Shown: positions 1 through 57,758 of the stretch, one piece after another | Numbering within the stretch: position 1 is the first letter of the stretch | Layout: each line of letters starts with the position of its first letter | Assembly: GCA_021160575.1 (NCBI GenBank) | Contig: JAGHCH010000008.1 | Span: 1-57,758, forward strand | Source: Thermoproteota archaeon | GTDB taxonomy: Archaea > Thermoproteota > Methanomethylicia > Methanomethylicales > JAGHCH01 | DNA length: 57,758 nucleotides | Reading direction: 5' to 3' | Translations under genes and position numbers: made by a program | The notes under the pieces: model-generated | The model's input: the letters and a program-made list of their open reading frames with translations, nothing else | Told to the model about the DNA's origin: nothing | The model's database searches: none

Positions 1-480
1 GAAGAACCATGCTACCACAAGGAAGGAGAAGGCTCTTTTGAAGCTCTTCACGGGTAGTGCTCGGAGAGCTGCCCCAATGAGTATGCCGTAGAGCCAGAGG
101 GGAATCATGGCCCATTCTTGAACAGCAGCGTACACGGCTCCTGTAGCAGCTCCGAGCGCCACTAGGAGAAGGGGAGGAAGCTCTCTAGCTCTGGGAGGGG
201 GTGGTGCTGAGATCCTGTACTCTCCTAGTGCTTGCCTTGCCAGTTCTGTGAGTGAATAGAGGTATCGTTTCTCCACCTTGGTCCGTGCTATGAGCCCGGC
301 GCTAGCCAGAGTGTCTAGGTGTTTCTCTATGGTACTTCTAGCCTTTCCGGTTAGTCGTGCCAATTCATCGGCCGTTCTATCCCTCTCGGCAAGAAGATAT
401 AGCATCTTCAGCCTAGTTTCATCTGAGAGAGCCTCGAAAACCCTCTGCTTAGCCCTGAGTTCCTCATCGCTGGATGGCAA
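1..480 (-). CDS. ArsR/SmtB-type winged-HTH transcriptional regulator with C-terminal hydrophobic segments (3' end runs off the window)
   Basis: Absent from the ORF track because it is open to the window edge. My minus-strand translation from TTG at 480 reads ...EELRAKQRVFEALSDETRLKMLYLLAERDRTADELARLTGKARSTIEKHLDTLASAGLIARTKVEKRYLYSLTE..., an ArsR HTH pattern, followed by LLLVALGAATGAVYAAV and IPLWLYGILIGAAL. An in-frame TAA lies just upstream of 480. The listed + ORF 278..535 is its antisense shadow. Confidence 0.7.
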   Translation of the reverse strand, partial: MPSSDEELRAKQRVFEALSDETRLKMLYLLAERDRTADELARLTGKARSTIEKHLDTLASAGLIARTKVEKRYLYSLTELARQALGEYRISAPPPPRARELPPLLLVALGAATGAVYAAVQEWAMIPLWLYGILIGAALRALPVKSFKRAFSFLVVAWFF

Positions 481-593
481 GGCTTGCCCTCTGGCTGATA
501 ATTATGCTGCGATGAGTTATAGAGGGTGTGCTTGAGGGCGAAGAGAAAAGTTATAATTCACAGTGTGAGCCTTCTTGTGAAGGCGGTGATCTC

Positions 594-824
594 ATGGTTT
601 TGGCTTGCGTGCTAGTGTTCTGCGAGCCTGGCAAGTTCGAGGAAGTGCTGAGAAACGTGAAGGAGCTGCAATTTGTGAAGAGGGCATTTTCAGTTCTAGG
701 GAGATGTGATGTTGTAGCTGAAATTGATGCTCCAACACTGGAGCAGGTGGGCTTGACTGTTTATGAAATAGCGAGGATTGACGGAGTTACCTCTACTGAG
801 ACCTTGGTTGAGACCATCATGTAG
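594..824 (+). CDS. stand-alone Lrp/AsnC ligand-binding (RAM) domain protein
   Basis: MVLACVLVFCEPGKFEEVLRNVKELQFVKRAFSVLGRCDVVAEIDAPTLEQVGLTVYEIARIDGVTSTETLV matches the AsnC C-terminal fold pattern with no HTH. I prefer ATG 594 over GTG 528 because a GGTGAT SD-like motif lies just upstream and an AT-rich TATA-like stretch lies at about 546-560. Confidence 0.7.
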   Translation: MVLACVLVFCEPGKFEEVLRNVKELQFVKRAFSVLGRCDVVAEIDAPTLEQVGLTVYEIARIDGVTSTETLVETIM

Positions 825-835
825 GTGGTGAGAGC

Positions 836-1060
836 ATGGTTCAAGCGTGTATTCTGATCAAAGCCAAGACCAAGTCTGTTTTCGATGTTGTGAAGCAGCT
901 GGAGCAGATGGAGGAGGTGGAGGATACTTTCCCCGTGTTCGGCAGATTTGACGTTGTTGCCTTCATAGAGGTGGAGAGTAGAGATCGAGTTGTAGAGTTA
1001 GCTAGGAAGATCAATAGCTTGGAGGGAGTGATTCGAACGGAGACTCTTCTTGAGGTTTAG
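836..1060 (+). CDS. stand-alone Lrp/AsnC ligand-binding (RAM) domain protein, tandem paralogue
   Basis: MVQACILIKAKTKSVFDVVKQLEQMEEVEDTFPVFGRFDVVAFIEVESRDRVVELARKINSLEGVIRTETLL is colinear with the preceding gene. Confidence 0.7.
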   Translation: MVQACILIKAKTKSVFDVVKQLEQMEEVEDTFPVFGRFDVVAFIEVESRDRVVELARKINSLEGVIRTETLLEV

Positions 1061-1063
1061 AGC

Positions 1064-1477
1064 TTGACTGGCCCAGCTGAGGGGAAGCTTCTACTAGAGA
1101 ATACCAAGGCGCTCTTGGTTTCAGGTAGGGAGGAGCTTCTGGAGGGATGTGAAGTTTACATTCATGTGAAGGGATACTCCCTTGCGAGGGTGACTCACCT
1201 AGATGTTGAGCATCCAGCTCTGAACAAGCTGCTGCCGCCTCGCGGAGGGGGCTTTAGAAGGGTGGAGGGAGTGGATGGAGGCTTACAAGTGGTTTTCAGA
1301 GCGGGGAGAGTTGTGATTCTCAACCCCTTGCTTAACAGGGTTCTGAAGCCGGGAGAGTGGCAGGTTACATGGGTTGGAGGCAAGTATGGGGGCATCTACA
1401 TAGGCTTTAGGCGGGAGCAGGTCAGGCTTTTAGAGAAGCTGGCTGAGGAGGTTTTCGGGTTTACTGTTGGAGAGTAA
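1064..1477 (+). CDS. hypothetical protein
   Basis: 137-aa ORF with a TTG start 4 nt after the previous stop. I recognise no motif. Confidence 0.4.
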   Translation: MTGPAEGKLLLENTKALLVSGREELLEGCEVYIHVKGYSLARVTHLDVEHPALNKLLPPRGGGFRRVEGVDGGLQVVFRAGRVVILNPLLNRVLKPGEWQVTWVGGKYGGIYIGFRREQVRLLEKLAEEVFGFTVGE

Positions 1478-2231
1478 GCACTGTCTCGGCGATTGACTTT
1501 CTAAGGATTTCTTTGAGCTTTTCTTCTTCAAATCTCCCTAGAATTTGCTCGGTGACCCCTCCGGGAGTTGCGACCTTAGAGATTACTTCTTTGGGGGAGT
1601 ATTGCTGTAGAAGAGCGGCTGTGCCTTTGAGAGTTTGTTGGACAAGCTTGATAGAGAGAGCTTTAGGTAGACCTATGCAGACTCCAGCTTCGGCTATGGC
1701 TTCTACAAGATAAGCTATGCAAGCTGGACCGCATCCCACGATGAAGGTTGCTAGGTCTACTAGGTGCTCTGCTGCTCGTATGCATGAGCCTAACTCTGAG
1801 AAAAGCTGCTCGAAGAGATCTATACTGTGAGTGGAGCAGCTGGGACTCGAGCAGTAGAGAATCATGGATTCGCCTACCTCCGCGGCTATGTTTAGCATGC
1901 ACTTGACCACATGTGCTCCTTTGAAGAGTTGTTGAAGTTCCTCAAGGCTGACTAGGGCAGCTGGAGAGACTACAAGCTTGCCTTGGAAAAGAGCTGCTCC
2001 TTCTTCGGCAACTTCAGCTATGGATTTGGGCTTCACAGCCACCACTATGACTTCGCTTTGGGATAGCAAGCTTTGAAGAGAGGAGTGCTTCACGATGCCA
2101 AGCGCCTCAGCTGCAGCTAAACGCTCGGGAGATACGTCGTAACCGTGTATTGTATGGCGACTTCTTCTGAGCCAGCCCTTGGCAATGGAAGTTCCAAGCC
2201 TTCCGCAGCCTATAATCCCTATGTTCACCAT
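1461..2231 (-). CDS. proC: pyrroline-5-carboxylate reductase
   Basis: N-terminal Rossmann motif MVNIGIIGCGRLG and C-terminal ATPGGVTEQIL, both typical of P5CR. Length 256 aa. Confidence 0.85.
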   Translation of the reverse strand: MVNIGIIGCGRLGTSIAKGWLRRSRHTIHGYDVSPERLAAAEALGIVKHSSLQSLLSQSEVIVVAVKPKSIAEVAEEGAALFQGKLVVSPAALVSLEELQQLFKGAHVVKCMLNIAAEVGESMILYCSSPSCSTHSIDLFEQLFSELGSCIRAAEHLVDLATFIVGCGPACIAYLVEAIAEAGVCIGLPKALSIKLVQQTLKGTAALLQQYSPKEVISKVATPGGVTEQILGRFEEEKLKEILRKSIAETVLTLQQ

Positions 2232-2243
2232 TTTTGGAGACCT

Positions 2244-3170
2244 CTAGGGAGGTTTGAAGGCTATAACGCCTTGAACCTTTCGAAGAAGCCTTGCTTCAAA
2301 ACCAGCTTCACGCAGTCTTTGAACAACACCCTTAGCGAGGTCCTTACCTCTCCTCATGCCGGGAGCACCAGTATAGTGAAAGAGGACTCCTCCTGGGACC
2401 AGAACTCTGTATAGCTGCTTGTAGAAGCTTAGGCTATAGAGTTCACCAGCCAAGCTGAAGCGTGGGGGGTCGTGAATTATGTTGGAGTAGCTGTTAGAGG
2501 GAAGTTTTGCTACAACCTCTACTGCATCTCCCAGTAGAATAGTGATTCTAGGGTCTTCCAGCGGACAGCTCCAAGGATTATGGGAAGCCATCTCAAGAAC
2601 CACGGGGTTTACTTCGATGGTGGTGACTTCACGCGCGCCGAGCTTTAGGGAAAGAATGGCAGTGTAGCCTAGCCCGGTACAGACATCGAGTACCTTGCTG
2701 CCCGGTTTCACCTTGGCTGCCTTGACTTTAAGCAGTGAATCTTGCCATGGAGAAACCTCCTTTATTCGGTGCATGTGTATTCCATCTACTTCAAGGGTTG
2801 GAGCGCCTCCTTGAGGTGCTCTCCTCAGCTTGTAGAAGTGACCTTCCACGCTGAAAGCAATTTTCCTTAGGGCTCTGGCTTCGAGAAGGTATAGCCCCTC
2901 TTCGTCGGAGGCTACTTCCTTCAGCCATTCTATGAGAATGGCTTGACCTCCGAGCACCGCAGCCTTCTCCCGGATGAGTACGGAGGTCTTAGTTCTTCCT
3001 AGGTCTAGTGAAACCTCCACGCGATTAAGCTTCTTTGCATGTGCTTCTAGGATGGCTTTAGCGGTGCCGCAGTCTAGAATTGGCAGGCGCCTGCACTTGA
3101 ACTGGTATTTCTTCAGAAGCGCCACCTCAAGAGCATGGACTGGATAGCATTTTTCAGGGTTCTTGAGCAA
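2244..3170 (-). CDS. class I SAM-dependent methyltransferase with DPPRF amino-methyltransferase-type motif
   Basis: SAM motif I VLDVCTGLGYTAI and motif IV IIHDPPRF. The TTG start at 3170 overlaps the amz stop; a GTG near 3125 is an alternative start. Confidence 0.65.
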   Translation of the reverse strand: MLKNPEKCYPVHALEVALLKKYQFKCRRLPILDCGTAKAILEAHAKKLNRVEVSLDLGRTKTSVLIREKAAVLGGQAILIEWLKEVASDEEGLYLLEARALRKIAFSVEGHFYKLRRAPQGGAPTLEVDGIHMHRIKEVSPWQDSLLKVKAAKVKPGSKVLDVCTGLGYTAILSLKLGAREVTTIEVNPVVLEMASHNPWSCPLEDPRITILLGDAVEVVAKLPSNSYSNIIHDPPRFSLAGELYSLSFYKQLYRVLVPGGVLFHYTGAPGMRRGKDLAKGVVQRLREAGFEARLLRKVQGVIAFKPP

Positions 3171-3682
3171 GAGGAGCAGAAGAGATGAGATTTGCAGTCG
3201 ACATCAAGGATGCTATTACTGAAGCTCATGACACACGTTGGATCTACGCAGTGCTTTAGCCCGAAGGTGTGTCCAAGCTCATGGGTTGCCTCTTTGAGAC
3301 AGCGGTGGAGGAAGAGCTGTTCATTTGGCGGTAATCCATAGAACTCCGGGCGAAGCCTAGGTAGATAGATGATGCAGCACCTTCCAGCTACTTGGGCTTC
3401 TCCAAAGACGAAGTTTAGACCGTGAACGAAGGCGTCCAAATCAGCCACTCCTAGCACCCTAGCGTGGGGAGAGCTCTTGGAGAAGCGGGAGAGGGAGTAG
3501 AGGACTTCTGTTGAAAGCCACTGTCTCCTATTGGGGATATAGGCTACTGGGGGAGGGGTTAACTGCTCTTCAACTACTTGAAAAGAGCATCGTGGAAAAG
3601 ACGCAGGTAATCTTTCTGCCAGGAAGTTTAAGATCTTCCGCTCTGCTGGACCTATGCCTAGAATGCCTATGGGCAGCTCCAT
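3113..3682 (-). CDS. amzA: archaemetzincin (zinc metalloprotease)
   Basis: HELGHTFGLKHC zincin motif followed by the Cys cluster CVMSF...C...CSSC, the diagnostic archaemetzincin layout. Confidence 0.9.
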   Translation of the reverse strand: MELPIGILGIGPAERKILNFLAERLPASFPRCSFQVVEEQLTPPPVAYIPNRRQWLSTEVLYSLSRFSKSSPHARVLGVADLDAFVHGLNFVFGEAQVAGRCCIIYLPRLRPEFYGLPPNEQLFLHRCLKEATHELGHTFGLKHCVDPTCVMSFSNSILDVDCKSHLFCSSCSRTLKNAIQSMLLRWRF

Positions 3683-3753
3683 GAAGGCTCACAATAAACC
3701 TTTTAGAGGCTCTGAAAGCAATAAAAGTCTTCAGTTTATTTGACGGTGAGACC

Positions 3754-4566
3754 ATGGAGGATTTCGTCGGCAAAGCCAAGGAGAAGTTGAAGGAACTCGG
3801 CATGTCGGAGGCTGAAGCGGAGATCTATGCTTTTCTAGTGACCTCCGGTGGGGAAATGCATGTTGAAGAGCTCTCTGAGAAGGTGAAGTTGACAAGTGGG
3901 GCGGTAGACGAAGCTCTTGCCAGCCTCCTCCGCAGAGGAGCCGTCCTCCTAGATAGGAATATTGTCAGAGCTTTACCTCCCAGCAATGTGGTAGCGAAGC
4001 TTTCTGAGGAGAAGAGGAAGGAGCTGGAGGAGGAGATGGAGAAGATAGCCGAGGCTTCAAGTTTTCTAAAGAAGGAGCTAGAGCTAGTATACTGGGAGTC
4101 GCAGCTGGGGTTGAAGGTTGAAGAGATCTTAGAGCCCGTAGCGAATCTTAGGGAGATGGAGCTCTACACTGTGAAGCTGATTTCAAGGGCGCAGAGGAGC
4201 TTAGAGGTGTTTACAGAGAGGTTTTCATGGTACCCGAGAGTGAGGGAAGAGCTTGTCGCGGCGATTGATAGAGGCGTCAAGGCACGAGTGCTATTGCTGA
4301 GTGATTCGCCGGATGTGTACGATACTGTGAGAGAACTCAAGGAGATGGCCGTGGAGGTTAGGCACTATAAAGGGGAGTGGCATCCAATCCGCTGGACGCT
4401 GGCTGATGGAGAGGAGCTAGTTTTCGTGATCTGGGCCACTCGGAAAGACATACCTAAGCCTAGGTACTTTAGACCACACTACACGAGGAACCCAGGGCTT
4501 GTCAAGGTGTTCAGCGAAGCCTTCGACAAGATGTGGCGTGAAAGCGAGGAAATTCAAAGCCAGTAG
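3754..4566 (+). CDS. TrmB-family transcriptional regulator
   Basis: N-terminal LKELGMSEAEAEIYAFLVTSGGEMHVEELSEKVKLTSGAV wHTH, then a coiled coil, then a C-terminal TrmB-type domain. Confidence 0.75.
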   Translation: MEDFVGKAKEKLKELGMSEAEAEIYAFLVTSGGEMHVEELSEKVKLTSGAVDEALASLLRRGAVLLDRNIVRALPPSNVVAKLSEEKRKELEEEMEKIAEASSFLKKELELVYWESQLGLKVEEILEPVANLREMELYTVKLISRAQRSLEVFTERFSWYPRVREELVAAIDRGVKARVLLLSDSPDVYDTVRELKEMAVEVRHYKGEWHPIRWTLADGEELVFVIWATRKDIPKPRYFRPHYTRNPGLVKVFSEAFDKMWRESEEIQSQ

Positions 4567-4571
4567 ACGTC

Positions 4572-5690
4572 TCACACTTTTAAGGCGTGCTCCACGTCGT
4601 CAACAAAGGATAGAGCGGCAACCGCCCCCACACAGCCCCTTTTACCTTCGCCAAGCAGCACCTTCACCCCAGCTTCCTTGCACACGCTTTCTAGTTTCTC
4701 CAAGGGGATTTCCATCTTCTTAGCTGCGAAGCCAAGTTGGCGAAGCACTTGTGGTATGTAGAGCCCTTGTAGCCATGCGACTCCGGTAAAGGAGCTTAAG
4801 CTCTGCTCAGTGATCTCTCTGGCAAATGCTTCGAGGAAAGAGGAGACTTTTGAAGGGTGTAGAGCTACTTCCACTAGGCTGGCGTAATTTCCAGCCGTCC
4901 TCCACTTGCTTAGAGGGTCTAAGGCTACTACTTTATGTGAAAGGAGGATAGCGTCTTCACCTAGCTTTTCACAGAGCCTTCTAGCCACATCGAGAGTGAG
5001 AGCCCATGTTGCCCCCTCCTCCGAGCTGTCAGTGTCATCCACTCCCACAGCAATCCTCACATAGCTCTTTAGAAGAAGCTCTCCAACAGCGAAATCTCCC
5101 TCCTTCTTAACGGAAATCTCTACTACTCCCTTGGCACGGGGCATGGTTTCCATCAAGGAGTGAGCTGCCCCACCGTAAGCTTTCATTATTACCTTCACGA
5201 ACCCCTCTAGGAGTTCAATGGACTCAACTCCTAAGGCGGGCTTTGGAGGAGGGCCTACATCCACCGAGTACTTGCCTATCTTCATCCTCAGCCTGAGAAA
5301 CGATCCCTCAATTCTTGAAGAGAGGAGCAGCCTTGAAGATCTCTGATATTCAAGTTGGCAGAAGCACATCGCACCAAAGCTTAGACACTCATGGCATAGC
5401 TCAACCAGCATGTGAGCACTATCCGCTAGGGCGAAGATTCTCTTGCAAGGGGATATGGGGAGAACCTCCTTGAAGACATAGGCGTAGGTGGCTGGTTTCC
5501 TAGCTGAAGAAGGTCTAAGAACCTTAAAGTGCCCCTCCCGCACAAGCCTTGAAACCCAGTCAGCTACGGTGGTTCTGGGCATTCCGAGGAAGGAGGAGAG
5601 CTGAGGAATGGTGAAGAAGCCTTGCTCCTCGGTCAACTGCTTAGCCTTCTCCAGTATGCTTAGTCTCCTCTCCAAGATTTTGGAGGGCAT
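4572..5690 (-). CDS. wHTH domain fused to a Cys-rich linker and a TiaS N-terminal (DUF1743 / TCKD kinase-like) domain
   Basis: N-terminus FFTIPQLSSFLGMPRTTVADWVSRLVREGH (HTH). Cys cluster PCKR..CHEC..CFC. C-terminus IAVGVDDTDSSEEGATWAL ... LDPLSKWRTAGNYASLVEV ... GKRGCVGAVAAL resembles the GIDDTDS ... RGNG ... KGRGxIGAxAA motifs of tRNA(Ile2) agmatidine synthetase TiaS, as I recall them. No OB fold or Zn-ribbon follows. Confidence 0.5.
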   Translation of the reverse strand: MPSKILERRLSILEKAKQLTEEQGFFTIPQLSSFLGMPRTTVADWVSRLVREGHFKVLRPSSARKPATYAYVFKEVLPISPCKRIFALADSAHMLVELCHECLSFGAMCFCQLEYQRSSRLLLSSRIEGSFLRLRMKIGKYSVDVGPPPKPALGVESIELLEGFVKVIMKAYGGAAHSLMETMPRAKGVVEISVKKEGDFAVGELLLKSYVRIAVGVDDTDSSEEGATWALTLDVARRLCEKLGEDAILLSHKVVALDPLSKWRTAGNYASLVEVALHPSKVSSFLEAFAREITEQSLSSFTGVAWLQGLYIPQVLRQLGFAAKKMEIPLEKLESVCKEAGVKVLLGEGKRGCVGAVAALSFVDDVEHALKV

Positions 5691-5720
5691 TGCTGCTCAT
5701 TCTACCTTAATGCTCATGGC

Positions 5721-6845
5721 ATGTATAACGGTTTGGCTTTCGGCAGCTTCTTAAGAGCCATCAACATAGGAAAGTGCTGGAGAGGAGTGCCATTGAAGTG
5801 CGCAGACATAGTGGTGAAAACTCTGAAGGGTATGGAGGAGGTAGCAGCTTCCCGCATCCTAGAGCTTGATGCAGAGCTGCAAGTGGAAGCTAAGCCTCAG
5901 GGATACTTGGGGATAGTGCTGGTTTACGGAGTTAGTGACAAGAGAAGGCTGGCTGAGAGGATCAAGAGGGAAGTTCTTGAAGCTGAGAAGGTTTTGGTGG
6001 TGATGGAGTGCACTCGAGCTGATCTTGAGAAAATAGCAGAGGCAGCTGCCAAGGCTTCTAAGAACTTTATATTGTCTGAAGACACCTTCGCCGTGAGAAC
6101 TACGAGGAGAGGTAAGCATCCATTTACAAGCATAGATGTAAATGTTAGGGCAGGAGAGGCTGTGCAGAAGGTTACGGGGGCGGACGTCAATTTAGACTAC
6201 CCGGATAAGATCGTGTGGGTGGAAATCTTCGGAGATGTTGCCTACATCTGCCTTGGAGAGGGAGTAGAGGAGTACCGCAAGAAGTCGCCGGAGAAGGTTG
6301 ACGCCTTGAGGATCCTAAAGAAAATGAGCTTGGTGCAGATGCCCTACTTGGGTCCACTGGATGCAGCCAAAGAGTTTGGTATCCGAATCGGCAGATGTGC
6401 TCAAGCCTTTGAAGTAGGCGAACTGGTGGTAGCTCCGATAGGGGTTGTAGATGCGAGGCAGCTGAACTCCTTTCTCTCGGGGGTATTCGAGGGTATAGAG
6501 TCTCGCTATGAGATTCAGAGGAGGAGCTATGCTAGGAGGCCTTGGAGGGTGCCAGTCTATGTGCAGAACCTCTATGAACTCGTGAGAGAGCGAAGAAAAG
6601 AGCCCATAGTGGTCTTCGAGCCGGAGGGAAGAGAGGTCTTTAGGCTCTCTGAAGAGCTGAGAGATCTCTTCAGAAAGCATGGTAGAGTTAACATGCTGAT
6701 AGGAGCTCGAGAGGGGATACCTTCAGGGATTTTTAGGGTTGCCGACTTAGTTGTGGATCTATGCCCAGGGGTCACCATCTCAACGGACTTTGCAGCATCT
6801 GCAGCTATTATAGCAGTGCTGACGAGCCTTGGAGGGGAGGTTTAA
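5721..6845 (+). CDS. THUMP domain fused to a SPOUT (Trm56/TrmH-like) putative RNA methyltransferase
   Basis: Central FAVRTTRRGKHPFTSIDVNVRAGEAV...VNLDYPDKIVWVEI is a THUMP pattern. C-terminal LIGAREGIPSGIFRVADLVVDLCPGVTISTDFAASAAIIAVL looks like a SPOUT trefoil-knot SAM site. A TTG at 5793 (MKCADIVVKTLKG...) is a plausible true start. Confidence 0.5.
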   Translation: MYNGLAFGSFLRAINIGKCWRGVPLKCADIVVKTLKGMEEVAASRILELDAELQVEAKPQGYLGIVLVYGVSDKRRLAERIKREVLEAEKVLVVMECTRADLEKIAEAAAKASKNFILSEDTFAVRTTRRGKHPFTSIDVNVRAGEAVQKVTGADVNLDYPDKIVWVEIFGDVAYICLGEGVEEYRKKSPEKVDALRILKKMSLVQMPYLGPLDAAKEFGIRIGRCAQAFEVGELVVAPIGVVDARQLNSFLSGVFEGIESRYEIQRRSYARRPWRVPVYVQNLYELVRERRKEPIVVFEPEGREVFRLSEELRDLFRKHGRVNMLIGAREGIPSGIFRVADLVVDLCPGVTISTDFAASAAIIAVLTSLGGEV

Positions 6846-7398
6846 TAGCGCGGTCTTGCTAACTCTATCATGGTGGAAATTGACGAGTAACATAGAGGAG
6901 TTCTTCGAGAAGCTGGCTGAAAGGTATAGGATCTCTCCTAGGGGATGGCGCATTATTCTAGGTAGAGATTTTAGAGGGTATCAAGACATAGTTATTGTTC
7001 ATGAAAAGGAGAGAACTGGTTGGAAAATTAAACGGGAGTACGTCAACCCCCTTGAGGATATAGGAGTGGTTAGGGAAATCCCCTCCATTGAAAGGGTAAA
7101 CATTCCTAGAGAGTTGAGGCTCGACGCTGGCGTGAGGGTTGTAAACGAAGACCAGCTTAAGGTCTTGTTCACAGCTGAGAAAGCTGCAGATATCGTGAAG
7201 CTTCTGAAGAGAATTCCCCCGACAGTTCCCAAAGGCATTAAGCCAGGATCCTACTTGGTGGGAGGACCCATCATCTACACGGGGAGGAGAGTTGACGAGC
7301 TGATACCTGGAGCTCGGGAGGTTGATGAGGAGCTGCGAGAGGAGCTGGAAGAGCTCCTCCGGAGGAGGAGGCCCGAGAGGTTTTTGAGATACTTGTAG
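6829..7398 (+). CDS. hypothetical protein with basic/acidic C-terminal tail
   Basis: 189-aa ORF overlapping the previous stop. No recognisable motif; start uncertain. Confidence 0.4.
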   Translation: MEGRFNSAVLLTLSWWKLTSNIEEFFEKLAERYRISPRGWRIILGRDFRGYQDIVIVHEKERTGWKIKREYVNPLEDIGVVREIPSIERVNIPRELRLDAGVRVVNEDQLKVLFTAEKAADIVKLLKRIPPTVPKGIKPGSYLVGGPIIYTGRRVDELIPGAREVDEELREELEELLRRRRPERFLRYL

Positions 7399-7494
7399 TT
7401 TGCTTTCGCTGCTTTCGATGAGCGGCGAATTCGATATCCATCTAAACAACAGCTAAAGCTGCTGACTGCGCTCCATTCAGCTGGGTAAGGCGCA

Positions 7495-8163
7495 GTGAAA
7501 CGCGGAGCTCTCAGGAAGTGGAGGCGGCTGGCGAAAATTACTGCTTTAGCTGGACTGGCTGTCTTCGGGCTGAAAGCCCCTGTACTCTGGGTGCCCTTGG
7601 CGATGTATGGAGTAGGCCTCGTCTACAGCTGGTTTTCGGAGAGAAGCGGTGTGAATCGCGGGAAACGTGACGCTTCGAGGGATCTTAGAAAGCTAAGAAA
7701 CCTCTTTGTCAAGAGATTCGCTAGCGGCTCTCCAAGTTGGGGAGTTCTACGAGCTGTTACAGTTGAGTTCTACGAGCCGGGAGTGGAGTCCCCTTGCATT
7801 GTTGTCAGAGATTGCAGGGGAGGGTTACTTGGGCTAGGCTGCCTGACAGTGAGAACCCGTGGCTCTAGGGATTTCATGGAAGGTGTTTGTGACGCAGCAT
7901 CAAGGCTTGGAGTGAAATTCACCTCTACTGTTGACTATAGCGTTGAGGAGCCCATGACATACCTCATAGTGCGGGTGCATCAGCCGCTTGAGGGAGTTGA
8001 AGCGGAGCGCGCCATGGTTCATGCGGTTTCAGAGGGGCTGCTCACCTTGATAGCCGCCATCTACTCGCAGTGCCCAGAAGCCGATGTTGAGGTGCTGAGG
8101 GGACGGCAGCTTGAGAAGCTTGTGGAGGGCTTGATCTATGGCAGGCTTAGAGCGGAGGAGTAG
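7495..8163 (+). CDS. membrane-anchor module (2 TM plus soluble domain) matching the N-terminal third of the HerA/CedB-like ATPase at 36996
   Basis: Basic N-terminus, then ITALAGLAVFGLKAPVLWVPLAMYGVGLVYSWF (2 TM), then a soluble domain of about 150 aa. This is the same layout as residues 1-200 of the 603-aa protein. It overlaps the next gene by 26 nt. Confidence 0.55.
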   Translation: MKRGALRKWRRLAKITALAGLAVFGLKAPVLWVPLAMYGVGLVYSWFSERSGVNRGKRDASRDLRKLRNLFVKRFASGSPSWGVLRAVTVEFYEPGVESPCIVVRDCRGGLLGLGCLTVRTRGSRDFMEGVCDAASRLGVKFTSTVDYSVEEPMTYLIVRVHQPLEGVEAERAMVHAVSEGLLTLIAAIYSQCPEADVEVLRGRQLEKLVEGLIYGRLRAEE

Positions 8164-9484
8164 AAGCCGCCTAGCCTTTAAGGTCTGCGATGAAATCTCT
8201 TGGATAGCCGAGGCAGCTGTGAAAGGGGTTGTCGGCATCTTCGGAGGAGAGCGGCGCGAGTTTACACTTGCTTTGGTGGAGGAGCTTTGCAAGGAGAATA
8301 GGGACTGCGTGGTGGTTTGCTGTGATCAGCGATTCCTCCAGCTGGGAGTGCGCTATAGTAGGTTTAGAGTCGCGAGGCTCGGTGTTAATGCGTCGCTCAA
8401 CCCCTTTAAGCCAGTTGGAGAAGTCGACCCCGAAGACTATGCGGTCATGCTGGTGGAGCTGCTAATGGAACTTCTAGACCTAGATCAACTGCAGGCGAGG
8501 TACTTGCTAAGGGCTCTCAGGAAGCTTTACGAAGGTGAGCGGCTGGACCCTTCGGTGGAGGAGGTTGACGACGCCCTACTCGCGGTTGAAGCGGAGATCA
8601 CTGCTAGAGAGCTCTTCAAGCTTGAGGCTGTGAGGGGGTTGTTGGAGGAGCTCTCCACTGGAGGCTTGGCTGCAGTATTCTCCAGCTGCTCCCCCATCTC
8701 TGAGGAAGAACTCCTAAGCAAGCCGTCGATACTGGATCTCTCTCAGATTCCTGGAGCTAGGTTTAAGGCGCTGGCTGCAGCGCTGACTCTGCTCAAAAAG
8801 CTTCTTCTTAGGAGATCACTATCCTTTATCATGGATGAGGCAGCTTTCGTCTTCTCGCCCGGTGGAAGGCGGACGAGGAAACACTGCCTCCTTGAACTGC
8901 TTGATGGACAGGCAGTGAGGGGAGGAGCAGTTCTACTTGGTTTAGAGCCCAGTGAGTTCTCCGTTGACGTCTATGCTCGCTGTGCAGTCAAGGTGTTCAC
9001 CAAGCCTCTCAGCATAGGGAGTGGGAGGAACTTCAATGAACTTACTCCACCATCGCTGCCTCTGCACTCGGGAGAAGCGCTGGTGGTCTCGGAGGGTCAG
9101 CAAATTTCCTTAGTTAGGTTTAAGGTTAGGGAGAGCCTCCTCACCGAGGAGGAGCTTGCAGAGGAGCTTAGGATACCTAGAGAGTGGCTTCCTCGGAGAA
9201 CGGGAAGGAGGAGCCTCCTCCAGCGGATTTTAGGAGACCGCTTCCTAGCAGAAGAGGCCTACAAGCTACTATGCTTCCTCAGAGGGAATAGAGCGCCCTA
9301 CAACGGCTTAAAGGGGTTCTCCAATCTCCCCGACCAACTCTTCGAAGGCATCCTCAGAGCGCTTCTCAGACACAAGCTGATTGCAAGCTACTTCGATGAC
9401 AAGGGGATCCGCTGGTTTGTGGTCACCGACCTCGGAGAGCAGGCAGCCGACGAGTACTCCGAGAAGAGGGGAGGCGATGGCTGA
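8138..9484 (+). CDS. HerA/FtsK/VirB4-superfamily (DUF87-like) ATPase homologue with degenerate Walker A
   Basis: Colinear with 36996..38807. GIFGGERREFTLALVEEL aligns with AIFGATGSGKTTTAATILVKL; SLNPF with VLNPF; ILDLSQIPG with VVDLSNLGD; SFIMDEAAFVF with VIVVEEASNIM; LHSGEALVVSEG with LSPGEALVVSPS. The GK[ST] lysine is absent. Confidence 0.65.
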   Translation: MAGLERRSRSRLAFKVCDEISWIAEAAVKGVVGIFGGERREFTLALVEELCKENRDCVVVCCDQRFLQLGVRYSRFRVARLGVNASLNPFKPVGEVDPEDYAVMLVELLMELLDLDQLQARYLLRALRKLYEGERLDPSVEEVDDALLAVEAEITARELFKLEAVRGLLEELSTGGLAAVFSSCSPISEEELLSKPSILDLSQIPGARFKALAAALTLLKKLLLRRSLSFIMDEAAFVFSPGGRRTRKHCLLELLDGQAVRGGAVLLGLEPSEFSVDVYARCAVKVFTKPLSIGSGRNFNELTPPSLPLHSGEALVVSEGQQISLVRFKVRESLLTEEELAEELRIPREWLPRRTGRRSLLQRILGDRFLAEEAYKLLCFLRGNRAPYNGLKGFSNLPDQLFEGILRALLRHKLIASYFDDKGIRWFVVTDLGEQAADEYSEKRGGDG

Positions 9485-9828
9485 TGAGCCATGTGAGGTG
9501 GATCTCGGAGCACGCGGTGAGATGGTACATTGGTAGGGTTGGAGGAGCTTTCCGCGTCGCGGTGGTTGAGCTTGTTGAGAAGGAGGATGGCACAAGGCTG
9601 GTGGTGAGGAAGGTGCAAGAGATCAGGAAGCGTGGGAGCACGAGGGAGGTTTACAGAGAGGTCTACTCGCTGGGCTACTTCAAGGAGATCTTGGAGGCCG
9701 AGAGGGCGCTCTTGAGCTTGGCGTCCTCCAGTGGTGTCGAGGAGAAACTTCTGCAAGCGCTCAGCCACTTGAGCTCCGCGCTTCACGCGCTGAAAAGTGA
9801 GGAGAGGAGGGGAGGTGAGGATCTGTGA
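9484..9828 (+). CDS. hypothetical protein (operon member)
   Basis: 114-aa ORF whose start codon begins at the final stop-codon base of the upstream gene (1-nt overlap at 9484, ATGA-type junction) and whose stop overlaps the radA GTG start. No motif recognised. Confidence 0.5.
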   Translation: MSHVRWISEHAVRWYIGRVGGAFRVAVVELVEKEDGTRLVVRKVQEIRKRGSTREVYREVYSLGYFKEILEAERALLSLASSSGVEEKLLQALSHLSSALHALKSEERRGGEDL

Positions 9829-10772
9829 ACTTGAAGCTTGAGGATCTTCCAGGTGTTGGTGAGGCTACAGCTCAGAAGTTAAGGAAGGCAGGAATACTTT
9901 CCGTGGAGGATCTTGCAGCTCTCTCAGCAAGGGAGATTGCTCAGAGAGTTGAGGGGTTATCCGAGGATAGGGCTTTCAGCCTTGCGAAAGAGGCACGCAG
10001 GCGGCTAGGAATAGGCATCTACACAGCAAAGCAGTACTTGGAGAAGCGTAGAAGTCAGCCGAAGCTCTCCACGGGCATTAGAAGCTTGGATGAACTGCTT
10101 AGAGGTGGACTTGAGCCGGGAATCACTGAGCTTATTGGAGGCTATGGCACTGGCAAGACGCAGCTATGCCTTCAGCTCTGCGTTACAGTGCAGCTTCCAC
10201 CAGAGAAAGGAGGGCTCTCAGGCAAGGCCTTCTTCATAGACACTGAGCACACCTTCTCCCCAGATAGGATACCAGCTATAGCTCAGCGCTTTGAACTCGA
10301 CGGTGACAGTGCCCTCGAAAACGTGCTGGCAACTTATGCTGTAAACACAGATCACCAAATGGAGCTGGTGCATGAAGCCGCGCAGTATGTGAAGAGGGAG
10401 AATGTGAAGCTAATCATCATCGACAGCTTAACAGCGCACTTCCGCAGCGAGTTCCCGGGAAGGGAGAACCTTGTAGCTAGGCAGCAGAAGCTGAACGCCT
10501 TGATCCACCAGCTCATTAGGCTCAGCATGATCTACGGCGTCGTCGTGGTGGTTACAAACCAGATTTTGGATATCCCGGAGTGCTTTCCGGGGATGAAGCC
10601 GTCTAAGCCCGCTGGAGGAAACATCGTGGCCCATGGATGTACCTTCAGGCTCTGGCTGGAGAGATCCAAGGACCTCACCAAGATCACCATCCTAGACTCT
10701 CCAAAGCATCCCAGAGCCTCAACATTGGTGAAGCTGACGGAGGAGGGCGTCGTTGATGCAGATGCCTCCTAG
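9825..10772 (+). CDS. radA: DNA repair and recombination protein RadA
   Basis: N-terminal HhH LEDLPGVGEATAQKLRKAGI. Walker A GGYGTGKTQL. FIDTEHTFSPDRI, HQMELV, IIIDSLTAHFRSEFPGRENLVARQQKLN, VVVVTNQI and KPAGGNIVAHG are colinear with RadA/Rad51. Confidence 0.92.
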   Translation: MNLKLEDLPGVGEATAQKLRKAGILSVEDLAALSAREIAQRVEGLSEDRAFSLAKEARRRLGIGIYTAKQYLEKRRSQPKLSTGIRSLDELLRGGLEPGITELIGGYGTGKTQLCLQLCVTVQLPPEKGGLSGKAFFIDTEHTFSPDRIPAIAQRFELDGDSALENVLATYAVNTDHQMELVHEAAQYVKRENVKLIIIDSLTAHFRSEFPGRENLVARQQKLNALIHQLIRLSMIYGVVVVVTNQILDIPECFPGMKPSKPAGGNIVAHGCTFRLWLERSKDLTKITILDSPKHPRASTLVKLTEEGVVDADAS

Positions 10773-11061
10773 GGGCAGTGCGTGGCTGCGTAGATGCATG
10801 ATAAGGGTTGGAGATGTGCGCGAGGTTATCGAGGGAGAGCTGTGGATCGTCGAGGGAAGGAGAGAGCTGGGAGATCAGGATAGGCGCTACTTCGTTTTTC
10901 GGAGGATTGTGGGGGGAAGGGAAGTCTTCACATGCTCTTGCCAGGATCCGACGAAGAGGTTCTCCTCAAGGAGAAGCAGGTTGACGTGTAGCCATATAGG
11001 GGCAGTTTTGATCTATAGGAGGATGAAGGAAAATGCTGGTCTTCGGAATACCAGTGCTTGA
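10753..11061 (+). CDS. SWIM zinc-finger protein
   Basis: CSCQDPTKRFSSRRSRLTCSHIGAV fits the CxCx(n)CxH SWIM signature. Overlaps radA by 20 nt and the next gene by 29 nt. Confidence 0.7.
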   Translation: MMQMPPRGSAWLRRCMIRVGDVREVIEGELWIVEGRRELGDQDRRYFVFRRIVGGREVFTCSCQDPTKRFSSRRSRLTCSHIGAVLIYRRMKENAGLRNTSA

Positions 11062-11656
11062 CCAGGTGGTTAGCAGCGCTAGGGTCGTGGTCATCTATGG
11101 AGAGGCTGGAGCAGGCAAAACCACCTTGGCTTTTCAAGCTCTCCTCACCACCCTCGCAGAGGGCGGAGCAGGGCTACTAGCGTTGAGCGAATCAGCCGTA
11201 GCGGATAGGCTTGCTGACATGGCTGGAGAGCAGTGGGAAAGTGTTGCTGAGAGGATCTACATCTGCGAATTAAAGAGGCTCTCAGACTTGGAGGAGCTCG
11301 TTGAAGTAGCTGGAGAACTTGGTGACTTGAGGATGGTTGTAGTGGATGGCGTGGATAGGATCTATAGGGGAGCTATAGGCGACTTTGAAAAGAACGTGGT
11401 TGTAAGTAGAGTGCTTAATGAGCAACTCTCTCGTTTAAGGGCCCTAGCTTACGGCAGGGGGATAGATCTAGTTGAGACCGTCGGCATGACGGTGGGGAGA
11501 ACGCCAGTAGCTGGAGAGGTTGTCTTGAGGTATGCCGACCTAGCATTGGAGATCGCCGATCTGGGGGGAGATCTAAGGCTGTTGAAAATTACGAGGCCAT
11601 GCTGCTTGCTCGAAGCTAAGCTGAAGTTGGAGAGCCGCGGCTTCACCGCTCTCTAG
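11033..11656 (+). CDS. RadA paralogue (RadB/aRadC, KaiC-like core ATPase)
   Basis: Walker A VVVIYGEAGAGKTTLAFQALL and Walker B MVVVDGVD. Core-only length of 207 aa with no HhH domain. Confidence 0.75.
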   Translation: MLVFGIPVLDQVVSSARVVVIYGEAGAGKTTLAFQALLTTLAEGGAGLLALSESAVADRLADMAGEQWESVAERIYICELKRLSDLEELVEVAGELGDLRMVVVDGVDRIYRGAIGDFEKNVVVSRVLNEQLSRLRALAYGRGIDLVETVGMTVGRTPVAGEVVLRYADLALEIADLGGDLRLLKITRPCCLLEAKLKLESRGFTAL

Positions 11657-12554
11657 CAGTTATTCTTTCAACTATTTCTTTGAGAAGCTCTTCCGACGAC
11701 CTGCCGGGAGCTTCTATATCCTGGCACGGCTTCTTGAAAATTTTAGTAACAGCGTTTACTTGTTTCCCGTCGAACGTGCCAAAGCTTTCGACGAGTTTTC
11801 TCAAGAGGGAGCACTCATAATCCAAGTTCACTAGACCAGTGTAGTCAAAGAGAAACTCCACGGTTTCTGGAGGGATGGAGATCACGTCGTCTAGAGATGG
11901 GTTGAAGTCTCTAGGACTTGCCGCTAAGCCCCCAGCTTTGAGGATCTGTGAAAGCCGCCAAGCCTGCTCCCCTATGACGGGATGGTCGAGAATGCAGGAG
12001 GATAGTATGAGCAAGCCTAACCTCTCATGCTCACCTACATAGGAGGCATAGCCATAACGGGTCATGAGATCCTTTAGCCTTAAATCCAGTTTTTCGGCAT
12101 GAATGGAGAGGTTCACTGCCTTTGATGCTATATGCTCTGCTATTTCTGAGATTATAATAGGAGGCTTGATGGATACCCATCCACCCTCAAAACCCCCTAA
12201 AAGTGTTATGAAAACCAGCTTTTTGGAGAATCTCTGCGAGATATTGACATATAGGGAGCTGCGTAAAACCGAGAGATCCCTCCAAAGGACATCCGAAGCA
12301 AGAGAGGAACCCTTCTCGGTTAGAGCCATTACTAGCATGGGGTTGTCTTCAGCAGTGCATAGAACCCTTCTCTCTATGAGCCCGTATCGCTCCAGCAATA
12401 GGTAGAGATCTTCACCCACACGCTCCTTAAACTGCTCCACCGATGGAGTGTAGGCAGCTCCCCCAGCAGCGTAAATCCTCTTGACGAGCTGGTAGACGGG
12501 CTCTGGGTCGAGCCCCATCTTGCTGAAGATGAGGTTGAACTCGCCTATTGACAT
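11643..12554 (-). CDS. hypothetical protein
   Basis: 303-aa ORF with coding-like composition and no recognisable catalytic motif. The N-terminal region may be wHTH-like. Confidence 0.5.
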   Translation of the reverse strand: MSIGEFNLIFSKMGLDPEPVYQLVKRIYAAGGAAYTPSVEQFKERVGEDLYLLLERYGLIERRVLCTAEDNPMLVMALTEKGSSLASDVLWRDLSVLRSSLYVNISQRFSKKLVFITLLGGFEGGWVSIKPPIIISEIAEHIASKAVNLSIHAEKLDLRLKDLMTRYGYASYVGEHERLGLLILSSCILDHPVIGEQAWRLSQILKAGGLAASPRDFNPSLDDVISIPPETVEFLFDYTGLVNLDYECSLLRKLVESFGTFDGKQVNAVTKIFKKPCQDIEAPGRSSEELLKEIVERITARER

Positions 12555-12615
12555 CTGAGTACGCGCTCCAATCAGTGAAGAAGCAGCGCCTTGGATAAGC
12601 CTTTACCTTCGGAGG

Positions 12616-12624
12616 AAATATTAA
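12616..12624 (+). promoter_or_regulatory. TATA box for the ncRNA at 12647
   Basis: AAATATTAA centred about 27 nt upstream of the first G of the terminal helix, preceded by purine-rich GGAGG (BRE-like). Confidence 0.55.
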
Positions 12625-12646
12625 CCACCGTTGACTATATTATACT

Positions 12647-12858
12647 GGGGCACCCGCAGGAGGCAGTGATCTCTGCGGTTCTCAGTGCTTCCGGGCATCT
12701 GCCCGGAGATGCGGTGGCGGCTAAGGTCATCCTTATGATCTGCGACGCCCCGGGGCGCATAGGAAGCTCCGGAGGACGTTGGCGCTCAAGGTCACCTTCG
12801 GGATCAGTTGGAGTTCGGTAGTCAGCTGCCACCGCGCTGAGGCTCCTGCGGGTGCCCC
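12647..12858 (+). ncRNA. unclassified structured ncRNA of about 212 nt (SRP RNA / minimal RNase P RNA not confirmed)
   Basis: Perfect 16-bp terminal helix, 12647-12662 (GGGGCACCCGCAGGAG) with 12843-12858 (CUCCUGCGGGUGCCCC). Nested 6-bp helix 12681-12686/12836-12841. Hairpin 12690-12707. 11-bp helix 12711-12721 (GCGGUGGCGGC) with 12825-12835 (GCUGCCACCGC). Distal hairpins include 12724-12741. TATA box upstream and T-tract downstream. Both overlapping ORFs look non-coding. Confidence 0.7.
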
Positions 12859-12859
12859 C

Positions 12860-12868
12860 TTTCTTTTT
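12860..12868 (+). terminator. T-rich archaeal terminator (TTTCTTTTT)
   Basis: Oligo-T tract starting 2 nt after the closing helix of the ncRNA. Confidence 0.55.
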
Positions 12869-12901
12869 AAAGCTTTAACTTGTGTAGTTCATTGAGTTTC
12901 T

Positions 12902-13585
12902 TTGGAGGGGTTGAAGATAGTTCTGCGAATTGTAGTTGATGAGCGGGAGAAGGGCTCAGAGGTGCCCTCTTTCCTAAGGAGGATGGGAGTTTACTTGGTA
13001 TTTGCTCAGCTGGGCGTCGGGGATTACGTGATCTCGGAGAAGTGTGCTGTGGAGCGTAAGGAGGTAAGGGACTTCATGTCGTCCATCTTCAGTGGAAGGC
13101 TCTTCGACCAGGCGGGTAGGCTTGTGGAGCTCTATTCTAGGAGTGCTATCGTTGTGGAGGGGGACTTTAAGGGTCTTGAGAGCTATCTTGAAAAGCCTAA
13201 GGTGTTTTGGGGCGCAGTATCGTCGCTGATCGCCGATTATGGGGTCTCAGTGGTCTTCACGGGAGATGAGGAGGAGACGGCGATGCTTCTCTACGGCTTA
13301 GCGAAGAGGGAGCAGGAGGAGAAGGCTTTGAGGAGGGTGGTGGTGAAGAAGAGGCTTCCAAAGAAGAGCTTGAGGGAGCAGCAGCTTTACGTGCTTCAGA
13401 GCTTGCCGGGGATAGGGGCGACTTTAGCTGAGAGGCTGTTGGAGAAATTTGGCTCTCTAAGGGGTGTTTTCACGGCTTCTCCTGCCGAGCTTCGGCTTGT
13501 GAAGGGAATGACGTGGGAAAAAGCTGAGGAGCTGCACAAGCTCTTTAATGAAAAAGCTGGAGGAGACGAGGAACCCCTCATGTAG
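12902..13585 (+). CDS. xpf: short-form XPF/ERCC4 structure-specific endonuclease with C-terminal (HhH)2
   Basis: VVDEREKGSEV, GDYVIS and VERKEVRDF give the ERCC4 GDx(n)ERKxxxD signature. C-terminal LQSLPGIGATLAERLLEKFGSLRGVFTAS is an HhH motif. 227 aa with no helicase domain, as in the crenarchaeal short form. Confidence 0.88.
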   Translation: MEGLKIVLRIVVDEREKGSEVPSFLRRMGVYLVFAQLGVGDYVISEKCAVERKEVRDFMSSIFSGRLFDQAGRLVELYSRSAIVVEGDFKGLESYLEKPKVFWGAVSSLIADYGVSVVFTGDEEETAMLLYGLAKREQEEKALRRVVVKKRLPKKSLREQQLYVLQSLPGIGATLAERLLEKFGSLRGVFTASPAELRLVKGMTWEKAEELHKLFNEKAGGDEEPLM

Positions 13586-13969
13586 GCGTAGAGCATACTT
13601 GAGAAAGGGAATTCTTAAGGATGAACTGCCAGATGATGTTCTGTGATGCGGCATTCACGTAGTTTGCAGACTATGGTGTGAGGTCTATAGGATCCCCTAA
13701 CTCCTCAGCCTTTGCCGCATGCTATAAAGACTAAGGGATGACTCATAGTGGTAGTGCATCTAGCCTTGACTTGGGACTACGATAAGCTTCGCCTGCGATG
13801 CTTGGCCTCCACCTCTAATCTTTTCTTTCCCATAAGTTAGCTTAGTACTGCGTTGTTGCTTTTGAAGGCTATTGCTAATTTATTCTTTGGTAGACAAACA
13901 TTTTATTTCCGCTGGGGAAGTCTTAGATTGTATAGGAGCTGTCTTGGTGTACTTGGAGGTGTTGGAGAC

Positions 13970-14536
13970 ATGAGCTTTTGGGAAGACTTCTGGGAGAGCA
14001 GGCGTAGAAGATGGTCGATTTTTAGGGAGTTTGAGCGCCTTGACCGGATGTTCGAGGACATGATTAGGGAGATTTTCAGCGAGTTTCCCTTTCCTGAAAA
14101 GCTTGTTAGCGAGCGGGAGCTGCCAGATGGCACTAGGATTAGAAGCGTGGGGCCCATAATCTACGGCTACTCAGTGACCATAGGTCCTGATGGTAAGCCT
14201 ATCATCAGGGAATTCGGCAACATCAGACCTAAAGAAGGGTTGTTGAGAGCTGAGGAGTATAGGGAGCCATTAGTGGATGTCATTGAGGGCGACAAGGTGG
14301 TGCAAGTAGTTGCTGAGTTGCCTGGCGTTGACAAGAGCGACATCAACCTTCAGGCGACGGAGGATAAGCTGATCATTTCGGTGGACAAGGATAAGCGGAA
14401 GTACTACAAGGAGGTGGATCTGCCAGCAAAGGTGGATCCAAAGAGCGCCAAGGCCAACTACAAGAACGGAGTCCTCGAGGTCACCTTGAACAAGCTTGAA
14501 GCAGAAAAGAAGGGTGTGAAAATCAACGTAGAGTAG
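13970..14536 (+). CDS. hsp20: small heat-shock protein (Hsp20 / alpha-crystallin family)
   Basis: REPLVDVIEGDKVVQVVAELPGVDKSDINL...YKEVDLPAKVDPKSAKANYKNGVLEVTLNK is a classic ACD. I prefer ATG 13970 (GGAGGTG SD 8-14 nt upstream) over the TTG at 13853. Confidence 0.88.
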   Translation: MSFWEDFWESRRRRWSIFREFERLDRMFEDMIREIFSEFPFPEKLVSERELPDGTRIRSVGPIIYGYSVTIGPDGKPIIREFGNIRPKEGLLRAEEYREPLVDVIEGDKVVQVVAELPGVDKSDINLQATEDKLIISVDKDKRKYYKEVDLPAKVDPKSAKANYKNGVLEVTLNKLEAEKKGVKINVE

Positions 14537-14541
14537 CTGCT

Positions 14542-15516
14542 TTACGCCCCTCTCATCTTATTACTTTTTCTAACAAGGGCGAGATGTTCAGCTAGCCGTG
14601 CTTTTAACCCTTCAAAGTGAAGATCAGAGACCATTATACGCGGCGGCGATAGCTCCTCTAAGGCTTGGACCACTTCATCCACTCGGTGAGGGGGCACGAT
14701 GGCGTGGATGGCTTCTCCGATCATATTTTGAAAAGCCGCTAGAGCGCCCCTCCTCTCAGCTAAAGCGATGGCTATGCGGACTTTGCGTGAGGCTAAGCCT
14801 GAGTTCTCCGAGAAGAACTTAGCAGCTTTTAGGAAGGTATCTAGTGTAGGTTTTGCTAGCACCATTTGAAGCGCTCTTCTTCCGAGGCTGTTTATCTGTT
14901 GTAGTTGGCTTTTTGAGAGAAGGACTTTCTTCTTCTCGATGGGCTGGAAGGCTGCGGCGACGATCTTGAAGGCGCCATCGGCGGGTATTTGGAGAGTGTA
15001 GCCTTCTCGAGGAGCTCCAGGTTTTTTAACTATTACTACGCCTCCAGTGACTAGCCCAGATACTGTGCCTAGCCCGGTGCAGCATTCAACTTCCACTACA
15101 TGGGCGATTTCAGCTAGTTTCCAGAGACTCAGGTTCAGCCCCAGAGCCTTTGAGGTTGCAAGGGCTGTTGCGAGGGCGCTTGCAGCGCTTGTTCCGAAGC
15201 CGCAGCCTATTGGAGGCTCTATTTTCTGCCTTATCACCACTCGGTAGGCTTCATCAACTAAGCTGAGGACCTTGAGGGCGGCTCTTCTAGCTATGTAGAA
15301 GTCCACTCGATGCCCGTTGATGAAGGTCTCCACAACGCTAGTTTCACCGCTGATAGGTTCTATGCTGACCTCAGCGGTGACGCCTTTAGTGATGCAAAAG
15401 CCTCCTCCTCTGCTGCCTATGGCTCGGGGATCTTTCGAGAGATTGCGGGGGACTTCGAAGAAGCTGGAGATACCGCATGGAGAGCATGCCCATGCCTTCA
15501 ACTCGCATACCTCCAT
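14542..15516 (-). CDS. pantoate kinase (archaeal CoA pathway, GHMP kinase family)
   Basis: PPIGCGFGTSAASALATALA (GHMP motif II) and AHVVEVECCTGLGTVSG match the pantoate kinase pattern. I start it at ATG 15516 (MEVCELK...). The 91-codon upstream extension of the listed ORF overlaps the transporter gene in another frame. Confidence 0.75.
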   Translation of the reverse strand: MEVCELKAWACSPCGISSFFEVPRNLSKDPRAIGSRGGGFCITKGVTAEVSIEPISGETSVVETFINGHRVDFYIARRAALKVLSLVDEAYRVVIRQKIEPPIGCGFGTSAASALATALATSKALGLNLSLWKLAEIAHVVEVECCTGLGTVSGLVTGGVVIVKKPGAPREGYTLQIPADGAFKIVAAAFQPIEKKKVLLSKSQLQQINSLGRRALQMVLAKPTLDTFLKAAKFFSENSGLASRKVRIAIALAERRGALAAFQNMIGEAIHAIVPPHRVDEVVQALEELSPPRIMVSDLHFEGLKARLAEHLALVRKSNKMRGA

Positions 15517-16205
15517 CCAGCTTGCTTTAGAGCCCAGATGAGGGGAGGAGCCAAGGCCACGAGGAAGGGGATCTCGGTGGAGTATGTCCAGGTGAACCAA
15601 ATGACGGCGGCTGTTAGAGGCAGGTTTTGTGCGCCAGTGGGCAAGAGGAAGAATTGGCTGAAAAGCCATACACCAAAGCCCACGATTAGGCTGCCCACCA
15701 ATAGCCCAGCTGAAGCAGCGAAGATGTAGGAGCGCCACCTCTCGGCAACGATGGACACTATGAATGATAGCGCTAAGGCAACGATGCAAGCACCGCCGAG
15801 TATGAGAGCTGTCTCGAAGTCGAGGAGAGCTGCTTGGAGTAAGATGATGACGGCTGCTATTGGGAGGAGCTGAACCCCTATGGAGGCAGGGACAGCGCGC
15901 CTAGCTTCGAGTCGAGAGAGGTAGCCGATGAGGTAGAAGCAGATGAAGTTGGCGGGTACTCCCACAGTTAGGCTTAGAAAGGCGTTGCCGTGGATCAACA
16001 TATCTGAGATGAAAATGCCTATGGCAGCTCCTACAGCGCCCACTAAGGGACCAAAGGCCACCGCGAAGGCTGCTGGGATCACTACAGGCGGCCAGAACCT
16101 TACCACGCCGACTATTGGGGCGAAGATGCCGAGATAGGTGAAGTAGCCTACAACAGCGTATAGGGCGGCGTTAAGCGATGAAAGGGTGATGAAAGCTGCG
16201 CGCAC
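15498..16205 (-). CDS. ECF-type vitamin/precursor transporter S-component-like membrane protein
   Basis: About 6 TM segments. VRFWPPVVIPAAFAVAFGPLVGAVGAAIGIFISDML resembles the R-F-P...GP..G...G..i.D motif of ECF S components. Its stop overlaps the pantoate kinase start by 19 nt. Confidence 0.55.
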   Translation of the reverse strand: MRAAFITLSSLNAALYAVVGYFTYLGIFAPIVGVVRFWPPVVIPAAFAVAFGPLVGAVGAAIGIFISDMLIHGNAFLSLTVGVPANFICFYLIGYLSRLEARRAVPASIGVQLLPIAAVIILLQAALLDFETALILGGACIVALALSFIVSIVAERWRSYIFAASAGLLVGSLIVGFGVWLFSQFFLLPTGAQNLPLTAAVIWFTWTYSTEIPFLVALAPPLIWALKQAGWRYAS

Positions 16206-16381
16206 TCCCGCTTCTCTCCTCGACCAGCCAATGGCTGTATTCCTTAAAAGGCTTACCTACAGATACATAGAAGTTGATAGTACTATACAATAAGATACGT
16301 ATAACTATAGATGTCTATGTATAGAGAACTGCCGAAGAAGAATTACAGCGTCCCCATTATCTCCGGATAGAGAGAGGAGAA

Positions 16382-16452
16382 CCCGTAGTTCAGCGGCAGG
16401 TCGCCCAGTTCGCAACTGAGGAGCTGGAGAGATCAAATCTCTCGGCCCACCA
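16382..16452 (+). pseudogene. tRNA-like 3' fragment (D arm to CCA; anticodon position reads CGC, Ala-like) lacking a 5' acceptor strand
   Basis: UAGUUCAGCGGCAGGUC (D-arm-like, U:U mismatch). CCCAG-UUCGCAA-CUG(A)GG (anticodon-arm-like with a bulge). GAGAG-AUCAAAU-CUCUC (T arm with A54). GGCCCAC-CA. No complement to the 3' acceptor strand lies upstream. A T5 tract follows at 16465-16469. Confidence 0.4.
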
Positions 16453-16696
16453 CTTCTCAGTCAGTTTTTGCCATAAGAGACCACGTCTACTGGCAGGCTT
16501 TGATGCAGCCTCTGTAGACGCTGAGATCAACTTTCACCTTGTATGCTCTGTTAAAGCGCCTTCCCATGCCGCGAGTGAGATTCATGGAGGCGCCAACAGG
16601 ACAAAGCATTGTGTACCATCCTCTACCATATTTAGTGAAGATTTCTTAGATGGTGAAAGACAGCGATTCTTCAATAAATAAAGAAACTCTCTAAGA

Positions 16697-16717
16697 ACGT
16701 CGCCCTGACGCGGCGAA
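16697..16717 (+). repeat. 21-nt direct repeat, orphan copy of the tRNA-Val anticodon arm
   Basis: ACGTCGCCCTGACGCGGCGAA is identical to 16830-16850 inside tRNA-Val(GAC). The flanks are unrelated to tRNA. Confidence 0.9.
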
Positions 16718-16772
16718 AAACTCTTAACCAAATGCTCTTTAAAGTAAGAGCTGGGCTGGCCCTCAAGGCCGC

Positions 16773-16882
16773 GGGCACTTCTAGGGAGCTATCCCTAGAA
16801 GCCGTAGCGGTCGTCTAGCCTGGTCTAGGACGTCGCCCTGACGCGGCGAAGGTCCCCGGTTCAAATCCGGGCCGGCCCACCA
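16773..16882 (+). tRNA. tRNA-Val(GAC) with a 31-nt non-canonical intron between positions 4 and 5; CCA encoded
   Basis: Exon 1 is GGGC (16773-16776), the intron is 16777-16807 and contains the perfect hairpin CUUCUAGGGA-GCUA-UCCCUAGAAG, and exon 2 is 16808-16882. The spliced product is GGGCCGG-UC-GUCU-AGCCUGGUCUA-GGAC-G-UCGCC-CUGACGC-GGCGA-AGGUC-CCCGG-UUCAAAU-CCGGG-CCGGCCC-A-CCA, a perfect cloverleaf. Its D arm is nearly identical to the tRNA-Arg at 49975. An alternative exon 1, GGGCUGG at 16753-16759, is possible. Confidence 0.7.
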
Positions 16883-16890
16883 ATCACAAT

Positions 16891-16912
16891 GTTCATTAAA
16901 GCTTTAATGAAC
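16891..16912. repeat. perfect 22-bp palindrome GTTCATTAAAGCTTTAATGAAC
   Basis: 10-bp arms around a 2-nt centre, 9 nt downstream of the tRNA-Val CCA. Confidence 0.85.
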
Positions 16913-17014
16913 GATTTCCTCATTGAGAGAGATTGATACTCGGAATGTGACCCATGAGAATAATAGTTGTCAGATGGTAAATACAGAGGCGAAAGATCTT
17001 AGATTGTAGCATAA

Positions 17015-17607
17015 AATAGCTCTGCATATCCTAAGCTTAACGCCAGCGAGCTTGCTAAGGTTCTTGAAGAAATAAGAATAATGCCAATGCCAGCACCATT
17101 GTACGAGGCGGTTAAGCCAATTACGCTTGAAGAGTTTTGGGAGCTTGCTCACAAAGAGCATCTGTCTAAGATTGTCCCGGAGATTTTCCTTCCAGCTAAG
17201 CTTCCGCAAGGATTCACTCATATCAGGATATAGTATAAGCCCCCTGTTATACTCATCTCTTTCAGCGACCGACCAGTGCAGACTTATGAGGAGGCTAATC
17301 TAACGATTGAGATCTCCATGTTGAAGGTGGATGCGGTTCCATCTTTAGAGGAGCTGAAGGCCCTCTATGAAAATGACTCCAAGACTTATGTCATGTCGAT
17401 TGATGGATGGCTGTAATCTATGAAGATGCGCCTTGCATTGATCCATTATATGTTGAAACTTTCAAAACAATTCTTTGCCACACTTCATGCATCTGGATTA
17501 AGGGTGAGAGCCGTTATTACTACTATGGAGTCACCGTGTGCCCATCGCTATCGGTGGACGACTTAGTTAGAATTATTAAAAGCCTAAAACCTTTCAAGAC
17601 GACCTAA
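17015..17607 (+). pseudogene. decayed gene (DUF4367-like C-terminus) with one in-frame TAG and one frameshift
   Basis: ...LPAKLPQGFTHIRI-TAG(17231)-YKPPVILISFSDRPVQTYEEANLTIEI...YVMSIDGW, then a frame change at the GATGGATGG repeat near 17405, then AVIYEDAPC...WIKGESRYYYYGVTVCPSLSVDDLVRIIKSLKP. The three pieces read as one protein. The antisense ORF 16970..17221 is a shadow. Confidence 0.55.
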
Positions 17608-17734
17608 AAATTACTTGCCTTCAGAGACGACGTCAAACGTCTTGAGGCGCCTTTTAGCGCGTGTTTTCAGGAGTGTGTCTTTGTAAAGCTATTTATGAGT
17701 GGAAGGTGCTAGGCTGTTTCGATGATGGCTTTAT

Positions 17735-18031
17735 GTGGAGGTGAAATGGGTGGGTGTTTCTCCGAAGAGGAGGTACTACTTTTTGAAGAGCAGTTTGAGG
17801 AACTTGCTGATTGCTGAAAAGTGGCTGGTGAAGGCTGGTAGAACTAAAGTTGCTAGGAAGATTGAGGGGATTGTCAACGAGATTTGGCTTGAGATGAATG
17901 CTTTGGAGAAGGAGCTTGGGATGAAGGAGACTAAGCTGGTGGGTATTAAGAGGAAGCTTCTGGAGACATGGCATGCAGCTGGGGAGATTTCGAAGAAGGA
18001 GAAGGAGAAGCTGGAGAGGGTTATGCTGTAG
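17735..18031 (+). CDS. small coiled-coil hypothetical protein
   Basis: 98-aa Lys/Glu-rich helical ORF with a GTG start and no known motif. Confidence 0.35.
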   Translation: MEVKWVGVSPKRRYYFLKSSLRNLLIAEKWLVKAGRTKVARKIEGIVNEIWLEMNALEKELGMKETKLVGIKRKLLETWHAAGEISKKEKEKLERVML

Positions 18032-18953
18032 ATGCTACTGCTAGCTCTGGCTTGGTGGGCGGCTCGATAGTCTTTGGAACCATGATCACCAGTGCTCTCA
18101 GCACTTCGGGAAACTCATCTACTACTTTTCTAGCGGTGGCTGTGGCTATTCTGTAGGCGTCCTCGACGGTGGTGTCTCCGGGGACTTCCATCCAGAGCTC
18201 TGCTTCTATGAAGCTTCCAAGGGGCTTGACGATCACCTTCCTCGCCTTGTAGCCAGTTTCTCTTTGGGCGAAGAGGGCTATCTTTCTCTTGAGTTCTCTT
18301 GGGTAGCGTAGTCCCAGCATGATGGAGGCTATGTTCTTTGAGAGGTTGAGGGCTTCGTAGAGGACGTAGACTGACATGGTGATTACCATGAGGCTTTCGA
18401 GGGTGGGCAACATGGCGAGGCTTGAGGCTATGATGGAGGCACCGGCGGCGAACTCTAGGATTGCGTCTAGCTGAAGTCTTTTCGTCGCGATTTCGGTGAC
18501 CACTACTTTGGCTCGGCACTTCTTCCTCTTCACGCTGTCCAGCCACTTGGCTAGGAAGTAGGAGAGGAAGCCTCCGCCCAGTAGGTAGGCTGATAGTGGA
18601 GCTGGGCTTGGAGTGGCGGGTGGAGGAATGGCCTTGATAATAAACTGGATTGCTAGAAGGCAGGTAGTTACAGCCAAGAAGAGAGCAACGATGTTTTCTA
18701 TTCTCAGCACTTCGTAGCGGGCGCCGTAAAGAGTCTTAGATGTGGCGAAGCGAAGAGCCATGAGAGAACCTAGAAAAATCAATGCCTCAAGGAGCCAGAG
18801 TAGGCTCTCCATTAGGATTAGCCCGGAGGCGTAGACGAAGAGGTAGAGGGCTAGGCCTAGGGAGGCGTAGGCGGCACTTACACTAACCACTACTTTAAGG
18901 TCTTTCAGTGCCCTTCGCACCCTGAGTATCTTCCTTAGGGCGATGCGCTTCAT
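18021..18953 (-). CDS. cation diffusion facilitator (CDF)-like membrane protein
   Basis: About 6 TM segments. ATSKTLYGARYEVLRIENIVAL resembles the CDF TM2-3 loop motif. C-terminal IEAELWMEVPGDTTVEDAYRIATATARKVVDEFPEVLRALVIMVP matches the CDF cytoplasmic domain. The canonical H/D metal ligands in TM2/TM5 are not obvious. Confidence 0.55.
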   Translation of the reverse strand: MKRIALRKILRVRRALKDLKVVVSVSAAYASLGLALYLFVYASGLILMESLLWLLEALIFLGSLMALRFATSKTLYGARYEVLRIENIVALFLAVTTCLLAIQFIIKAIPPPATPSPAPLSAYLLGGGFLSYFLAKWLDSVKRKKCRAKVVVTEIATKRLQLDAILEFAAGASIIASSLAMLPTLESLMVITMSVYVLYEALNLSKNIASIMLGLRYPRELKRKIALFAQRETGYKARKVIVKPLGSFIEAELWMEVPGDTTVEDAYRIATATARKVVDEFPEVLRALVIMVPKTIEPPTKPELAVASTA

Positions 18954-19024
18954 GGAGACACCTCCCTAGGCCTTTTTGTAAGGAAGTCAGATGCAAGAAC
19001 TCTCTTGGAGAAGAGAGTGAGAAG

Positions 19025-19051
19025 TGGCGTTTAGCGCGCACTAAAACGCCA
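19025..19051. promoter_or_regulatory. imperfect palindrome in a divergent promoter region
   Basis: TGGCGTTTAG-CGCGCA-CTAAAACGCCA has 10/11-nt arms and is followed by T6. It lies between the divergently transcribed 18953(-) and 19100(+) genes. A TATA-like GAATATAAC at 19071-19079 sits about 25 nt before ATG 19100. Confidence 0.4.
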
Positions 19052-19099
19052 GTTTTTTCTTGGAAGGGTTGAATATAACCCTTTTGGGCTGAGCTGTCA

Positions 19100-20203
19100 A
19101 TGAGACTTGAGGGCGTAGTGGAGCTGGGAGATCTTCAAGTGAAGCTTGTATGGTTTGATAGCATGGGAGCTAAGTCCTCCTGCATCTTGGTGAAGACTCC
19201 GGGTGTGAACATTCTTGTGGATCCGGGAGCTGCGGAGATGCAGCCGGGGTATCCTCTTCCACCAGAGGAGAAGGAGCGTCTTCTCCTGGAGGCACGTGAA
19301 GCTATTCTAAGGGCTGCTGGAGAAGCGGACATGGTGATCATTTCCCACTACCACTACGATCACCACACGCTTCCACGAGGCTTTGAGGAGCTTTACAGGG
19401 GCAAGGAGCTTTGGATAAAGGATCCTAATAGGTGGATTAACCAGTCGCAGTGGGGTAGGGCGAGGCTCTTCTTGGAGCAGCTCGCAGAGGTCTATGGAGT
19501 AGAGGGGGAGCGCTATACCGAACCTCAGCAGAGGGAGTTTGAAGACCCCCTCGAGAAGCTTCCACTGGCTGTGCAGAAGGATTTTGGTGATTACCAGAGG
19601 CGTAGAGAGGAGTTGTTGGAGGCGGGTAGGAGGTGGTTTAGAAAGGTTGCGGAGATGTGGGCTTCCAAGAAGTGGTGTAGGGAGTTTGAATCGGATGATG
19701 TGAAGGTGAGGTTTGCCGATGGGAAGAGTTTAAGGTTTGGGAGAACTCACATCAGATTCACTGAGCCTCTCTTCCACGGCATAGAGTATGAGAGGACTGG
19801 CTGGGTGTTTGCCACTGTTATTGAGAGGGGAGGGGTTAAGGTTCTGCATAGCTCTGACTTGCAGGGACCATTGATAGAGGACTATGCAGAGTGGATTGTG
19901 AAGGAGAAACCCGACCTCCTAATCTTGGATGGGCCCACAACCTATCTCTTCGGCTACATGCTCAATAGAATTAATTTGAACCGCTCTGTGGAGAACGCTG
20001 TGAGAATTGTTAGGGAACTTGAAGATTCGATGATTATCTACGATCATCACTTGCTTAGGGATGCGCTCTATCGGGAGAGGGTTTCCAAGGTCTATGAGGA
20101 GGCGGAAAAGCTTGGTAGGAGAGTGCTTACTGCTGCAGAGCTTTACGGGCACAAGCCCTTAATCCTTGAAATAACAGAGAAGCAGCGAGGAGAGACGGGT
20201 TGA
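19100..20203 (+). CDS. MBL-fold metallo-hydrolase (UPF0282-like)
   Basis: VDPGAAE and IISHYHYDHH (HxHxDH) motifs. Confidence 0.7.
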   Translation: MRLEGVVELGDLQVKLVWFDSMGAKSSCILVKTPGVNILVDPGAAEMQPGYPLPPEEKERLLLEAREAILRAAGEADMVIISHYHYDHHTLPRGFEELYRGKELWIKDPNRWINQSQWGRARLFLEQLAEVYGVEGERYTEPQQREFEDPLEKLPLAVQKDFGDYQRRREELLEAGRRWFRKVAEMWASKKWCREFESDDVKVRFADGKSLRFGRTHIRFTEPLFHGIEYERTGWVFATVIERGGVKVLHSSDLQGPLIEDYAEWIVKEKPDLLILDGPTTYLFGYMLNRINLNRSVENAVRIVRELEDSMIIYDHHLLRDALYRERVSKVYEEAEKLGRRVLTAAELYGHKPLILEITEKQRGETG

Positions 20204-20658
20204 AGGTGATGATTCTCTATTACAGTGAAACGGGGAACACAGAGAAGGTGGCGCGAGCTGTTGCTGAGGCTTTGGAGCCAAAGGCTGAAGTGAGCCTCCG
20301 TAGAGTGGAGGAGGCTTCTGAAGATCTTGGAGAGTATGAGCTGATCTTCTTGGGAACTCCTGTTCACGCGCTTGGTCCAGCTAAGCCGGTTAGGGAGTTC
20401 TTGGAGAGGCTATCGGCGAATCTTGAGGGATTGTGCTTTGCTCTATTTTGTACATACAGCATGGCTGGAGCCAGTAGGACCCTCGACTTCATGGAGAAGA
20501 AGTTGGCAAATAAAGGGGCGAAGGTTCTTGGTAAGTTCGCTGTTTTTGGAGCCTTCAAGACATTCTTCAAGCACTTTAAGAAGGGACGCCCAGATGAAAA
20601 GGACCTAGCCTATGCTAAGGAGAAGGCTGAAGAGATCTTCAGTGCTTTGCAGCGATGA
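20200..20658 (+). CDS. flavodoxin-like protein
   Basis: MKVMILYYSETGNTEKVARAV is an FMN-binding loop. The start overlaps the upstream stop (GTTGA, 4-nt overlap). Confidence 0.75.
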   Translation: MKVMILYYSETGNTEKVARAVAEALEPKAEVSLRRVEEASEDLGEYELIFLGTPVHALGPAKPVREFLERLSANLEGLCFALFCTYSMAGASRTLDFMEKKLANKGAKVLGKFAVFGAFKTFFKHFKKGRPDEKDLAYAKEKAEEIFSALQR

Positions 20659-21310
20659 ACTTTTCGACGAACTCTCGCACTCCAAGCCCGTTTGGCCTCT
20701 CGCAGATGTAGTCTGCGAGTTCTTTGAGCTCTGGAACAGCGTTTGCTACAGCTACCTTGAAGCCCGCCACTTTGAAGAGCTTGATGTCGTTTTCTCCATC
20801 GCCTATACAAGCAGTCTGCGTGGGGGGTACATTTAAGATCTTTAAAGCCTCTCGAAGCCCGTGCTCTTTATCGACTCCTCTTGGAAGCACCATTACGCGA
20901 TCTCTGTTGACCTCTAGGTGGGCTAGCTGCTCTAAACCAGCTTCTAGGAGTAGGGCTTCCACGCGAGGCTTGTAGCCCACGTTCAGTGAAACTACGACTT
21001 CGCCTATCTCCATGGTGGGGTCTCCAACTCGTTCAACCACCAAGCCTTTAATTGTGCGCCATTCCCGCGGAGAGAAGGCCTTGATGACTCCTTGGCCGGG
21101 AGCATATAATATGGCTCCATTCTCAATCACCAGTAGGTGAAAGACCTCGAGCACGCGAGGGGCGAGATCTTGGAGGCGTCTACCAGTGACTAGAAGCAAT
21201 TTCACTTGATTGCGCACTTTAGCTAGCGCGTCTAGAGCAGCTTGGCTGGGTTCAAGGGATTCAGTGGTGACTGTACGGTCGTAGTCACAAGCTAGAGCTG
21301 CGATCTTCAC
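20639..21310 (-). CDS. HAD-IIB (Cof-type) phosphatase
   Basis: ALACDYDRTV (DxD), LLVTGRR, and IGDGENDIKLFKVAGFKVAVANA. Confidence 0.8.
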   Translation of the reverse strand: MKIAALACDYDRTVTTESLEPSQAALDALAKVRNQVKLLLVTGRRLQDLAPRVLEVFHLLVIENGAILYAPGQGVIKAFSPREWRTIKGLVVERVGDPTMEIGEVVVSLNVGYKPRVEALLLEAGLEQLAHLEVNRDRVMVLPRGVDKEHGLREALKILNVPPTQTACIGDGENDIKLFKVAGFKVAVANAVPELKELADYICERPNGLGVREFVEKFIAAKH

Positions 21311-24300
21311 TGGAACCCCTCCTTGCGTTTAAGGGCTTGAAGAGCTAGGTGTAGGAGGTATATAGACTTGCAGTTCTCAGCGGCGTAGGCTTCGAGTTTT
21401 TCTCCGAGGAATTTTGTGAAGTTGTGCCACTTGCCGGGAGGGGCTTGTGAAATCCTCTTCTGGGAGTTAGCTGCCTCGTATAGGACGTCGGAGATCGATG
21501 TTGACCTCTGATACTCTATGATCTTCTCAACCTCCTCTAAGGGGGCGACGCCGACTTCCAGTATCTTTTGGGTTTCCCCTTTGACGTCGATGAGCTTGCC
21601 CTCCTCTCTTAGAGAGCGGAAGAGCAGGGAGGCGAGGCGCAGCTCAACCGCCTCGAGAGTTCTTGACATTGAGGGGAGGTCATAGACTAGAAGGGTGAAG
21701 CCTTCATTGACCAGCTGGGATAGCTCTTGATCTACGCGGGAGGCATCTTTGGTGTAGCTGAAGTCCCTCAGCAGGAGGTGTGTTCTGCAAGATTCGCCGT
21801 CGAATACGCCCACGCAGATTAAGCCAGTGTCAGCTTTCTCCATCAATGGCACGTAGGTTACATCGAAGGAGGCAAGCTTAAGGGCTTTAGAGGGCTTTGG
21901 TACGCTAAGCTCAACGCCTTTAACCTTCAGTAGCAGACTTTCCTCGAGGAGGATGTAGTCGAGCACTCGTAGAGCGAAACGCTTGGCTTGCTCCCAGTCT
22001 AGGCCTAGGGTGATGAAGTCGGCGTAGGTGTACTCGTCGAAGGACTCCATCAGCACCTCATCAAGCTCTTCAGGCTGATATTCCTCCACAAGCTTCTTCA
22101 CTTGCAGCCAGTCGAGCTTCTCAAGTAATCCAGCGCTCTCCGGCTCGTGGAGACCCATGAACTTCTTCTCGCCAACCTTCCCCACGTCGTACATGATAGT
22201 CTCGAAGGGTATGCGCAGCTTCTTTCTAAGAACTATCATGAGCAAGGCGAGCCCAATCCTTATGAGGCGCACATCCTCGGCGGGATCTAGTTCGTAAAGC
22301 ATGCCATAGGTGTAGTCAGAGTACTTGCCGTAAGTCGGTGTTGGAACTTCTATTACTCTGAAGTCTCTAAAGGTGATGGTCTTGCCGTCCATCCTCTTTA
22401 CCCTAGGTGCTGTGCTAATCACTCTCCAGAGGACTCTGTTGGGGATCTTGATGTATCTCCCAAATCCCCGCCTAGGCGGGTAGACTACACATCTAACCTC
22501 GGAGTGCAGTCTGCCGTAGAGGTAGTCTGATAGCAGATTGGGAGGTTCACCCCATCTGATCTTGGCCTCTTGGTACTCCTCGAGGGCTTGAGCGAGGGCG
22601 TCCCTCCTCCAGAGGTTGGCTTCACGAAGCTCCTCTTCAACCACCGCTGTGACTATCCTGCCAGTTCTTCCGCCGAGCCTATGCTCGACAACTATTCCAT
22701 CTGCCGTGTAGTCTATGCATCCAGGCTGGAATTTTTCGACGAGATCGCAGTGGGAGATGCTCTCTAGGTAGCGGAAGCCATCCTCCACTTCGAGTATCCT
22801 ATTGATTCCATAAGGAGGAGCAAACTCGTAGAAGTTCATGTTTAGCCATGCTTCCTTGCCCCGCTGTGTTAGCTCGCCTCTCTTTACTAAGCCCAGCTTT
22901 TCGAGGAAGGAGAGTTCCTCTTTGGTGAGCAGCTGCCTCAGCTTTGGCGAGATGAACTTGAGCAGTGCCTCGAAGAGTGTTAGGTACTTGTTTTGAGGGT
23001 TGATGATCACCTTCTCAATGGGCATTTGCAGCCACGACTTGAGAGCCTCCACTCCACGGGATAGTATGTCACGATCCCACTTGCTTCCGGGGATGATAAC
23101 TGTCTCTGAGAAGCCCAGCTCTTCTCGCCTTCCCTTGCGTCCCTCCCTTTGATAGAACTCTCTCAAGCTCTCTGGAAGACCTACATGCACTATTCTGACC
23201 ACCGTGCCTATATCTATACCCTGGCTGAGAGTCCTCGGAGAGATTAAGACCTTCACTCTACCAGTTCTAGCACCTTCTTCAACTATTGCGCGATATTCCT
23301 TTGATGCCAGATGGTGATGTGCCGCGACAGCCTGGGCTGATTCGCCCTCAAGAGAAGCACGCAACTTTCTTGCAAGCTCCTCGGCTTTAGCTATCCCTCT
23401 GGTGAAAACCAAGGTTACCCCTGAGTCGTAGACATAGCTCTTCAGAATCTCTATGGGATCCGGATCTAGGGGAGGCACTTGAAGACCTATAGCTCGAGCT
23501 GCCTCCACCACGCGGTATACTTGGCTTTTGAAGAAGGTGAAGTCATCTAATGCCTTGGCTACATCCTCCCCTACGCCAGCTTTGAGAAAGGAGTCCCTCT
23601 GCTCTCGGAGCTGCCTCCAGAGGGATTGGAGGTTCCTTCCAAGCACTATGTACACCCGATTCTCGACCCTGAAGGGTGGACCTACGATTATGGAGGTTTC
23701 CCTTCCATTAACCATGGTGAAGAATTCAGCCAGCTCTTCCGGGTTTTCGATGGTTGCCGTGAGGGCAGCTAGTTGAAAATTGGGTTCTAGAAGCTTGGAA
23801 AGGATGTCTACGAGAGCCAAGAGGAGGGCAATTTCCCGAGGGCCATAGAAGTCTATTTCATCTAGAACAATCAGCTTCACATTGTGTAGAAAGCCATCGA
23901 GGAGAGAGCCTCGAGGAGAGACAGCCATCTTCTTAACTTCATGGAGGAGGAAAGCAGGATTTGTCACTATGATCTCTTTCACGGATAGAGATGCCCTGAG
24001 CTTTGTTCTCCCCTGCACCTTCAGTAGCTGATCTCTTCGGAGGGCATCAATAACTTCTACATCCGATCCGACCACTTGGCTGTAGCTTTGAATTCGCCTT
24101 ATCTGGTCATTGGCTAAGGCAAGGGTGGGATACACTGCTAGGGTAGGGATTCCGTTTTTCAGGGCGAAGAGGAGCCAAGCTTCAGTCTTGCCGGAGCCAG
24201 TGCCTGACTTCAAAATCACGTTTCTCCCGGAGTTGAGAGCTTCGAGGGCTTCCACTTGATGTCGGTAGAGCTTCCTGCCGGAGAGGTCAGGTAGTCTGGG

Positions 24301-24429
24301 TATTAGATCGTCGAAGGTGAACTCAGCTAGCTCTGGCTTAGCTGGCGGCTCGACATAGGAGTAGTAGTCGTAACCAAGCCTTTCCAAGATCTCTCTGGTG
24401 TCAATGCGTGCAAGGGAACTCAAGGGCAT
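21307..24429 (-). CDS. large SF2 DEAD/DEAH-box helicase with an uncharacterised C-terminal region of about 560 aa
   Basis: LYRHQVEA (Q), SGTGSGKTEA (I), VLDEIDFY (II), LTAT (III), ISPRTLSQGIDIG (V) and QREGRKGRR (VI) all lie in the first 480 aa or so. The remainder has no motif I recognise. Its stop overlaps the HAD start by 4 nt. Confidence 0.8.
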   Translation of the reverse strand: MPLSSLARIDTREILERLGYDYYSYVEPPAKPELAEFTFDDLIPRLPDLSGRKLYRHQVEALEALNSGRNVILKSGTGSGKTEAWLLFALKNGIPTLAVYPTLALANDQIRRIQSYSQVVGSDVEVIDALRRDQLLKVQGRTKLRASLSVKEIIVTNPAFLLHEVKKMAVSPRGSLLDGFLHNVKLIVLDEIDFYGPREIALLLALVDILSKLLEPNFQLAALTATIENPEELAEFFTMVNGRETSIIVGPPFRVENRVYIVLGRNLQSLWRQLREQRDSFLKAGVGEDVAKALDDFTFFKSQVYRVVEAARAIGLQVPPLDPDPIEILKSYVYDSGVTLVFTRGIAKAEELARKLRASLEGESAQAVAAHHHLASKEYRAIVEEGARTGRVKVLISPRTLSQGIDIGTVVRIVHVGLPESLREFYQREGRKGRREELGFSETVIIPGSKWDRDILSRGVEALKSWLQMPIEKVIINPQNKYLTLFEALLKFISPKLRQLLTKEELSFLEKLGLVKRGELTQRGKEAWLNMNFYEFAPPYGINRILEVEDGFRYLESISHCDLVEKFQPGCIDYTADGIVVEHRLGGRTGRIVTAVVEEELREANLWRRDALAQALEEYQEAKIRWGEPPNLLSDYLYGRLHSEVRCVVYPPRRGFGRYIKIPNRVLWRVISTAPRVKRMDGKTITFRDFRVIEVPTPTYGKYSDYTYGMLYELDPAEDVRLIRIGLALLMIVLRKKLRIPFETIMYDVGKVGEKKFMGLHEPESAGLLEKLDWLQVKKLVEEYQPEELDEVLMESFDEYTYADFITLGLDWEQAKRFALRVLDYILLEESLLLKVKGVELSVPKPSKALKLASFDVTYVPLMEKADTGLICVGVFDGESCRTHLLLRDFSYTKDASRVDQELSQLVNEGFTLLVYDLPSMSRTLEAVELRLASLLFRSLREEGKLIDVKGETQKILEVGVAPLEEVEKIIEYQRSTSISDVLYEAANSQKRISQAPPGKWHNFTKFLGEKLEAYAAENCKSIYLLHLALQALKRKEGFQ

Positions 24430-24526
24430 CCTCCTAAGTCTCAGTAGCCTTCTACTCTGTATTAAACTATAAAGAGAGGTAAAGCTTTAAGACCAGCAGA
24501 TTGTATGCGCTAGAGAGGTGGGCGCT

Positions 24527-24721
24527 GTGCCTAAGGAGGTCTACAGCAGGGAGGAGTTCTTGGCTTTAGCTGAGAAGGCCTCTGAGTGTCGGGTGAAGAG
24601 GCTTAAGGATATGGTGAAGCTAAAGCTGCGGACCAAGAGGTACCTCTACACCTACAAGGCGTCGCCGGAGGAAGCTGAAGAGCTGATTAAGAGCCTCAAG
24701 ATTCCTGTGAGGGAAGTTTAG
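24527..24721 (+). CDS. rpl38e: ribosomal protein eL38
   Basis: (M)PKEVYSREEFLALAEKASECRVKRLKDMVKLKLRTKRYLYTYKASPEEAEELIKSL parallels eukaryotic MPKQI...VKFKVRCSRYLYTL...EKAEKLKQSL. GTG 24527 has GAGGTG 8 nt upstream. The ORF track starts at GTG 24518. Confidence 0.8.
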   Translation: MPKEVYSREEFLALAEKASECRVKRLKDMVKLKLRTKRYLYTYKASPEEAEELIKSLKIPVREV

Positions 24722-26001
24722 AGAACTACCTTCTCTCCAAGCTTAGCTGCCATCGCTTTGAAGCCCACTTCATCGCGTATCCATGCTGCAAATTCTTTGC
24801 AAGCCTCGGCTTCTCCATGCACTGTAACTACTGTGGGGCTACCCTTGAGGGATTTCACCAGCTCATGTAGCTCCTTTCTACCGCAGTGCGACGAGAAGTC
24901 GAGCCACTCTACCCGGCACTTCACCTTCACTGGCTTTCCCTTCAACTCGTATCTGCCCTCATCTAGAAGTCTTCTGCCCGGGGTGCCGGGTATCTGGTAT
25001 GAGACAAGGATTACTGCATCCTTTGGGTTCTTGGCTACCTTTTCCATGTAGTAGGCAGCTGCACCGCCAGTGAGCATTCCAGCGGGGGAGACCACCACTC
25101 CTGGACGTTTCCTTACTTTTTCTCTATCTTTGCCCCCTGTAACGAAGTGGGCTTTCTTTACTGCTCTGCGAAGCAGCTCGGGGTCTCTGATTTCCTTTGG
25201 GTGCTGGATCAAGATCTTGCTGGCAATTCTAGCCATTCCATCCACTGCCACCGGGTATTCGAAGCCGTGAGCTTCAAGAATGCAGAGGATCTCTTGTGAT
25301 CGACCTACAGAAAATGCGGGTACAAGGGCTAGCCCTCCTCCATCAACCACATCGCTTAAGACCTCTATCAGCTTGCGCTCATTTTCCATTCTATCGGGGT
25401 GGTCTGTGAGGGCATAGGTGCTTTCGATTATTGCTAGGTCTACCTCGGGAAGGCCTTCAAGGGAGGCTCCAGTGAGGAGTCGGGTGTCAATGGTGTTGAT
25501 GTCCCCTGAATACCAGATGTATCGTCCCCCTATTTCCACGAGCACTGAGAGGCTTCCAGGGATGTGTCCGGCTCTGAAGAAGGTGATGGTTGCATCCTTC
25601 ACCTTTACCGTCTTCTCGGCTTTGACTTTCCTCGTGTTGTCGAGCATAGTTACAAGCTCTAGGACTTCGAAGGGAAGATAGTAGTGGGAGAGGTTGAGGA
25701 GGTCGCGGATCAAGATGTCTGAGAGCTGCTTTGTGAGAGAGGTGGTGTAGAGGGGTGGCGTGCAGGAGATGTAGAAGAAGGGAACCGCGCCGCTGTGGTC
25801 GAGGTGTGCATGTGTTACGATTATGGCGTCTATATCTCTTGGAGGCACGTGAATGGGAAGTTCTGGCTTGCCGTCACCCACCAGAACTCCATAGTCTAAG
25901 AGGAGTCGAGTGTTTCTATATGACATGAGAATGGCAGATCTACCAACTTCCCTTGCTCCGCCGAGAAAGCGAACTTCAACTTTATCCTTCATGTGCCTCA
26001 T
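24718..26001 (-). CDS. beta-CASP MBL ribonuclease (aCPSF2-type, no KH domains)
   Basis: VRFLGGAREVGRSAILM, IIVTHAHLDHSGAVP, and C-terminal beta-CASP motifs ending VVTVHGE. Confidence 0.85.
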   Translation of the reverse strand: MRHMKDKVEVRFLGGAREVGRSAILMSYRNTRLLLDYGVLVGDGKPELPIHVPPRDIDAIIVTHAHLDHSGAVPFFYISCTPPLYTTSLTKQLSDILIRDLLNLSHYYLPFEVLELVTMLDNTRKVKAEKTVKVKDATITFFRAGHIPGSLSVLVEIGGRYIWYSGDINTIDTRLLTGASLEGLPEVDLAIIESTYALTDHPDRMENERKLIEVLSDVVDGGGLALVPAFSVGRSQEILCILEAHGFEYPVAVDGMARIASKILIQHPKEIRDPELLRRAVKKAHFVTGGKDREKVRKRPGVVVSPAGMLTGGAAAYYMEKVAKNPKDAVILVSYQIPGTPGRRLLDEGRYELKGKPVKVKCRVEWLDFSSHCGRKELHELVKSLKGSPTVVTVHGEAEACKEFAAWIRDEVGFKAMAAKLGEKVVL

Positions 26002-26108
26002 CCACAGCCTTCTTCAGTAGCAGTAAATGAGGCATCATTCTTTGAGATTAATAAGGTTTTGGAGACCGCTGTGTAGGAATCTTTATCGGGTAGTGGGCGG
26101 TAGGGTTC

Positions 26109-26846
26109 GTGAGCGCTTCTGGAGGAGTCGACGTGACTGTGGAGTTCCACGTGAAAGCTGGGGATTTGAAGGGCTGCATTTTGGTAACGGGTTTTCACGG
26201 CATAGGCGCTACCGGGTATATTGCTGTGAAGCACTTGGTGAGCTCTCTCAAAGCAGAGCTCATAGGGTACATTGAAACTACGAGAACGCCGCCTTTTGTC
26301 TCGGTTGAAGAGGGGAGGCTGAATCTGCCCTTCCAGCTGTATAGGCATGGAAAGCTGGTGTTTGTGCTCACAGAGGTGCCTCCTCATCCGAGAGAGCGCA
26401 TTGAGTTTTCCAGGGCCTTGGCGAATTGGGCTATTAAAAACAGCTTTGACTCTGCATACTTGATCGGAGGGCTGGACAGTAGGCTGAGAGAGCGAGAAGA
26501 GGATCGTATGAGGTGTGCGGCTACCACCGCTTTTATGAAGCGGTGGAAGGCTGATGTAATGCTCTTGGAGAAGGGTCTTTTCGTAATAGGTCCTCTAGCT
26601 ACCATGCTGACGCACTTTGAGATCATGGGGTTCCCGGCGATAGCGCTTTTGCCTTATGCAAATCCAGCTAGACCAGACCCTCTGGCAGCAGCTGTGGCTG
26701 TAGAATACTTGAATAAAGTGTTTGGGATGAAGGTGGATGTAGATCCGCTGAAGAAGGATGCCCAAAAGATTGAGGCTGAAATTCAGGAGTTGATGAAGCG
26801 GAGGAAGGAGCGCATAGAGCCAGAGACTGGCGCACTATATCTTTAG
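26109..26846 (+). CDS. PAC2-family (proteasome assembly chaperone-like) protein
   Basis: ILVTGFHGIGATGYIAVKHL and LLPYANPARPDPLAAA patterns are typical of the archaeal PAC2/COG1938 family. Start uncertain. Confidence 0.65.
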   Translation: MSASGGVDVTVEFHVKAGDLKGCILVTGFHGIGATGYIAVKHLVSSLKAELIGYIETTRTPPFVSVEEGRLNLPFQLYRHGKLVFVLTEVPPHPRERIEFSRALANWAIKNSFDSAYLIGGLDSRLREREEDRMRCAATTAFMKRWKADVMLLEKGLFVIGPLATMLTHFEIMGFPAIALLPYANPARPDPLAAAVAVEYLNKVFGMKVDVDPLKKDAQKIEAEIQELMKRRKERIEPETGALYL

Positions 26847-27431
26847 CCTTGAAGCTCTTACCTCTCCTTTGAGGATAGACTGGAGAACAGAGTTGACTGT
26901 GAAATCATTGCAGCAAACTTCGGTGAAGGCTGCTCCTATACCTTCTACTCGATGAGCATCGCTACCTCCTACGCCGGGCTTGCCTAGAAGCTGGGCTGCT
27001 CTTTGAGCTTCACGGTTGGCATAGGATTTGGATTTTGCGTTGAGCACTTCAAGGGCATCCAAATTTAGGTCGAAGCACAGTTCCATGAGGCTGTTACGCT
27101 CTGGATCGAAGGGGTGTGCTGCTATGGTGATGCCCCCTTGCTTCTTAGCCTCATTGATGAGCTGCCAAGCATCCTTGAGAATCGGGGGGCTTCGAAGTCC
27201 TAGGATTATTATGTCGCCTTGACTGGTGGTCACCTCCACTCCAGGGATTATGAGCAAGTCCATGTGATACGCTAACCTCTCAGCTTCCTTGATTGCTGAA
27301 ACAGCATCGTGATCTGTGATGGCGGCGCCATCTAAGCTCAAATCTCTCAGAGCTGTTAAGAGCTGCCTAATGGAGATGGAACTATCTGGGGAGCATGTGG
27401 TATGCACGTGGAGGTCTAGCTTCAGCTTCAA
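26835..27431 (-). CDS. PHP-domain metal-dependent phosphoesterase (TrpH/YciV-like)
   Basis: DLHVHTTCSPDS, ITDHD, GVEV, AAHP and GGSDAH are PHP motifs I-IV. Its start overlaps the stop of the GGDEF-like gene (ATGA). Confidence 0.85.
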   Translation of the reverse strand: MKLKLDLHVHTTCSPDSSISIRQLLTALRDLSLDGAAITDHDAVSAIKEAERLAYHMDLLIIPGVEVTTSQGDIIILGLRSPPILKDAWQLINEAKKQGGITIAAHPFDPERNSLMELCFDLNLDALEVLNAKSKSYANREAQRAAQLLGKPGVGGSDAHRVEGIGAAFTEVCCNDFTVNSVLQSILKGEVRASRLKI

Positions 27432-27940
27432 AGAACTACCACCTTGTTACCTCCCATTCTCTTGGCTCTTTGAAGAGCTCGAAAAGCTAGTAAGCGGAGA
27501 GGGGTTGCTCGATAGGCATCTCTCCTCTTAGCTGGCTTGGAGGTGCCTATAGCTCCAAAGGCCACCCCGATGCTGACTGTAGCGCCGCTGCCTGTCTGCA
27601 GGCCTATTTCTTCAATGCGTTTTCTGATTTTTCCGAGGTCTTCTAGAAGGGCTTCCTCATCTACTGAGGGGAACTCCAACACCGCTTCCTCGGTGCCCCT
27701 CTCTTCATCTAAGCCGTGGATCACCGCTCCGAAATGCTTTGAGATTAGTTCTTTGACAAGCATGGTAAGTTCGGAAGTCACCGGGTTTGGTGTGTACTCA
27801 GACCAGCCTGTTTCCCTGACTATTTCCTTGAACCTATCTAAGTCGATGATTACTACTGCCCCTCTAACTGCCTTACTAGGCTCCATAAAGCTGAAACCAC
27901 TTCCTCTGCGAGCTCGTTTGGGGATTTGGCTTCCCGCCAT
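27428..27940 (-). CDS. stand-alone GGDEF / Cas10-palm-like nucleotide cyclase-polymerase domain protein
   Basis: AVVIIDLDRFKEIV aligns with lDiDhFKxiND; IHGLDEERGTEEAVLEF with the GGDEF/GGEEF position; ATVSIGVAF with vTiSiGva; LLAFRALQRAKRMGGNKVVV with AdxALYxAKxxGRNxv. ATG 27886 (MEPSKAV...) is an alternative start. Either start overlaps the tgtA 3' end. Confidence 0.65.
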   Translation of the reverse strand: MAGSQIPKRARRGSGFSFMEPSKAVRGAVVIIDLDRFKEIVRETGWSEYTPNPVTSELTMLVKELISKHFGAVIHGLDEERGTEEAVLEFPSVDEEALLEDLGKIRKRIEEIGLQTGSGATVSIGVAFGAIGTSKPAKRRDAYRATPLRLLAFRALQRAKRMGGNKVVVL

Positions 27941-29472
27941 TCTATGAATAGTAAAGGTTTGGGAATAGAGTGTTCTATCAGCTGGAGGAGCTCTCGTGGA
28001 CTGCAGAGAACTGTGGCCTTGTAACGGTGCTTTTTGATGATTGAGAGGAGCCCTCTCGCCATGAGCTGAAGGGAGCGCTTAGAAGTGGGTTCAATGCACG
28101 ACTCGTGCTGAGATAGCGGATATACCTCATCTAGCTCCTCTGGAATTACTCCAAAGGCTGAACTGAGAAATACTACGTGCAATGTTTTCTCAAGTTTTTT
28201 GGGAAGCTTGCTGGCGAGTATTGCCTTGTAGAGGGGACCTTGATGCAGGGGCTTTTGCGGGGATTCAGGAAGAATGAGGAGTATTTCCTTTGGAGGAGGA
28301 AGGTAGCGCTCCTCAAGTCTAGATAAGTGCCTCTCCACCTCTGGTCTGTTGAGTGACGTTTCATCGAAGAAGAAGATGCCTCGCGGAGAGCCTCTCGTTA
28401 CAGGGTCAAACTTCTCGAGGTACTTTGTGTACTTGCCTAGCCGCTTAAATGCTTGGTAGAGCAGTGGATGAGATCGGCATTTCTCCTCTAAGTATTCCCA
28501 GAGGGTGCCCTCTTGGATTCTCTGCTTTATTGCCCGGATTTCCATGGCAGTTATGTAGAGGTTGTGTCGAGCAATGAGCTTCTCTCGCTCTTCTTTGGGG
28601 AGTTCCTTAAGTTCCTCGGCAGTGGTTTTTCTACATACTGGACAGCTGCAGGGAAGTTCGTGGAGGTGCTCGATTTTCACCGTTCGTGTTGGGAGCATGT
28701 AGCGATTATCTCTGGCGAAGATGGCGTAGGCTGCTGAGTCAAAGAGGTCGCAGCCAAGTGCTACGGCTAGGGGGAGGATCATGGGATGCCCAGCGCCAAA
28801 GAGGTGTAGAGGGCGATTTAGAGGGAGATTCAGACGGGCGGTAACTATCATGTCGACTAGCTGAGGATAATCGTACTGCTCCATTATCTGCGTAGGGCTC
28901 CCCAGTGCGTGAATATGGAAGTCCATAGAGCCTATTTTGCGGGCGCAGTAGGCTAGGAGATCGAGGTAGGTTCCACCTTGAATTGGCCCAACCCACAGTA
29001 TGGATGGATCGCTACGCAGAGATAGACTCTCTTCAGCGCGCCTCAAGGTTTCTCTCACAGTTTCCTCAGCTCTTGCGCGCGTGGCTTCACCTCCAGTGGG
29101 CACGTCTAAAATTACCGCGATATCACTACCCATGGATTCTTGAAGCCAGATTACCTCTTCAGGGGCGATCTCAACATCGCCATATAAGAGGAGCTGATAA
29201 GCGCCAGAATCCGTCATTATGGGACCCTTAAACCCTAGTAGGTGGTGCACCTCAACGTTGACCGGAAAGTGCTTTTTAATCAAGTATGCATTAGTTATGA
29301 GAGCCTCAAACCCGTATTCCTCGGAGATTTCCTTCGGAGGAATGGTGATCTTAACGGGATTGACAACTGGGAGAAGAGCAGGAGTTTGTATCACCCCCCT
29401 TCTAGTTTCAAGTTCTCCTATTTTCCCAGCTAGGTCTTTTTCGATGACCTCAAACACCAAGAGCGGGAACAC
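27853..29472 (-). CDS. tgtA: archaeosine tRNA-guanine transglycosylase (ArcTGT)
   Basis: GKIGELETRRGVIQTPALLPVVNP, MTDSGAYQ, GLGSP-like core, and Zn site CSCPVCRK. Confidence 0.85.
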   Translation of the reverse strand: MFPLLVFEVIEKDLAGKIGELETRRGVIQTPALLPVVNPVKITIPPKEISEEYGFEALITNAYLIKKHFPVNVEVHHLLGFKGPIMTDSGAYQLLLYGDVEIAPEEVIWLQESMGSDIAVILDVPTGGEATRARAEETVRETLRRAEESLSLRSDPSILWVGPIQGGTYLDLLAYCARKIGSMDFHIHALGSPTQIMEQYDYPQLVDMIVTARLNLPLNRPLHLFGAGHPMILPLAVALGCDLFDSAAYAIFARDNRYMLPTRTVKIEHLHELPCSCPVCRKTTAEELKELPKEEREKLIARHNLYITAMEIRAIKQRIQEGTLWEYLEEKCRSHPLLYQAFKRLGKYTKYLEKFDPVTRGSPRGIFFFDETSLNRPEVERHLSRLEERYLPPPKEILLILPESPQKPLHQGPLYKAILASKLPKKLEKTLHVVFLSSAFGVIPEELDEVYPLSQHESCIEPTSKRSLQLMARGLLSIIKKHRYKATVLCSPRELLQLIEHSIPKPLLFIEWREAKSPNELAEEVVSALWSLVRQLEGQ

Positions 29473-29490
29473 CCCAAAGAAAGAGGGAAA

Positions 29491-29937
29491 TTAAGGGAAC
29501 CGCGCAGCTTTTTTCTCGGCAACGAATTGATCGTAGATTCTCTTCACCCTTTCGTACATGGGTCCGGTACCTTCAACTCCTTGCGGTGTCACCTTGATGC
29601 GATCCATGACTGTGATGAGATTGGCTTCCTCGTACACCTTAACTAGATTTGGAAAGACCTTTTCAAGCCTCTCCGCCAATCCTTGCAGATCAAAGGGCTC
29701 TTCTTCGAGAATGATCTCAGATACAGCTTCACCCCGCACGATAACGCGTGGGTGATGCTCCCCGGTGCTCGCTTCGACGTCGGCTAAGCATAGGCTTAGA
29801 GATACGGGGTCATAACCGAGAAGCCTCCCTCTAAAAACTTTGTCTCTAACTGTTGTGACCGCCACGCGTTTACCAAGGAGTAGTGAGAGTTCTGAGAGGA
29901 AACGCTTGCTAGCACTTGTTGAGCTCAACGAACTCAA
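29491..29937 (-). CDS. Sm-like archaeal protein with C-terminal extension domain (SmAP3-type)
   Basis: LLGKRVAVTTVRDKVFRGRLLGYDPVSLSLCLADVE (Sm1) and VIVRGEAVSEI (Sm2), plus an extra domain of about 70 aa. Confidence 0.7.
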   Translation of the reverse strand: MSSLSSTSASKRFLSELSLLLGKRVAVTTVRDKVFRGRLLGYDPVSLSLCLADVEASTGEHHPRVIVRGEAVSEIILEEEPFDLQGLAERLEKVFPNLVKVYEEANLITVMDRIKVTPQGVEGTGPMYERVKRIYDQFVAEKKAARFP

Positions 29938-30043
29938 TGCGCCACACCTTCACGTGCTTTTCAGCGGGGATTATCTAAGGCGTTCTAGCAAAAAAGGATT
30001 TATGTCTATGCGAAGTGGTGGATGTAGGCGTGGTGAAGTAGAG

Positions 30044-30397
30044 ATGCTCGAAGTTCTAGTTACGGTGAAGCGAGTTGAGCCCATACCCCCTCCAGGGGTT
30101 GCTAAGCTGACGGTAGAAGATGAAGATGGTGTTGAGAGAGGGACCTTGGAAATCCCTGTCAACATTTTCAGAGCAGAGGCTGGAGAGGTTATGAAGCTGA
30201 CCTTAGATGAAGAAGAACCGAAGGGGCTGTCAGAGAAAGCTCTCGTTATGCGGGGAGACGTCTTCAAGTTAAGGGAGGAGGAAAGAGGAATTAGAGCCTA
30301 CATTTCTTGCGGTGGGTTTCAGCAGAGGATACTTTTCACAAAAGAAAAACCTCCAAAGCCCTTCCAAGAAGTTTACGTTGCCCTTGAAAAACCGTGA
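30044..30397 (+). CDS. rpoG: RNA polymerase subunit Rpo8 (RpoG)
   Basis: C-terminus ALVMRGDVFKLREEERGIRAYISCGGFQQRILF parallels Rpb8 YVMYGKVYRIE...SAYVSYGGLLMRLQG. ATG 30044 lies downstream of the TATA-like AAAAAGGATTTAT at about 29989-30001. The long ORF-track N-terminus (from 29840) is antisense to the Sm gene. Confidence 0.65.
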   Translation: MLEVLVTVKRVEPIPPPGVAKLTVEDEDGVERGTLEIPVNIFRAEAGEVMKLTLDEEEPKGLSEKALVMRGDVFKLREEERGIRAYISCGGFQQRILFTKEKPPKPFQEVYVALEKP

Positions 30398-30575
30398 TGG
30401 AACACTTTCACTTATCTCTGAGACTCTACTACTGTTGGAAGTATTCAGACCCTAACGAGTTGACCGCAGCTCGATATTTCCGAAGGAAAGGAGAGTATGA
30501 GGAGAATCAATAAAGTTTATCTTACCAACTGCAAGCGCCACCCCCGGAGCCCCCTTCAGTGGAGATGTTTCGGGG

Positions 30576-31580
30576 GTGGCATGGTTGGAGGAAACTTCTG
30601 TATGCAGTGAGTGTGGAGGAAGAATCGTAGTTGCTCCATCAGGAGAAAGGGTGTGTAGTTGCTGCGGCTTAGTTTACCCTCAAGACAACCTTGAGTTCTT
30701 AGGGTATGTTGAGCGCTATCACGGTGACGTGGATCCCGAGACATTTCTCCCTATGAGTGTAAGGGGACAGAACCCTCTAGGCACTTTGATAGGGCTTCCT
30801 GGAAAGTTCCTTTTCACAGATGCTTCAGGAAGGAGATTGAATCCAAGGTTGCAAGCGCTTTTTAGGAAGCTAAAAATTCTTCACGAGTACTCCCCCGGCC
30901 TCACTAAGCTTGAAGGGAGAAGGCGCGCGCTACGGCTTCTGCGTAAAGTCGTGGGAATTTTGAAGCTAACCCCCGAGATTTGTCAAGATGCTATGAGGAT
31001 CTATGATCAACTTCTTAACAGTATGCCCTCAACTAGCTATGTAATTCTTGCAGCTACAAGCCTCCTCTTAGCATGCAGAATTAAGGGTAGTAAAGCCCCA
31101 GTTACGCTTCAAGAGGTAGCTGAAACACTACATGTTCTCGGACATCGAGTAGCCCCACGTACCATAGTTAAGATGGCAGCCCTCGCCATCTCTCGAGGAA
31201 TTGTCAATGCGCCTAGCATGAGGCGCAGCGAGGACTATGTGGATAAAATGGTGAAGCAGCTAGCTGAATCGCCCATGTTGCTCTTGAGGATGTCTAAAGC
31301 TGGCGTGAGATCCAATGGCTACTTGAATGAATTGAAGAAGACAGCACTCCAGCTTCTAGCGAAGGCACCAGAGAGGGCAAAGAGCGGCAAAAATCCATAC
31401 ACTTTAGCAGCTTCAGCTATTTATGCTGCAGATAGGGTTTTAGCACAAAGAAGCGGAAGGGAGCCTGTAATTACACAAGCGCTTCTTTCAAAGACTTTGA
31501 AAATTGCGGAGTACACGTTGAGAGAGCACTGGGTAAAGATTTTTAGCCAAACTGCCGCTGAGCTAGCTGAAGATCGATAG
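30576..31580 (+). CDS. tfb: transcription initiation factor TFB paralogue with divergent B-reader
   Basis: Zn ribbon CSECGG...CSCCG and two cyclin-fold repeats (ALRLLRKVVGILKLTPEICQDAMRIYDQ...; NPYTLAASAIYAA...). The GPEWRAF B-reader motif expected after the ribbon is absent. Confidence 0.75.
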   Translation: MAWLEETSVCSECGGRIVVAPSGERVCSCCGLVYPQDNLEFLGYVERYHGDVDPETFLPMSVRGQNPLGTLIGLPGKFLFTDASGRRLNPRLQALFRKLKILHEYSPGLTKLEGRRRALRLLRKVVGILKLTPEICQDAMRIYDQLLNSMPSTSYVILAATSLLLACRIKGSKAPVTLQEVAETLHVLGHRVAPRTIVKMAALAISRGIVNAPSMRRSEDYVDKMVKQLAESPMLLLRMSKAGVRSNGYLNELKKTALQLLAKAPERAKSGKNPYTLAASAIYAADRVLAQRSGREPVITQALLSKTLKIAEYTLREHWVKIFSQTAAELAEDR

Positions 31581-32436
31581 CTAGAAGTTTTTCAAAGGTT
31601 ACGTGAGGTATAGGGTACACCTGGTTCATTAAGGAGCTGGCGTAATGGAGATCCTTCACCGTGATATCTAAAAGAACGAAGCAGGTGTTGCCAATTACAC
31701 CAGCAGTCCTCACGCTGAGATTTATATGCAAATCTTGAACGCAACTATTGAGACTTGAGGACGCCTCACGAGCTAGAGTTCTAGCTAAAGAGCTTACGCT
31801 TCGCGAATCTATGGAAGCGTTTTCCACGAGTGCTTGTCGAGCTAACAGCGTACACAGCTTTCCCTTAAAGAGGTTGACAGCCCGCTTCGCCAGAGCTTCC
31901 GCGGCGTAATACCGGAAGGGATGGTGAATGATCAGTGTGAACGCTTTAGAAAGGCTTGGAGAAGGAGTTGCGCCCAAGCTCTCAGTACGAAGAAAACCAC
32001 GCACCACAATCTCTATGGAACCATTCTCGGGATGAACTCCCAGCAGTCTATCCATATTGCTAAGTCCGCGCGTAGAGGGCCCGATATTAATAGAGATTAC
32101 TACTGCCTTACAGCGCACACCATCCTTTACAATACTTGTAGAAAACCCAGACGAGGGGATTCTGAGAAATTGGGCGTGTGCAGTTAAGTAGAAGGGTCGT
32201 GTGAGCTGCGATGAAATTTCAAAAAGTATCTGCCTAGACAGCTCAATGAGACAGTTCTCAGATCTCAAGTACATATCAGATAGGGAGAGATACTGCTGAG
32301 TAGCTTGCATAGCCGAGCTGTCAGGAGAGAAAAGGCTGAGGAAGGAGAGGAGTGTGGTTGAACATAGGAGGAGAGCAACCGCTGTGTAAAAGATTCCCTT
32401 GCATTGATTAGCTTTCGATAGCAGCCTCGCTAACAT
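31543..32436 (-). CDS. prepilin-like protein (class III signal peptide-like N-terminus)
   Basis: N-terminus MLARLLSKANQCKG/IFYTAVALLLCSTTLLSFLSLF, then a Ser/Thr-rich extracellular-looking domain of about 260 aa. Overlaps the upstream pilin-like gene by 29 nt. Confidence 0.5.
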   Translation of the reverse strand: MLARLLSKANQCKGIFYTAVALLLCSTTLLSFLSLFSPDSSAMQATQQYLSLSDMYLRSENCLIELSRQILFEISSQLTRPFYLTAHAQFLRIPSSGFSTSIVKDGVRCKAVVISINIGPSTRGLSNMDRLLGVHPENGSIEIVVRGFLRTESLGATPSPSLSKAFTLIIHHPFRYYAAEALAKRAVNLFKGKLCTLLARQALVENASIDSRSVSSLARTLAREASSSLNSCVQDLHINLSVRTAGVIGNTCFVLLDITVKDLHYASSLMNQVYPIPHVTFEKLLAIDLQLAQRQFG

Positions 32437-32839
32437 AACACGTCACTTCAACGAGACCCTCTTTTGTTGAAAAAGTCATGGAGGCAGAGGCAAGGACTTC
32501 TGAACTTTGAAGACTGCCCCACTCACACATAACTGTTTTACCAACCTTCAAGGCCAGCACTACCCCCCGGGGAGGAGGATTCTTCTCCAAGAAGTTAGAG
32601 AGTATTTTTTTGAACTGATAGGGATTTTCAATTAAGGCTAAATGTCCGGCTTCCTCTATAACTTTGAGTAGATAGGCTTCTCCTACTTTTTGAGCTGCAC
32701 ATCTCTCAACTTGATAGGGAAGCGAATTACCATCGCTAAAGAGCAACGCGGAGTAATGGAGTGCTATTGCTATAGAAACTGTGAGGAGGATAATGGTAGC
32801 TGCCGCGTCTATAAGGGCGATGCTTCCATGCGAATTCAC
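32408..32839 (-). CDS. prepilin-like protein
   Basis: MNSHG/SIALIDAAATIILLTVSIAIAL has a short charged leader, a Gly, then a hydrophobic helix of about 22 aa. Confidence 0.55.
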   Translation of the reverse strand: MNSHGSIALIDAAATIILLTVSIAIALHYSALLFSDGNSLPYQVERCAAQKVGEAYLLKVIEEAGHLALIENPYQFKKILSNFLEKNPPPRGVVLALKVGKTVMCEWGSLQSSEVLASASMTFSTKEGLVEVTCYVSEAAIES

Positions 32840-32968
32840 AAGTTCACCCTCCTACTAGTTCTCGAAGAAGACGCAGTAATTGTTCAAGCTGCGAGGAAAG
32901 TAGGTGGTGCAGAAGAAAACTAAGGTACATTGCAACAGTTAGAAGCGGGATATGTAGAAACTGCTTTA

Positions 32969-33331
32969 TCACTTAAGAAGCACCACCTTCAATGTGCTAT
33001 TGGAGTAGAATACTTTATACCAACCTCCTGGTTCAAGGAAATATGGGGCTACCTTCATGGATAAAGGAGCGCTCAAGCTACGTATTGTGAGCGAGTTTCC
33101 TTGAAGTTTTATAGGAGAGTCTAAATGTCTCGGGATGAAGATAACTACCTCATAGCCTTTAGCAGCCAGCTGTAAAGCTTTCTTAACTAGGAGGAGGCTA
33201 GAAAGATCATTTATTTGCTCTATTTCTGCATTCATAGCTGTCAGCTCGAAGTTGGCGACATAGAAGAATACTAGAGCCAACACTGCTAAGCTTGCTAGCT
33301 CTAAGGCTTCAGCTACAGTACGGTGAGGCAA
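32969..33331 (-). CDS. pilin-like / N-terminally anchored small protein
   Basis: MPHRTVAEALELASLAVLALVFFYV N-terminal helix. First gene of the leftward unit, divergent from the ATPase operon. No canonical G/A cleavage residue. Confidence 0.4.
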   Translation of the reverse strand: MPHRTVAEALELASLAVLALVFFYVANFELTAMNAEIEQINDLSSLLLVKKALQLAAKGYEVVIFIPRHLDSPIKLQGNSLTIRSLSAPLSMKVAPYFLEPGGWYKVFYSNSTLKVVLLK

Positions 33332-33393
33332 GAGAGCCCCTCAGAAAGGGGAGCACGATTTAAAACCTCTCTACCTTTTCAAGGGAGCCGATC

Positions 33394-33576
33394 GTGGAAG
33401 AGCTCAGAAGGAGAGTTCAGGTGCTCGAAGAGAAGGTGCTAGCCCTTCAAGATGAACTCACTCAACTTGAGTACGCCATGGAAGTGGTCTATGAAATTCT
33501 TGAAGTGAAATCTTACAAGCATTTGAGAGCCCATAGATTGGGTGAAGGAGATGTTCTTGAAGCGGTTGGGCATTGA
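33394..33576 (+). CDS. small coiled-coil protein (first gene of the rightward pilus operon)
   Basis: 60-aa heptad-like LRRRVQVLEEKVLALQDELTQLEYAMEVV. GTG start. Overlaps the ATPase start. Confidence 0.35.
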   Translation: MEELRRRVQVLEEKVLALQDELTQLEYAMEVVYEILEVKSYKHLRAHRLGEGDVLEAVGH

Positions 33577-35491
33577 GAAAAGTGCTATTCAAGCGCTTGA
33601 GCAGGTTTATGCAAAACTTGCCTACAAAAGAGTTAGAGATTGTAATCTCACAGTAAGCATTAATGGAACACTTCATGTTTTCACGTCTAATCATTTGAAG
33701 CTGTTGATGCGCATTAGGGAAACTTTAGATGAAATACGTGAAAACGCTAGGAAGAAAAGCAAGTGCGATAAATGCATAAGATCAGCTCTAGGAGAGAACT
33801 TAGTGCAAAACTTACAGGCATTAGCGAAGATATGCATTAGCAGCTTTCCATCAAGAGAGGTCAAGTGTAGAAAATGCTGGCTCGTGGAGGAAAAGGCGGC
33901 TCGACTACTTAATGAGGATTTCGCTGAGTACGCTAAGCTAATGACATCAGAGGAGAATTTGGTTAGAGCATTTTTAAATGCATTAAAACCATATATTATC
34001 GAATCGCCGCACGCATGCGTCCTTAAGCATTCAAAACTGGTGCGCAGCTACGAGATTTGGCCCTTTAAGATTTCTCTGTTAGAGGGGGATATCTTCACTG
34101 CATATATGAGCACTTTATGCGTGGCTCAAGAGATATGGTTGTTAATTGATGCAGTGACGCTGAAGACGCTAGAGAGGGAGGAAGAGGGAGGAGTAGATGG
34201 CTATCATCTCAGAGAAATTTTAGAGTCGAGGAAGGAGAAAGCGCTTGAAATTCTCAGAGAGCTATACAAGCATGGCTTCAAGTTGCCAGAGAACTGGCAG
34301 AAGCTTGGAGAGTTAGTAGCCTTTAGATCCTGTGGACTTGATGAGCTCTATCCACCACTGTTGGATGAGAGTGTAGAGGAGATCAACATCCTCAGCTTTG
34401 GAAAAACTACGTGGATACATCATAGCGAGCTGGGGGGATGCATCTACAACCGCCGAACCTATGATGCAGCTCAGCACTTAACTTCATTAGTAAAATTGGA
34501 GACGGGGATTCCCCTTGACGAAGAGAGACCTTACATCAAGGCAACTATACAAACTCATGATTTCAAGGCGAGAGTATCCATAGATATTCCACCCATTGCT
34601 GTTGATGGGTTGACTATCTCCATTAGGAAGTTCAGGGTAAAGCCATTCACTTTAGCGGAACTAATAGCTAGAGGCACTCTTACAGCAAAGGCAGCAGCGT
34701 ACCTTTTATGGAATCTCTACCATAGAAGGAACATCAGTATCGTAGGGGAGAGCGGGGCGGGGAAAACCACCCTAGCTGTTGCCTTAGATGCATTAAGCCC
34801 TCCTTGGAGGAAAATTTCGATAGAGGAGGAGGCTGTTGAAAACATTAGTCAAAGGGATTTTGGTATTGAACACGTTAGATACTTGACCTTAGCTTCAAAG
34901 CGAAGAGAAAGGGAGGCCGTACTCCTAAATATTCTGCACAAGTCCCCGGTATACGTATTCCTTGGAGAGGTATTGTACCCAGAGGATAGTAGAATGCTAT
35001 TTCACATGTTGGCGTCAGGCATCAAGTGCATCCACACGTGTCATGCTGAAGATGTGCCGCAACTGCTTAGCAAGTGGAAGAACTACCATGGAATTCCTGT
35101 GGAATCCCTGCTTGATCTAGATCTTTTAGTGGTTATGAAGAAAAGCCTTGGCAAACCAGTGTGCCGAAGAGTAGTGAAGATTTGCGAAATCGAGAAGAGA
35201 CTATATGGGGGGATGGTTGAAATTGTTGAGGTCTTTGTATTCAACCCCAATACCCAAGAACTTGAATGGAGGTTAGCGGGTATAGATAAAGCGCCCTCCA
35301 TTAGAAGAGCGATTGCAGAGGGTTATTCGCTCAGCACAATTCTAGAGGAGCTGGCATCGTATGAGAGAGCGCTTGAGCGCTACGCGTTGCTGAAAGAACA
35401 TAGCATGGAGGCTCTTCGAAGAGAACTTCTCGAGGTGAGAGAACGTGTTCTTTCTAAGAAAATTGAAGTGGGGGCGCAGGCGACCTTCTAG
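33542..35491 (+). CDS. type IV pilus / archaellum-family secretion ATPase (FlaI/TadA/VirB11-like) with extended Cys-containing N-terminal region
   Basis: RVSIDIPPIAVDGLTISIRKFRVKPFTLAELIARGTLTAKAAAYLLW, Walker A IVGESGAGKTTLAVAL, Walker B VFLGEV, and His box IHTCHAED. The N-terminus carries CDKC...CRKC. Confidence 0.85.
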   Translation: MKEMFLKRLGIEKSAIQALEQVYAKLAYKRVRDCNLTVSINGTLHVFTSNHLKLLMRIRETLDEIRENARKKSKCDKCIRSALGENLVQNLQALAKICISSFPSREVKCRKCWLVEEKAARLLNEDFAEYAKLMTSEENLVRAFLNALKPYIIESPHACVLKHSKLVRSYEIWPFKISLLEGDIFTAYMSTLCVAQEIWLLIDAVTLKTLEREEEGGVDGYHLREILESRKEKALEILRELYKHGFKLPENWQKLGELVAFRSCGLDELYPPLLDESVEEINILSFGKTTWIHHSELGGCIYNRRTYDAAQHLTSLVKLETGIPLDEERPYIKATIQTHDFKARVSIDIPPIAVDGLTISIRKFRVKPFTLAELIARGTLTAKAAAYLLWNLYHRRNISIVGESGAGKTTLAVALDALSPPWRKISIEEEAVENISQRDFGIEHVRYLTLASKRREREAVLLNILHKSPVYVFLGEVLYPEDSRMLFHMLASGIKCIHTCHAEDVPQLLSKWKNYHGIPVESLLDLDLLVVMKKSLGKPVCRRVVKICEIEKRLYGGMVEIVEVFVFNPNTQELEWRLAGIDKAPSIRRAIAEGYSLSTILEELASYERALERYALLKEHSMEALRRELLEVRERVLSKKIEVGAQATF

Positions 35492-35975
35492 CGCGCATGA
35501 TTTACGGAAAGAGTTCCTAGCATGTGCCATGATAACCACTGCTTTATCCTTGAAAATGCCCTGGACTAAGGCGCTTATAGCCGCTAGCAGCGTGCTCGAG
35601 AAGCGTTTCACTAAAGCACTTGTCAGGCTAAGAAGCGGAGAAGAGGATCTTAGGGTGTGGCTTGAGGAGGCGCCTAAAGCGGGATTCCAAAGATGGTTGG
35701 ATGTAGAAGCACTTTCTGTAGGCAGTGCTGAAGTGTCAAAGGAGGCGCTTAAGAGCCTCGAGGAGAGCCTTGTAAGAACAGCTAAAGCCAAATTTGAAAG
35801 AATGAAGCTGCTAACGCTGATTGTTGCTGCAACAGCATTTATTGCGCCAGCCCCATTAATCATAGGGCTATTTATCGCTACCGAGGCGCAGGCACCCGGT
35901 TCGGCAGTGCTGGCTCTACACATAGCAATCTTAGTCCTAGTTGCTAGAGCAATGCTCAGGAGGAGTAGTTCTTGA
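35445..35975 (+). CDS. T2SS-F/TadB-like platform protein (half-size)
   Basis: Helical cytoplasmic domain followed by LLTLIVAATAFIAPAPLIIGLFIA and AVLALHIAILVLVA. Lies adjacent to the ATPase. Start uncertain (ATG 35529 possible). Confidence 0.55.
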   Translation: MFFLRKLKWGRRRPSSAHDLRKEFLACAMITTALSLKMPWTKALIAASSVLEKRFTKALVRLRSGEEDLRVWLEEAPKAGFQRWLDVEALSVGSAEVSKEALKSLEESLVRTAKAKFERMKLLTLIVAATAFIAPAPLIIGLFIATEAQAPGSAVLALHIAILVLVARAMLRRSSS

Positions 35976-36730
35976 CTAGAAAGATCACTTCTTTTATCTG
36001 CGCATTAGCTTTCTCTGTGGAGATGCTGATATCAACGGGCATGCTATTCTTCGCATCAGCGGTGGGGATCACGGTCTTTGTAGCCGTAGAAAGGGGATTA
36101 GCACTCCTAGAGAGGGAACTGCTCAAAGAGATGTACTGGCTGAAAAGACCAAGCACCAGCTGCTTGAGAAGACTAGGGATTCTCTTGAAACTGCTAAGAG
36201 AATACAGCTTTGAGAGAGCACTTTTAGCGGCTACACAGCCTAATGAAACCACATTAAAGGTGAAGCTTAGATCTGGAGAAATCATGGAAAGGCTCTTTGA
36301 TGACTTAGACTCTGAAGAGAGAGTGATCTTAATGAACCTCTTAGAACTTGCAAGGAGGGATGCAAGGAAGGCCTCTATTTATGCAAGGGAACTTTACAAG
36401 ACCTTGTCAAGACTTGATAGAGCTGCACAATGCTTCGAAGAGTGGAGGAAAATTCTTTCAATGAGAGCGAAACTCCTCATCGCTGCATTCTCTACGACTT
36501 TAGGTTTTCTCTCGGTGCTTATTCCTATCATACTGCATGCATCAAAGATCGCTTTTAGCATGTCAAATTGCTTGTCACTATTGCTAACACTCTACGCCGT
36601 GGCAAGTGTCTCGGCCCATGTAATCTCAAGCATAGCGGGAGGATTTGGCAGGAATCTCGCTTTAGCAACTACTTGTTATGTTTCTTCAGCCATAATGGCA
36701 TGGAGCTTAACAGCCCCTCTAAGCTTTTAA
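35972..36730 (+). CDS. T2SS-F/TadC/FlaJ-like platform protein (half-size)
   Basis: N-terminal TM pair, a helical cytoplasmic domain of about 120 aa, then three C-terminal TM segments (the GspF/FlaJ topology). Its start overlaps the previous stop by 4 nt. Confidence 0.55.
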   Translation: MTRKITSFICALAFSVEMLISTGMLFFASAVGITVFVAVERGLALLERELLKEMYWLKRPSTSCLRRLGILLKLLREYSFERALLAATQPNETTLKVKLRSGEIMERLFDDLDSEERVILMNLLELARRDARKASIYARELYKTLSRLDRAAQCFEEWRKILSMRAKLLIAAFSTTLGFLSVLIPIILHASKIAFSMSNCLSLLLTLYAVASVSAHVISSIAGGFGRNLALATTCYVSSAIMAWSLTAPLSF

Positions 36731-36759
36731 ATAGAAAGCTCATTCTCTGGGGGATCAAA

Positions 36760-36990
36760 TTGAAGAAGCTAAGGGAATGGCTTAGGGATAGAAGGGGATC
36801 ACCACTAGTCGAAGAAGCGCTGTTGCTGGGAATCGCCGCCATAACGCTATCCATAGTGCTCTCCATGATAGCAGGCTTTCTATCATCCGTCCAAGGGGTA
36901 TTTGATGTTAACCTAGCGAACTTTGACGCCATAAAAGAGCAGCTTAAGCAGGCTTGGGAGACACTAATAAAGTTCTTTAGACTAGGCTGA
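36760..36990 (+). CDS. Flp-like / archaeal type IV prepilin (76 aa)
   Basis: From TTG 36760 (GGGGG SD 8 nt upstream): (M)KKLREWLRDRRG/SPLVEEALLLGIAAITLSIVLSMIAGFL. This gives a basic leader, a Gly, a Glu at +5/+6, and a hydrophobic helix. The listed ORF 36568..36990 extends upstream into the previous gene. Confidence 0.6.
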   Translation: MKKLREWLRDRRGSPLVEEALLLGIAAITLSIVLSMIAGFLSSVQGVFDVNLANFDAIKEQLKQAWETLIKFFRLG

Positions 36991-36995
36991 GAGGG

Positions 36996-38807
36996 ATGTC
37001 CAGCAGAGGTAGGGGTAAAAGCGACTTAGTGGCAGCGCTCATAGGGCTGGCCGTGCTTCTGGGCTTGAGATACTACAGAGAAGCTCTTTGGCTTTTCAAC
37101 ATTGAAGTACCGTGGAAGTTAGCTATAATGGTCGGCGGAATAATCGTAGCTGCGCTGCTGCTCTGGAGGAAAAGCGAAATCTTCAGGGTCCTTGTGAAAG
37201 GTAAACCTAGGAGGGGTAGGACCTCCATAGTTTCTGATAAAGGAGCAATTATTGCACCTGATGGAGGTCGCTATAGAGCCTACATGGCTTTTACAGCCTC
37301 CAGCGATGGAGGAGGGGAGAAATTTCTTGAAAGTCTTGACCGAGCAGGAATTCCATTTCTCTATTTGTATGCATCACCAAATGCTGCAGAACATGGAGGA
37401 GGAAACTCCCTTATACTGCTCTGCTCCAAGCCCTCTAAGGACGTGTTTAGATGCTTAGAGGAAGTTGAGCACTTAGCGAGGCAGGTGGAGGCTCTGGCAA
37501 GCGCTATGGATGAAAATGTCCAGCTAAGCTTAGTTCGGCTCGGCGGCATTGACGATCTACTGAATCTCTGGAGAATACGGGAAGTGCATGGTCAGAACTC
37601 CGGTGAGAAAAGTCTACTGAGGCCAAAAATTAAGCCCAGGTGCTACCTTGGAAACCTTGACGAGACATTACTCCTAGGAAGGGTGAGCTTTGGAGGAAAA
37701 ACAGGCCACTCAGTATTCTTGCCTAAGAGGGAGATTCTCCGGCATACAGCGATCTTTGGAGCCACAGGCTCCGGGAAGACCACGACTGCTGCCACAATAC
37801 TGGTAAAACTGCTTGAAAAGGGAGTTAATGTTCTCGTCATTGACTGGCATGGAGAATACTGTGAACTTGTTAAGAAAGTAGGAGGAGATATTTTTACACC
37901 AGGAGGGGAAGAGCACCCGATAGTTTTGAATCCCTTCGAGCTAATACAGGGCGCAGACGTCGAAGAAAGCTTGGATCTCTTCGTGGACTTTTTCAGCGAT
38001 CTCTTCCACCTATCACATGCACAAGTATTCATGTTAAAGGAAGCTGTTCGAAACGCTTACGAGAGTGCACTTGCAAGGGGGAGTCCTCCGACGCTTGCAG
38101 ATGTTATCCAAGAAGTTGGAATGATCCCTATAAGGTCAGGTTGGGATCACGAGACAAAAATGGCGCTTCTAAGAAGACTAAAGAAGTTAACTGAAGGGAA
38201 GGCGGGGAAAGCTCTTAATGGGCCTTCGACAGCGGATTTACATCAGCTCTTCAGCGGCTTTAAAGTTGTGGATCTAAGCAACTTAGGCGACTTGACCGTG
38301 AGAAGTGTTGTGGCTGCGACTATCTTGAAGCTAGCCTACGACTACTTCACTGCTCTTGGAGGCTCTGAAGATTTAAGACAAGTGATAGTGGTTGAGGAAG
38401 CCTCTAACATCATGCCACCCAGGAGAAGGGAAGACCCCCCAGGGGTAGGAGAGAGGGTGCTAATGGAGTTAAGGAAATACGGAGTTGGCATGATCATCTT
38501 AGCTCAATCTCCAGCAGCTGTTTCAAGTGAAGTATTGAAGAACACTTCAATAAAAATCGTGCATGCTTTGAGGAGCAGTGAAGATTTGAGAGCTCTGCCT
38601 AGCTTAATGTTGGCTGAAGATGAAATTAAGCAGAGAGTTTTGAAGCTGAGTCCCGGAGAAGCTCTCGTAGTGAGTCCAAGCTATCCGGAGCCAGTAGTCG
38701 TGCGTATTGAGCCACCTGAAGTTATATGGGAGGGTTCTCCGAAAAGAAACGGTTTAACAGCTTTTTCTGAGCTAACTCGGCTAGCCAGTTTACTTGACCA
38801 GGCCTGA
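36996..38807 (+). CDS. membrane-anchored HerA/FtsK/VirB4-superfamily ATPase (DUF87; CedB-like)
   Basis: Two N-terminal TM segments (LVAALIGLAVLLGL, LAIMVGGIIVAALLLW), Walker A AIFGATGSGKTTTAA, and Walker B VIVVEEASNIM. Confidence 0.8.
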   Translation: MSSRGRGKSDLVAALIGLAVLLGLRYYREALWLFNIEVPWKLAIMVGGIIVAALLLWRKSEIFRVLVKGKPRRGRTSIVSDKGAIIAPDGGRYRAYMAFTASSDGGGEKFLESLDRAGIPFLYLYASPNAAEHGGGNSLILLCSKPSKDVFRCLEEVEHLARQVEALASAMDENVQLSLVRLGGIDDLLNLWRIREVHGQNSGEKSLLRPKIKPRCYLGNLDETLLLGRVSFGGKTGHSVFLPKREILRHTAIFGATGSGKTTTAATILVKLLEKGVNVLVIDWHGEYCELVKKVGGDIFTPGGEEHPIVLNPFELIQGADVEESLDLFVDFFSDLFHLSHAQVFMLKEAVRNAYESALARGSPPTLADVIQEVGMIPIRSGWDHETKMALLRRLKKLTEGKAGKALNGPSTADLHQLFSGFKVVDLSNLGDLTVRSVVAATILKLAYDYFTALGGSEDLRQVIVVEEASNIMPPRRREDPPGVGERVLMELRKYGVGMIILAQSPAAVSSEVLKNTSIKIVHALRSSEDLRALPSLMLAEDEIKQRVLKLSPGEALVVSPSYPEPVVVRIEPPEVIWEGSPKRNGLTAFSELTRLASLLDQA

Positions 38808-39315
38808 AGTTGGAGCCCCCTTTCTCAATAGCTTCTACGGCAATCTTGAGCAGCTCTTCAGGGGACTTCCCAGTGGCATCCACTTCTCGCACCAGATTCT
38901 CACCATAAGCTTCAACAGCTGCTATTAAGCAGTGATCCAAGATTTCAGAGGCAACATTTTCAAGGACTTTTCTCCTAGACCAGCCTAGCGACAACAGCCG
39001 CTTCTCTAGCACTAAAGGATGCAAGCGGAGGACTAGAGCTGCTTTAACAAGGTGCCTAGGCGTTATATCAGCGAAGTGGCCTTCAACGATCACCAGCCCA
39101 TGATGTTCCGCCACGATCCCCTCAATAGCTTTCGCAACCCTATCTTCATCCACTATTAGGGAATCCCTTTCTTCATCAACTCCCAAAATCAGCTCCTTTT
39201 CTCTTACCATGGAGCTCAAGTCTATGTGCCTAGCTTGATAATGCTTAGCCAAAAGCCTAGAAAGCGTGGTCTTCCCCACTCCAGGGGTTCCTATTACAAC
39301 TATGGCTTTACCCAA
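38722..39315 (-). CDS. fap7: Fap7/AK6-type nucleoside kinase (adenylate kinase isoenzyme 6 homologue)
   Basis: IVVIGTPGVGKTTLSRLLA and the Fap7-like length and layout. Its 3' end overlaps the convergent ATPase gene by 86 nt. Confidence 0.75.
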   Translation of the reverse strand: MGKAIVVIGTPGVGKTTLSRLLAKHYQARHIDLSSMVREKELILGVDEERDSLIVDEDRVAKAIEGIVAEHHGLVIVEGHFADITPRHLVKAALVLRLHPLVLEKRLLSLGWSRRKVLENVASEILDHCLIAAVEAYGENLVREVDATGKSPEELLKIAVEAIEKGGSNFRPGQVNWLAELAQKKLLNRFFSENPPI

Positions 39316-39371
39316 GTATAGCCCTCAAAAAGAGAGAATCGGAGGAGGATAAAAAGAGCTTAGGTTGGAGG

Positions 39372-41045
39372 TTAGTCGAACTCTCCAGCTCCCGACTCAG
39401 AGGGCTTCTCAGGAACCTTTGGCTTGCTTTCAGTCTTGGAGGCGGCGATGATGTCATCAATTCTCAAGATCATGGCTGCAGCTTCGACAGCGGAGCGTGT
39501 GGCATGAGTCTTAACGGCGAGAGGCTCGATCACGCCTAGCTCCACCATGTTGGCTGGCTTGCCCTTGAAGACGTCGATGCCAGCCCACACCTCTCCCCTC
39601 TCATGCAGCGAGCGTAGCTCCACTAGGATGTCAATGGGGTCTAGACCGGCGTTCTCTGCCAGCGTTCTAGGTATGATCTCAAGAGCATCGGCAAAGGCCT
39701 CGATGGCCAACTGCTCCCTACCTCCGACGCTAGCAGCATACTCGCGGATATGCTTAGCAGCTTCCATCTCACAAGCGCCACCGCCTCCCACAATCCTGCC
39801 ATCCTCAACCACATCGGCTACCACGGAGAGAGCATCGTGTATAGCGCGTTCAGCTTCGTCTACAATGCGCTCCAAGCCTCCTCTAAGCAAGATGCTGACA
39901 GCCCTTGGGTTCTTGCAGCCCTCCACGAAGACCAACTTGTCATCAGCGATCTTCCGCTCCTCAACCAGCTGAGCCTCTCCAAGATCCTTCTCGGTGAGAT
40001 CCTCGAGATTCGTTACTATCCTAGCGCCAGTAGCCCTCGCCAGCTTCTCCATGTCAGACTTCTTAACTCTTCTAACAGCTAGGATGCCCTCCTTCGCTAG
40101 GAAGTGCTGCGCAACGTCGTCGATGCCCTTCTGGCAGAACACCACATTGGCGCCAGTAGCCTTGATCTTGTTGACCATCTCGCGTAGAAGTTGCTCCTCC
40201 TCCTCGAGGAAAGCCTTCATCTGTGAAGGATCGCTGATCCTGATCTCAGCGTCGATCTCAGTTTTCTCGATTTCGAGTGGGCAGTCGAGCAGGGCGATCT
40301 TGGCGTTTTCAACGCGCTTCGGCATGCCTGGATGAACCACTTCTTTGTCCACGATTACACCGAAGATCAGCTGGGTATCTCCTAAGCTGCCTCCATGCTT
40401 CTTGATGATCTGAACGTAGTCTATGTCAGCGACGTAGCGATCGCCGCGCTTCTCGGCAATTTGCTTGACGGCTTTAACTGCGTATTCAGCGAACATATCT
40501 TGAACTCCAGCCACCGTCTTGCTGTTCATGGCGGTGTAAGCTATCTTCTTCAATGTTTCTTCATCGTTGATGTCCACCTTAATGGCAGCCTTCTCCAGCA
40601 CCTCGATAGCCTTGTCGGCAGCCTTTTTATAGCCCTCAATGATCACTGTCGGGTGAATATTCTTTTCCAGTAGCTCCTCAGCTTTTCTGAGAAGCTCTCC
40701 AGCAAGCACCACTGAGGTAGTTGTTCCATCGCCAACTTCTTCATCTTGAGATTTAGCGATTTCAACCATCATCTTAGCAGCAGGATGCTGAACTTCGATT
40801 TCACCTAGGATAGTGGCGCCATCGTTGGTTACCGTGACGTCACCTAGCGTGTCAACGAGCATCTTGTCCATGCCACGGGGGCCGAGAGTGGTTCTCACAG
40901 CTTCAGCTATGGCTCTGGCAGCCATGATGTTGGCTCGCTGAGCTTCTTTACCAACTGTTCTCTGAGTGCCTTCTTTAAGGATAAGTACTGGCACTCCACC
41001 AAGTTGGCCCACAGCAGCTTGACTTGCAGCAGCCATTAAGATCAC
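39372..41045 (-). CDS. ths: thermosome subunit (group II chaperonin)
   Basis: [22 protein letters not shown] and [15 protein letters not shown] are colinear with CCT/thermosome. 557 aa. Confidence 0.95.
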
Positions 41046-41137
41046 CCTCCTTAGACAGTAAATGCTGGGCAGAGAGCCCTTTCAAGGAGCGAGAGGAGAT
41101 TGGTTTGCACTTCTATATATTCTTTTCTCAACATGAA

Positions 41138-41362
41138 CTAGCGGATCCGCACAGCTCTTTTCGCAGCTAGCTTTACATCATCAGCCAAGACTGTGCGCCT
41201 TCCAGCATGCTTAGAGAGTTCAACTGCTTCTTGAGCGATCTCCAAGGCAATATCCTCCACTATTTCCCTAAAAACTCGGGATGCCTCATCGCTAACTCTG
41301 TGCGCTCCAGCCTTCTTCAAAATCCTCTCGAAGGGGGAGAGAGCAAACTCGCTTTCGCTCAT
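41138..41362 (-). CDS. archaeal histone (HMf family)
   Basis: 74 aa. LSPFERILKKAGAHRVSDEASRVFREIVEDIALEIAQEAVELSKHAGRRTVLADDVKLA is a histone fold. Confidence 0.88.
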   Translation of the reverse strand: MSESEFALSPFERILKKAGAHRVSDEASRVFREIVEDIALEIAQEAVELSKHAGRRTVLADDVKLAAKRAVRIR

Positions 41363-41484
41363 CGCCTTTCACCACCGCTAAGAAAATGGTGGAGGAAAGC
41401 CAATATAAGTTACCCCCAAAGAACAAGGGAAAGCCTATTAAGGGAGACCTTAATTCAGTCTTGGCGACGCAAGGGGGTCACATA

Positions 41485-41820
41485 TTGGGCAAGGTGAGGC
41501 CTAAGAAGGTCAAGGCGATCGCTAGAGAACTTGTGATGAAATATGCAGACCAGTTCGCTCAAGACTTCGACCAGAACAAAGAAGTAGCGAAGCTCCTCAC
41601 AAACATCACCGCAAAAAGACTGCTAAATCAGGTTGCTGGGTATGTAACGAGGATCATGAGGAGCCAGATCATGCAGAGGAGGCTTGTAGCATCGGCGCAG
41701 CTAACAGCAGCTCTTGAAGGAAGGGAGCTGCCAGAAAAGCTATCAGCTATTGGAGCTGTAGCTAGTGCGCCTGCCGCTGAGGAAACATCAGAGGAGCAAT
41801 CCGAGTCTTCTTCTGGCTAG
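41485..41820 (+). CDS. rps17e: ribosomal protein eS17 with acidic/Ala-rich C-terminal extension of about 45 aa
   Basis: (M)GKVRPKKVKAIARELVMKYADQFAQDFDQNKEVAKLLTNITAKRLLNQVAGYVTRIM matches eS17. The TTG at 41485 has GGGGGT 8 nt upstream. The ORF track starts at 41386. Confidence 0.8.
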   Translation: MGKVRPKKVKAIARELVMKYADQFAQDFDQNKEVAKLLTNITAKRLLNQVAGYVTRIMRSQIMQRRLVASAQLTAALEGRELPEKLSAIGAVASAPAAEETSEEQSESSSG

Positions 41821-41875
41821 CTAGCTTTTACATAATAATAAGTTTTTAAAGATGGGGCTTTCTCTATATCTTGGT

Positions 41876-41939
41876 GCGGGATGAAGTAGTTGACCTGCTC
41901 TGATCATTGATGAGGAAAATGCACCTCCTCGGACCGCCC
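41876..41939 (+). ncRNA. candidate C/D-box sRNA (imperfect terminal boxes)
   Basis: GCGG-GAUGAAG-12nt-CUGA(41900)-UCAU-UGAUGA(41908)-GGAAAAUGCACC-...CGGA-CCGC. The internal D'/C' pair is perfect, and a terminal stem GCGG/CCGC is possible. The C box (GAUGAAG) and D box (CGGA) deviate from RUGAUGA/CUGA. An AT-rich TATA-like tract at 41826-41850 lies about 30 nt upstream. Confidence 0.3.
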
Positions 41940-41960
41940 TAATTGTGGAGATGATGGCTG

Positions 41961-42836
41961 TTGGCCATCGAGGTGAAGCTATCAGATGACGATGACTCGA
42001 TCACCATCAGCTTTGAACCTCTTGAAAAGTTGAGGATGCATGAGGAAGTCATTGAGCACTCGCTAGAAAAACTTGTAGCTAGAATACAGCGTGAGAGAGT
42101 GCTCAAAAATCCTGTGATAGCAGATAGCTCCTCAAAAACTGTTATCGACGGTAATCACAGGGTGGAGGCGCTTCGCAGATTAGGTGCAAAGTATGCACCT
42201 GTTCAATTGGTCGAATATCATTCTTCAAGCATCGTAGTGGAAAGATGGTTCAGGGCCTTTGCATTTAATGACTTAAGCAGCTTGAAGAGAGCTTTAAGAA
42301 GGGTGCTGAAGAGTTGGGGGATCTTTGAAGAGACATCCGTTGAAGAGGCTTTGAAGAAGCTTGAGCAGCGCTCAGCTTCAATAGCAATACTAACTAGGGA
42401 GCAAGGGTTTGTGGTAGGGAAGGCCGTAACAAAGAGCCTTCCAGCCTATAGGAAGGCACAGCTGCTAGAGGAAGAGTTAGAAGCTCTTGGCGGGAAGAAG
42501 ACCTACGAGATGGAGAGCGTTGCCTTGGAAATGCTTAAGGGCGGCGTGCTTGTTGTGGCTCTACCCCCCATCACTAAGGAGGAGGTAGTGGAGGCTAGCA
42601 CATTGGGGAAGCTCTACCCGCCCAAATCTACGAGACACGTGGTTCCCTTGAGAGTTCTGGGGCTCAACATACCCTTGGAATGGCTTAATATTGAGAGGAA
42701 GGACCTCCTCCTAGACAAGCTGCGGAACCACCTCCAAAAAGGAAGATTTAGAAAGATGCCCCCTAGAACTAAGATCAATGGAAGGCTGTATACAGAGAGA
42801 GTTGTGATCTTCGAGGTGAACAAGGAGTGTCTGTGA
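41961..42836 (+). CDS. ParB/Srx-fold N-terminal domain protein
   Basis: LRMHEEV...KNPVIADSSSKTVIDGNHRVEALRRLGAKYAPV has the ParB-like DGxHR motif. TTG start. Confidence 0.6.
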   Translation: MAIEVKLSDDDDSITISFEPLEKLRMHEEVIEHSLEKLVARIQRERVLKNPVIADSSSKTVIDGNHRVEALRRLGAKYAPVQLVEYHSSSIVVERWFRAFAFNDLSSLKRALRRVLKSWGIFEETSVEEALKKLEQRSASIAILTREQGFVVGKAVTKSLPAYRKAQLLEEELEALGGKKTYEMESVALEMLKGGVLVVALPPITKEEVVEASTLGKLYPPKSTRHVVPLRVLGLNIPLEWLNIERKDLLLDKLRNHLQKGRFRKMPPRTKINGRLYTERVVIFEVNKECL

Positions 42837-43115
42837 AGATCAAGTTTCTTGCAGTACTTAAAGGGCTGGCTTCAAAAGAGGAGGAGGAGCTCGAGCTAAA
42901 GAGACCAGTTACTTTGAATGAATTGGTCAAGAAAGTAGCGGAACGCCAAGGAGAGGCGTTCAGAAGGAGGTTTTTTCGACCCCGAAGAGGGATGGCTTAG
43001 ACCAGATATCATGGTTTTTATCAATGGAACGGACTATAGGCTTGTTGGAGGCAGGAAGGCGGAGATCCGGGATGGCTTTGAAGTGATCTTTTTTCCAACG
43101 GTTCATGGAGGATAA
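42833..43115 (+). pseudogene. MoaD/ThiS/SAMP-like ubiquitin-fold protein ending in Gly-Gly, interrupted by a +1 shift in a T6 run
   Basis: Frame A from GTG 42833 reads VKIKFLAVLKGLASKEEEELELKRPVTLNELVKKVAERQGEAFRRRFF. Frame B from 42972 reads FFDPEEGWLRPDIMVFINGTDYRLVGGRKAEIRDGFEVIFFPTVHGG-stop (43113-43115). Removing one T from TTTTTT (42971-42976) fuses them into a 93-aa MoaD-like protein. Both halves are under 60 aa, so neither appears in the ORF track. Confidence 0.7.
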
Positions 43116-43188
43116 CCGGAAAACGCTTTTATAGAGGCGCGGATGGTAAGCCTCCGTGTATCTCCTCGAGTGGAGTTGAGGTAAACAC

Positions 43189-43803
43189 ATGAAATATCTA
43201 GTGGTTGAATGGTCAGATGTTCACAGGCTGGCGTTAAAACTCAGCGACCTCATAACCATAGATGGCTATTTCCCAGACATCCTTGTGGCTATTGCGAGAG
43301 GAGGATGGGTGGTAGCTAGGCTGCTCTCTGACTTTCTCGGAGTGGAGGAGGTAGCTAGTGTTCGCGTGGAATTCTATGAGGGGATAAATAAGAGAAAGGG
43401 GGAGGCGCGTGTCACCCAGCCAGTTTCAGCTAGTGTAGAGGAGAAGAAAGTACTGTTGGTGGATGATGTTGCCGACACCGGAGAGAGCCTGAGGGTGGCG
43501 AGAAGCCACCTCTACGCTGAAGGAGCGGTAGAGGTGAAAGTAGCGACTCTGCACAAGAAGCCTTGGAGTAAGGTGACGCCGGACTACTACGCCGAGGAGA
43601 CAGATGCATGGATCATCTATCCATGGGAGCTTCGCGAAACTATAGCCAACTTAGTTGAGAACTGGAGGCATGAAAGACCGGGGATGGCTGAAGAGGAAAT
43701 CGCTAGGAGACTTGTTCGGATAGGTTTAGACCCCGAGACCGTGCATCATTTCCTTCCATTAACCCTAGATACTAAGCCAGCGGTCCGCAGGGTATCTTTA
43801 TGA
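43189..43803 (+). CDS. purine (hypoxanthine/guanine-type) phosphoribosyltransferase
   Basis: PRPP loop VLLVDDVADTGESL and DILVAIARGGWVVARLLSDFL. Confidence 0.8.
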   Translation: MKYLVVEWSDVHRLALKLSDLITIDGYFPDILVAIARGGWVVARLLSDFLGVEEVASVRVEFYEGINKRKGEARVTQPVSASVEEKKVLLVDDVADTGESLRVARSHLYAEGAVEVKVATLHKKPWSKVTPDYYAEETDAWIIYPWELRETIANLVENWRHERPGMAEEEIARRLVRIGLDPETVHHFLPLTLDTKPAVRRVSL

Positions 43804-44372
43804 AGAAAGCAGCTGTGAAAAAGGGAGAACTTGTTGAAGATTTCCATGTAGCTTTTTCTGGGGTCAGACTCTCTAAACCTCTTTCTAGAGCGGAGCTTGA
43901 AGAGCTGCTCTCGGATAAGGGAGAAGTTGCCGTGCAGCTTGTTGATGCCCGTGCGGTAGCATCGCAGCGCCACATAGTTTCAGCCGCCGAACATGCAGCC
44001 CACTCCTTCGCCCGAGGAGAAAATATTGCCGCTAAACTTAGCTTGGAGTTTCTCCTCTACTTGGCTGCTGATAGACAGCTCCGCAGCGCCATAGAGAAGG
44101 TAGGAATAAAGGAGGAGAGCTTGGAGGTAGTCGCCATTACCCTTGGAAGGAAGAAAGGAGAAGTAGTTGAAGCTCTCAAGGAGCTGCTGGCGAAGCTTCC
44201 AGGAGAAGAGAATGAAAACCTCCTCGAGATATCAGAGGAGAAGGAGAAGCATCTAAGGAAGCTATTTGACATTAAGGAGGAGGAGCTGGAAGCTGCTAGG
44301 AAGGTTCATGGAGAAAAAGCGCTTGAGCATACGATTTTAGAGAGAATAGCGCTCTTCCACATCAGAAAGTAG
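43800..44372 (+). CDS. cgi121: KEOPS complex subunit Cgi121
   Basis: VQLVDARAVASQRHIVSAAEHAAHSFARGENIAAKLSLEFLLYLAADRQLRSAIEKVG matches the Cgi121 pattern. The start overlaps the upstream stop (ATGA). Confidence 0.75.
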   Translation: MKKAAVKKGELVEDFHVAFSGVRLSKPLSRAELEELLSDKGEVAVQLVDARAVASQRHIVSAAEHAAHSFARGENIAAKLSLEFLLYLAADRQLRSAIEKVGIKEESLEVVAITLGRKKGEVVEALKELLAKLPGEENENLLEISEEKEKHLRKLFDIKEEELEAARKVHGEKALEHTILERIALFHIRK

Positions 44373-44377
44373 CTGGC

Positions 44378-44929
44378 TCACTTGGGAAGATGCTCTGCCT
44401 TTATCTTCTCTGTAGACACCACATGCTCCGGCTTAATCACCGATATCCCAGTAAACCAGCCGAGAACCTCTATCTGCACTACCTTATCTGGAGAGGTTAG
44501 ATTCACCTTCCGCTTTATCTTGGAGGCAACGGCATCGATTATCGCTCTACTCTCGATGTGTGAGCCTCTGCGCCTGACTGTGATTCGGTAAGTTTCATCG
44601 GGTGCTATGAGTTTTTCAGCGAGCTCGCTGGCAGCTTCAGCTATGGCTCCCACTTCAGTGGCCACTACTTTCTGTATGGGGACTACTTTAAGGATGAGGC
44701 GTATATCCCATGGATTCTCCTCAGTATACCTTCTCAACTGTTCCACAAATTTTATGGGATCAGTGCCGACCTTAGCCAGTATTAGTCCAGGGAAATCTGA
44801 GGGTACTATGCTCTCCTCAGGGATATCCAGGTATCTTAGGAGGCTCCAGAGCTCGGAGGAGCACTGCTTCTCCATGCCCCTCCTAGTGGAGATTAACAGG
44901 TTGAAGTCTGGAAGGGAGACTTCACTCAT
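44378..44929 (-). CDS. THUMP-domain RNA-binding protein
   Basis: NLLISTRRGMEKQCSSEL...YRITVRRRGSHIESRAIIDAVASKI...VNLTSPDKVVQIEVL. Confidence 0.7.
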   Translation of the reverse strand: MSEVSLPDFNLLISTRRGMEKQCSSELWSLLRYLDIPEESIVPSDFPGLILAKVGTDPIKFVEQLRRYTEENPWDIRLILKVVPIQKVVATEVGAIAEAASELAEKLIAPDETYRITVRRRGSHIESRAIIDAVASKIKRKVNLTSPDKVVQIEVLGWFTGISVIKPEHVVSTEKIKAEHLPK

Positions 44930-45563
44930 GCTGTGTCAGCTCCTCTAGCAACTTCCTAAGCTCGGCTCCAGCTAAATAGCCTTCACGTAGCACTCGGGGA
45001 GGCTGCACGGTGAGGTCAATTACTGTTGAGCTGATCTTCAGCGGCGTAGGGCCAGCGTCTATGACTAGGGAGATCTCCTCCTTTAGCTGTGCCAGAGCCT
45101 CATCGACTGTTGACGGAGGAGGAGTACCAGAGATGTTGGCGCTAGTTCCCATTAAGAAGCCGCCGCAAGCCTTTATCAGCTCAAGAGTAAAGCCCATTCC
45201 CGGGATCCGCACTCCAACATCCTCTCGGCCACATGTAACGATTTCAGGGAGGGAAGGCTTCTTTTTAAGAATCAGGGTTACGGGGCCAGGCCACACTAGA
45301 TCTAGCTTCGGGCGCAGCCATTCTGGGACGTAGGCTATCTGCTCCACATCGGAGATTGAAGAGCAGAGGATGGGAAGAGGCTTGTCCCCCCTCTGCTTGA
45401 CCTTGAAGACCTTCTTGACCGCCTCTTCATTGAAGGGATCTCCTCCTAGCCCGTAGACGGTGTCCGTTGGATAGACTATGAGTTCACCTTGCTTTACCAC
45501 TGAGGCAGCCTCTTTCACTGCGTGACGCCACCGTTTTTCCAAGCTAATCTTCAAGATCTTCAA
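44922..45563 (-). CDS. tsaC: threonylcarbamoyl-AMP synthase (Sua5/YrdC/TsaC, short form)
   Basis: GELIVYPTDTVYGLGGDPFNEEAVKKVFKVKQRGDKPLPIL and GTSANISG. Confidence 0.88.
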   Translation of the reverse strand: MKILKISLEKRWRHAVKEAASVVKQGELIVYPTDTVYGLGGDPFNEEAVKKVFKVKQRGDKPLPILCSSISDVEQIAYVPEWLRPKLDLVWPGPVTLILKKKPSLPEIVTCGREDVGVRIPGMGFTLELIKACGGFLMGTSANISGTPPPSTVDEALAQLKEEISLVIDAGPTPLKISSTVIDLTVQPPRVLREGYLAGAELRKLLEELTQHE

Positions 45564-45599
45564 GTTGCGGCACCTAATAGAGCACTAAGCACGATAGGC

Positions 45600-45609
45600 T
45601 TAAATAATA
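45600..45609 (+). promoter_or_regulatory. TATA box upstream of the Glu/Trp microprotein
   Basis: TTAAATAATA about 45 nt before ATG 45653. GGAGGGGG (45635-45642) is SD-like. Confidence 0.45.
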
Positions 45610-45652
45610 CTTTAACCCCGCTTTTTCTGCTATTGGAGGGGGTTGCTTTAAG

Positions 45653-45775
45653 ATGAAGTATTTAATGTTCGAGGAAGAGGAGTGGGAGGAGGAGTTCGAG
45701 GAAGAGGAGGAGTGGCTCGAGGAGGAGGAATGGGAAGAAGAGGAGGAGTGGGAGGAAGAGGAGGAAGAGTGGTAG
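45653..45775 (+). CDS. 40-aa Glu/Trp-repeat acidic microprotein
   Basis: MKYLMFEEEEWEEEFEEEEEWLEEEEWEEEEEWEEEEEEW-stop. ATG with a strong SD 11 nt upstream and a TATA upstream. Below the 60-aa cut-off, so not in the ORF track. Confidence 0.5.
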   Translation: MKYLMFEEEEWEEEFEEEEEWLEEEEWEEEEEWEEEEEEW

Positions 45776-45811
45776 AAATATCCTCCCCTACCTCTTTTAT
45801 GGAGGTACGGG

Positions 45812-46105
45812 TTGGTGGAGTTCTGTCCAAGATGCGAGAAAATGTTGGTTCCGACAAGAACTGAGAAGGGAATCTACTTAGTGTGCAAAGCTTGCGGCTA
45901 CAAGAAGGCAGCTTCCAGCAAGGAAGGCTATAAGCTGGTACATGAGGTTGGAGAAGAGAAGAGGAGAACCACAATAATAGTTGAAGGAGCTGCGAGGCAG
46001 AAGGAGAAGGAAGAAGAAAGAGAGATGATGCAGGAGTATTATGACGTCTTCCTAGAGAGCTTTATGGAGACGCAGGAAGAGGAAGGCGGGGAGAGCTACG
46101 AGTAG
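45812..46105 (+). CDS. single Zn-ribbon protein (TFS/RpoM N-terminal ribbon-like) with acidic C-terminal tail
   Basis: MVEFCPRCEKMLVP...YLVCKACGY is a CxxC...CxxC ribbon. No second ribbon. Tail METQEEEGGESYE. GGAGGT SD upstream of GTG 45812. Confidence 0.6.
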   Translation: MVEFCPRCEKMLVPTRTEKGIYLVCKACGYKKAASSKEGYKLVHEVGEEKRRTTIIVEGAARQKEKEEEREMMQEYYDVFLESFMETQEEEGGESYE

Positions 46106-46135
46106 CCGCTGCTGGCGCGTTGCCGGTGCTAAACC

Positions 46136-47944
46136 TTGGCAAGGATCGCAGTTATAGATAGAGAGCTCTGTAAACCACATGACTGCTATAAGGAGTGCAT
46201 TCGGTTCTGCCCGATAGTCAGAACAGGGAAGAATGCCATCTTCTTAGATGAGGAATCAAAGCGTCCAGTGATCGCTGAAAACCTCTGCACTGGCTGCGGC
46301 ATCTGCGTGAAGAAGTGTCCTTTCAAGGCTATCACAGTGGTTAATCTCCCTGACGAGCTTGAGGAGGAATGCGTCCACAGATATGGAGAGAACATGTTCA
46401 AGCTCTATAGGCTTCCCGTGCTAAAAGAAGGGAGGGTGCTAGGGCTTCTAGGACCCAACGGAGTCGGCAAGAGCACTTCAATAAAAATCCTCTCAGGGGA
46501 AATCTTTCCAAACTTGGGGAGAGTGGAGGAAGCTCCCTCTAAGGAGGAGGTCATTAGATTTTTCCGGGGGTCGGAGCTTCAGCCTTACTTTGAGAAGCTC
46601 TTCTCAGGGAAGATCAAAGTCGTGGTGAAGCCGCAGTACGTGGAAAAGATTCCAAGGGTGATCTCTGGAAGAGTGAGGAATCTCCTCGAGAGGGTTGATG
46701 AAGCTGGGAGGTTCAAAGAGGTTATAGAGCTTTTAGAGCTTGAGAAGGTGCTGGGTAGGGAGATTAAGCTTCTCAGCGGAGGAGAGCTGCAAAGGGTAGC
46801 TATAGCTGCCGCCGCTCTAAGAGATGTTGATGTTTACATGTTTGATGAGCCTTCTAGTTACTTAGACGTGAAGCAGCGCTTGAAAGCGGCTAAGCTCATT
46901 AGAAGGGTAGCTTCATGGGGCAAGACGGTGGTAGTAGCTGAGCACGACCTAGCAGTTCTCGACTACATGTCAGACCACGTGTGCATCCTCTACGGCAAGC
47001 CGGGAGTCTATGGAATAGTCTCCAAGCCTCATGGAGTGAGAAACGGCATAAACATCTACTTGGAGGGCTACCTTCCAGAGGAGAACTTGAAGTTCAGGAG
47101 GGAGCCAGTTAAGTTCTTCTACACGGCTAGAGAGGAAGCTCCGCTGGAGGAGAGGATGGCAAGCTGGGGGGATCTCGAGAAGAGGCTGGGAGATTTCACT
47201 CTTCAAGTGAGGGCAGGTGAGATCTATAGAGGAGAAATTATAGGCATTCTGGGTCCCAACGGCATTGGGAAGACCACCATGGTGAAGCTCCTGGCAGGAA
47301 TTTTGGAGCCGGATTCAGGGTATGTGGCTACTCAGCACTTGAAAATCAGCTACAAGCCGCAGTACATAGCACCAAAGACCAGCAAGACCGTGAGAGAGGT
47401 GCTGGAGGGTCTCTCTGAAGGGATTCTAAGCGACCCATGGTTTAAGACGGAGGTCTTCGAGCCTCTCACTCTGGAGCCGCTTCTAGACCAGCCAGTGGAC
47501 ACCCTAAGTGGAGGGGAGCTGCAGAGGGTGGCGATAGCCGCGTGCATAGCGCAGGAGTCGGAACTCTACCTCTTCGATGAACCGAGTGCACACCTCGACG
47601 TGGAGCAGAGATTGGCTGTAGCAAGAGTCATTAGAAGAGTCACCGAGAAGAGAAGAGCAGCCACCTTTGTGGTTGAGCACGATTTAATAGCCATGGATCT
47701 CATCACGGATAGAATGATGGTCTTCTCCGGAGAGCCGGGAGTCAAAGGCATGGCAAACCCCCCCACCAGCTTGAGGAAGGGGATGAACCAGTTCCTTAGG
47801 GAGGTTGGAATAACCTTTAGAAGAGATCCTTCAACTGGGAGGCCAAGAGCTAACAAAGAGAGTTCATGGCTAGATAGGCACCAAAAAGAGATAGGGGAGT
47901 ACTTCTATGCTGTAGTTTCTGAAGAGGAGGGAGGGGAGGAGTGA
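46136..47944 (+). CDS. abcE1: ABCE1 ribosome-recycling ATPase (RNase L inhibitor homologue)
   Basis: N-terminal 2x[4Fe-4S] region (CKPHDC..CIRFCP; CTGCGICVKKCP) and twin ABC cassettes (GPNGVGKST, LSGGELQRV; GPNGIGKTT, LSGGELQRV). Confidence 0.95.
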   Translation: MARIAVIDRELCKPHDCYKECIRFCPIVRTGKNAIFLDEESKRPVIAENLCTGCGICVKKCPFKAITVVNLPDELEEECVHRYGENMFKLYRLPVLKEGRVLGLLGPNGVGKSTSIKILSGEIFPNLGRVEEAPSKEEVIRFFRGSELQPYFEKLFSGKIKVVVKPQYVEKIPRVISGRVRNLLERVDEAGRFKEVIELLELEKVLGREIKLLSGGELQRVAIAAAALRDVDVYMFDEPSSYLDVKQRLKAAKLIRRVASWGKTVVVAEHDLAVLDYMSDHVCILYGKPGVYGIVSKPHGVRNGINIYLEGYLPEENLKFRREPVKFFYTAREEAPLEERMASWGDLEKRLGDFTLQVRAGEIYRGEIIGILGPNGIGKTTMVKLLAGILEPDSGYVATQHLKISYKPQYIAPKTSKTVREVLEGLSEGILSDPWFKTEVFEPLTLEPLLDQPVDTLSGGELQRVAIAACIAQESELYLFDEPSAHLDVEQRLAVARVIRRVTEKRRAATFVVEHDLIAMDLITDRMMVFSGEPGVKGMANPPTSLRKGMNQFLREVGITFRRDPSTGRPRANKESSWLDRHQKEIGEYFYAVVSEEEGGEE

Positions 47945-48798
47945 TCAAGGAATTCATGCTGATGGGGCTGCTCACAGCGATACTTTTAGCGATAGGCTTT
48001 GTCGTAGGGTGGGTGTTCGGCAACCCGGAAGGAGTGATGCTCATAGCACTGTTCATCGCGGCAGCTATGAACATACTGGCGTACTTCCACAGTGACAAGA
48101 TAGTTTTGAAGATGACTGGCGCGAAGCTGGTATCCGAAGACGAGGCTCCAGAGCTGTATGCCATAGTTGAGAGAGTGGCGATGAGAGCTGGTCTGCCTAA
48201 ACCCAAGGTGGCAATAATTGACACTCCAGTTCCCAATGCTTTCGCCACCGGAAGAAATCCAAGGAACGCCGTGGTAGCAGTTACGACTGGGCTCCTCCGC
48301 CACCTCTCGAGGAGTGAGGTAGAGGCGGTGATAGGCCACGAGATGGCGCACATCAAGCATAGAGACATCTTAATCTCTGCCATGGCAGCCACAATAGCGG
48401 GAGCCATAGCCTACCTAGCGATGATAGGGCGATTCAGCATCTGGTTTGCAGACGAAGATAGAGGAGAGGCATCTCTACTTGCGCTTCTAGCTGGAATTCT
48501 AGCACCTATAGCAGCAGTGCTAGTGCAGGCTGCAATTAGCAGGGAAAGAGAGTTCAAGGCAGATGAGAGAGGGGCCAAGATCACTGGAAAGCCCTTAGCA
48601 CTGGCGTCAGCCCTCGAGAAGATAGAGGCGGTTGTAAGTAGAGGCTACACCATTAGGGCTAATCCAGCTACAAGCTCACTGTGGATAGTCAACCCGATAA
48701 GGGGAGATGCCCTCTACGAACTCTTCTCCACGCATCCTCCAACGTGGAAGAGAGTTGAAAGGCTTAGGAGGCTTGCTCGGCAGCTCATGGGAAGCTAG
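47941..48798 (+). CDS. htpX: HtpX-family M48 membrane protease
   Basis: HEMAHIKHRD zincin motif, 4 TM segments, FSTHPP. Confidence 0.9.
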   Translation: MIKEFMLMGLLTAILLAIGFVVGWVFGNPEGVMLIALFIAAAMNILAYFHSDKIVLKMTGAKLVSEDEAPELYAIVERVAMRAGLPKPKVAIIDTPVPNAFATGRNPRNAVVAVTTGLLRHLSRSEVEAVIGHEMAHIKHRDILISAMAATIAGAIAYLAMIGRFSIWFADEDRGEASLLALLAGILAPIAAVLVQAAISREREFKADERGAKITGKPLALASALEKIEAVVSRGYTIRANPATSSLWIVNPIRGDALYELFSTHPPTWKRVERLRRLARQLMGS

Positions 48799-49712
48799 CG
48801 CTGAGGCTCGTAGAAGATCCACGGCCTAATCTTCACTGGGCAATAGCCCAGCGAGCGATAAACAGAGATGGCGGGCTTGTTGCCCTCCTCGACGTGGAGA
48901 AGAGCCCTAGCTCCGCTTTGAATGGCATCTCTAGTAACCGCGGAGACCACAGCCTTGGCGAAACCCCTCCCCCTATAATCGGGATGCGTGTAGACATCTC
49001 CGATGAGCCATACCTCTGGAAGCCTTATGTAGCAGCATGCAATGGATACCAGCCTACCGTCAACGAACACCCCATAGTACTTGGAATTCAGCAGCATGTG
49101 GCGGGCAGCAGCACTGCTGAGGATGCATCCTTGCTCCCTCTTTATCTCCATGAAAACGCTAAGATGCTTCTCTCTAAGTGGGGAGGCGAACTCCATGTTA
49201 CAGGGGTTGAAGGATTCCTCATCCGCTACCATGTCGATGAAGCGCTTCACCTCCACTTTGCCGTGACTTTCAACCAGCTGAAGCACCCGCTCTAGCTGGT
49301 GTGGAAGATACACATGTATGGTCATCCGTCTATCAAAGTCCATTATCCGAACTGCCTCCTCCATGAAACCCCAGAGATGTACTCCCAGACCTTGCCAGCC
49401 CCTCCATGAAAGAGCATAGCTGGCGATCACTCCTCCCCACACTTCAAGGAGGAGGGCTATTCTATCTAGCTCGTAGAGGAGATCGTAGAGTAGGTAAAAG
49501 TGGCTGAGAGGATCTTCTCGGTAGAGCGAAACTATGGCTCTCCACAGCTGATAGTTCAAGTCCTCGAGGCCGATGACCCCCCTCACGCTTAAAGCCTCGA
49601 TCAGATGAGAAGGAAGAGGAGAGTATTTAGAGTTTAAAGCACACTTACTAGGGAAGCCAGAAGAATGTAGGGTGAAGTTCTTGGAGGAGGAGAAGAGGGA
49701 GAAGCCGTACAT
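48795..49712 (-). CDS. GNAT-family N-acetyltransferase (C-terminal domain)
   Basis: GDVYTHPDYRGRGFAKAVVSAVTRDAI is the acetyl-CoA Q/RxxGxG/A motif. The start is uncertain because the N-terminus overlaps the divergent 49672 gene. Confidence 0.7.
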   Translation of the reverse strand: MYGFSLFSSSKNFTLHSSGFPSKCALNSKYSPLPSHLIEALSVRGVIGLEDLNYQLWRAIVSLYREDPLSHFYLLYDLLYELDRIALLLEVWGGVIASYALSWRGWQGLGVHLWGFMEEAVRIMDFDRRMTIHVYLPHQLERVLQLVESHGKVEVKRFIDMVADEESFNPCNMEFASPLREKHLSVFMEIKREQGCILSSAAARHMLLNSKYYGVFVDGRLVSIACCYIRLPEVWLIGDVYTHPDYRGRGFAKAVVSAVTRDAIQSGARALLHVEEGNKPAISVYRSLGYCPVKIRPWIFYEPQR

Positions 49713-49923
49713 CTACCCACACAAGCACTGCGTTATCTGCGGAAAGATGCTCGAAATGGACTACCCGCGTCCCTACTGCCGGAAGTGCCGTGAAGAGTAT
49801 GAGAAGAGGAAGAAGGCAGAAGCTCGAGCAAGGCGCTTTGAAAGAGGGATGATGATCTTCGCCTTCATAACGCTAGGGCTCTTCGCCTTCATCTACCTCC
49901 TCTACGTCTACGCCCTAAGATAG
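49672..49923 (+). CDS. DUF2116-like Zn-ribbon protein with C-terminal TM
   Basis: HKHCVICGKML...YCRKCREEYEKRKK, then MMIFAFITLGLFAFIYLLYVY. Confidence 0.6.
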   Translation: MKFLEEEKREKPYIYPHKHCVICGKMLEMDYPRPYCRKCREEYEKRKKAEARARRFERGMMIFAFITLGLFAFIYLLYVYALR

Positions 49924-49974
49924 CATACACCACCCGGTAAAGATAAGAACCCCATCCAGCACTTGATTGAAGAC

Positions 49975-50053
49975 GGGCCCGTCGTCTAGCCCGGATCAGG
50001 ACGCTGGCCTCCGGAGCCAGAGGTCCGGGGTTCAAATCCCCGCGGGCCCGCCA
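49975..50053 (+). tRNA. tRNA-Arg(CCG), CCA encoded
   Basis: GGGCCCG-UC-GUCU-AGCCCGGAUCA-GGAC-G-CUGGC-CUCCGGA-GCCAG-AGGUC-CGGGG-UUCAAAU-CCCCG-CGGGCCC-G-CCA. Confidence 0.9.
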
Positions 50054-50104
50054 CATCCAAGCTTTACATGTACTGGCAAGCTCTAGGGCATGGTCTTTAG
50101 CTTG

Positions 50105-50497
50105 TTAAAGCACCTCATGGGGCTCTAACCGCTGGATATCTGTTCCATCGAAGTCTTTATCGAAGCTGATAATCGGGATGTTCCTTCTCTTAGCGAAGTA
50201 GTAGTGTAGCCCATCGTCAAAATCTAGACCTATCTTTTCAGCCAGTTCAGCAGCTATTTGTTCCTCTTCTAATGATAAATCGGCCACGATTAGCCCTTTC
50301 CATGTAAGCAACTCTAAAAGAAATTTAGCCACTAAGCTGGATTTTCCTAAAATTGCTGATATGCCGTGTACGGCGAAGTGCAGCATGTACGCACTTAGAG
50401 AACCCTTTTTCACTGCATTGAGCAGCTTGTAGGACTCCCTCCATCTTCCACGCTTGTACAACACTTCCAATACTATGTTGGCATCAATTAAATACAA
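50105..50497 (-). CDS. vapC: PIN-domain toxin (VapC)
   Basis: (M)YLIDANIVLEVL ... ISFDKDFD are PIN acidic residues. The TTG at 50497 overlaps the antitoxin stop by 10 nt. The ORF track starts at 50545. Confidence 0.8.
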   Translation of the reverse strand: MYLIDANIVLEVLYKRGRWRESYKLLNAVKKGSLSAYMLHFAVHGISAILGKSSLVAKFLLELLTWKGLIVADLSLEEEQIAAELAEKIGLDFDDGLHYYFAKRRNIPIISFDKDFDGTDIQRLEPHEVL

Positions 50498-50778
50498 ACT
50501 CTCATCCTCTTTCTTAGCGCTTCTACCAAGTCCTCGCCATTCCACATGTAATCAGATCGAAGACCTATACCCACAATGGAAGCTACGGTTTCGGCTCTCC
50601 CGGACTTGCTTAAGCCTAGTTCTTTCTGGACGAGATCGATGATGGCTCTTGAAAGAGCCCCCCTACGAAAACCATACTTCTCAGCTACATACCTCCGGAA
50701 TTTCTCAGCAAGCCATCTTGGCATCTCTACCTTGATGACTTCAATACTCCTTCTATTGTTAGACAATTTATTCCCCAA
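50488..50778 (-). CDS. vapB: ribbon-helix-helix (CopG/VapB-type) antitoxin
   Basis: IKVEMPRWLAEKFRRYVAEKYGFRRGALSRAIIDLV gives the beta-strand plus two helices of an RHH fold. Confidence 0.7.
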   Translation of the reverse strand: MGNKLSNNRRSIEVIKVEMPRWLAEKFRRYVAEKYGFRRGALSRAIIDLVQKELGLSKSGRAETVASIVGIGLRSDYMWNGEDLVEALRKRMRVCI

Positions 50779-50958
50779 AGTACTATAGTACTTTTGGTCT
50801 AATAAAAATGTTCAGCGTAAAGCTGCCGCACACTCCATGTCCTCCAATGGGAAATCTAGGGGGACCCCTTGAGACCTCATGCAGTACAAGTTTTCATTCC
50901 GTGATTATAGATGCTGCGCAATATTGAGCTCAGGTACCTTTTTCGTGTTTAGGGCTTG

Positions 50959-51630
50959 TCATGGCAAGAATGGTGAGATGAAGCCACCTAAATTGAAGCC
51001 AACATGTGTGGCTATGGCAGGTAGTAGAGAGCCCATTCTTTTACGGCAGCATCCCGCTATCATGCTCATTATGAATGCTGTACCGATAATGTAGGTTCGT
51101 TGGATTAGAGGTGCTGTAGAGAAGGGTATTAGGTGTATGAGCGAGAAGAGAAGTGCACTTATGGTTATCGCCATCCACGGATTAACATCGTTTTCGAGTA
51201 TGTAGCCGAGGAAGAGCCCTCTGAATAATGTTTCCTCTCCAACTGGGGCTAAGGCAAATGCGAGGATAAAGTACATGGCGCCCTGCTCTTCAACCCCAGG
51301 TATTGGAAAACTGTATCTCTCTGCGGGAGCTGTGTGGAGTTCAACGTATGCTATTAAGATCGCGAGGAGGGTGGATAGAAGAAATACAGTGAGTATTTTC
51401 GTGAAGCCGATAATTCTAAAGCCTATGATGTTGTCCTCTGGCTTCAATGCAAACTTCACAACTGTTATGGATAGTACTACAAAGAGTAGCTCTATAATGG
51501 CAACGCTGAGAATCGCGTTGCGGGAGATCGCGTATACCACGGAGCTAGCTATGGCGCTGGGTATGAAGACTACTAGCCATACCGCAAAGCCCTTGACAAC
51601 GCCAAGCAACCTTCGGGCTGCCATGAACAT
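50959..51630 (-). CDS. CPBP-family intramembrane glutamic protease (CAAX/Abi)
   Basis: APVGEETLFRGLFLGY (EExxxR), SALLFSLIH and ATHVGFN. Confidence 0.85.
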   Translation of the reverse strand: MFMAARRLLGVVKGFAVWLVVFIPSAIASSVVYAISRNAILSVAIIELLFVVLSITVVKFALKPEDNIIGFRIIGFTKILTVFLLSTLLAILIAYVELHTAPAERYSFPIPGVEEQGAMYFILAFALAPVGEETLFRGLFLGYILENDVNPWMAITISALLFSLIHLIPFSTAPLIQRTYIIGTAFIMSMIAGCCRKRMGSLLPAIATHVGFNLGGFISPFLP

Positions 51631-51855
51631 TCCTCACCGCTAAAAAAAGCATTGTATCCTAATAATTTTTTAACTATTGCTGAAGAATCTACATGGACAA
51701 CTCTTCCATAACCAACAAAGAAAATTCCAGGCCACCTAGAGATACAGCGTGCTTTATATCTTCTAAAAGGGAGTTCCGCTTCGCTTTAAATTGCTGAAAA
51801 GCTATGTTTTTTAATTTGAAATGCATCGTGCGGTTTTTAAGCTTCTTAGTGTGGA

Positions 51856-52707
51856 ATGCCCTTGAAGACGGATGTTGACGAGGTGCTTCAAGCAGTCACG
51901 GCAGCTAGGAGGAGAGCTGAAGAGATAGCTAGGAGGTTATGCTTAGAGACCTCAACGCTGCCCTGCTTTGAAGCCTATGTGCTGAATATTATCATGCTAC
52001 AGATGGCGTCGGATATGCGTAGAGGGAGGAGGGTAGATGTTGGAAGATACGCTTCAGTCGTTGAGAGAAAGCTCAGCAGTAGGAAGAGAACTGTGCTGCT
52101 AACAGAGATTTGCAGGCTTTATTGCGAAGAGCTGCAAAAAGAGAAGCTACGCATCATAGCTGATGTTGGCTGTGGCCTCGGCTTGAATTTAAACATCACT
52201 AAAAGTTATGTTGCCGATTCAGAGATCTTATTGGGCATTGATAAAAATCTCCACTTCCTTAAAATGCTTAAGGGAATGGTTGCTGGGGCAGAGGCTATAC
52301 TGGCTGATGCTTCAGCACTGCCGTTAAAGGATGAATCTATAGACATGATTTTCTGCACGGGAGTTGTTCACGAGCTTCCAAACCTTAATGCTATCGATGA
52401 AATTAAGCGGGTTCTTAAGAATGGCGGGAAGGCTCTGCTTGTAGATACTGCTTTAAGGAGCATTCCTTCGCAGGTGCTCGACATCACTAGAAGGCTTAGG
52501 GTAAGGCTTGGCAAGGAGCCGGAGATGCCCTACACGTTGAAGCAGCTGTTTTCGAAAATCGAAGCGCTCGGCATGCACATGGAGAAGAGTCTTGTTTTTT
52601 GGAGAGCTTTCATAATTGGGATTGTAGCGATAGTTGCAAGTAAAACTTCAGTTGCGAAGATCAAACTATCGGCTGGAGCACATTCGGAGAAGCTGAGTTT
52701 TCATTGA
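51856..52707 (+). CDS. class I SAM-dependent methyltransferase with C-terminal hydrophobic segment
   Basis: IIADVGCGLGLN (motif I), LADASALPLKDESIDMIFCTGVVHEL, and VLKNGGKALLVD. Confidence 0.75.
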   Translation: MPLKTDVDEVLQAVTAARRRAEEIARRLCLETSTLPCFEAYVLNIIMLQMASDMRRGRRVDVGRYASVVERKLSSRKRTVLLTEICRLYCEELQKEKLRIIADVGCGLGLNLNITKSYVADSEILLGIDKNLHFLKMLKGMVAGAEAILADASALPLKDESIDMIFCTGVVHELPNLNAIDEIKRVLKNGGKALLVDTALRSIPSQVLDITRRLRVRLGKEPEMPYTLKQLFSKIEALGMHMEKSLVFWRAFIIGIVAIVASKTSVAKIKLSAGAHSEKLSFH

Positions 52708-52759
52708 CTAAAGGGTTTGGAGCACACGCTAGGGAGCTGTAAGGCTTGCAAGTCTTAAG

Positions 52760-53911
52760 ATGTTTAGGGGAAAGGCAGATATCATAATAACACTGTTAAA
52801 CAGAGCGGTGTTATACGTGCCAACACGTCTTCCAGAGCAGATTCTTAAAGCCAGGTATGGCAGATTTCAAGAGCTATTAAGGAATAGTGAAGTCGATGCC
52901 GTGATGTTGAGAACCCTCTCAAGCTTCAAGTACTTTGCTAGGGTTAAGTGGCTTAGACCTGCACTTCTAATACCCGCTGAAAGCGAGCCTATAGCTTTTG
53001 TTGCCCGTGGTGAGGAGGATTTCTTCCGTGAACGAACTTGGATAGGTAGCATTGTCACATATGCTGATGGAGGAGAATTGATGGGAAAGGTGTCACGGAC
53101 CATCAGGGAGATGAAGTTTAGAAGGGTTGGCCTTGAATTTGGAATTGAGCGCGATTCCTACATCCTTTTCTATGAGATGTTTAAACGTTTGAATCCTCAA
53201 GTGGAGGTAGTGGATGTCAGTCAGCTGATTTTTCAGCTGAGGATGGTTAAAGAGGCTGTTGAACTGGATATGATACGCAGAGCTGGCAGAATAGCGGCTA
53301 AGGTGGTGGAAGACGTTCTTTCAAGGGTTAAGATGGGGATGTCGGAGACTGACATAGCCGCTGAAGCTTACTACGAACTATATAGGAGCGGATGTGAGGA
53401 GCCGCATGTATTAGTAAATGTTGGTCCTGAGCCGCGAGTGCATTCAGAGCCCTTTAAGGACGTTGTGGTCAGGGAGGGTGTCTTCGTGACCATGATTGTA
53501 GCTGCAGATTACAATGGCTATTACGCTAATGTATCGAGAACCAAATACATGGGGGAGGCTAGCGGTGTTGCTGGTAGGGCGCTTGAGTGCATGAACATGG
53601 TCTTTGAACAAGCGCGAAATCTAACTAAAGCTGGTGTGAGGTTCATTGACGTCATGAAAACACTGGACAAGATATATGCAGAGTACGGGTTTTTGGAGCA
53701 TAGGGTTGCAGGGTATGTGCATGGAATTGGATTGCAGGTAGAGGAGCCGCCCATAACAACTATAGTGCCAGCTCACAGGATGATAGATGTGAAGCCTGGC
53801 ATGGCTATAGCACTTGTTCATGCTCCTCTCCTGCTTAAAGGACTTGGCCAGGTTAAGCTGGAGGACACGTTCATCGTTAGAGAAGATGGCAGTTTGGAGA
53901 AAATCACGTGA
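52760..53911 (+). CDS. M24-family metallopeptidase (Xaa-Pro dipeptidase-like)
   Basis: Creatinase-like N-domain, HGIGLQVEEPP, and VKLEDTFIV. Confidence 0.8.
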   Translation: MFRGKADIIITLLNRAVLYVPTRLPEQILKARYGRFQELLRNSEVDAVMLRTLSSFKYFARVKWLRPALLIPAESEPIAFVARGEEDFFRERTWIGSIVTYADGGELMGKVSRTIREMKFRRVGLEFGIERDSYILFYEMFKRLNPQVEVVDVSQLIFQLRMVKEAVELDMIRRAGRIAAKVVEDVLSRVKMGMSETDIAAEAYYELYRSGCEEPHVLVNVGPEPRVHSEPFKDVVVREGVFVTMIVAADYNGYYANVSRTKYMGEASGVAGRALECMNMVFEQARNLTKAGVRFIDVMKTLDKIYAEYGFLEHRVAGYVHGIGLQVEEPPITTIVPAHRMIDVKPGMAIALVHAPLLLKGLGQVKLEDTFIVREDGSLEKIT

Positions 53912-53918
53912 CTGAATG

Positions 53919-55640
53919 CTAAAGTTTCACCACTTGAAGGAGCTGTTCGACGAGCTTGTCATCCTTGAGTATTTCACGGAGCTGTTCACGAGAGGTTATT
54001 GGACGGGCTCTAACAATTCTAGCGGCTCTCTTGGAGCCTACTCCGGGTAGCATTTGCAGCGTTTTTAGGCTGGCTTTGTTGATGTCAATGGGGTAGGGAA
54101 GCCCTACTACTGAGCGAAAGCCATAATCTACCACGACGATGTCAATGAACCTACCTAGGGAAAGGCGTTCCGGGATAGCAACCAATATCGGGTAGCTGCC
54201 GATCTGTCTTGCATAGGTGGTGTTGCGTTCCATAACCTCTGTTCTCACCCTTCTCAGCACCGTGTAGTGCGGCACTACTCTGCGGAGCATGGGGAGGTCG
54301 ATCTCTCTTCGGATCTTCTCCTTGTAGGCTTTGAAGAACTTCCTATGGCGCTTGATGATACTATCGCCTATACTCCACATTCTCGTATTGGGGAATACCA
54401 GAATTTGCCTTAAGTTGATCCGCCGGATCATGAGTCCTCTATCGAGGATTTCCTTGAGGAAGCGGAAGTTGAGCTCATAGGTTTCCCTTCGTTCACCCAT
54501 TAAGCCGTAGACGAAGTTTATGCCGGGGAGAAGGTGAGGTAAGCCGTTTTCTCCTCGGATGGCTCCAACCTTGTTGATAATTTCCACGGCTAGGAGGGCT
54601 TCTTCTGGCTCGACTTTGAGGTTGTTGAGCTTAACTACGAGGGGGTCGGCGGATTCCACTCCGAAGGCAGCTACGTCGCCGGGTGTGTGGTAGGCGACTA
54701 TGATCTTGGCAATTGTCTCTGACAGCTTTGGGTGGTGTGCTATGGTTCCGGGGTTCACATTATCTATGTGGAGCACTTGGAGGTTTGGGGCTGCTTGCCT
54801 TATCCCCTTGAAGAGCTTCTCGATAGCCTCTGGGTTTGGCTCTGGGAACTCGTAGTTGCCTACACCCTTAGCCATATAAGAGAATAGATCTGGCTGCCTT
54901 CCCAAGCGGAAGTGCATTACGCCTAGGCTGTGGAGGGCCTCGATCTCCTTGACGATGTGCTCCACGGGGCGGAAGCTGGGCTCCCCGTAAAGGGGCTCGG
55001 TGCAGAAGGAGCATCCGCCGGTGAACCAGCGGGGACATCCTCTATAGGTTTCGATCTCGCAGAGGAGAGATTCTGGGTAGTTGGGGTGCTGAGTAACTAT
55101 TCTGGCTCCTCTCACAGCGACTTCTCCTAGCTCTGCTTCACTCTCCCTAGTCTTGAAGGGGTCTACGGCGTCGACGTTGAGCTTGGCGTCCATTAGATCC
55201 ATTACAACCTTGTCCGGGTCACCCTTCACTATGAGGTCGTAGAGCCCGGAGACAAGATCAGATGGTAAGGCGGTTCTTCCACCTTCCCTTCCAAAGCCGA
55301 AGCGGGCTGCTGGTCCGCAGAGCAGTTTAACCGGAGTGAGGATGCGCTTGCCTACTTCGATTACGTCCTTTAGGGTTGCTGGAGAGCCTCCGAGATATTT
55401 TCCAGGTACAGTGACTCCGGCGATGAAGATGAGCAGCTGACTTTTCTCAGCGACTTGCTTGAACTCGTCGAAGTTGCGGCGCACTTGGTCTAGGGTGTAG
55501 TAGAGGACTTGGCAGTGAGGACTCTTCATCCATAGGGCTCCCGCGACGTAGCGGGGATATACATCGATGTAAGGTGGAACGCCCAGTCCAGCTGGCTCAT
55601 CGGTGTAGCCATCTAGGATTACGGCTCTATTAATAGTCAA
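53919..55640 (-). CDS. radical SAM protein (COG1031-like) with C-terminal HhH
   Basis: YRGCPRWFTGGCSFCTEP Cys cluster, TIM-barrel-length core, and C-terminal LQMLPGVGSKRAARIV HhH. Confidence 0.7.
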   Translation of the reverse strand: MTINRAVILDGYTDEPAGLGVPPYIDVYPRYVAGALWMKSPHCQVLYYTLDQVRRNFDEFKQVAEKSQLLIFIAGVTVPGKYLGGSPATLKDVIEVGKRILTPVKLLCGPAARFGFGREGGRTALPSDLVSGLYDLIVKGDPDKVVMDLMDAKLNVDAVDPFKTRESEAELGEVAVRGARIVTQHPNYPESLLCEIETYRGCPRWFTGGCSFCTEPLYGEPSFRPVEHIVKEIEALHSLGVMHFRLGRQPDLFSYMAKGVGNYEFPEPNPEAIEKLFKGIRQAAPNLQVLHIDNVNPGTIAHHPKLSETIAKIIVAYHTPGDVAAFGVESADPLVVKLNNLKVEPEEALLAVEIINKVGAIRGENGLPHLLPGINFVYGLMGERRETYELNFRFLKEILDRGLMIRRINLRQILVFPNTRMWSIGDSIIKRHRKFFKAYKEKIRREIDLPMLRRVVPHYTVLRRVRTEVMERNTTYARQIGSYPILVAIPERLSLGRFIDIVVVDYGFRSVVGLPYPIDINKASLKTLQMLPGVGSKRAARIVRARPITSREQLREILKDDKLVEQLLQVVKL

Positions 55641-55646
55641 TGAAGC

Positions 55647-56630
55647 CTACCTCTCGAAGTGGCTCCAGCCAAGCGGCGGAATCACCCTCTCCTCTTCCTT
55701 AGAACGATAGTATACCTTGTTTTCCTCCACCACCTTGCCTATTCTCAGCAGCCTTCCTCCAGCCGCTCTGGCCACTCTACAGGCTTGGGGCCACATCCCC
55801 TGCCTCACAGTGACTACCAGTTCGAACTCCTCACCGCCGTAGAGTACGAGGTCGAAGAGCTCTAAGCCGCGTTCCTCGGCATATCTTTTGAGCCTAGGGG
55901 GAGCCGGAAGCTCGGTGATTTCGAAGCCCACACCGCTCATCCTTGAGAGTTCATGGAGGGATTTGGCGAGACCGTCGCTGGAGTCTATGGAGGCTGAGAC
56001 TACGCCGCTCTCAGCCAGTGCTACCCCTAGGTTTACCCTAGGCTTAGGGGTGTAGACGCTGCGTAGAGCCAGTCTTTTCAGCTGCTCATCCTTCACGGGG
56101 AAGCCTTCAAGGAGAATCTTGAAGGCTAACCCGGTCCATCCAAAGTACCCAGTTACAGCCACCAAGTCGCCGGGTCTAGCTCCGGAGCGGGGGATGATGG
56201 AGCGCCCAGCTACTCCAAGCCCCACTGAGGTAGCTACTACCTCTGGCGCCTCACCCAAGTCTCCTCCTATGTAGAGGGAGTTGAACTTCCGGCAGGCTGA
56301 GGAGAAGCCTTTGACTATGCTCTCGGCGTCCTCAACTTCAAGGGAGGAGGGAGCTGAGAGGGAGAGGAGAAGGGCCAGAGGCTTGGCCCCCTTAGCTGCT
56401 AGGTCGCTTAAGCTGTAGACGGCGCACTTCCATCCAAACTGCTGATAGGACATTCCGGGGAGCTTGTCGGAGCCCTCCGAGAGGGAGTCCACGGTGACCA
56501 CTATCGATTTTCCATCAACTCGTAGGTCGGAGGCGTCGTCACCAAACTTGAGGAAGCCGGGGTCGTCAACATACTTGGAGATCAGCTTGAGGAAGCCCAG
56601 CTCCCCTACATCGCGCAGCTTCAACACCAA
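55647..56630 (-). CDS. thiL: thiamine-monophosphate kinase
   Basis: GDDASDLRVDGKSIVVTVDSL and GGDLGEAPEVV, with AIR-synthase-related PurM-like N and C domains. Confidence 0.8.
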   Translation of the reverse strand: MVLKLRDVGELGFLKLISKYVDDPGFLKFGDDASDLRVDGKSIVVTVDSLSEGSDKLPGMSYQQFGWKCAVYSLSDLAAKGAKPLALLLSLSAPSSLEVEDAESIVKGFSSACRKFNSLYIGGDLGEAPEVVATSVGLGVAGRSIIPRSGARPGDLVAVTGYFGWTGLAFKILLEGFPVKDEQLKRLALRSVYTPKPRVNLGVALAESGVVSASIDSSDGLAKSLHELSRMSGVGFEITELPAPPRLKRYAEERGLELFDLVLYGGEEFELVVTVRQGMWPQACRVARAAGGRLLRIGKVVEENKVYYRSKEEERVIPPLGWSHFER

Positions 56631-56742
56631 GCACCTACAAGCCCTTAGGAGAAAAAACGTAAAAAGAGTTCACCGACCTCGAATAATGAAGCTCCGCGAG
56701 ACCACAAAATTTTTACATCGCCTGAAGATAACAACACGAGGA

Positions 56743-56819
56743 GCCCCGGTAGCTCAGCTCGGTAGAGCGGCAGCCTTGTAAGCTGTTGGTCGCGGGTTCA
56801 AATCCCGCCCGGGGCTCCA
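56743..56819 (+). tRNA. tRNA-Thr(UGU), CCA encoded
   Basis: GCCCCGG-UA-GCUC-AGCUCGGUA-GAGC-G-GCAGC-CUUGUAA-GCUGU-UGGUC-GCGGG-UUCAAAU-CCCGC-CCGGGGC-U-CCA. TATA-like AAAATTTTTAC at 56706-56716. Confidence 0.9.
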
Positions 56820-57127
56820 TCCTTCCATTCTTGCACAGCTTAATATTGGCAGTAGATAAGTCCTCTCTTTGAGAGAGCCTCGTTAGGGTAACTTGAAGAG
56901 CTGGAGCGTAAAATTTGAGGGTGGATTGATGCCCGTCGAGTAGCGAGCGAGGTCGAAGAATTCTCGTAGGGAGAAGAGGTTCTTTGATGAAGCTACTGAT
57001 CATGGTGCTGAACTACGTAATAGTAGGACTTAAGATGGAGCATCCCCATTAGATTCTAGGGATCCTTTAAGACGGCAAGGTAATTATGGGCGTATGCATG
57101 TTCTTTTATTGGCGGTGAGCTTACACC

Positions 57128-57758
57128 TTGGAGATCGCGGAGATAGCCTCCCTGAAGCCCACCCTTTTCTGGCGTGATCCACTAGTGGTGGCACTCAGCG
57201 TATTGGCTGGCAAGACCCGGAGAAGCCCCTATCGAGTAGTTGTAACGGACTATAACATGAAGGTAAAAGGTGTCCTCACTGGGAGACGAGTCTTAGAGGT
57301 ACTCCTCGGAAGAAGAGGAACTTCCCTTAGAGAAAGAGAGGGAATTAAAGGCATCTTAAGGGAGCCAGTGGGGCTCTTCATAGATGAGGCAAGACACCTC
57401 TTCGTTGAGGACACTCCTCTTCAAGCTGTGTTACAGTACATGGCTGAAAACGAGATCGGACAAGTAGTGGTTGTCAATCAGGTGGGAGGCTTCAGAGGGA
57501 TCGTCGATGAGGAATGCCTCTTGAGGAGGTTGATTGGCAAGAAGTTTGGAATAAGAGTTTCGGAAGTTATGTCGGAGACCGTCCATTCCATCCCCCCTGA
57601 AATAAACCTCTTGGAAGCAGCGCATATGATGGTTGATCTCATGGTGAGAAGGCTAGTGGTTCTGAGGGAGAAAACTCCTCTCGGAGTTTTAACTGTGACA
57701 GACATCTTGAACTATGTGCTAGCGAAGGAAATGCACATTGAAATGCTACTCTATGACC
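57128..57758 (+). CDS. CBS-domain pair protein (3' end runs off the window)
   Basis: My translation from TTG 57128 reads (M)EIAEIASLKPTLFWRDPLVVALSVLAGKTRRSPYRVVVTDYNMKVKGVLTGRRVLEVLLG...VSEVMSETVHSIPPEINLLEAAHMMVDLMVRRLVVLREKTPLGVLTVTDILNYV, two CBS repeats. An in-frame TGA lies at 57116. Not in the ORF track because it is open at the edge. Confidence 0.7.
   Translation, partial: MEIAEIASLKPTLFWRDPLVVALSVLAGKTRRSPYRVVVTDYNMKVKGVLTGRRVLEVLLGRRGTSLREREGIKGILREPVGLFIDEARHLFVEDTPLQAVLQYMAENEIGQVVVVNQVGGFRGIVDEECLLRRLIGKKFGIRVSEVMSETVHSIPPEINLLEAAHMMVDLMVRRLVVLREKTPLGVLTVTDILNYVLAKEMHIEMLLYD

Follow-up and report, generated by a model that had tools for sequence, protein, structure and literature searches.

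DNA import in the Sulfolobales requires CedD (PMC11868833, PMC11823120), which works with its paralogue CedB in one machine. In the Thermoproteales, the Ted DNA-import loci bring HerA-like genes together with recombination genes, and their authors proposed that import and recombination are coordinated (PMC9905601). The herA-nurA-mre11-rad50 operon of thermophilic archaea likewise links a HerA-superfamily protein to homologous recombination, and in both settings the HerA members have helicase or translocase activity, which serves end resection together with a nuclease. The locus considered here lies in a 57,758-nucleotide window (the whole stretch of DNA analysed), a contig from a Ca. Verstraetearchaeota/Methanomethylicia metagenome-assembled genome. 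It shares with these systems the linkage of a HerA-superfamily protein to homologous-recombination genes, and with CedD an N-terminus anchored to the membrane, an N-terminal domain and a P-loop domain of HerA/FtsK type. Unlike the HerA proteins, its product is predicted to hydrolyze no ATP, to be membrane-anchored and to bear a winged helix-turn-helix (wHTH), and the coupling is with the strand-exchange protein itself, not with Mre11, Rad50 or NurA. Unlike CedD, it is split into two genes, has no Walker A motif, shows a degenerate catalytic Glu and sensor, carries the wHTH as an extra C-terminal domain and holds a fixed position beside radA.

Six co-directional open reading frames make up the locus (Table 1), each junction overlapping by 26, 1, 4, 20 and 29 nt in turn. 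These coordinates and overlaps reproduce exactly those of the original prediction, which had described a translationally coupled unit comprising radA, a split and inactivated relative of a membrane ATPase, a SWIM finger and a RadA paralogue. Coupling is supported by the overlaps and by GGAGG, which precedes each of the five internal starts, beginning at -14/-15; against a background of 5.5% of window positions (9% inside the operon), the chance of this is ~6e-6. The start of gene 1 has no GGAGG and follows a 96-nt gap, the palindrome in which is a possible promoter or operator; related palindromes of the TTAAG/CTTAA type also lie 5' of gene 1 at L001, L004 and the Methanosuratincola loci. All members carry the annotation hypothetical, and our literature search found no paper describing a radA operon of such composition. 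The arrangement suggests a putative accessory machine for recombination that has not yet been described.

Table 1. Features of the radA operon and of the related ATPase gene elsewhere in the window.
Feature	Position	Strand	Size or residues	Description
Palindrome	7450..7461	+		CAGCTAAAGCTG; within the gap 5' of gene 1
Gene 1	7495..8163	+	222 aa	Hydrophobic N-terminal hairpin, then soluble domain
Hydrophobic hairpin	7525..7635	+	~11-47	From hydropathy and family alignment
Gene 2	8138..9484	+	448 aa	Predicted dead FtsK/HerA-superfamily P-loop domain, then C-terminal winged helix
Walker A remnant	8234..8260	+	33-41	GIFGGERRE; from AF2 model and alignments
Walker B remnant	8825..8842	+		FIMDEA; D233-E234 present
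wHTH	9206..9472	+	~357-445	C-terminus of gene 2
Gene 3	9484..9828	+	114 aa	Conserved small protein between pseudo-ATPase and RadA
Gene 4	9825..10772	+	315 aa	RadA; HhH N-terminal domain and Rad51 core
Gene 5	10753..11061	+	102 aa	Stand-alone SWIM zinc-finger protein
SWIM motif	10933..11004	+	61-84	C61-S-C63-x15-C79-S-H81-I-G-A84; invariant positions in family alignment
Gene 6	11033..11656	+	207 aa	RecA-core-only RadA paralogue
Walker A of gene 6	11099..11122	+		GEAGAGKT, intact
Active paralogue	36996..38807	+	603 aa	Membrane-anchored CedD-like HerA/FtsK-family ATPase, GATGSGKT

The case for a pseudo-enzyme rests with gene 2, whose AF2 model (pLDDT 83.6) matches HerA, TrwB, VirB4 and DndH in a Foldseek search of the PDB (E 1e-8 to 1e-7, probability 1.0), bearing out the fold proposed for it. 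The motif-by-motif colinearity claimed with the 603-aa ATPase is also evident: the two proteins are 25% identical over 257 aa by BLASTP (E 5e-7), the elements LNPF, DLS, D/EEA and GEALVVS line up in order, and the gene 2 and CedD-like family profiles align over the whole ATPase domain (hhalign, probability 100%, E 2.1e-39). What is GATGSGKTT in the active paralogue is GG---ERREFT in gene 2, a three-residue deletion that shortens the β1-α1 loop and leaves it without Lys or Ser/Thr. A search of 1.84 billion representatives places gene 2 in a family of its own, of 425-533 aa proteins, in which Walker A is missing from all top-scoring members; GxxGxGK[ST] appears in more distant matches, the best P-loop-carrying one being the window's own CedD-like ATPase (P0023). 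Among 22 aligned family members only G36 (22/22) and R39 (16/22) are kept in this region, and the P-loop Lys or Ser/Thr occurs in none, as against 17/17 of the active family, so that the anticipated P-loop loss extends to every orthologue. The first acidic residue of Walker B persists in 20/22, the second, catalytic Glu in 10/22 (16/17 in the active family), and the sensor Gln is lost. Judged by these motifs, gene 2 would encode a catalytically dead HerA/VirB4/TrwB-fold protein that has lost both ATP binding and hydrolysis.

The active paralogue itself, with hydrophobic helices at residues 7-27 and 36-60, matches Pfam DUF87 (2.6e-22) and, far under the equivalog cut-off of 600, NCBIfam CedD (217.6 bits, E 2.9e-64). 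Its match to CedB is much weaker (E 3e-6), and of the HerA/CedB-like affinity first suggested the HerA part stands while CedB gives way to CedD. The gene is the last of a cluster that includes a T2SSE/VirB11/FlaI-like ATPase (33542-35491; Pfam T2SSE 1.8e-12). Small ORFs in this cluster had no family match, and the present analysis identified no homologue of CedA or CedA1. Because the dead and active copies are close paralogues within one genome, and because the shared CedB-CedD machine of the Sulfolobales, in which CedD aids CedB expression (PMC11868833), offers a precedent, one could imagine that the dead copy co-assembles with or caps the active motor as an adaptor or inhibitor, its linkage to radA being merely co-regulation following DNA damage. 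We consider this improbable. The active gene is 27 kb away from the pair, which is fixed beside radA in 11 of the 12 lineages and diverges in parallel with RadA; the pair also brings a membrane anchor of its own, and a wHTH absent from the active paralogue.

That anchor would be supplied by gene 1. Its hydrophobic hairpin forms one or two predicted membrane helices flanking a nearly invariant Pro29, with hydropathy peaking over residues 15-37 and a second hydrophobic stretch at 30-47. Pairwise comparison of the product with the 603-aa ATPase gave no significant match, nor did searches of Pfam, NCBIfam, PADLOC, PHROGs or PDB sequences find one. At the level of family profiles the relationship does emerge (hhalign against the CedD-like family, probability 87%, E 3.9e-6): past the hydrophobic N-terminus, residues ~100-212 align colinearly with residues 75-191 of the ATPase. 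Profile alignments of both products thus agree with the idea that genes 1 and 2 are a split version of this ATPase, and, since gene 1 aligns with its N-terminal domain, the split appears ancient. From its sequence, gene 1 is predicted to be the membrane anchor and N-terminal domain detached from a CedD/HerA-like ATPase.

The C-terminal winged helix of gene 2 is an addition to the original prediction, which had overlooked it. A profile of 20 family C-termini matches MarR, IclR, PadR, AspA and TubR among PDB sequences (best E 1.8e-4), the AF2 topology is H-H-H-β-β-H at pLDDT ~90-95, and a Baldrarchaeia family member is named “winged helix-turn-helix domain-containing protein” by NCBI. A wHTH on a pseudo-enzyme is just as typical of a transcription regulator, this being a common regulator design. 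Gene 2 might then be a transcription factor, retained or set free by the gene 1 anchor and autoregulating the radA operon upon DNA damage or an envelope signal with no direct part in strand exchange; the matches to MarR, IclR and PadR-type regulators, the palindromes 5' of gene 1 in several loci and the position of the anchor and pseudo-ATPase genes at the head of the operon all favor such a role. It would be unusual, however, for a regulator to involve three conserved proteins other than RadA whose translation is coupled to that of an abundant recombinase, and a separate regulator of the ArsR/MarR type already stands beside the operon in many loci (upstream and divergent in L005/L006, L007, L009, L023 and L024, farther off in L027, downstream in L026). 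The HerA-like ring domain and N-terminal domain are, moreover, kept across deep divergence with no evident ligand site, and the C-terminal profile also matches AspA and TubR, whose PDB entries describe them as a DNA-segregation/partition protein and “DNA-binding protein TubR”, not as transcription factors. On balance we regard a purely regulatory role as unlikely, if worth keeping in view.

The same partition-protein matches invite comparison with FtsK and SpoIIIE, in which a membrane anchor, a P-loop domain and a winged helix (the gamma domain in FtsK) follow one another in the same order, and gene 2 does have a fold within the FtsK-HerA superfamily. A dead ring of this kind could tether sister chromosomes, or set their orientation, at the membrane or the site of division, serving RadA-dependent repair or dimer handling and not DNA import. 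FtsK, however, is a single polypeptide and an active motor whose function requires ATP-driven translocation, which two polypeptides without an ATPase site could not provide; the sequence affinity is with the HerA/CedD clade, the closest active relatives being CedD-like import ATPases; and no Xer recombinase or division gene adjoins the operon in any surveyed locus. Chromosome handling of this sort seems to us decidedly improbable.

Gene order is in keeping with a link to RadA. Gene 4 is, by sequence, a bona fide RadA (Pfam Rad51 4.5e-71, HHH_5 2.8e-11; 356 bits against the cut-off of 259 for the NCBIfam RadA equivalog NF003301), and the survey covered 12 lineages, with RadAs only 40-63% identical, of which 11 keep the anchor, the pseudo-ATPase, the small protein and RadA in this order; cultured Methanosuratincola and Culexarchaeum are among the 11. 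These four genes form the conserved core, the SWIM gene and the paralogue being variably present: Methanosuratincola has no SWIM gene, and L004 has neither adjacent. The ~110-aa product of gene 3, with K49 and Y61 invariant in its family, is found in all surveyed loci but L001; Pfam and PDB searches with it gave no match. An Asgard (Baldrarchaeia) pseudo-ATPase does not adjoin radA. Identity matrices of pseudo-ATPase and RadA are correlated (Pearson 0.86, Mantel p ~2e-4): the two have co-diverged. The operon is probably inherited vertically in Methanomethylicia, Culexarchaeia and related Thermoproteota. Against a close relative, dN/dS is 0.08-0.46 across the six genes. Loss of catalytic motifs and a split into two ORFs superficially resemble pseudogenization, and genes 1-3 might be thought decaying, functionless remnants of a conjugative or import element that landed beside radA. 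This view is contradicted by ORFs that remain intact, and divided in the same way, across 12 lineages at 16-37% identity, a dN/dS of 0.24-0.28, conserved Shine-Dalgarno sites, the acquisition of a new wHTH domain and a family alignment that yields a high-confidence AF2 fold; searches of mobile-element, defense and phage families (PADLOC, PHROGs) gave no matches either. We find it scarcely credible.

The reading we put forward, tentatively and with slightly less than even confidence, is that genes 1 and 2 form a DNA-binding scaffold, tethered to the membrane and without motor activity, that works alongside RadA, while genes 5 and 6 are Shu-like mediators. The two halves of a one-time membrane-anchored CedD/HerA-type translocase would have lost ATP binding and hydrolysis and acquired a winged-helix DNA-binding domain, becoming a platform that probably still forms a ring. 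Together with the small gene 3 protein, it would keep DNA at the membrane, whether a broken end of the chromosome or DNA arriving via the paralogous CedD-type machine, and offer it to RadA; the latter would be produced in step with the platform off the same mRNA. Homology, together with the analogy drawn for the Ted loci (PMC9905601), makes such a handover, as first envisaged, plausible. Genes 5 and 6 would form a mediator pair aiding RadA filament formation, by analogy with the eukaryotic Shu complex (SWS1 with a Rad51 paralogue).

The Shu complex joins the SWIM protein Shu2/SWS1 to Rad51 paralogues, Csm2-Psy3-Shu1 or SWSAP1 (PMC5727457, PMC6316741). Here, too, a small SWIM protein and a small RecA-core paralogue lie beside the recombinase, and the paralogue has no ATPase motifs in most lineages, although the likeness is one of motif and gene adjacency only. 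The motif CxC..CxHxxA, used to define Shu2/SWS1 (PMC6316741), is also that of gene 5, in whose family C61-x-C63...C79-x-H81-x-x-A84 is invariant; Pfam SWIM falls below threshold (E 0.12), yet at the correct position. Among the matches listed, CxC-x13-15-CxH occurs in 120/120 homologues, with Ala at +3 in 117. As Ala at this position is common in SWIM domains generally, it is not proof of SWS1 orthology. The archaeal spacer, moreover, is 13-15 residues as opposed to 59 in yeast Shu2, and the absence of the SWIM gene from Methanosuratincola operons is a further difference. A passage in one account of the complex (PMC5727457) alludes, via another paper, to an archaeal SWS1 relative, so the idea of an archaeal Shu-like system is possibly not wholly new.

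Gene 6 resembles RadB and aRadC in having a RecA core but no N-terminal HhH domain, and in the window it has intact Walker A and B motifs. Its NCBIfam RadB match (E 1.5e-13) reaches 51 bits, under the equivalog cut-off of 172, and PHROGs returns a Sak4-like match (7e-6). Unlike RadB and aRadC, it is fixed 3' of radA and the SWIM gene, and its positional counterparts in most other lineages have no Walker A; gene 6 is linked to these only weakly (E 0.004), as are they to the RecA fold. Gene 5 may alternatively start at the ATG at 10756. NCBI gives its homologues in Pyrobaculum the name “SWIM zinc finger family protein”, and in Pyrobaculum aerophilum the family neighbors membrane HerA-like ATPases and a RadA paralogue.

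The second of the six plus-strand ORFs in the radA operon (in order, a membrane anchor, a pseudo-ATPase, a small protein, RadA, a SWIM-type protein and a RecA-core paralogue) appears, from its sequence and a structural model, to encode a dead HerA/CedD-type ATPase, for which "CedD-like" would be the closest permissible label. The original prediction had drawn motif-by-motif parallels between gene 2 and the 603-aa ATPase encoded elsewhere in the window, and BLASTP aligns the two products (E 5e-7, 25% identity over 257 aa) with LNPF, DLS, the Walker B region and GEALVVS indeed colinear. Comparison of the pseudo-ATPase and active families by hhalign covers the whole ATPase domain (probability 100%, E 2.1e-39). 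An AF2 model of gene 2 from a 22-sequence alignment (pLDDT 83.6, pTM 0.75) is matched by Foldseek to HerA (8xau, E 1.1e-8) and TrwB (1e9s, E 5.8e-8), and also to DndH-C (7es4) and VirB4 (4ag6), with E values of 1e-8 to 1e-7, probability 1.0 and TM about 0.5. The HerA/VirB4 fold envisaged for gene 2 is thus borne out by Foldseek and hhalign as the RecA-like ASCE P-loop fold common to HerA, VirB4 and TrwB. Sequence searches of Pfam, NCBIfam and the PDB give no match for genes 1, 2 or 3, and gene 2 does not match the CedD model (NCBIfam NF053655) at E up to 0.1.

In place of the Walker A motif GxxxxGK[ST], the window copy of gene 2 has GG---ERRE, and in the AF2 model beta1 (31-35) joins alpha1 (39-52) via three residues, so the phosphate-binding loop is gone from the model. 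Across the 22-member alignment the P-loop is 3 residues shorter, with G36 its sole invariant residue, and its Lys or Ser/Thr is present in 0 of 22 pseudo-ATPases, as against G, G, K and T/S in 17 of 17 active relatives. The loss read from the window copy is therefore family-wide, which rules out a local mutation. At the former P-loop site, R39 (window numbering) is kept in 16 of the 22 members. The window protein retains Walker B residues D233-E234; the first acidic residue is kept in 20 of the 22 pseudo-ATPases and the catalytic Glu position in 10, versus 16 of the 17 active relatives, and a sensor Gln present in 16 of those 17 is lost from the pseudo-ATPase family. A profile of three sequences, run by HMMER exhaustively against 1.84 billion representative proteins, returned 146 matches, the best-scoring of which are full-length proteins of 425-533 aa, none with a Walker A motif, and the more distant of which carry GxxGxGK[ST]; the best-scoring P-loop-bearing match is the window's own 603-aa product (P0023). 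Within the FtsK-HerA superfamily, the gene 2 proteins make up what we regard as a new family of pseudo-enzymes, the members of which are named only "hypothetical protein" or "wHTH domain-containing" by NCBI.

Pfam places the active paralogue among the DUF87/HerA-family ATPases (2.6e-22). In NCBIfam it matches CedD best (E 2.9e-64; 217.6 bits, far below the 600-bit equivalog cut-off) and CedB at no better than E 3e-6, so that of the HerA/VirB4(CedB)-like label first applied to this system the HerA part stands and the CedB part must be replaced; on sequence, here too, "CedD-like" is the most that can be said. It is the last gene of a same-strand cluster (33542-38807) that opens with a T2SSE/VirB11/FlaI-like ATPase and in which no CedA, CedA1 or TedC homologue was identified; the cluster may encode DNA-uptake machinery of a pilus- or Ced/Ted-like type in this member of the Methanomethylicia. 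A dead ATPase with an active paralogue on the same contig might serve as an adaptor of the CedD-like motor, a role that we consider quite improbable for a protein encoded beside RadA.

Gene 1 is the detached membrane anchor and N-terminal domain of such a CedD-like ATPase. At its N-terminus, residues about 11-47 make up a hydrophobic hairpin; pairwise BLAST with the 603-aa ATPase is not significant, and the gene 1 family profile aligns residues about 100-212 with 75-191 of that ATPase (probability 87%, E 3.9e-6), a segment that comes right after the latter's own two membrane helices. Together with the gene 2 profile, this upholds the proposal that the two genes are one split paralogue. The split is seen in every lineage examined, with differing junction overlaps (4, 8, 17 and 26 nt), and is therefore ancient, a frameshift or sequencing error being ruled out on the same grounds. 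In one MAG only, Methanosuratincola sp. XY_C20_T55_P1_bin.49, the pseudo-ATPase gene is itself in two pieces, ORFs of 189 and 279 aa that overlap; this is either an assembly frameshift or a genuine pseudogene.

The last ~90 residues of gene 2 are conserved among pseudo-ATPases and missing from the CedD-like family; they are predicted to form a DNA-binding winged helix-turn-helix domain, which went unnoticed in the original prediction. A profile of 20 such C-termini finds, in the PDB, MarR (2rdp, E 1.8e-4, the best match), IclR, PadR, AspA and TubR, the AF2 model has H-H-H-beta-beta-H topology at pLDDT about 90-95, and one member is named a wHTH protein by NCBI; single-sequence Pfam searches with six of the C-termini match no HTH family. 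A MarR-like fold on a tethered protein could also mark a membrane-tethered transcription regulator of radA, which we think rather unlikely. Anchor and winged helix could also be parts of an FtsK-like chromosome anchor, an alternative that we view as very doubtful.

As originally listed, the six ORFs overlap at every junction, by 26, 1, 4, 20 and 29 nt. GGAGG begins 14-15 nt 5' of all five internal starts, within the preceding ORF; comparable sites occur at 5.5% of window positions and 9% of those inside the operon, such that five out of five would arise by chance with a probability of ~6e-6. Given these overlaps and internal sites, the sequence fits a single translationally coupled unit. The gene 1 start has no such GGAGG and is preceded by a 96-nt gap containing the palindrome CAGCTAAAGCTG. 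Palindromes TTAAGATCACTTAA and TTTTTCTAGAAAAA are found ~45-90 nt 5' of gene 1 in Methanosuratincola (L011, L012, L015 and L021), and ATCTAAACAA is common to the window and the metagenomic contig L001, 5' of the first gene; these may be promoter or operator elements. Five lineages have a regulator gene of ArsR/MarR type (HTH_5/HTH_20) just 5' of the operon and divergent from it, which may regulate the operon; none adjoins the operon in the window.

Coordinates of the operon, its sites and neighbours, and features of comparison loci
Feature	Sequence	Coordinates	Strand	Remarks
Palindrome CAGCTAAAGCTG	window	7450-7461		upstream of gene 1
Gene 1	window	7495-8163	+	222 aa ORF
Gene 2	window	8138-9484	+	448 aa ORF
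Former P-loop site, gene 2	window	8234-8260		family alignment A2
Gene 3	window	9484-9828	+	114 aa ORF
Gene 4	window	9825-10772	+	315 aa ORF
Gene 5	window	10753-11061	+	102 aa ORF
Gene 6	window	11033-11656	+	207 aa ORF
Walker A, gene 6	window	11099-11122		GEAGAGKT
303-aa ORF	window	11643-12554	-	convergent with gene 6
ERCC4/XPF-type nuclease with HhH	window	12902-13585	+	two genes downstream
T2SSE/VirB11/FlaI-like ATPase	window	33542-35491		649 aa
Small ORF	window	35445-35975		no family match
Small ORF	window	35972-36730		no family match
Small ORF	window	36568-36990		no family match
Active CedD-like ATPase	window	36996-38807		603 aa
ArsR/MarR-type regulator	L005	4506-5162		divergent, upstream
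ArsR/MarR-type regulator	L007	4605-5126		divergent, upstream
ArsR/MarR-type regulator	L009	310-828		divergent, upstream
ArsR/MarR-type regulator	L023	4674-5273		divergent, upstream
ArsR/MarR-type regulator	L024	4433-5140		divergent, upstream
ArsR/MarR-type regulator	L027	35-415		further upstream
ArsR/MarR-type regulator	L026	7149-7616		downstream of operon
Split pseudo-ATPase gene	L013	4315-5698		two overlapping ORFs
Same-strand run	L022 (Ca. Baldrarchaeia)	1007-7602		ends in anchor/pseudo-ATPase pair
Eleven-gene same-strand cluster	L025 (Pyrobaculum aerophilum NMUF01000049.1)	1-8461

The gene order is far from peculiar to the window. Among the 12 lineages of the pseudo-ATPase family whose neighbourhoods were examined, 11 have anchor, pseudo-ATPase, (small protein) and RadA on the same strand, overlapping or abutting, and the neighbourhood check set in the original prediction thus comes out in its favour. 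These include metagenomic contigs (L001, L004, L005/L006, L007, L009, L026, L027), seven Ca. Methanosuratincola genomes, among them the complete M. petrocarbonis LWZ-6 and M. verstraetei LCB70, Ca. Culexarchaeum (L023) and a Thermoprotei MAG (L024). All six genes are found together again in L005, L023 and L024, and L026 has the same layout with a sixth gene (139 aa) unmatched by the paralogue profile; the Methanosuratincola operons lack the SWIM gene and L001 lacks gene 3. The sole exception is a Baldrarchaeia (Asgard) member, in which the pair lies away from radA, at the end of a run with genes for a RadB-like protein (220 aa) and a DEAD-box helicase (708 aa), together with a 291-aa ORF and two small ones; the module therefore occurs in one Asgard archaeon too, amid other genes that look repair-related. 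The gene after that pair, considered as a counterpart of the Ted VirC1/ParA protein, is NifH/CfbC-like and unrelated. The module is absent from the RadA loci of Heimdallarchaeia and others in the RadA genome scan.

Over the 12 lineages RadA is 40-63% identical and the pseudo-ATPase 16-37%, and the two identity matrices correlate (Pearson 0.86, Mantel p about 2e-4), which indicates that both were jointly and vertically inherited. A protein record on the window contig, MCD6408857.1 (locus tag J7L98_00745), is filed under "Candidatus Verstraetearchaeota archaeon", that is, Methanomethylicia. A 98%-identical copy exists in GCA_054474275.1, and relative to it dN/dS is 0.08-0.46 across all six genes. 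The suggestion that the pseudo-ATPase is an inert relic is contradicted by this conservation and selection and by the gain of a domain, and has next to no probability in our estimation. A defence system, phage or mobile element is likewise ruled out, in that PADLOC and PHROGs have no match for genes 1, 2, 3 and 5, and the neighbours are housekeeping genes that differ between lineages.

Gene 4 scores 356.3 bits against RadA (NCBIfam NF003301; cut-off 259 bits) and has an HhH N-terminal domain and Rad51 core (Pfam HHH_5 2.8e-11, Rad51 4.5e-71) with GYGTGKT present. Its closest relative among GTDB species representatives is the RadA of Ca. Methanosuratincola (59% identity), and in the complete Methanosuratincola genomes the search returned a single RadA locus each, the one in the operon. 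Gene 3 and its homologues, about 100-125 aa long, form a conserved family in which K49 and Y61 do not vary and for which Pfam and the PDB show no detectable relative.

Gene 5 had been called a SWIM finger, and the zinc signature supports that call. C61-x-C63...C79-x-H81-x-x-A84 is invariant in its family alignment (CSC-x15-CSHIGA in the window), and among the 120 listed of 165 homologues from a profile search CxC-x13-15-CxH is present in all 120, followed at +3 by Ala in 117 and Ser in 3. Ala at this position is common in SWIM domains generally. Against Pfam SWIM (PF04434) gene 5 itself scores 12.4 bits (E 0.12, residues 60-88), below the 19.6-bit gathering score; one homologue has a precomputed PF04434 match, and NCBI gives Pyrobaculum homologues the name "SWIM zinc finger family protein", with SWIM also in UniRef names. 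A search of PDB sequences with the family profile gives no match up to E 10. Gene 5 also carries CXC...Xn...CXHXXA, the extended motif that defines Shu2/SWS1 (PMC6316741).

Gene 6, proposed earlier to be a RadA paralogue, proves to be one, with an E value of 1.5e-13 to the RadB model (TIGR02237) and an intact GEAGAGKT Walker A; at 51.1 bits, below the 172.4-bit cut-off, it is a RecA-core-only paralogue and not RadB proper. It also has a Sak4-like match in PHROGs (7e-6). Walker A is intact in the window lineage, and positional counterparts elsewhere (~165-185 aa; L005, L012, L014, L015, L021, L023 and L024, from Methanosuratincola, Culexarchaeum and others) lack it, with YGDRNAARG, for example, in its stead. 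Gene 6 may thus be a second operon protein becoming a pseudo-ATPase. A profile of the degenerate counterparts alone matches the window-lineage paralogue and a RadA core weakly (E about 0.004), and their RecA-fold assignment is therefore tentative. In the window, L005, L023 and L024 the SWIM gene is followed by the RecA-core paralogue, a pair whose make-up and CXC..CXHXXA motif recall the eukaryotic Shu complex, the likeness lying within the zinc motif and the adjacency.

The gene identities are well supported, and from them we infer a mode of action. As a whole, the reading we favour, at somewhat below an even chance, is that a former CedD-type translocase was converted into a non-motor, membrane-tethered, DNA-binding scaffold, which would be made stoichiometrically with RadA and would deliver or hold DNA for strand exchange, with the SWIM/RecA-core paralogue pair acting as RadA mediator. 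The loading and regulation of archaeal RadA are poorly understood, and for DNA imported by Ced/Ted-type systems no more than a coordination with recombination has been hypothesised (PMC9905601). The operon is a specific, conserved candidate, shared by a deep set of Thermoproteota that includes two cultured Methanosuratincola species; there the RadA locus, the only one returned by the search, is on the sequence translationally coupled with at least three uncharacterised proteins, among them what is apparently a dead, membrane-anchored import-ATPase paralogue with a predicted DNA-binding domain. The SWIM/RecA-core paralogue pair is in turn a possible prokaryotic root of the eukaryotic Shu complex, which is otherwise of obscure origin.

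A bolder, and in our judgement unlikely, proposal joins two modules into a complete archaeal recombination hub not recognised before. In the first, a membrane-tethered, ATPase-dead CedD/FtsK-type ring with its winged helix would capture DNA that comes in through the paralogous import motor, or else a broken end, and deliver it to RadA, a functional counterpart of the bacterial DprA-type hand-off in transformation. In the second, the SWIM protein and degenerate RadA paralogue would be the prokaryotic ancestor of the Shu complex (SWS1-SWSAP1, Shu2-Csm2-Psy3). If true, the Shu-type Rad51 mediator would originate in Thermoproteota-like archaea. Shu2 orthologues have been said in passing to extend "from archaea to humans" (PMC5727457). 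A full-text literature search found no description of an archaeal Shu-like pair or, as the original prediction had claimed, of a radA operon of such composition, and genes 1-3 are recognised by no curated library (Pfam, NCBIfam, PADLOC, PHROGs). Both of the things described here, a pseudo-enzyme of the FtsK-HerA superfamily and an accessory module for a recombinase, are of known kinds.

A related arrangement is seen in Pyrobaculum aerophilum. Its cluster (L025) encodes a membrane-anchored HerA-like ATPase (658 aa) with an active P-loop, GISGMGKS, a 302-aa second P-loop protein with an NPLD motif, a 145-aa ORF, a 191-aa SWIM-family member of the gene 5 family and, one gene from the latter, a RadA paralogue that is full-length but divergent and, at 112 bits, falls short of the RadA cut-off. 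According to Beltran et al. (PMC9905601), HerA-like and ParA-like genes are common in the Ted DNA-import loci of Thermoproteales, as are "rad50" genes in those of Pyrobaculum, and a coordination of DNA import with homologous recombination is proposed. The P. aerophilum cluster resembles these accessory genes of Ted loci, among which the recombinase-like gene goes by the name "rad50".

Downstream of gene 6 in the window, a convergent 303-aa ORF overlaps it by 14 nt and has no significant family match (one Pfam E 0.025). The close relatives L002 and L003 have this ORF too, as well as the ERCC4/XPF-type nuclease beyond it, and the nuclease thus places a second DNA-repair gene beside the operon in the window lineage.

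Follow-up and report, generated by a model that had tools for sequence, protein, structure and literature searches.

The DNA analysed here is a stretch of 57.7 kb (the window), in which a 303-aa orphan gene (11643–12554, − strand) and an xpf gene (12902–13585, + strand) flank a 212-nt segment of the + strand (12647–12858) that has 66% G+C and both of its ends in a perfect 16-bp helix. The resulting RNA gene stands out as a G+C-rich island (66% as compared to about 52%). The xpf gene, which starts 33 nt past the T-tract described below, encodes an ERCC4 nuclease with HhH domains (Pfam ERCC4, E = 1.5e-25, plus HHH_5) and has about 300 homologs. The orphan gene is divergently transcribed and is present only in the clade that carries the RNA. 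An earlier note on this DNA had placed a structured RNA between an orphan gene and xpf, and this placement holds on both sides, the one neighbour being lineage-restricted and the other carrying the ERCC4 and HhH domains. The orphan product belongs to no family in Pfam or NCBIfam and has no match among PDB sequences; a search of 5.8 billion proteins returned only homologs that are 85–90% identical, an exhaustive HMMER search of 1.84 billion representatives added one weak match (E = 5.5e-5), and the AlphaFold model (pLDDT 34) was too poor for a fold search. The orphan gene and the RNA do occur together, but all genomes in which this is observed are closely enough related for everything to be syntenic.

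Direct reading of the flanks revealed a TATA-like box, AAATATTAA (12616–12624), with its centre ∼27 nt 5′ of position 12647 and a purine-rich GGAGG 5′ of it, and an oligo-T tract, TTTCTTTTT (T3CT5, 12860–12868), which follows the folded unit after a single C; the RNA gene as drawn here spans 12647–12868 (+ strand). Oligo-T is a termination signal for archaeal RNA polymerase. Both elements had been called in the earlier note, as a TATA box at −27 and a T-tract terminator, and both are found as described. A 25-nt promoter block, CGGAGGAAATATTAACCACCGTTGA, is invariant in all variants covering it; the A/T-rich stretch that comes next changes in sequence among variants but is always 12 nt long. 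At the terminator, T runs are kept and the sequence drifts (TTTCATTTT in L018, TTGTTTTTT in L027, and TTCGTTTTTT in L001, three of the relatives introduced below). These signals predict a gene with its own promoter and its own terminator, from which a discrete + strand transcript of ∼215–220 nt would be made. Past the T-tract and ahead of the xpf start codon, A/T-rich boxes can be read, which suggest that xpf has a promoter of its own.

The segment folds with a minimum free energy of −125.6 kcal/mol on the + strand (z = −6.3; 0 of 200 shuffles folded equally well), as compared to −109.2 on the − strand, and at 80°C its z is −5.6 against plain mononucleotide shuffles, which are a cruder control than that used for z = −6.3. 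When all 220-nt intervals of the 57.7 kb were ranked, the RNA was the top folding outlier at −5.3 sd after G+C correction, and the second-best lay at −3.3 sd. Seven G-U pairs, together with A-to-G and C-to-U substitutions, are tolerated only by an RNA of the + strand, and a covariance model of the RNA (see below) yields 259 bits for the + strand as compared to 30 for the − strand. The promoter and terminator also face in the + direction, and the functional strand is the + strand. With this folding outlier, the invariant promoter block and the retained T-tract, the description of an independently transcribed, highly structured RNA in the earlier note is supported.

The scaffold of the fold is built of three nested helices. 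The outermost, P1, pairs GGGGCACCCGCAGGAG (12647–12662), a 16-mer with no other occurrence in the window, with its exact reverse complement at 12843–12858 and so closes the 212-nt unit; all 16 pairs are invariant in the five full-length variants, and they form with a probability of 1.0 at 37°C and 0.95 at 80°C. A side hairpin, H1 (12663–12676), with a GCAG/CUGC stem and an invariant UGAUCU loop, separates P1 from P2 (12680–12686, paired with 12836–12842), a helix of 6–7 bp with U-G at both ends; in L027, the U-G at one end is U-A and the last pair is lost. A second side hairpin, H2 (12689–12708), has a G+C-rich stem of 7–8 bp, in which one U-A is U-G in L027, and a tetraloop that varies freely (AUCU, ACUU, CUCU); its pair probability at 80°C is 0.93–0.98 across five variants. 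It precedes P3 (12711–12722, paired with 12824–12835), whose 12 pairs, one of them G-U, are all invariant and have pair probabilities of at least 0.94 at 80°C. A perfect 16-bp terminal helix and nested helices with inserted hairpins had been proposed beforehand, and both are present, the inner helices being 6–7 bp and 12 bp (one G-U) and each following a side hairpin.

The RNA is found at the same locus, with the gene order radA, radB-like gene, orphan gene (− strand), RNA, xpf, and hsp20, in five further sequence variants, and all variants that bear it come from one clade of uncultured Methanomethylicota. The RNA copies are 93–98% identical, whereas flanking codon third positions are 62–75% and the downstream spacer 64% identical; between the window and L027, identity is 94.8% for the RNA, 88.8% for radA, 82.3% for xpf, and 64% for the RNA–xpf spacer. 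Variable columns are concentrated in unpaired sequence (15 of 90, as compared to 5 of 122 paired columns; Fisher p = 0.003), and of the five changes in paired columns, three preserve the pair as G-U or U-A and two fall on the last pair of a helix. Among relatives that are all at least 93% identical, no pair has changed on both sides. Compensatory double changes are lacking because the relatives are too close, and the fold therefore rests on thermodynamics and on the positions of substitutions, not on covariation; the scaffold is well supported. The RNA gene is real and under strong purifying selection. A coding role was considered and rejected: a 1-nt indel lies within both overlapping ORFs (12591–12821 on the + strand and 12635–12832 on the − strand), and the region is therefore non-coding.

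A 212-bp unit bounded by perfect 16-bp inverted repeats could also be a DNA-level element, i.e., a miniature inverted-repeat transposable element or a palindromic site, and the many palindromes (GATC three times, CCCCGGGG, and CTCCGGAG), as well as the short metagenome contigs that end inside or at the RNA (L001, L002, L003, L029, and L030), would agree with that. However, the unit is present once in the 57.7-kb window and once per related locus of 12–21 kb, occupies the same site in all variants, and has no target-site duplication at its ends. It is moreover better conserved than the flanking genes, the opposite of what a decaying mobile element would display, its own promoter and terminator are conserved, and the seven G-T “pairs” and strand-specific substitutions are sensible only for an RNA, so that we give a DNA element next to no credence.

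Seven alignment rows, representing the six variants, went into the covariance model, R1, which identified one copy per related locus and had no match in the outgroup and other loci. A metagenome scan with the pattern CATAGGANGCTCCGGAGGA returned 19 loci, of which only two were genuine (L018, and L023, which is the same as L001); the remainder were chance matches, several of them from gut metagenomes. The pattern AAGGTCNTCCTTATGATCTG did not find the RNA in GTDB species representatives, giving two chance bacterial matches, and two patterns run on viral contigs gave five and zero matches, with none of the five being significant with the RNA model. In the public data that could be reached, the RNA occurs only in a single clade of genus rank, made up of uncultured Methanomethylicota (Verstraetearchaeota) that were sampled at hydrothermal sites. 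In the nearest outgroup (RadA 65% identical), the radA operon is conserved and the radB-like gene is followed by a 264-nt A/T-rich spacer and a PadR gene, with the RNA, the orphan gene, and xpf all absent from that locus; a folding scan of the outgroup loci found no comparable outlier, the best being a guide-RNA pair. A distribution this narrow is unusual for the RNA of an essential ribonucleoprotein.

The surroundings of xpf bear on whether the RNA could instead be a cis-acting 5′ leader of that gene, a ligand- or protein-sensing attenuator in which P1 and the T-tract would form a conditional terminator. The RNA lies on the same strand as xpf and 33 nt upstream of it in all six variants, its strong helix is followed directly by the T-tract, and its invariant, multi-branched distal domain is aptamer-like. 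On the other hand, with a perfect 16-bp P1 as part of a 35-bp rod, an anti-terminator fold is not obvious, and no alternative fold opening P1 was found in the pair probabilities of the full-length variants. The RNA–xpf spacer is only 64% conserved and contains indels, and the A/T-rich boxes ahead of xpf would fit a separate, leaderless xpf transcript. Outside the clade, the closest XPF homologs are 48% identical, and their xpf genes lie directly after cbiQ (52-nt gap) with no RNA element ahead of them. A leader function is considered unlikely, although some read-through from the RNA into xpf, 33 nt downstream, may occur.

Beyond P3, a distal domain of 101 nt (12723–12823) holds nearly all of the invariant unpaired sequence of the RNA. 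Its first part, module A (12723–12742), reads AAGGUC(A/U)UCCUUAUGAUCUG and has a single variable position, A in the window and U in all relatives; a local hairpin of this module is favoured only with the window’s A. Hairpin B (12742–12783), as drawn in the RNAalifold consensus, is an irregular 14-bp stem with an invariant 9-nt loop, GCAUAGGA(A/G). It includes both the GC palindrome CGCCCCGGGGCG and the string AUAGGAAGCUCCGG, likened to the CR-I of RNase P, that the earlier note had picked out. All three substitutions in this register hit a wobble pair or unpaired positions, and the upper stem has a probability of 1.0 in four variants and of 0.45 in L027, in which the palindrome hairpin competes with it (probability 0.54). 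Module C (12788–12807), AAGGUCACCUUCGGGAUCAG, has a possible cUUCGg tetraloop and either folds locally or pairs through its GGAUCA with 12736–12741. The domain ends in a variable single-stranded linker, UUGGAGUUCGGUAGUC (12808–12823), in which 5 of 16 columns vary, a 1-nt indel at alignment column 171 included; the interval 12807–12823 is the most variable part of the RNA. Unpaired segments are of two kinds, the loops of H1, module A, hairpin B, and module C being invariant, whereas the H2 loop and the linker at 12808–12823 vary freely.

How the distal parts are connected differs among variants. The 20-mers at 12723–12742 and 12788–12807 resemble each other, as had been noticed before, but their formation of two separate hairpins is favoured only in the window’s sequence, with pair probabilities of 0.86 and 0.80, as compared to 0.13 or less in four other full-length variants. 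Three other variants favour a long-range helix between 12736–12741 and 12801–12806 (probability 0.77), and in L027, where the picture is mixed, no distal helix exceeds 0.54. The UGAUCU hexamer of the H1 loop is repeated at 12736–12741 and both copies are complementary to GGAUCA at 12801–12806. In these predictions the distal fold is ambiguous, and at least two arrangements fit the data equally well.

Invariant unpaired motifs, one of them repeated (UGAUCU twice, UCCUUAU, ACCUUCGG, and GCAUAGGA), might indicate a base-pairing regulator or a sponge, with loops that pair with or mimic other RNAs or that titrate an RNA-binding protein. By our own reading, a possible likeness to the 3′ tail of 16S rRNA is seen in UCACCU and UCCUUA, and there are several GGAGG and AGGA strings. 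However, the motifs can be explained as intramolecular contacts, namely CAUAGG (12758–12763) with CUUAUG (12732–12737) and UGAUCU with GGAUCA, and the Shine-Dalgarno-like strings are mostly buried in helices. We regard such a regulator as rather unlikely, and a structural or protein-binding RNA as the preferred reading.

The Rfam search that the earlier note had proposed was made with all 4227 families of Rfam 15, among which are RNaseP_arch, RNaseP-T, and Archaea_SRP. Run over the whole window at gathering thresholds, it returned no match to the RNA, and even at E ≤ 10 there was no family match on 12500–13000 (501 nt) or 12640–12870 (231 nt); the related and outgroup loci gave only tRNAs and chance matches at gathering thresholds. 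Matches of snoRNA type fell on the − strand only and were at chance level (8–15 bits, E = 0.4–8). Box C/D and H/ACA guide RNAs were also rejected by direct reading, there being no UGAUGA and no ACA trinucleotide in the RNA, and K-turn, C/D, H/ACA, T-loop, and tRNA-like readings of the distal domain were dropped by eye because their defining motifs are absent. Literature searches on Methanomethylicia or Verstraetearchaeota turned up nothing relevant for RNase P, SRP, or novel RNAs.

RNase P RNA is the catalytic subunit that trims tRNA 5′ leaders, and the RNA could in principle be a radically reduced or remodelled version of it, smaller than and unlike the type T of Thermoproteaceae. Its 212-nt size and long P1 resemble type T, in which P1 is ∼20 bp in Caldivirga and Vulcanisaeta (PMC3579882), and the two share an archaeal (Thermoproteota) host, a length of ∼200 nt, a G+C content above that of the genome, and an architecture of nested helices with side hairpins. 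Type T was also missed by older covariance models (Chan, Brown and Lowe 2012, PMC3579882). The terminal helix, side hairpin, and enclosing helix loosely parallel P1/P2, P3, and P4, and AUAGGAAGCUCCGG and UCCGGGC recall CR-I in our reading. However, published type T RNAs score 117–169 bits with their own model, random sequence reaching at most ∼17 bits (PMC3579882), and keep conserved nucleotides in P4, P2/P4, and P15/P2; the present RNA has neither such a score (>117 bits) nor these nucleotides, and the RNase P models (RF00373 and RF02357) have no match in the 231-nt region, even at E ≤ 10. Where the topology would put P4, the helix is UCUCAGU/GCUGAGG, reached through a GGU or GAU linker and not an A-rich J3/4, and the universally conserved P4-type nucleotides are absent from the corresponding places. 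The pairing of the CR-I-like AGCUCC with GGAGUU that the earlier note had put forward (alignment columns 119–124 with 164–169) does not survive comparison: it is intact only in the window and carries a mismatch in five of the six relatives covering the site. The fold compatible with all six variants has the CR-I-like string instead as the loop and 3′ strand of the local hairpin B, outside any conserved pairing, and the segment that would have to serve as CR-V, 12807–12823, is the most variable and contains the indel. An RNase P identity is accordingly highly improbable.

Similar reasoning applies to a shortened, divergent SRP (7S) RNA that would carry SRP54 and SRP19 in co-translational protein targeting. 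As in archaeal SRP RNA, the 5′ and 3′ ends are paired, a long rod leads to a branched distal end, and a single-copy gene of housekeeping type has its own promoter and oligo-T terminator; the rod, the two end-proximal side hairpins, and the distal domain loosely recall the Alu domain, helix 5, and the S domain, and GGAAGC, in our reading, the 3′ side of helix 8. However, no SRP model matched at E ≤ 10, and the RNA is ∼90 nt shorter than archaeal SRP RNAs. None of its loops (UGAUCU, the variable AUCU, an 8-nt loop, the 9-nt GCAUAGGAA, and UUCG) is a GNAR tetraloop, as expected in helix 8 (the SRP54 site) and helix 6 (the SRP19 site) of an SRP RNA. Where helix 8 has symmetric and asymmetric internal loops, hairpin B has an uninterrupted upper stem of 7 bp, and no helix-8 features could be read, in keeping with the earlier note, which had likewise reported these motifs as missing. 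The side hairpins leave the rod at different points and not from a single helix 2/3/4 junction, and a conserved loop-loop contact is precluded by the free variation of the H2 loop. We find this reading barely credible. The suggestion of a reduced or divergent RNase P or SRP RNA thus loses its footing, there being no Rfam match at E ≤ 10 and the CR-I/P4-like pairing being broken in relatives. With Rfam scans covering the window and the related and outgroup loci, neither identity is supported, and it is very unlikely that the RNA is one of the lineage’s universal RNAs, RNase P or SRP, remodelled with no conserved motif surviving. Because the RNA belongs to no recognisable family, the third option in the earlier note, a new RNA class, fits best.

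OLE, ROOL, and GOLLD are large orphan structured RNAs of bacteria. Like these and raiA (PMC10861870), the present RNA is large, highly structured, and strongly conserved, its role cannot be read from its sequence, and its self-complementary loop motifs could mediate RNA–RNA contacts; unlike them, it is archaeal and known from one clade in six near-identical variants, whereas they are bacterial, widespread, and rich in covariation, and it has no motif in common with them. Parallels in setting also come from a group of archaeal RNAs, which share with it a G+C-rich island, a structured RNA with no assigned function, a thermophilic archaeon as host, a promoter and terminator of their own, and a narrow taxonomic range. 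These are HgcA–HgcG, the G+C-rich orphan RNAs of hyperthermophiles that Klein, Misulovin and Eddy reportedly obtained in 2002 from base-composition screens. The Hgc families in Rfam have no sequence or structure match to the present RNA, which is larger, more elaborately branched, and from another phylum-level lineage.

The structured RNA gene is real and is of no described family. Our main reading, to which we assign a probability of roughly one half, is that this single-copy chromosomal gene, with its own promoter and terminator, encodes a stable, heavily base-paired non-coding RNA of ∼215 nt with a trans-acting structural or protein-binding role; judged from sequence and predicted structure, action in trans in such a capacity is most likely. 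Transcription of the + strand would begin from the RNA’s own TATA box and stop at the oligo-T tract. P1 (16 bp), P2 (6–7 bp), and P3 (12 bp) could stack coaxially into a rod of ∼35 bp that would lock the 5′ and 3′ ends together, with the simple hairpins H1 and H2 projecting from its 5′ strand. This rod may serve as a heat-stable, exonuclease-resistant handle, and the distal domain (12723–12823) would then be the working end. The RNA would form the core of a small ribonucleoprotein acting in trans, rather than serve as an xpf leader or as an antisense regulator.

To our knowledge, large, elaborately folded, and near-invariant RNAs are few, and almost all known ones serve translation, protein targeting, or RNA processing; we know of very few such new RNAs from archaea since RNase P type T. 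The RNA is now defined by its sequence, predicted ends, a scaffold model, and a covariance model, with sampling from one clade and six near-identical variants. Although no relatives can be recognised, it changes more slowly than the RadA of the same genomes. Either it performs an important job that is peculiar to a little-known lineage within the Methanomethylicota, or a universal RNA has here taken an unprecedented form. Should the genome encode both canonical RNAs elsewhere, it would be the first member of a new class of large archaeal structured RNAs and would head a lineage-specific ribonucleoprotein.

The window contains a structured RNA gene that is genuine, had not been described before, and has a very narrow known distribution. 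Positions 12647-12662 (GGGGCACCCGCAGGAG) are the exact reverse complement of 12843-12858, and this 16-mer has no further occurrence within the window. The 212 nt bounded by, and including, these inverted repeats (12647-12858, + strand) have a G+C content of 66%, as compared to an average of ∼52% in the surrounding region. The + strand RNA is predicted to fold at −125.6 kcal/mol (z = −6.3 against dinucleotide shuffles), the − strand being less stable (−109.2 kcal/mol). Across all 220-nt segments of the 57.7 kb, corrected for G+C, it was the top folding outlier (−5.3 sd; runner-up −3.3), and at 80°C its z was −5.6 against mononucleotide shuffles. Direct reading bore out the earlier note, which had proposed an independent structured RNA, in its coordinates, in the length, in the helices, and in the pair of look-alike 20-mers at 12723-12742 and 12788-12807.

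Five further sequence variants, 93-98% identical to that of the window, were recovered by a metagenome pattern scan and via neighbouring proteins: L018, L030, L033 (= L034 = L035, from MAG GCA_054474275.1), L027 (= L028, from MAG GCA_054474235.1), and the halves L029 and L001 from one JGI sample. Five short metagenome or Logan contigs (L001, L002, L003, L029, and L030) have one of their ends inside the RNA or precisely where it stops; these are probably assembly breaks, caused either by the inverted repeats or by the passage from a near-invariant segment into spacers that vary between strains. For the 19-mer of the scan, an identical 21-mer was found in eight contigs (L010, L012, L014, L015, L021, L024, L025, and L026), at least 3 of which are labelled human gut metagenome; beyond this match they do not resemble the RNA significantly, and the 21-mer presumably comes from a conserved segment of a bacterial gene, unrelated to the RNA.

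Between the window and L027, identity is 94.8% for the RNA, 88.8% for radA, 82.3% for xpf, 81.1% for the orphan gene, 62-75% for codon third positions, 64% for the RNA-xpf spacer, and 34% for the xpf-hsp20 spacer. Only 20 of 213 alignment columns in the RNA vary, and under the scaffold model these are 15 of 90 unpaired versus 5 of 122 paired columns (Fisher p = 0.003). Three of the five paired-column changes retain the pair (U-A to U-G, C-G to U-G, and U-G to U-A), and the other two fall on the terminal pair of a helix. Replacement of A by G opposite U, and of C by U opposite G, can be tolerated in a + strand RNA and in no other, which points to the + strand as the functional one. No pair has changed on both sides; since helices never vary among such close relatives, covariation is uninformative rather than negative. 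A protein-coding reading was rejected because a 1-nt indel (column 171) falls within both ORFs overlapping the region. From the substitution pattern and this indel it follows that the RNA is non-coding and that purifying selection acts on it strongly. Together the data show a real, non-coding gene on the + strand, its RNA being both structured and constrained. A DNA element ranks last among five rival explanations, and a mobile one is disfavoured: each locus examined has a single copy, the site never differs, no target duplication flanks it, and the RNA is more conserved than the neighbouring genes.

A TATA-like box, AAATATTAA (12616-12624, + strand), is centred ∼27 nt upstream of 12647, and a T-tract, TTTCTTTTT (12860-12868, + strand), lies just downstream of the RNA. 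The 25-nt putative promoter block CGGAGGAAATATTAACCACCGTTGA is invariant among relatives, the A/T-rich 12 nt separating it from the first G are constant in length while drifting in sequence, and the T-tract appears in relatives as TTTCATTTT, TTGTTTTTT, or TTCGTTTTTT. The rival ranked second is that the RNA is a leader of xpf; A/T-rich boxes separate the T-tract from the start codon of xpf and make a promoter of its own plausible for that gene. Over 12860-12901 the T-tract merges into these boxes (TTTTTAAAG, CTTTAAC), 25-40 nt upstream of the xpf TTG start, and the RNA terminator and the next promoter may therefore overlap, with xpf possibly leaderless.

The scaffold has pair probabilities of at least 0.93 at 37°C in all five full-length variants, and P1, H2, and P3 reach this value at 80°C as well. 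Helices P1 (16 bp, 12647-12662/12843-12858), P2 (6-7 bp, 12680-12686/12836-12842), and P3 (12 bp with one G-U, 12711-12722/12824-12835) are predicted to stack end to end into a ∼35-bp rod carrying two hairpins on one side, namely H1 (12663-12676), with an invariant loop UGAUCU, and H2 (12689-12708), with a freely varying tetraloop. The predicted fold of the distal 101 nt (12723-12823) is less certain. Hairpin B (12742-12783), with a 9-nt loop, GCAUAGGA[A/G], is supported in a register that puts all three of its substitutions on a wobble pair or unpaired positions. Four variants have a firm upper stem in this hairpin; in L027 the stem falls to 0.45, in competition with the palindrome hairpin. 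In the window, whose A at 12729 is private, the two look-alike hairpins of the earlier note are favoured; in the other four variants they are not, and in three of these the 3′ halves pair together (12736-12741 with 12801-12806, probability 0.77), L027 being mixed. Both arrangements match the substitution data equally, with 99.5% of cells paired in each. The H1 loop is complementary to 12801-12806, as is CAUAGG in the hairpin B loop to CUUAUG in module A (12723-12742), all bases being invariant. Two copies of UGAUCU are present, one in the H1 loop and one in module A (12736-12741), each complementary to GGAUCA (12801-12806) in module C (12788-12807). With CCCCGGGG and CUCCGGAG in addition, the RNA has an unusual wealth of self-complementary motifs, and these could allow it to dimerise or to adopt alternative folds.

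Rfam 15 (4227 models) identified only three tRNAs over the window; on the RNA region at E ≤ 10, it was only unrelated families that matched, at chance level (7-15 bits). With this null result, and with the defining motifs and loops absent, the divergent RNase P or SRP RNA considered in the earlier note is not borne out, and remodelled forms of the two rank third and fourth among the rivals. Type T RNase P RNAs score 117-169 bits and retain the nucleotides that are universal in P4, P2/P4, and P15/P2 (PMC3579882). Here the helix in the P4 position lacks them, the string resembling CR-I forms the loop and 3′ strand of hairpin B, and no segment of the RNA varies more than the one where CR-V would lie. 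The AGCUCC/GGAGUU pairing proposed in the earlier note is mismatched in 5 of 6 relatives. Unlike SRP RNA, this RNA has no GNAR tetraloops, helix-8 internal loops, or helix 2/3/4 junction, and it is ∼90 nt too short. The genomic comparison for both readings covered loci of ∼20 kb. A guide RNA was rejected, as neither C/D boxes nor ACA are present.

The window is ordinary archaeal chromosome, with genes for thermosome, ribosomal protein S17e, ABCE1, Sua5, Cgi121, archaeosine TGT, a beta-CASP nuclease, and a Ski2-type helicase. One of its proteins shares a 90% cluster with a protein labelled Candidatus Methanomethylicia; the closest RadA outside the clade (65% identity) is labelled Candidatus Methanomethylicota, followed by those of Methanomethylicus and Methanosuratincola (59%). 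XPF identity steps from 89% directly to 48%, with no intermediate relatives among 5.8 billion proteins searched. On contigs that extend far enough, the gene order is radA, a 102-aa gene, radB-like, orphan (−), RNA, xpf, and hsp20. In the nearest outgroup (RadA 65%; L043, L045, L046, and L047) the radA operon is kept and followed by a 264-nt A/T-rich spacer and a PadR gene, and our covariance model of the RNA found no match at this equivalent locus. The window's operon (7495-11656) encodes 222-aa, 448-aa, and 114-aa proteins, RadA, a 102-aa protein, and a 207-aa RadB/KaiC-like ATPase; those of the outgroup (L043 7685-11841, L046 5267-8735, and L047 2495-5949; RadA identity 61-65%) are similar, with ∼250 aa, ∼520 aa, RadA, ∼95 aa, and a ∼210-aa ATPase. 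The proteins flanking RadA matched no Pfam or NCBIfam family. Elsewhere on L043, an intergenic stretch (13915-14120, − strand; z = −5.2) reads as an H/ACA-like hairpin with ACA and then a box C/D RNA (GAUGAUGA ... CUGA ... CUGAGC), with no Rfam match at gathering thresholds. At 15790-17734 of the window (1.9 kb), a simple ORF pass gave no ORF of at least 90 aa; small genes are called in the corresponding region of L033, and a tRNA-Val lies at 16808-16882, its alignment covering only positions 5-66 of the Rfam tRNA model. The 303-aa orphan gene (11643-12554, − strand) has a G+C of 0.44-0.47, below its surroundings, and its homologs are confined to the RNA-bearing clade, plus one weak 153-aa match (P0142, E = 5.5e-5). 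No family, fold, or usable structural model was obtained for its protein, the N-terminus of which resembles a winged helix by eye (LERYGLIERRV...LTEKG), unconfirmed by any profile.

We infer a trans-acting RNA with a structural or protein-binding role, and about half of our confidence in the overall statement hangs on this role. The ∼35-bp rod would be a handle resistant to heat and exonuclease, and the loops that stay invariant, in H1 and in the distal domain, would form the working surface. Of the five rivals to this reading, a base-pairing regulator or sponge carries the most weight. Known from sequence, and with no pair changed on both sides among its variants, the gene holds a tempered interest as a rare new large archaeal RNA.

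Follow-up and report, generated by a model that had tools for sequence, protein, structure and literature searches.

We identified, in the window (the whole 57,758-nt stretch of DNA that was analyzed), a 152-aa protein that, judged from its sequence and its predicted structure, is an archaeal relative of the bacterial diguanylate cyclases and belongs to the GGDEF/nucleotidyl-cyclase palm superfamily. Its gene forms an operon with the gene of a minimal PHP-family phosphoesterase, and this operon coupling is found in several archaeal lineages. We tentatively propose, with a probability of about 0.4, that the protein is an active NTP-dependent palm nucleotidyltransferase, that it works together with a phosphoesterase, and that it would make a di- or oligonucleotide product.

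The ORF list and a check of the translation confirm the GGDEF-like ORF as genuine; it is read from the minus strand, where the coding sequence of the stand-alone palm domain spans 27428..27886 (152 aa, with the ATG at 27886 and the TGA at 27428-27430). All sequence blocks quoted in the initial annotation (IIDLDRFKEI, HGLDEE, RGTEEAV, TVSIGVAF, and ALQRAKRMGGNKVVV) fall within the minus-strand ORF 27428-27940. Of the 152-170 aa given there for its length, the shorter reading stands, and the 170-aa start finds no support among homologues. Because the homologues begin at M19 of the 170-aa reading, we take 27428-27886 as the coding sequence; the close homologues P0001-P0003 are 152 aa long, and the candidate 18-codon N-terminal extension (27887..27940, minus strand) is probably untranslated. 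Inspection of the sequence also shows a Shine-Dalgarno-like element (GAGGAAG) preceding 27886 and none upstream of 27940.

The upstream gene in the same transcription unit is tgtA (27853..29472, minus strand), which encodes a 539-aa archaeosine tRNA-guanine transglycosylase (TIGR00432, 4.5e-171; PF01702 and PF17884), with no match to a PUA domain in the domain search. As first annotated, its 3' end overlaps the 5' end of the GGDEF-like gene; the tgtA stop lies at 27853, and the overlap is 34 nt counted from the 152-aa start and 88 nt counted from the 170-aa start. An Lsm/SmAP-like gene (29491..29937, minus strand, 148 aa), taken from the ORF list, with a weak snRNP match and with PF14894 Lsm_C found on the orthologue in L070, sits 18 nt upstream of tgtA and is the probable first gene of a co-directional four-gene block. 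On the downstream side, the stop/start overlap with the PHP gene was placed correctly at 27428..27431 (minus strand), but its letters, read directly, are TTGA and not ATGA, so that the TTG start of the PHP gene is joined to the TGA stop of the GGDEF-like gene. On this sequence evidence the overlap is a translational coupling of the two genes, and the same 4-nt overlap is called in L070, a relative that is 89% identical. Scans of the region for promoters and terminators, tRNAs, and Rfam families show nothing relevant.

The block-by-block likeness to GGDEF domains goes beyond chance, since profile, whole-library, and structure searches agree on it. Searched against PDB sequences, which included 9pd0 and Cas10 chains, the family profile reaches the GGDEF domain of DosC at an E-value of 2.2e-5, and nearly all of the 24 matches are GGDEF domains; up to E<=10, the matches consist of GGDEF and designed proteins only, with no mCpol or Cas10 sequence among them. 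Canonical GGDEF proteins are reached at E-values of 1e-7 to 1e-3 in the whole library (1.84 billion representatives). The AlphaFold2 model (pLDDT 92.3, pTM 0.88) has the topology beta-alpha-alpha-beta-beta-alpha-beta-alpha-beta, which is the element order expected of a palm (RRM-like) domain. Foldseek matches the model to 3ezu, WspR, DosC, PleD, and SadC with a probability of 1.0 and TM-scores of 0.54-0.66, and it ranks GGDEF domains first, followed by class III cyclases, mCpol, and Cas10. This comparison of predicted structures, which the initial annotation had suggested, bears out the GGDEF-type palm fold, and both the fold and the acidic metal ligands agree with membership of the palm superfamily at the fold level. 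The bacterial diguanylate cyclases PleD, WspR, and DosC are the best matches in sequence and in structure and share the fold, whereas the family stays below their curated cut-offs: as a single sequence, the 152-aa protein scores 11.7 bits against a cut-off of 23.8 for PF00990 (E 0.22) and 19.8 bits against 37.4 for TIGR00254 (E 5e-4), and of 30 members compared with PF00990, two match it at E<=0.01. The family also differs from these enzymes in lacking the N-terminal sensor/dimerization domain and in that all its labelled members are archaeal. The whole protein is a single domain with no second Pfam domain, and the absence of a sensor, CARF, or TM domain, as annotated, is confirmed by the domain search.

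Residue equivalences were taken from HMM alignments to DosC, 3ign, and ~70 canonical GGDEF representatives, and conservation was counted over 116 distinct family sequences. The DxD, [DE]E, and AK motifs occupy equivalent positions in the family and in the bacterial diguanylate cyclases. The first metal-binding motif, D15-L16-D17 at the end of beta1 (27836..27844, minus strand), aligns with D327-I-D329 of PleD. The initial annotation had put GLDEE at the GGDEF position and read RGTEEAV as an insertion, and the alignments show the reverse. R63-G64-T65-E66-E67 (27686..27700, minus strand) is the equivalent of GG[DE]EF, with GTEEA aligned to GGEEF and G64-T65-E66-E67-A68 falling on G-G-[DE]-E-F, and E66/E67 align with E370/E371 of the canonical enzymes. 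The insertion is G58-L59-D60-x-x, and G58-L59-D60 (27707..27715, minus strand) starts a 6-residue hairpin before the signature that is gapped in canonical GGDEFs; D60 is replaced by Asn in 12 of the 116 sequences and co-varies with a change of R63 to E. The acidic residues expected to be catalytic are indeed kept in the orthologues, D15, D17, and E66 being invariant (116/116) and E67 nearly so (115/116), as are T65 (116/116) and G64 (115/116). The GG[DE]EF signature itself is absent and reads R-G-T-E-E-[AV], with an invariant Thr for the second Gly and Ala or Val for the Phe, and the sequence before it shows no RxxD I-site motif.

The C-terminal motif A141-K142-R-M-G145-G146-N147 (27446..27466, minus strand) aligns with the canonical AKxxGRN as AKxxG(R to G)N, and K142, which is present in all 110 sequences that are ungapped there, aligns with the phosphate-binding K442 of PleD. 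This is the only member of the diguanylate cyclase specificity set (N335, D344, K442, and R446) that is kept: N335 is replaced by V/T/M/I, D344 by the invariant N34, and R446 by Gly (G145/G146), while K332 is variable. N34, which aligns with the guanine-reading D344 (the canonical columns are G-D), belongs to an invariant motif specific to the family in the alignment, P33-N34-P-V-T37 at the N-terminus of helix 2 (27776..27790, minus strand), in which N34 and T37 are found in 116/116 sequences and P33 in 114/116.

The phosphoesterase gene (26835..27431, minus strand) encodes a 198-aa protein with HxH at residues 8-10 and a PHP_C tail. The protein exceeds the cut-offs of PF02811 (5.8e-9; 36.9 bits against 26.4) and PF13263 (1.8e-15; 56.7 bits against 21.3), and its translation carries the metal-ligand motifs LHVHT, DH, E, AAHP, and SDAH of the PHP superfamily. 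The best full-length model is NF038032, a generic CehA/McbA metallohydrolase domain, at 79.5 bits against a cut-off of 80. Its N-terminus resembles pAp phosphatase and RNase RNM models, and its PDB matches are 3e0f, 9etk, and 7ug9, the last of which is an RNase AM, a 5'-3' exoribonuclease. The HxH N-terminal motif and the PHP_C tail are shared with TrpH/YciV (RNase AM, pAp phosphatase), but the protein is shorter (198 aa against about 280-300), the matches span only its first ~80-95 residues, and the TrpH/YciV equivalog cut-offs are missed (NF041577, 40.5 against 400 bits; NF047791, 38 against 375), with matches confined to residues 3-79.

The adjacency of the GGDEF-like and PHP genes is real and recurrent. 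With linkage defined as a PHP gene within 1.5 kb, 19 of the 105 distinct loci show it, and these span several distant lineages and include either gene order; 18 of the 19 pairs are on the same strand, and most linked genes overlap or stand within a few dozen nucleotides of each other. The GGDEF-like gene comes first in the window, L070, L078-80, L067, and L066, and the PHP gene comes first in L060-62, L073, L103, L104, and L106-109. A Toprim-GGDEF-like fusion gene is followed by an overlapping PHP gene in L077, and the two genes are divergent in the Heimdall-type contigs (L057). This recurrent pairing appears not to have been reported before, as far as we could find. At 24 further loci, a TIGR00024 SbcD-like metallophosphoesterase gene lies within 1.5 kb; because the metallophosphoesterase gene of Desulfurococcales is usually separated from the GGDEF-like gene by TBP, it may reflect inherited synteny only. 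About 60% of the loci, including most of those in Pyrodictiaceae and Nezhaarchaeales, have no phosphoesterase gene within 1.5 kb.

At E<=1e-5, the family numbers 315 protein clusters or more, its members are 130-200 aa long, and every taxonomically labelled member is archaeal. Members are found in Hyperthermus, Pyrodictium, Stetteria, and Ignicoccus, and also in Asgard-labelled genomes, Methanobacteriota vent MAGs (L064, L068, and L069), Acidilobaceae, and Desulfurococcales. The premise that canonical GGDEF domains are rare in archaea agrees with the literature (PMC5847659; PMC10249747), and c-di-GMP went undetected in the archaea examined (PMC10249747). Two archaeal GGDEF relatives, MK0296 of Methanopyrus kandleri and APE1864 of Aeropyrum pernix, were noted by Galperin in 2005 (PMC1183210) and again by Anantharaman, Iyer, and Aravind in 2010 (PMC2904730); the latter authors considered a signalling role improbable for the MK0296 family and raised the idea that some GGDEF domains act as RNA-specific nucleotidyltransferases. 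The present family very probably corresponds to these MK0296-type relatives, an assignment that is drawn from lineages and descriptions. Its members are short, stand-alone, and archaeal, with three acidic residues and no signalling-domain fusion, and MK0296 and APE1864 are likewise short stand-alone proteins that keep the catalytic acids and lack partner domains for signalling. Their lineages (Methanopyrus, and Aeropyrum as a Desulfurococcales-type crenarchaeon) fit the distribution of the family, and the identity is likely because members from Methanobacteriota vent MAGs and Acidilobaceae belong to it; MK0296 and APE1864 are not among the best 120 matches listed in the third protein search. 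For these two proteins, the earlier papers give no linkage to PHP or RNA-modification genes and no analysis of the signature (PMC1183210; PMC2904730).

As we picture the favored nucleotidyltransferase reaction, D15/D17 and E66/E67 of the palm enzyme would coordinate two divalent metals, K142 would contact the phosphates of the bound NTP, and the NMP would then be transferred to a 3'-OH. By analogy with characterized GGDEF, mCpol, and Cas10 enzymes, the acceptor may be a second nucleotide on the partner subunit of a homo-oligomer, and the product may be a linear or cyclic di- or oligonucleotide; in Panoptes, stand-alone palm domains of similar size are active as homo-oligomers (PMC12657218). 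The product need not be c-di-GMP, because the residues that contact guanine and the gamma-phosphate are replaced by the equally invariant N34, T37, and GGN. The family does not conserve K332, N335, and R446 of the diguanylate cyclases, so that it might bind NTPs weakly or in another way. The PHP protein, as a putative metal-dependent phosphoesterase, would work on the same kind of chemistry and could cleave the product or a linear intermediate, or remove pyrophosphate or phosphate, and the SbcD-like metallophosphoesterase may fill this role in Desulfurococcales. The failure to detect c-di-GMP in archaea (PMC10249747) and the earlier judgment on signalling (PMC2904730) count against this proposal, as do the lack of effector or receptor neighbors, the ~60% of loci without a phosphoesterase, and the coupling to RNA-modification genes in several lineages.

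The contexts of the GGDEF-like gene are of a housekeeping type (TBP, tgtA, ribosomal L38e, TFB, and glutamate dehydrogenase), and synteny is stable within orders. A PADLOC scan gives no match, phage and plasmid collections contain no copies of the family, no CARF, SAVED, or TM effector is reliably adjacent, and no PilZ domain or riboswitch is seen beside any member. The tgtA adjacency is not conserved: tgtA stands beside the gene only in the close relative(s) that are 89% identical, and as a candidate family-wide partner it was rejected, being absent from 69/69 species-level loci in a tblastn search with the window neighbors. We also rejected TBP, glutamate dehydrogenase, FeoB, TldD/PmbA, phosphoglycerate-dehydrogenase-like, and MoaA-like radical SAM neighbors as functional links; each recurs inside one order, frequently on the other strand, and was taken as inherited synteny. 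Geoarchaeota-type loci have a weak QueD/PTPS-like neighbor on the opposite strand that is below threshold, which, taken with tgtA, gave a hint of a theme in 7-deazaguanine or pterin chemistry. In favor of the proposed nucleotidyltransferase, the Heimdall-type locus additionally encodes a minimal nucleotidyltransferase and an HD hydrolase of the SpoT type.

In several lineages, the gene is translationally coupled to genes for RNA modification. A gene for an NcsA-like tRNA thiolase precedes the GGDEF-like gene with TTGA or ATGA overlaps (L030 and L033), and an NSUN/PUA m5C methyltransferase gene follows the GGDEF-like gene, either overlapping it by GTGA or after a gap of 7 nt (L064, L068, and L069). 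In Nezhaarchaeales (L002, L010, L032, L085, and L088), the NSUN/PUA methyltransferase gene is divergent upstream and a TRAM-domain gene lies downstream, and in L073 the genes for a SpoU methylase, an AAA_18 kinase-like protein, PHP, and the GGDEF-like protein are co-directional. It is possible, if on balance unlikely, that the protein is a nucleotidyltransferase acting on RNA ends in the way of the related Thg1 family, which would add nucleotides to a tRNA, rRNA, or small-RNA end or activate it while the PHP, Toprim, or SbcD-like protein trims or dephosphorylates it, the whole being an RNA maturation or repair module. The initial annotation had offered RNA or tRNA nucleotidyl transfer as an alternative; the NcsA-like, NSUN/PUA, and SpoU couplings lend it some support, and its proposed link to ArcTGT (tgtA) does not hold. 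That the modification gene differs by lineage (tgtA, NcsA-like, NSUN/PUA, and the SpoU operon) suits such a module, but the enrichment is modest, ~4 of ~17 independent arrangements against ~1 expected, by a rough estimate with classes chosen post hoc. The Lsm-like gene that heads the window block, the presence of RNase AM among the solved structures closest to the PHP N-terminus, and the RNA-specific activity raised by Anantharaman et al. for some GGDEF domains (PMC2904730) point the same way. In one member (P0063), the palm domain is joined to a Toprim domain of the RNase M5 type, but the fusion is a singleton, and as a Rosetta stone it was rejected, because a search with P0063 gave stand-alone Toprim proteins only and no second fusion. 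Fingers or an RNA-binding module like those of Thg1 are missing from the protein, and its structural match to Thg1 is weak (viral library, E 0.03). Use of an RNA primer is not known for any characterized GGDEF, mCpol, or Cas10 palm.

It is improbable that the protein is a non-catalytic nucleotide-binding or regulatory subunit, which would only bind or slowly hydrolyze an NTP and control the phosphoesterase in the manner of the degenerate GGDEF domain of GdpP/YybT. GdpP/YybT (degenerate GGDEF plus DHH/DHHA1) likewise combines a GGDEF-like domain with a metal-dependent phosphoesterase, and the GdpP-type GGDEF model PF24898 is matched, weakly, by 3 of 30 members; in the present pair, however, the two are separate proteins, the esterase is PHP and not DHH, and the catalytic acids are intact. 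Across phyla, conservation is essentially complete for all four acids of the two-metal site, which is unexpected for a pure binding domain; in degenerate GGDEF domains these acids are typically lost. The loss of the NTP-binding residues of diguanylate cyclases (K332 variable, N335 absent, and R446 changed to Gly) is consistent with a regulatory role, and a stoichiometric complex with PHP is suggested by how tightly the two genes are coupled in translation, but most members have no adjacent phosphoesterase to regulate.

It is very unlikely that the protein serves in antiviral signalling in the manner of mCpol/Panoptes or Cas10, with the minimal palm making a cyclic nucleotide that controls an effector: the model does match the Panoptes OptS mCpol 9pd0 (rank 17, E 3e-5, TM 0.55/0.67) and Cas10 palms, and mCpol is a stand-alone minimal palm of similar size and architecture (PMC12657218; PMC12657230), but the family has no detectable sequence similarity to mCpol or Cas10, has no effector partner, and lies in housekeeping surroundings and not in defense islands. 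The specific Cas10/mCpol affinity first proposed is thus not upheld, the sequence likeness being to GGDEF, and the defense-system reading was rejected after the PADLOC, phage, and plasmid searches and the inspection of neighbors all proved negative.

The favored reading, an active nucleotidyltransferase paired with a phosphoesterase, concerns a family that was noted in 2005 and 2010, has never been characterized, and since 2005 has gone by the labels "hypothetical" or "truncated GGDEF". Signalling through GGDEF domains is seen as an essentially bacterial trait. The family is present in cultured hyperthermophiles (Hyperthermus, Pyrodictium, Ignicoccus, and Stetteria), with an intact catalytic centre and rewired specificity residues. 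More speculatively, and in our estimate rather unlikely as a whole, the divergent GGDEF-type synthase (DLD...PNxxT...RGTEE) and a dedicated PHP hydrolase could constitute an archaeal nucleotide-messenger or nucleotide-product pathway of a housekeeping, non-c-di-GMP kind, extending from Asgard to hyperthermophilic Thermoproteota and possibly tied to the modification status of tRNA or rRNA. The GGDEF-like/PHP operon provides a concrete two-protein system that is open to in vitro test. Its product would reveal either an archaeal nucleotide signal derived from GGDEF or a palm branch that acts on RNA, as Anantharaman et al. speculated, and either outcome would fill a gap in the evolutionary picture that joins Thg1, GGDEF, and Cas10.

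The GGDEF-like gene lies on the minus strand of the window in a co-directional four-gene block of an Lsm-like gene (29491-29937, 148 aa), tgtA (27853-29472, 539 aa; TIGR00432, E 4.5e-171), the GGDEF-like gene (GG) and a PHP phosphoesterase gene (26835-27431, 198 aa; PF02811 and PF13263). The GG ORF spans 27428-27940 when read from its first ATG. Because close homologues, themselves 152 aa, start at the second Met, and a GAGGAAG element precedes this Met, we took the CDS as 27428-27886 (152 aa). Even this shorter CDS overlaps the 3' end of tgtA by 34 nt, in agreement with the overlap described in the initial annotation, and every sequence block quoted there is found in the ORF. The GG stop also overlaps the PHP start as described, but the overlap reads TTGA (TTG start, TGA stop), not ATGA.

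Housekeeping genes rather than a defence island surround the block: ribosomal L38e, a beta-CASP RNase, a PAC2 chaperone, and weak RpoG and TFB. The tgtA product carries TGT and DUF5591 domains, gave no match to a PUA domain and is apparently an ArcTGT lacking PUA; the following gene overlaps the 3' end of tgtA. Since the 427-aa beta-CASP/metallo-beta-lactamase RNase (24718-26001, minus strand) matches the aCPSF1 model at positions 172-628 only, we read it as lacking KH domains; the type VII CRISPR Cas14 model also matches it (E 3e-63), and it probably represents an aCPSF2-type enzyme with a housekeeping role. The C-terminal ~600 residues of a 1040-aa DEAD/Helicase_C protein (21307-24429, minus strand) have no Pfam match, and the PAC2 proteasome-assembly chaperone gene (26109-26846, plus strand) is convergent with the PHP gene, their 3' ends sharing 12 nt (26835-26846). 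ARAGORN places a 75-nt tRNA-Val(GAC) at 16808-16882 (plus strand), for which Rfam covers model positions 5-66 only, with a modest score of 40 bits.

At the superfamily level, the window ORF is a GGDEF/palm domain. Single-sequence matches to PF00990 (E 0.22) and, at full length, to TIGR00254 (E 5e-4) are below threshold, and PF00990 and a GdpP-type GGDEF model are matched by only two and by three of 30 family members, respectively. In a PDB search with the 30-sequence family profile, the GGDEF domain of DosC scores E 2.2e-5, and nearly all of the 24 matches are GGDEF proteins; against 1.84 billion representatives, the profile recovers 38 clusters of the family at E<1e-10 and, after a gap, canonical GGDEF proteins with E 1e-7 to 1e-3. 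Viral-library matches are likewise GGDEF proteins. The AF2 model (pLDDT 92.3, pTM 0.88) has strands and helices that follow one another as expected, and its top Foldseek ranks are GGDEF domains (3ezu, WspR, DosC, SadC and PleD), followed by class III cyclases, the Panoptes mCpol OptS (rank 17) and then Cas10. Profile and structure agree on the proposed GGDEF fold, and the suggested Cas10/mCpol affinity is not borne out.

HMM alignments to DosC, 3ign and ~70 canonical GGDEF representatives agree in placing G64-T65-E66-E67-A68 on G-G-[DE]-E-F, and G58-L59-D60-x-x is a family-specific 6-residue extension of the beta2-beta3 hairpin. This reverses the initial assignment, in which GLDxx was the signature and GTEEA (64-68) belonged to an insertion. 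Among 116 distinct family sequences, D15, D17, N34, T37, G58, T65 and E66 are each invariant, E67 and G64 are each found in 115, P33 in 114, Y31 in 112, R63 in 108 and D60 in 104 (Asn in the remaining 12), while K142 is present in all 110 ungapped sequences; the acidic motifs are therefore conserved in orthologues. In Asgard-type members, D60 to N covaries with R63 to E, giving WGLNxxEGTEE in place of YGLDxxRGTEE (L057, L066 and L067; P0035, P0049, P0056 and P0061; alignment A3). Because the two residues change together, D60 and R63 are suggested to form a structural pair within the hairpin insertion, which fits better than D60 as a metal ligand. Compared to PleD, the family retains the metal ligands D327, E370 and E371 and also K442, whereas N335 is replaced by V/T/I and R446 by Gly, K332 varies, and invariant N34 stands at the position of D344. 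No RxxD I-site motif was seen upstream of the signature. The family lacks the sequence hallmarks of true diguanylate cyclases but retains their two-metal centre, and the results show a real, conserved protein made of one GGDEF-superfamily domain, its two-metal site intact and its specificity residues rewired.

A pattern scan that took a single genome for each species detected 69 loci, exclusively archaeal, in Desulfurococcales, Pyrodictiaceae, Acidilobaceae and Ignicoccus pacificus, Nezhaarchaeales and Geoarchaeota, Theionarchaea and Thermococci, Heimdall- and Promethearchaeota, and Methanobacteriota vent MAGs. A profile search (E<=1e-5) found at least 315 clusters, with Hyperthermus butylicus, Pyrodictium occultum, P. 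delaneyi and Stetteria among the matches listed. The named protein most closely related to that of the window comes from a Candidatus Methanomethylia MAG and carries the annotation "GGDEF domain-containing protein". As of 2018, the only archaeal GGDEF domain detected was in Methanocella arvoryzae (Galperin et al., 2018; PMC5847659), and c-di-GMP was found in none of the archaea examined (PMC10249747). MK0296 (M. kandleri) and APE1864 (A. pernix) had been described as "truncated" GGDEF sequences (Galperin, 2005; PMC1183210). Because lineages and architecture match, the window gene very probably belongs to this MK0296/APE1864 family, which is already in the literature, uncharacterised. The MK0296 family was predicted to be active because three acidic residues are retained, and was judged unlikely to comprise signalling proteins (Anantharaman et al., 2010; PMC2904730).

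For the neighbourhood survey, ORFs were called in all loci and clustered, HMMs from the clusters were then used for searching, and genes within 1.5 kb were counted at 105 distinct loci. PHP genes adjoin GG at 19 loci, on the same strand in 18 of them, and most overlap GG or nearly abut it. Two PHP sub-types occur (27% identical, E 5e-7), as do both gene orders: GG precedes PHP in the Methanomethylia group (window, L070, L078-80), L067 and L066, and PHP precedes GG in Theionarchaea- and Thermococci-type contigs (L060-62, L103, L104, L106-109; confirmed by eye in L108) and L073. In Heimdall-type contigs (L057, L101-102), PHP and a minimal nucleotidyltransferase are divergent; at L057 (472-3019), GG is flanked by this operon and a 192-aa SpoT/RelA-type HD hydrolase gene, a cluster of nucleotide-metabolising enzymes. 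In the fusion protein P0063 (292 aa; L077, 4782-6237), an RNase M5-like Toprim domain is joined to GG, with RGTEQ in place of RGTEE, and an overlapping 197-aa PHP gene follows; no second Toprim-GG fusion was found among 5.8 billion clustered proteins. A DUF167/YggU gene precedes this fusion. Because there are few such PHP genes per genome, their recurrence beside GG cannot be chance, and PHP is the robust neighbour link, upholding the pair first noticed in the window. GG shares a transcript with a minimal PHP phosphoesterase and is coupled to it in translation; the coupling recurs in distant archaeal lineages. Our literature search found no paper reporting this linkage.

The GG protein would be an active NTP-dependent nucleotidyltransferase, with PHP acting on its product, an intermediate or a by-product. 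We rank first, at a probability of roughly 40%, a synthase of a free di- or oligonucleotide with PHP as the hydrolase. The Panoptes mCpol, a stand-alone palm domain of comparable size, works as a homo-oligomer, and its preference for G or A is tuned by Asn or Ser at the position that reads the base (PMC12657218).

An RNA-end nucleotidyltransferase or repair module comes second and is possible but somewhat less probable. RNA-directed nucleotidyltransferase activity was considered possible for some GGDEF domains (Anantharaman et al., 2010; PMC2904730), and the coupling of GG to RNA-modification genes in several lineages is suggestive, at ~4 of ~17 independent arrangements versus ~1 expected in a rough count with classes chosen post hoc. 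An NcsA-like gene precedes GG with TTGA or ATGA overlaps (L030, L033), an NSUN/PUA RNA m5C methyltransferase gene follows GG, either overlapping it by GTGA or 7 nt away (L064, L068, L069), NSUN lies divergently upstream of GG in Nezhaarchaeales, where a TRAM gene is downstream, and SpoU, an AAA_18 gene, PHP and GG lie together at L073. The proposed link to tgtA fails: tgtA is absent at all 69 species-level loci, which rules it out as a family-wide partner, and outside the window it was seen next to GG in L070 alone, a relative with 89% identity. Other neighbours counted are TBP (25/105), a TIGR00024 SbcD-like metallophosphoesterase (24/105), a MoaA-like radical SAM gene (12/105) and, in any arrangement, NSUN/PUA (8/105); the metallophosphoesterase and TBP, the latter usually in between, are restricted to Desulfurococcales and Acidilobaceae and may reflect inherited synteny. 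Geoarchaeota-type and related loci carry PTPS/QueD-like and ERCC4 nuclease genes divergently upstream (L001 867-1364, L074 998-1456, upstream genes of L030/L033) and a 571-aa radical SAM gene with an HMPTM-type zinc ribbon downstream of GG.

A non-catalytic regulatory subunit, ranked third, is unlikely: the specificity residues are altered, but the catalytic acidic residues are kept. A defence module is the least plausible explanation; the PADLOC scan gave no match for the GGDEF-like gene, and the phage and plasmid collections searched contained no family copies. A small share of the probability is assigned to none of the four explanations. The initial observation is real, with two details corrected; of its interpretation, the fold, catalytic residues and PHP pair stand, and the tgtA link and Cas10/mCpol affinity do not. 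The conserved PHP partnership provides a directly testable handle on an uncharacterised family.
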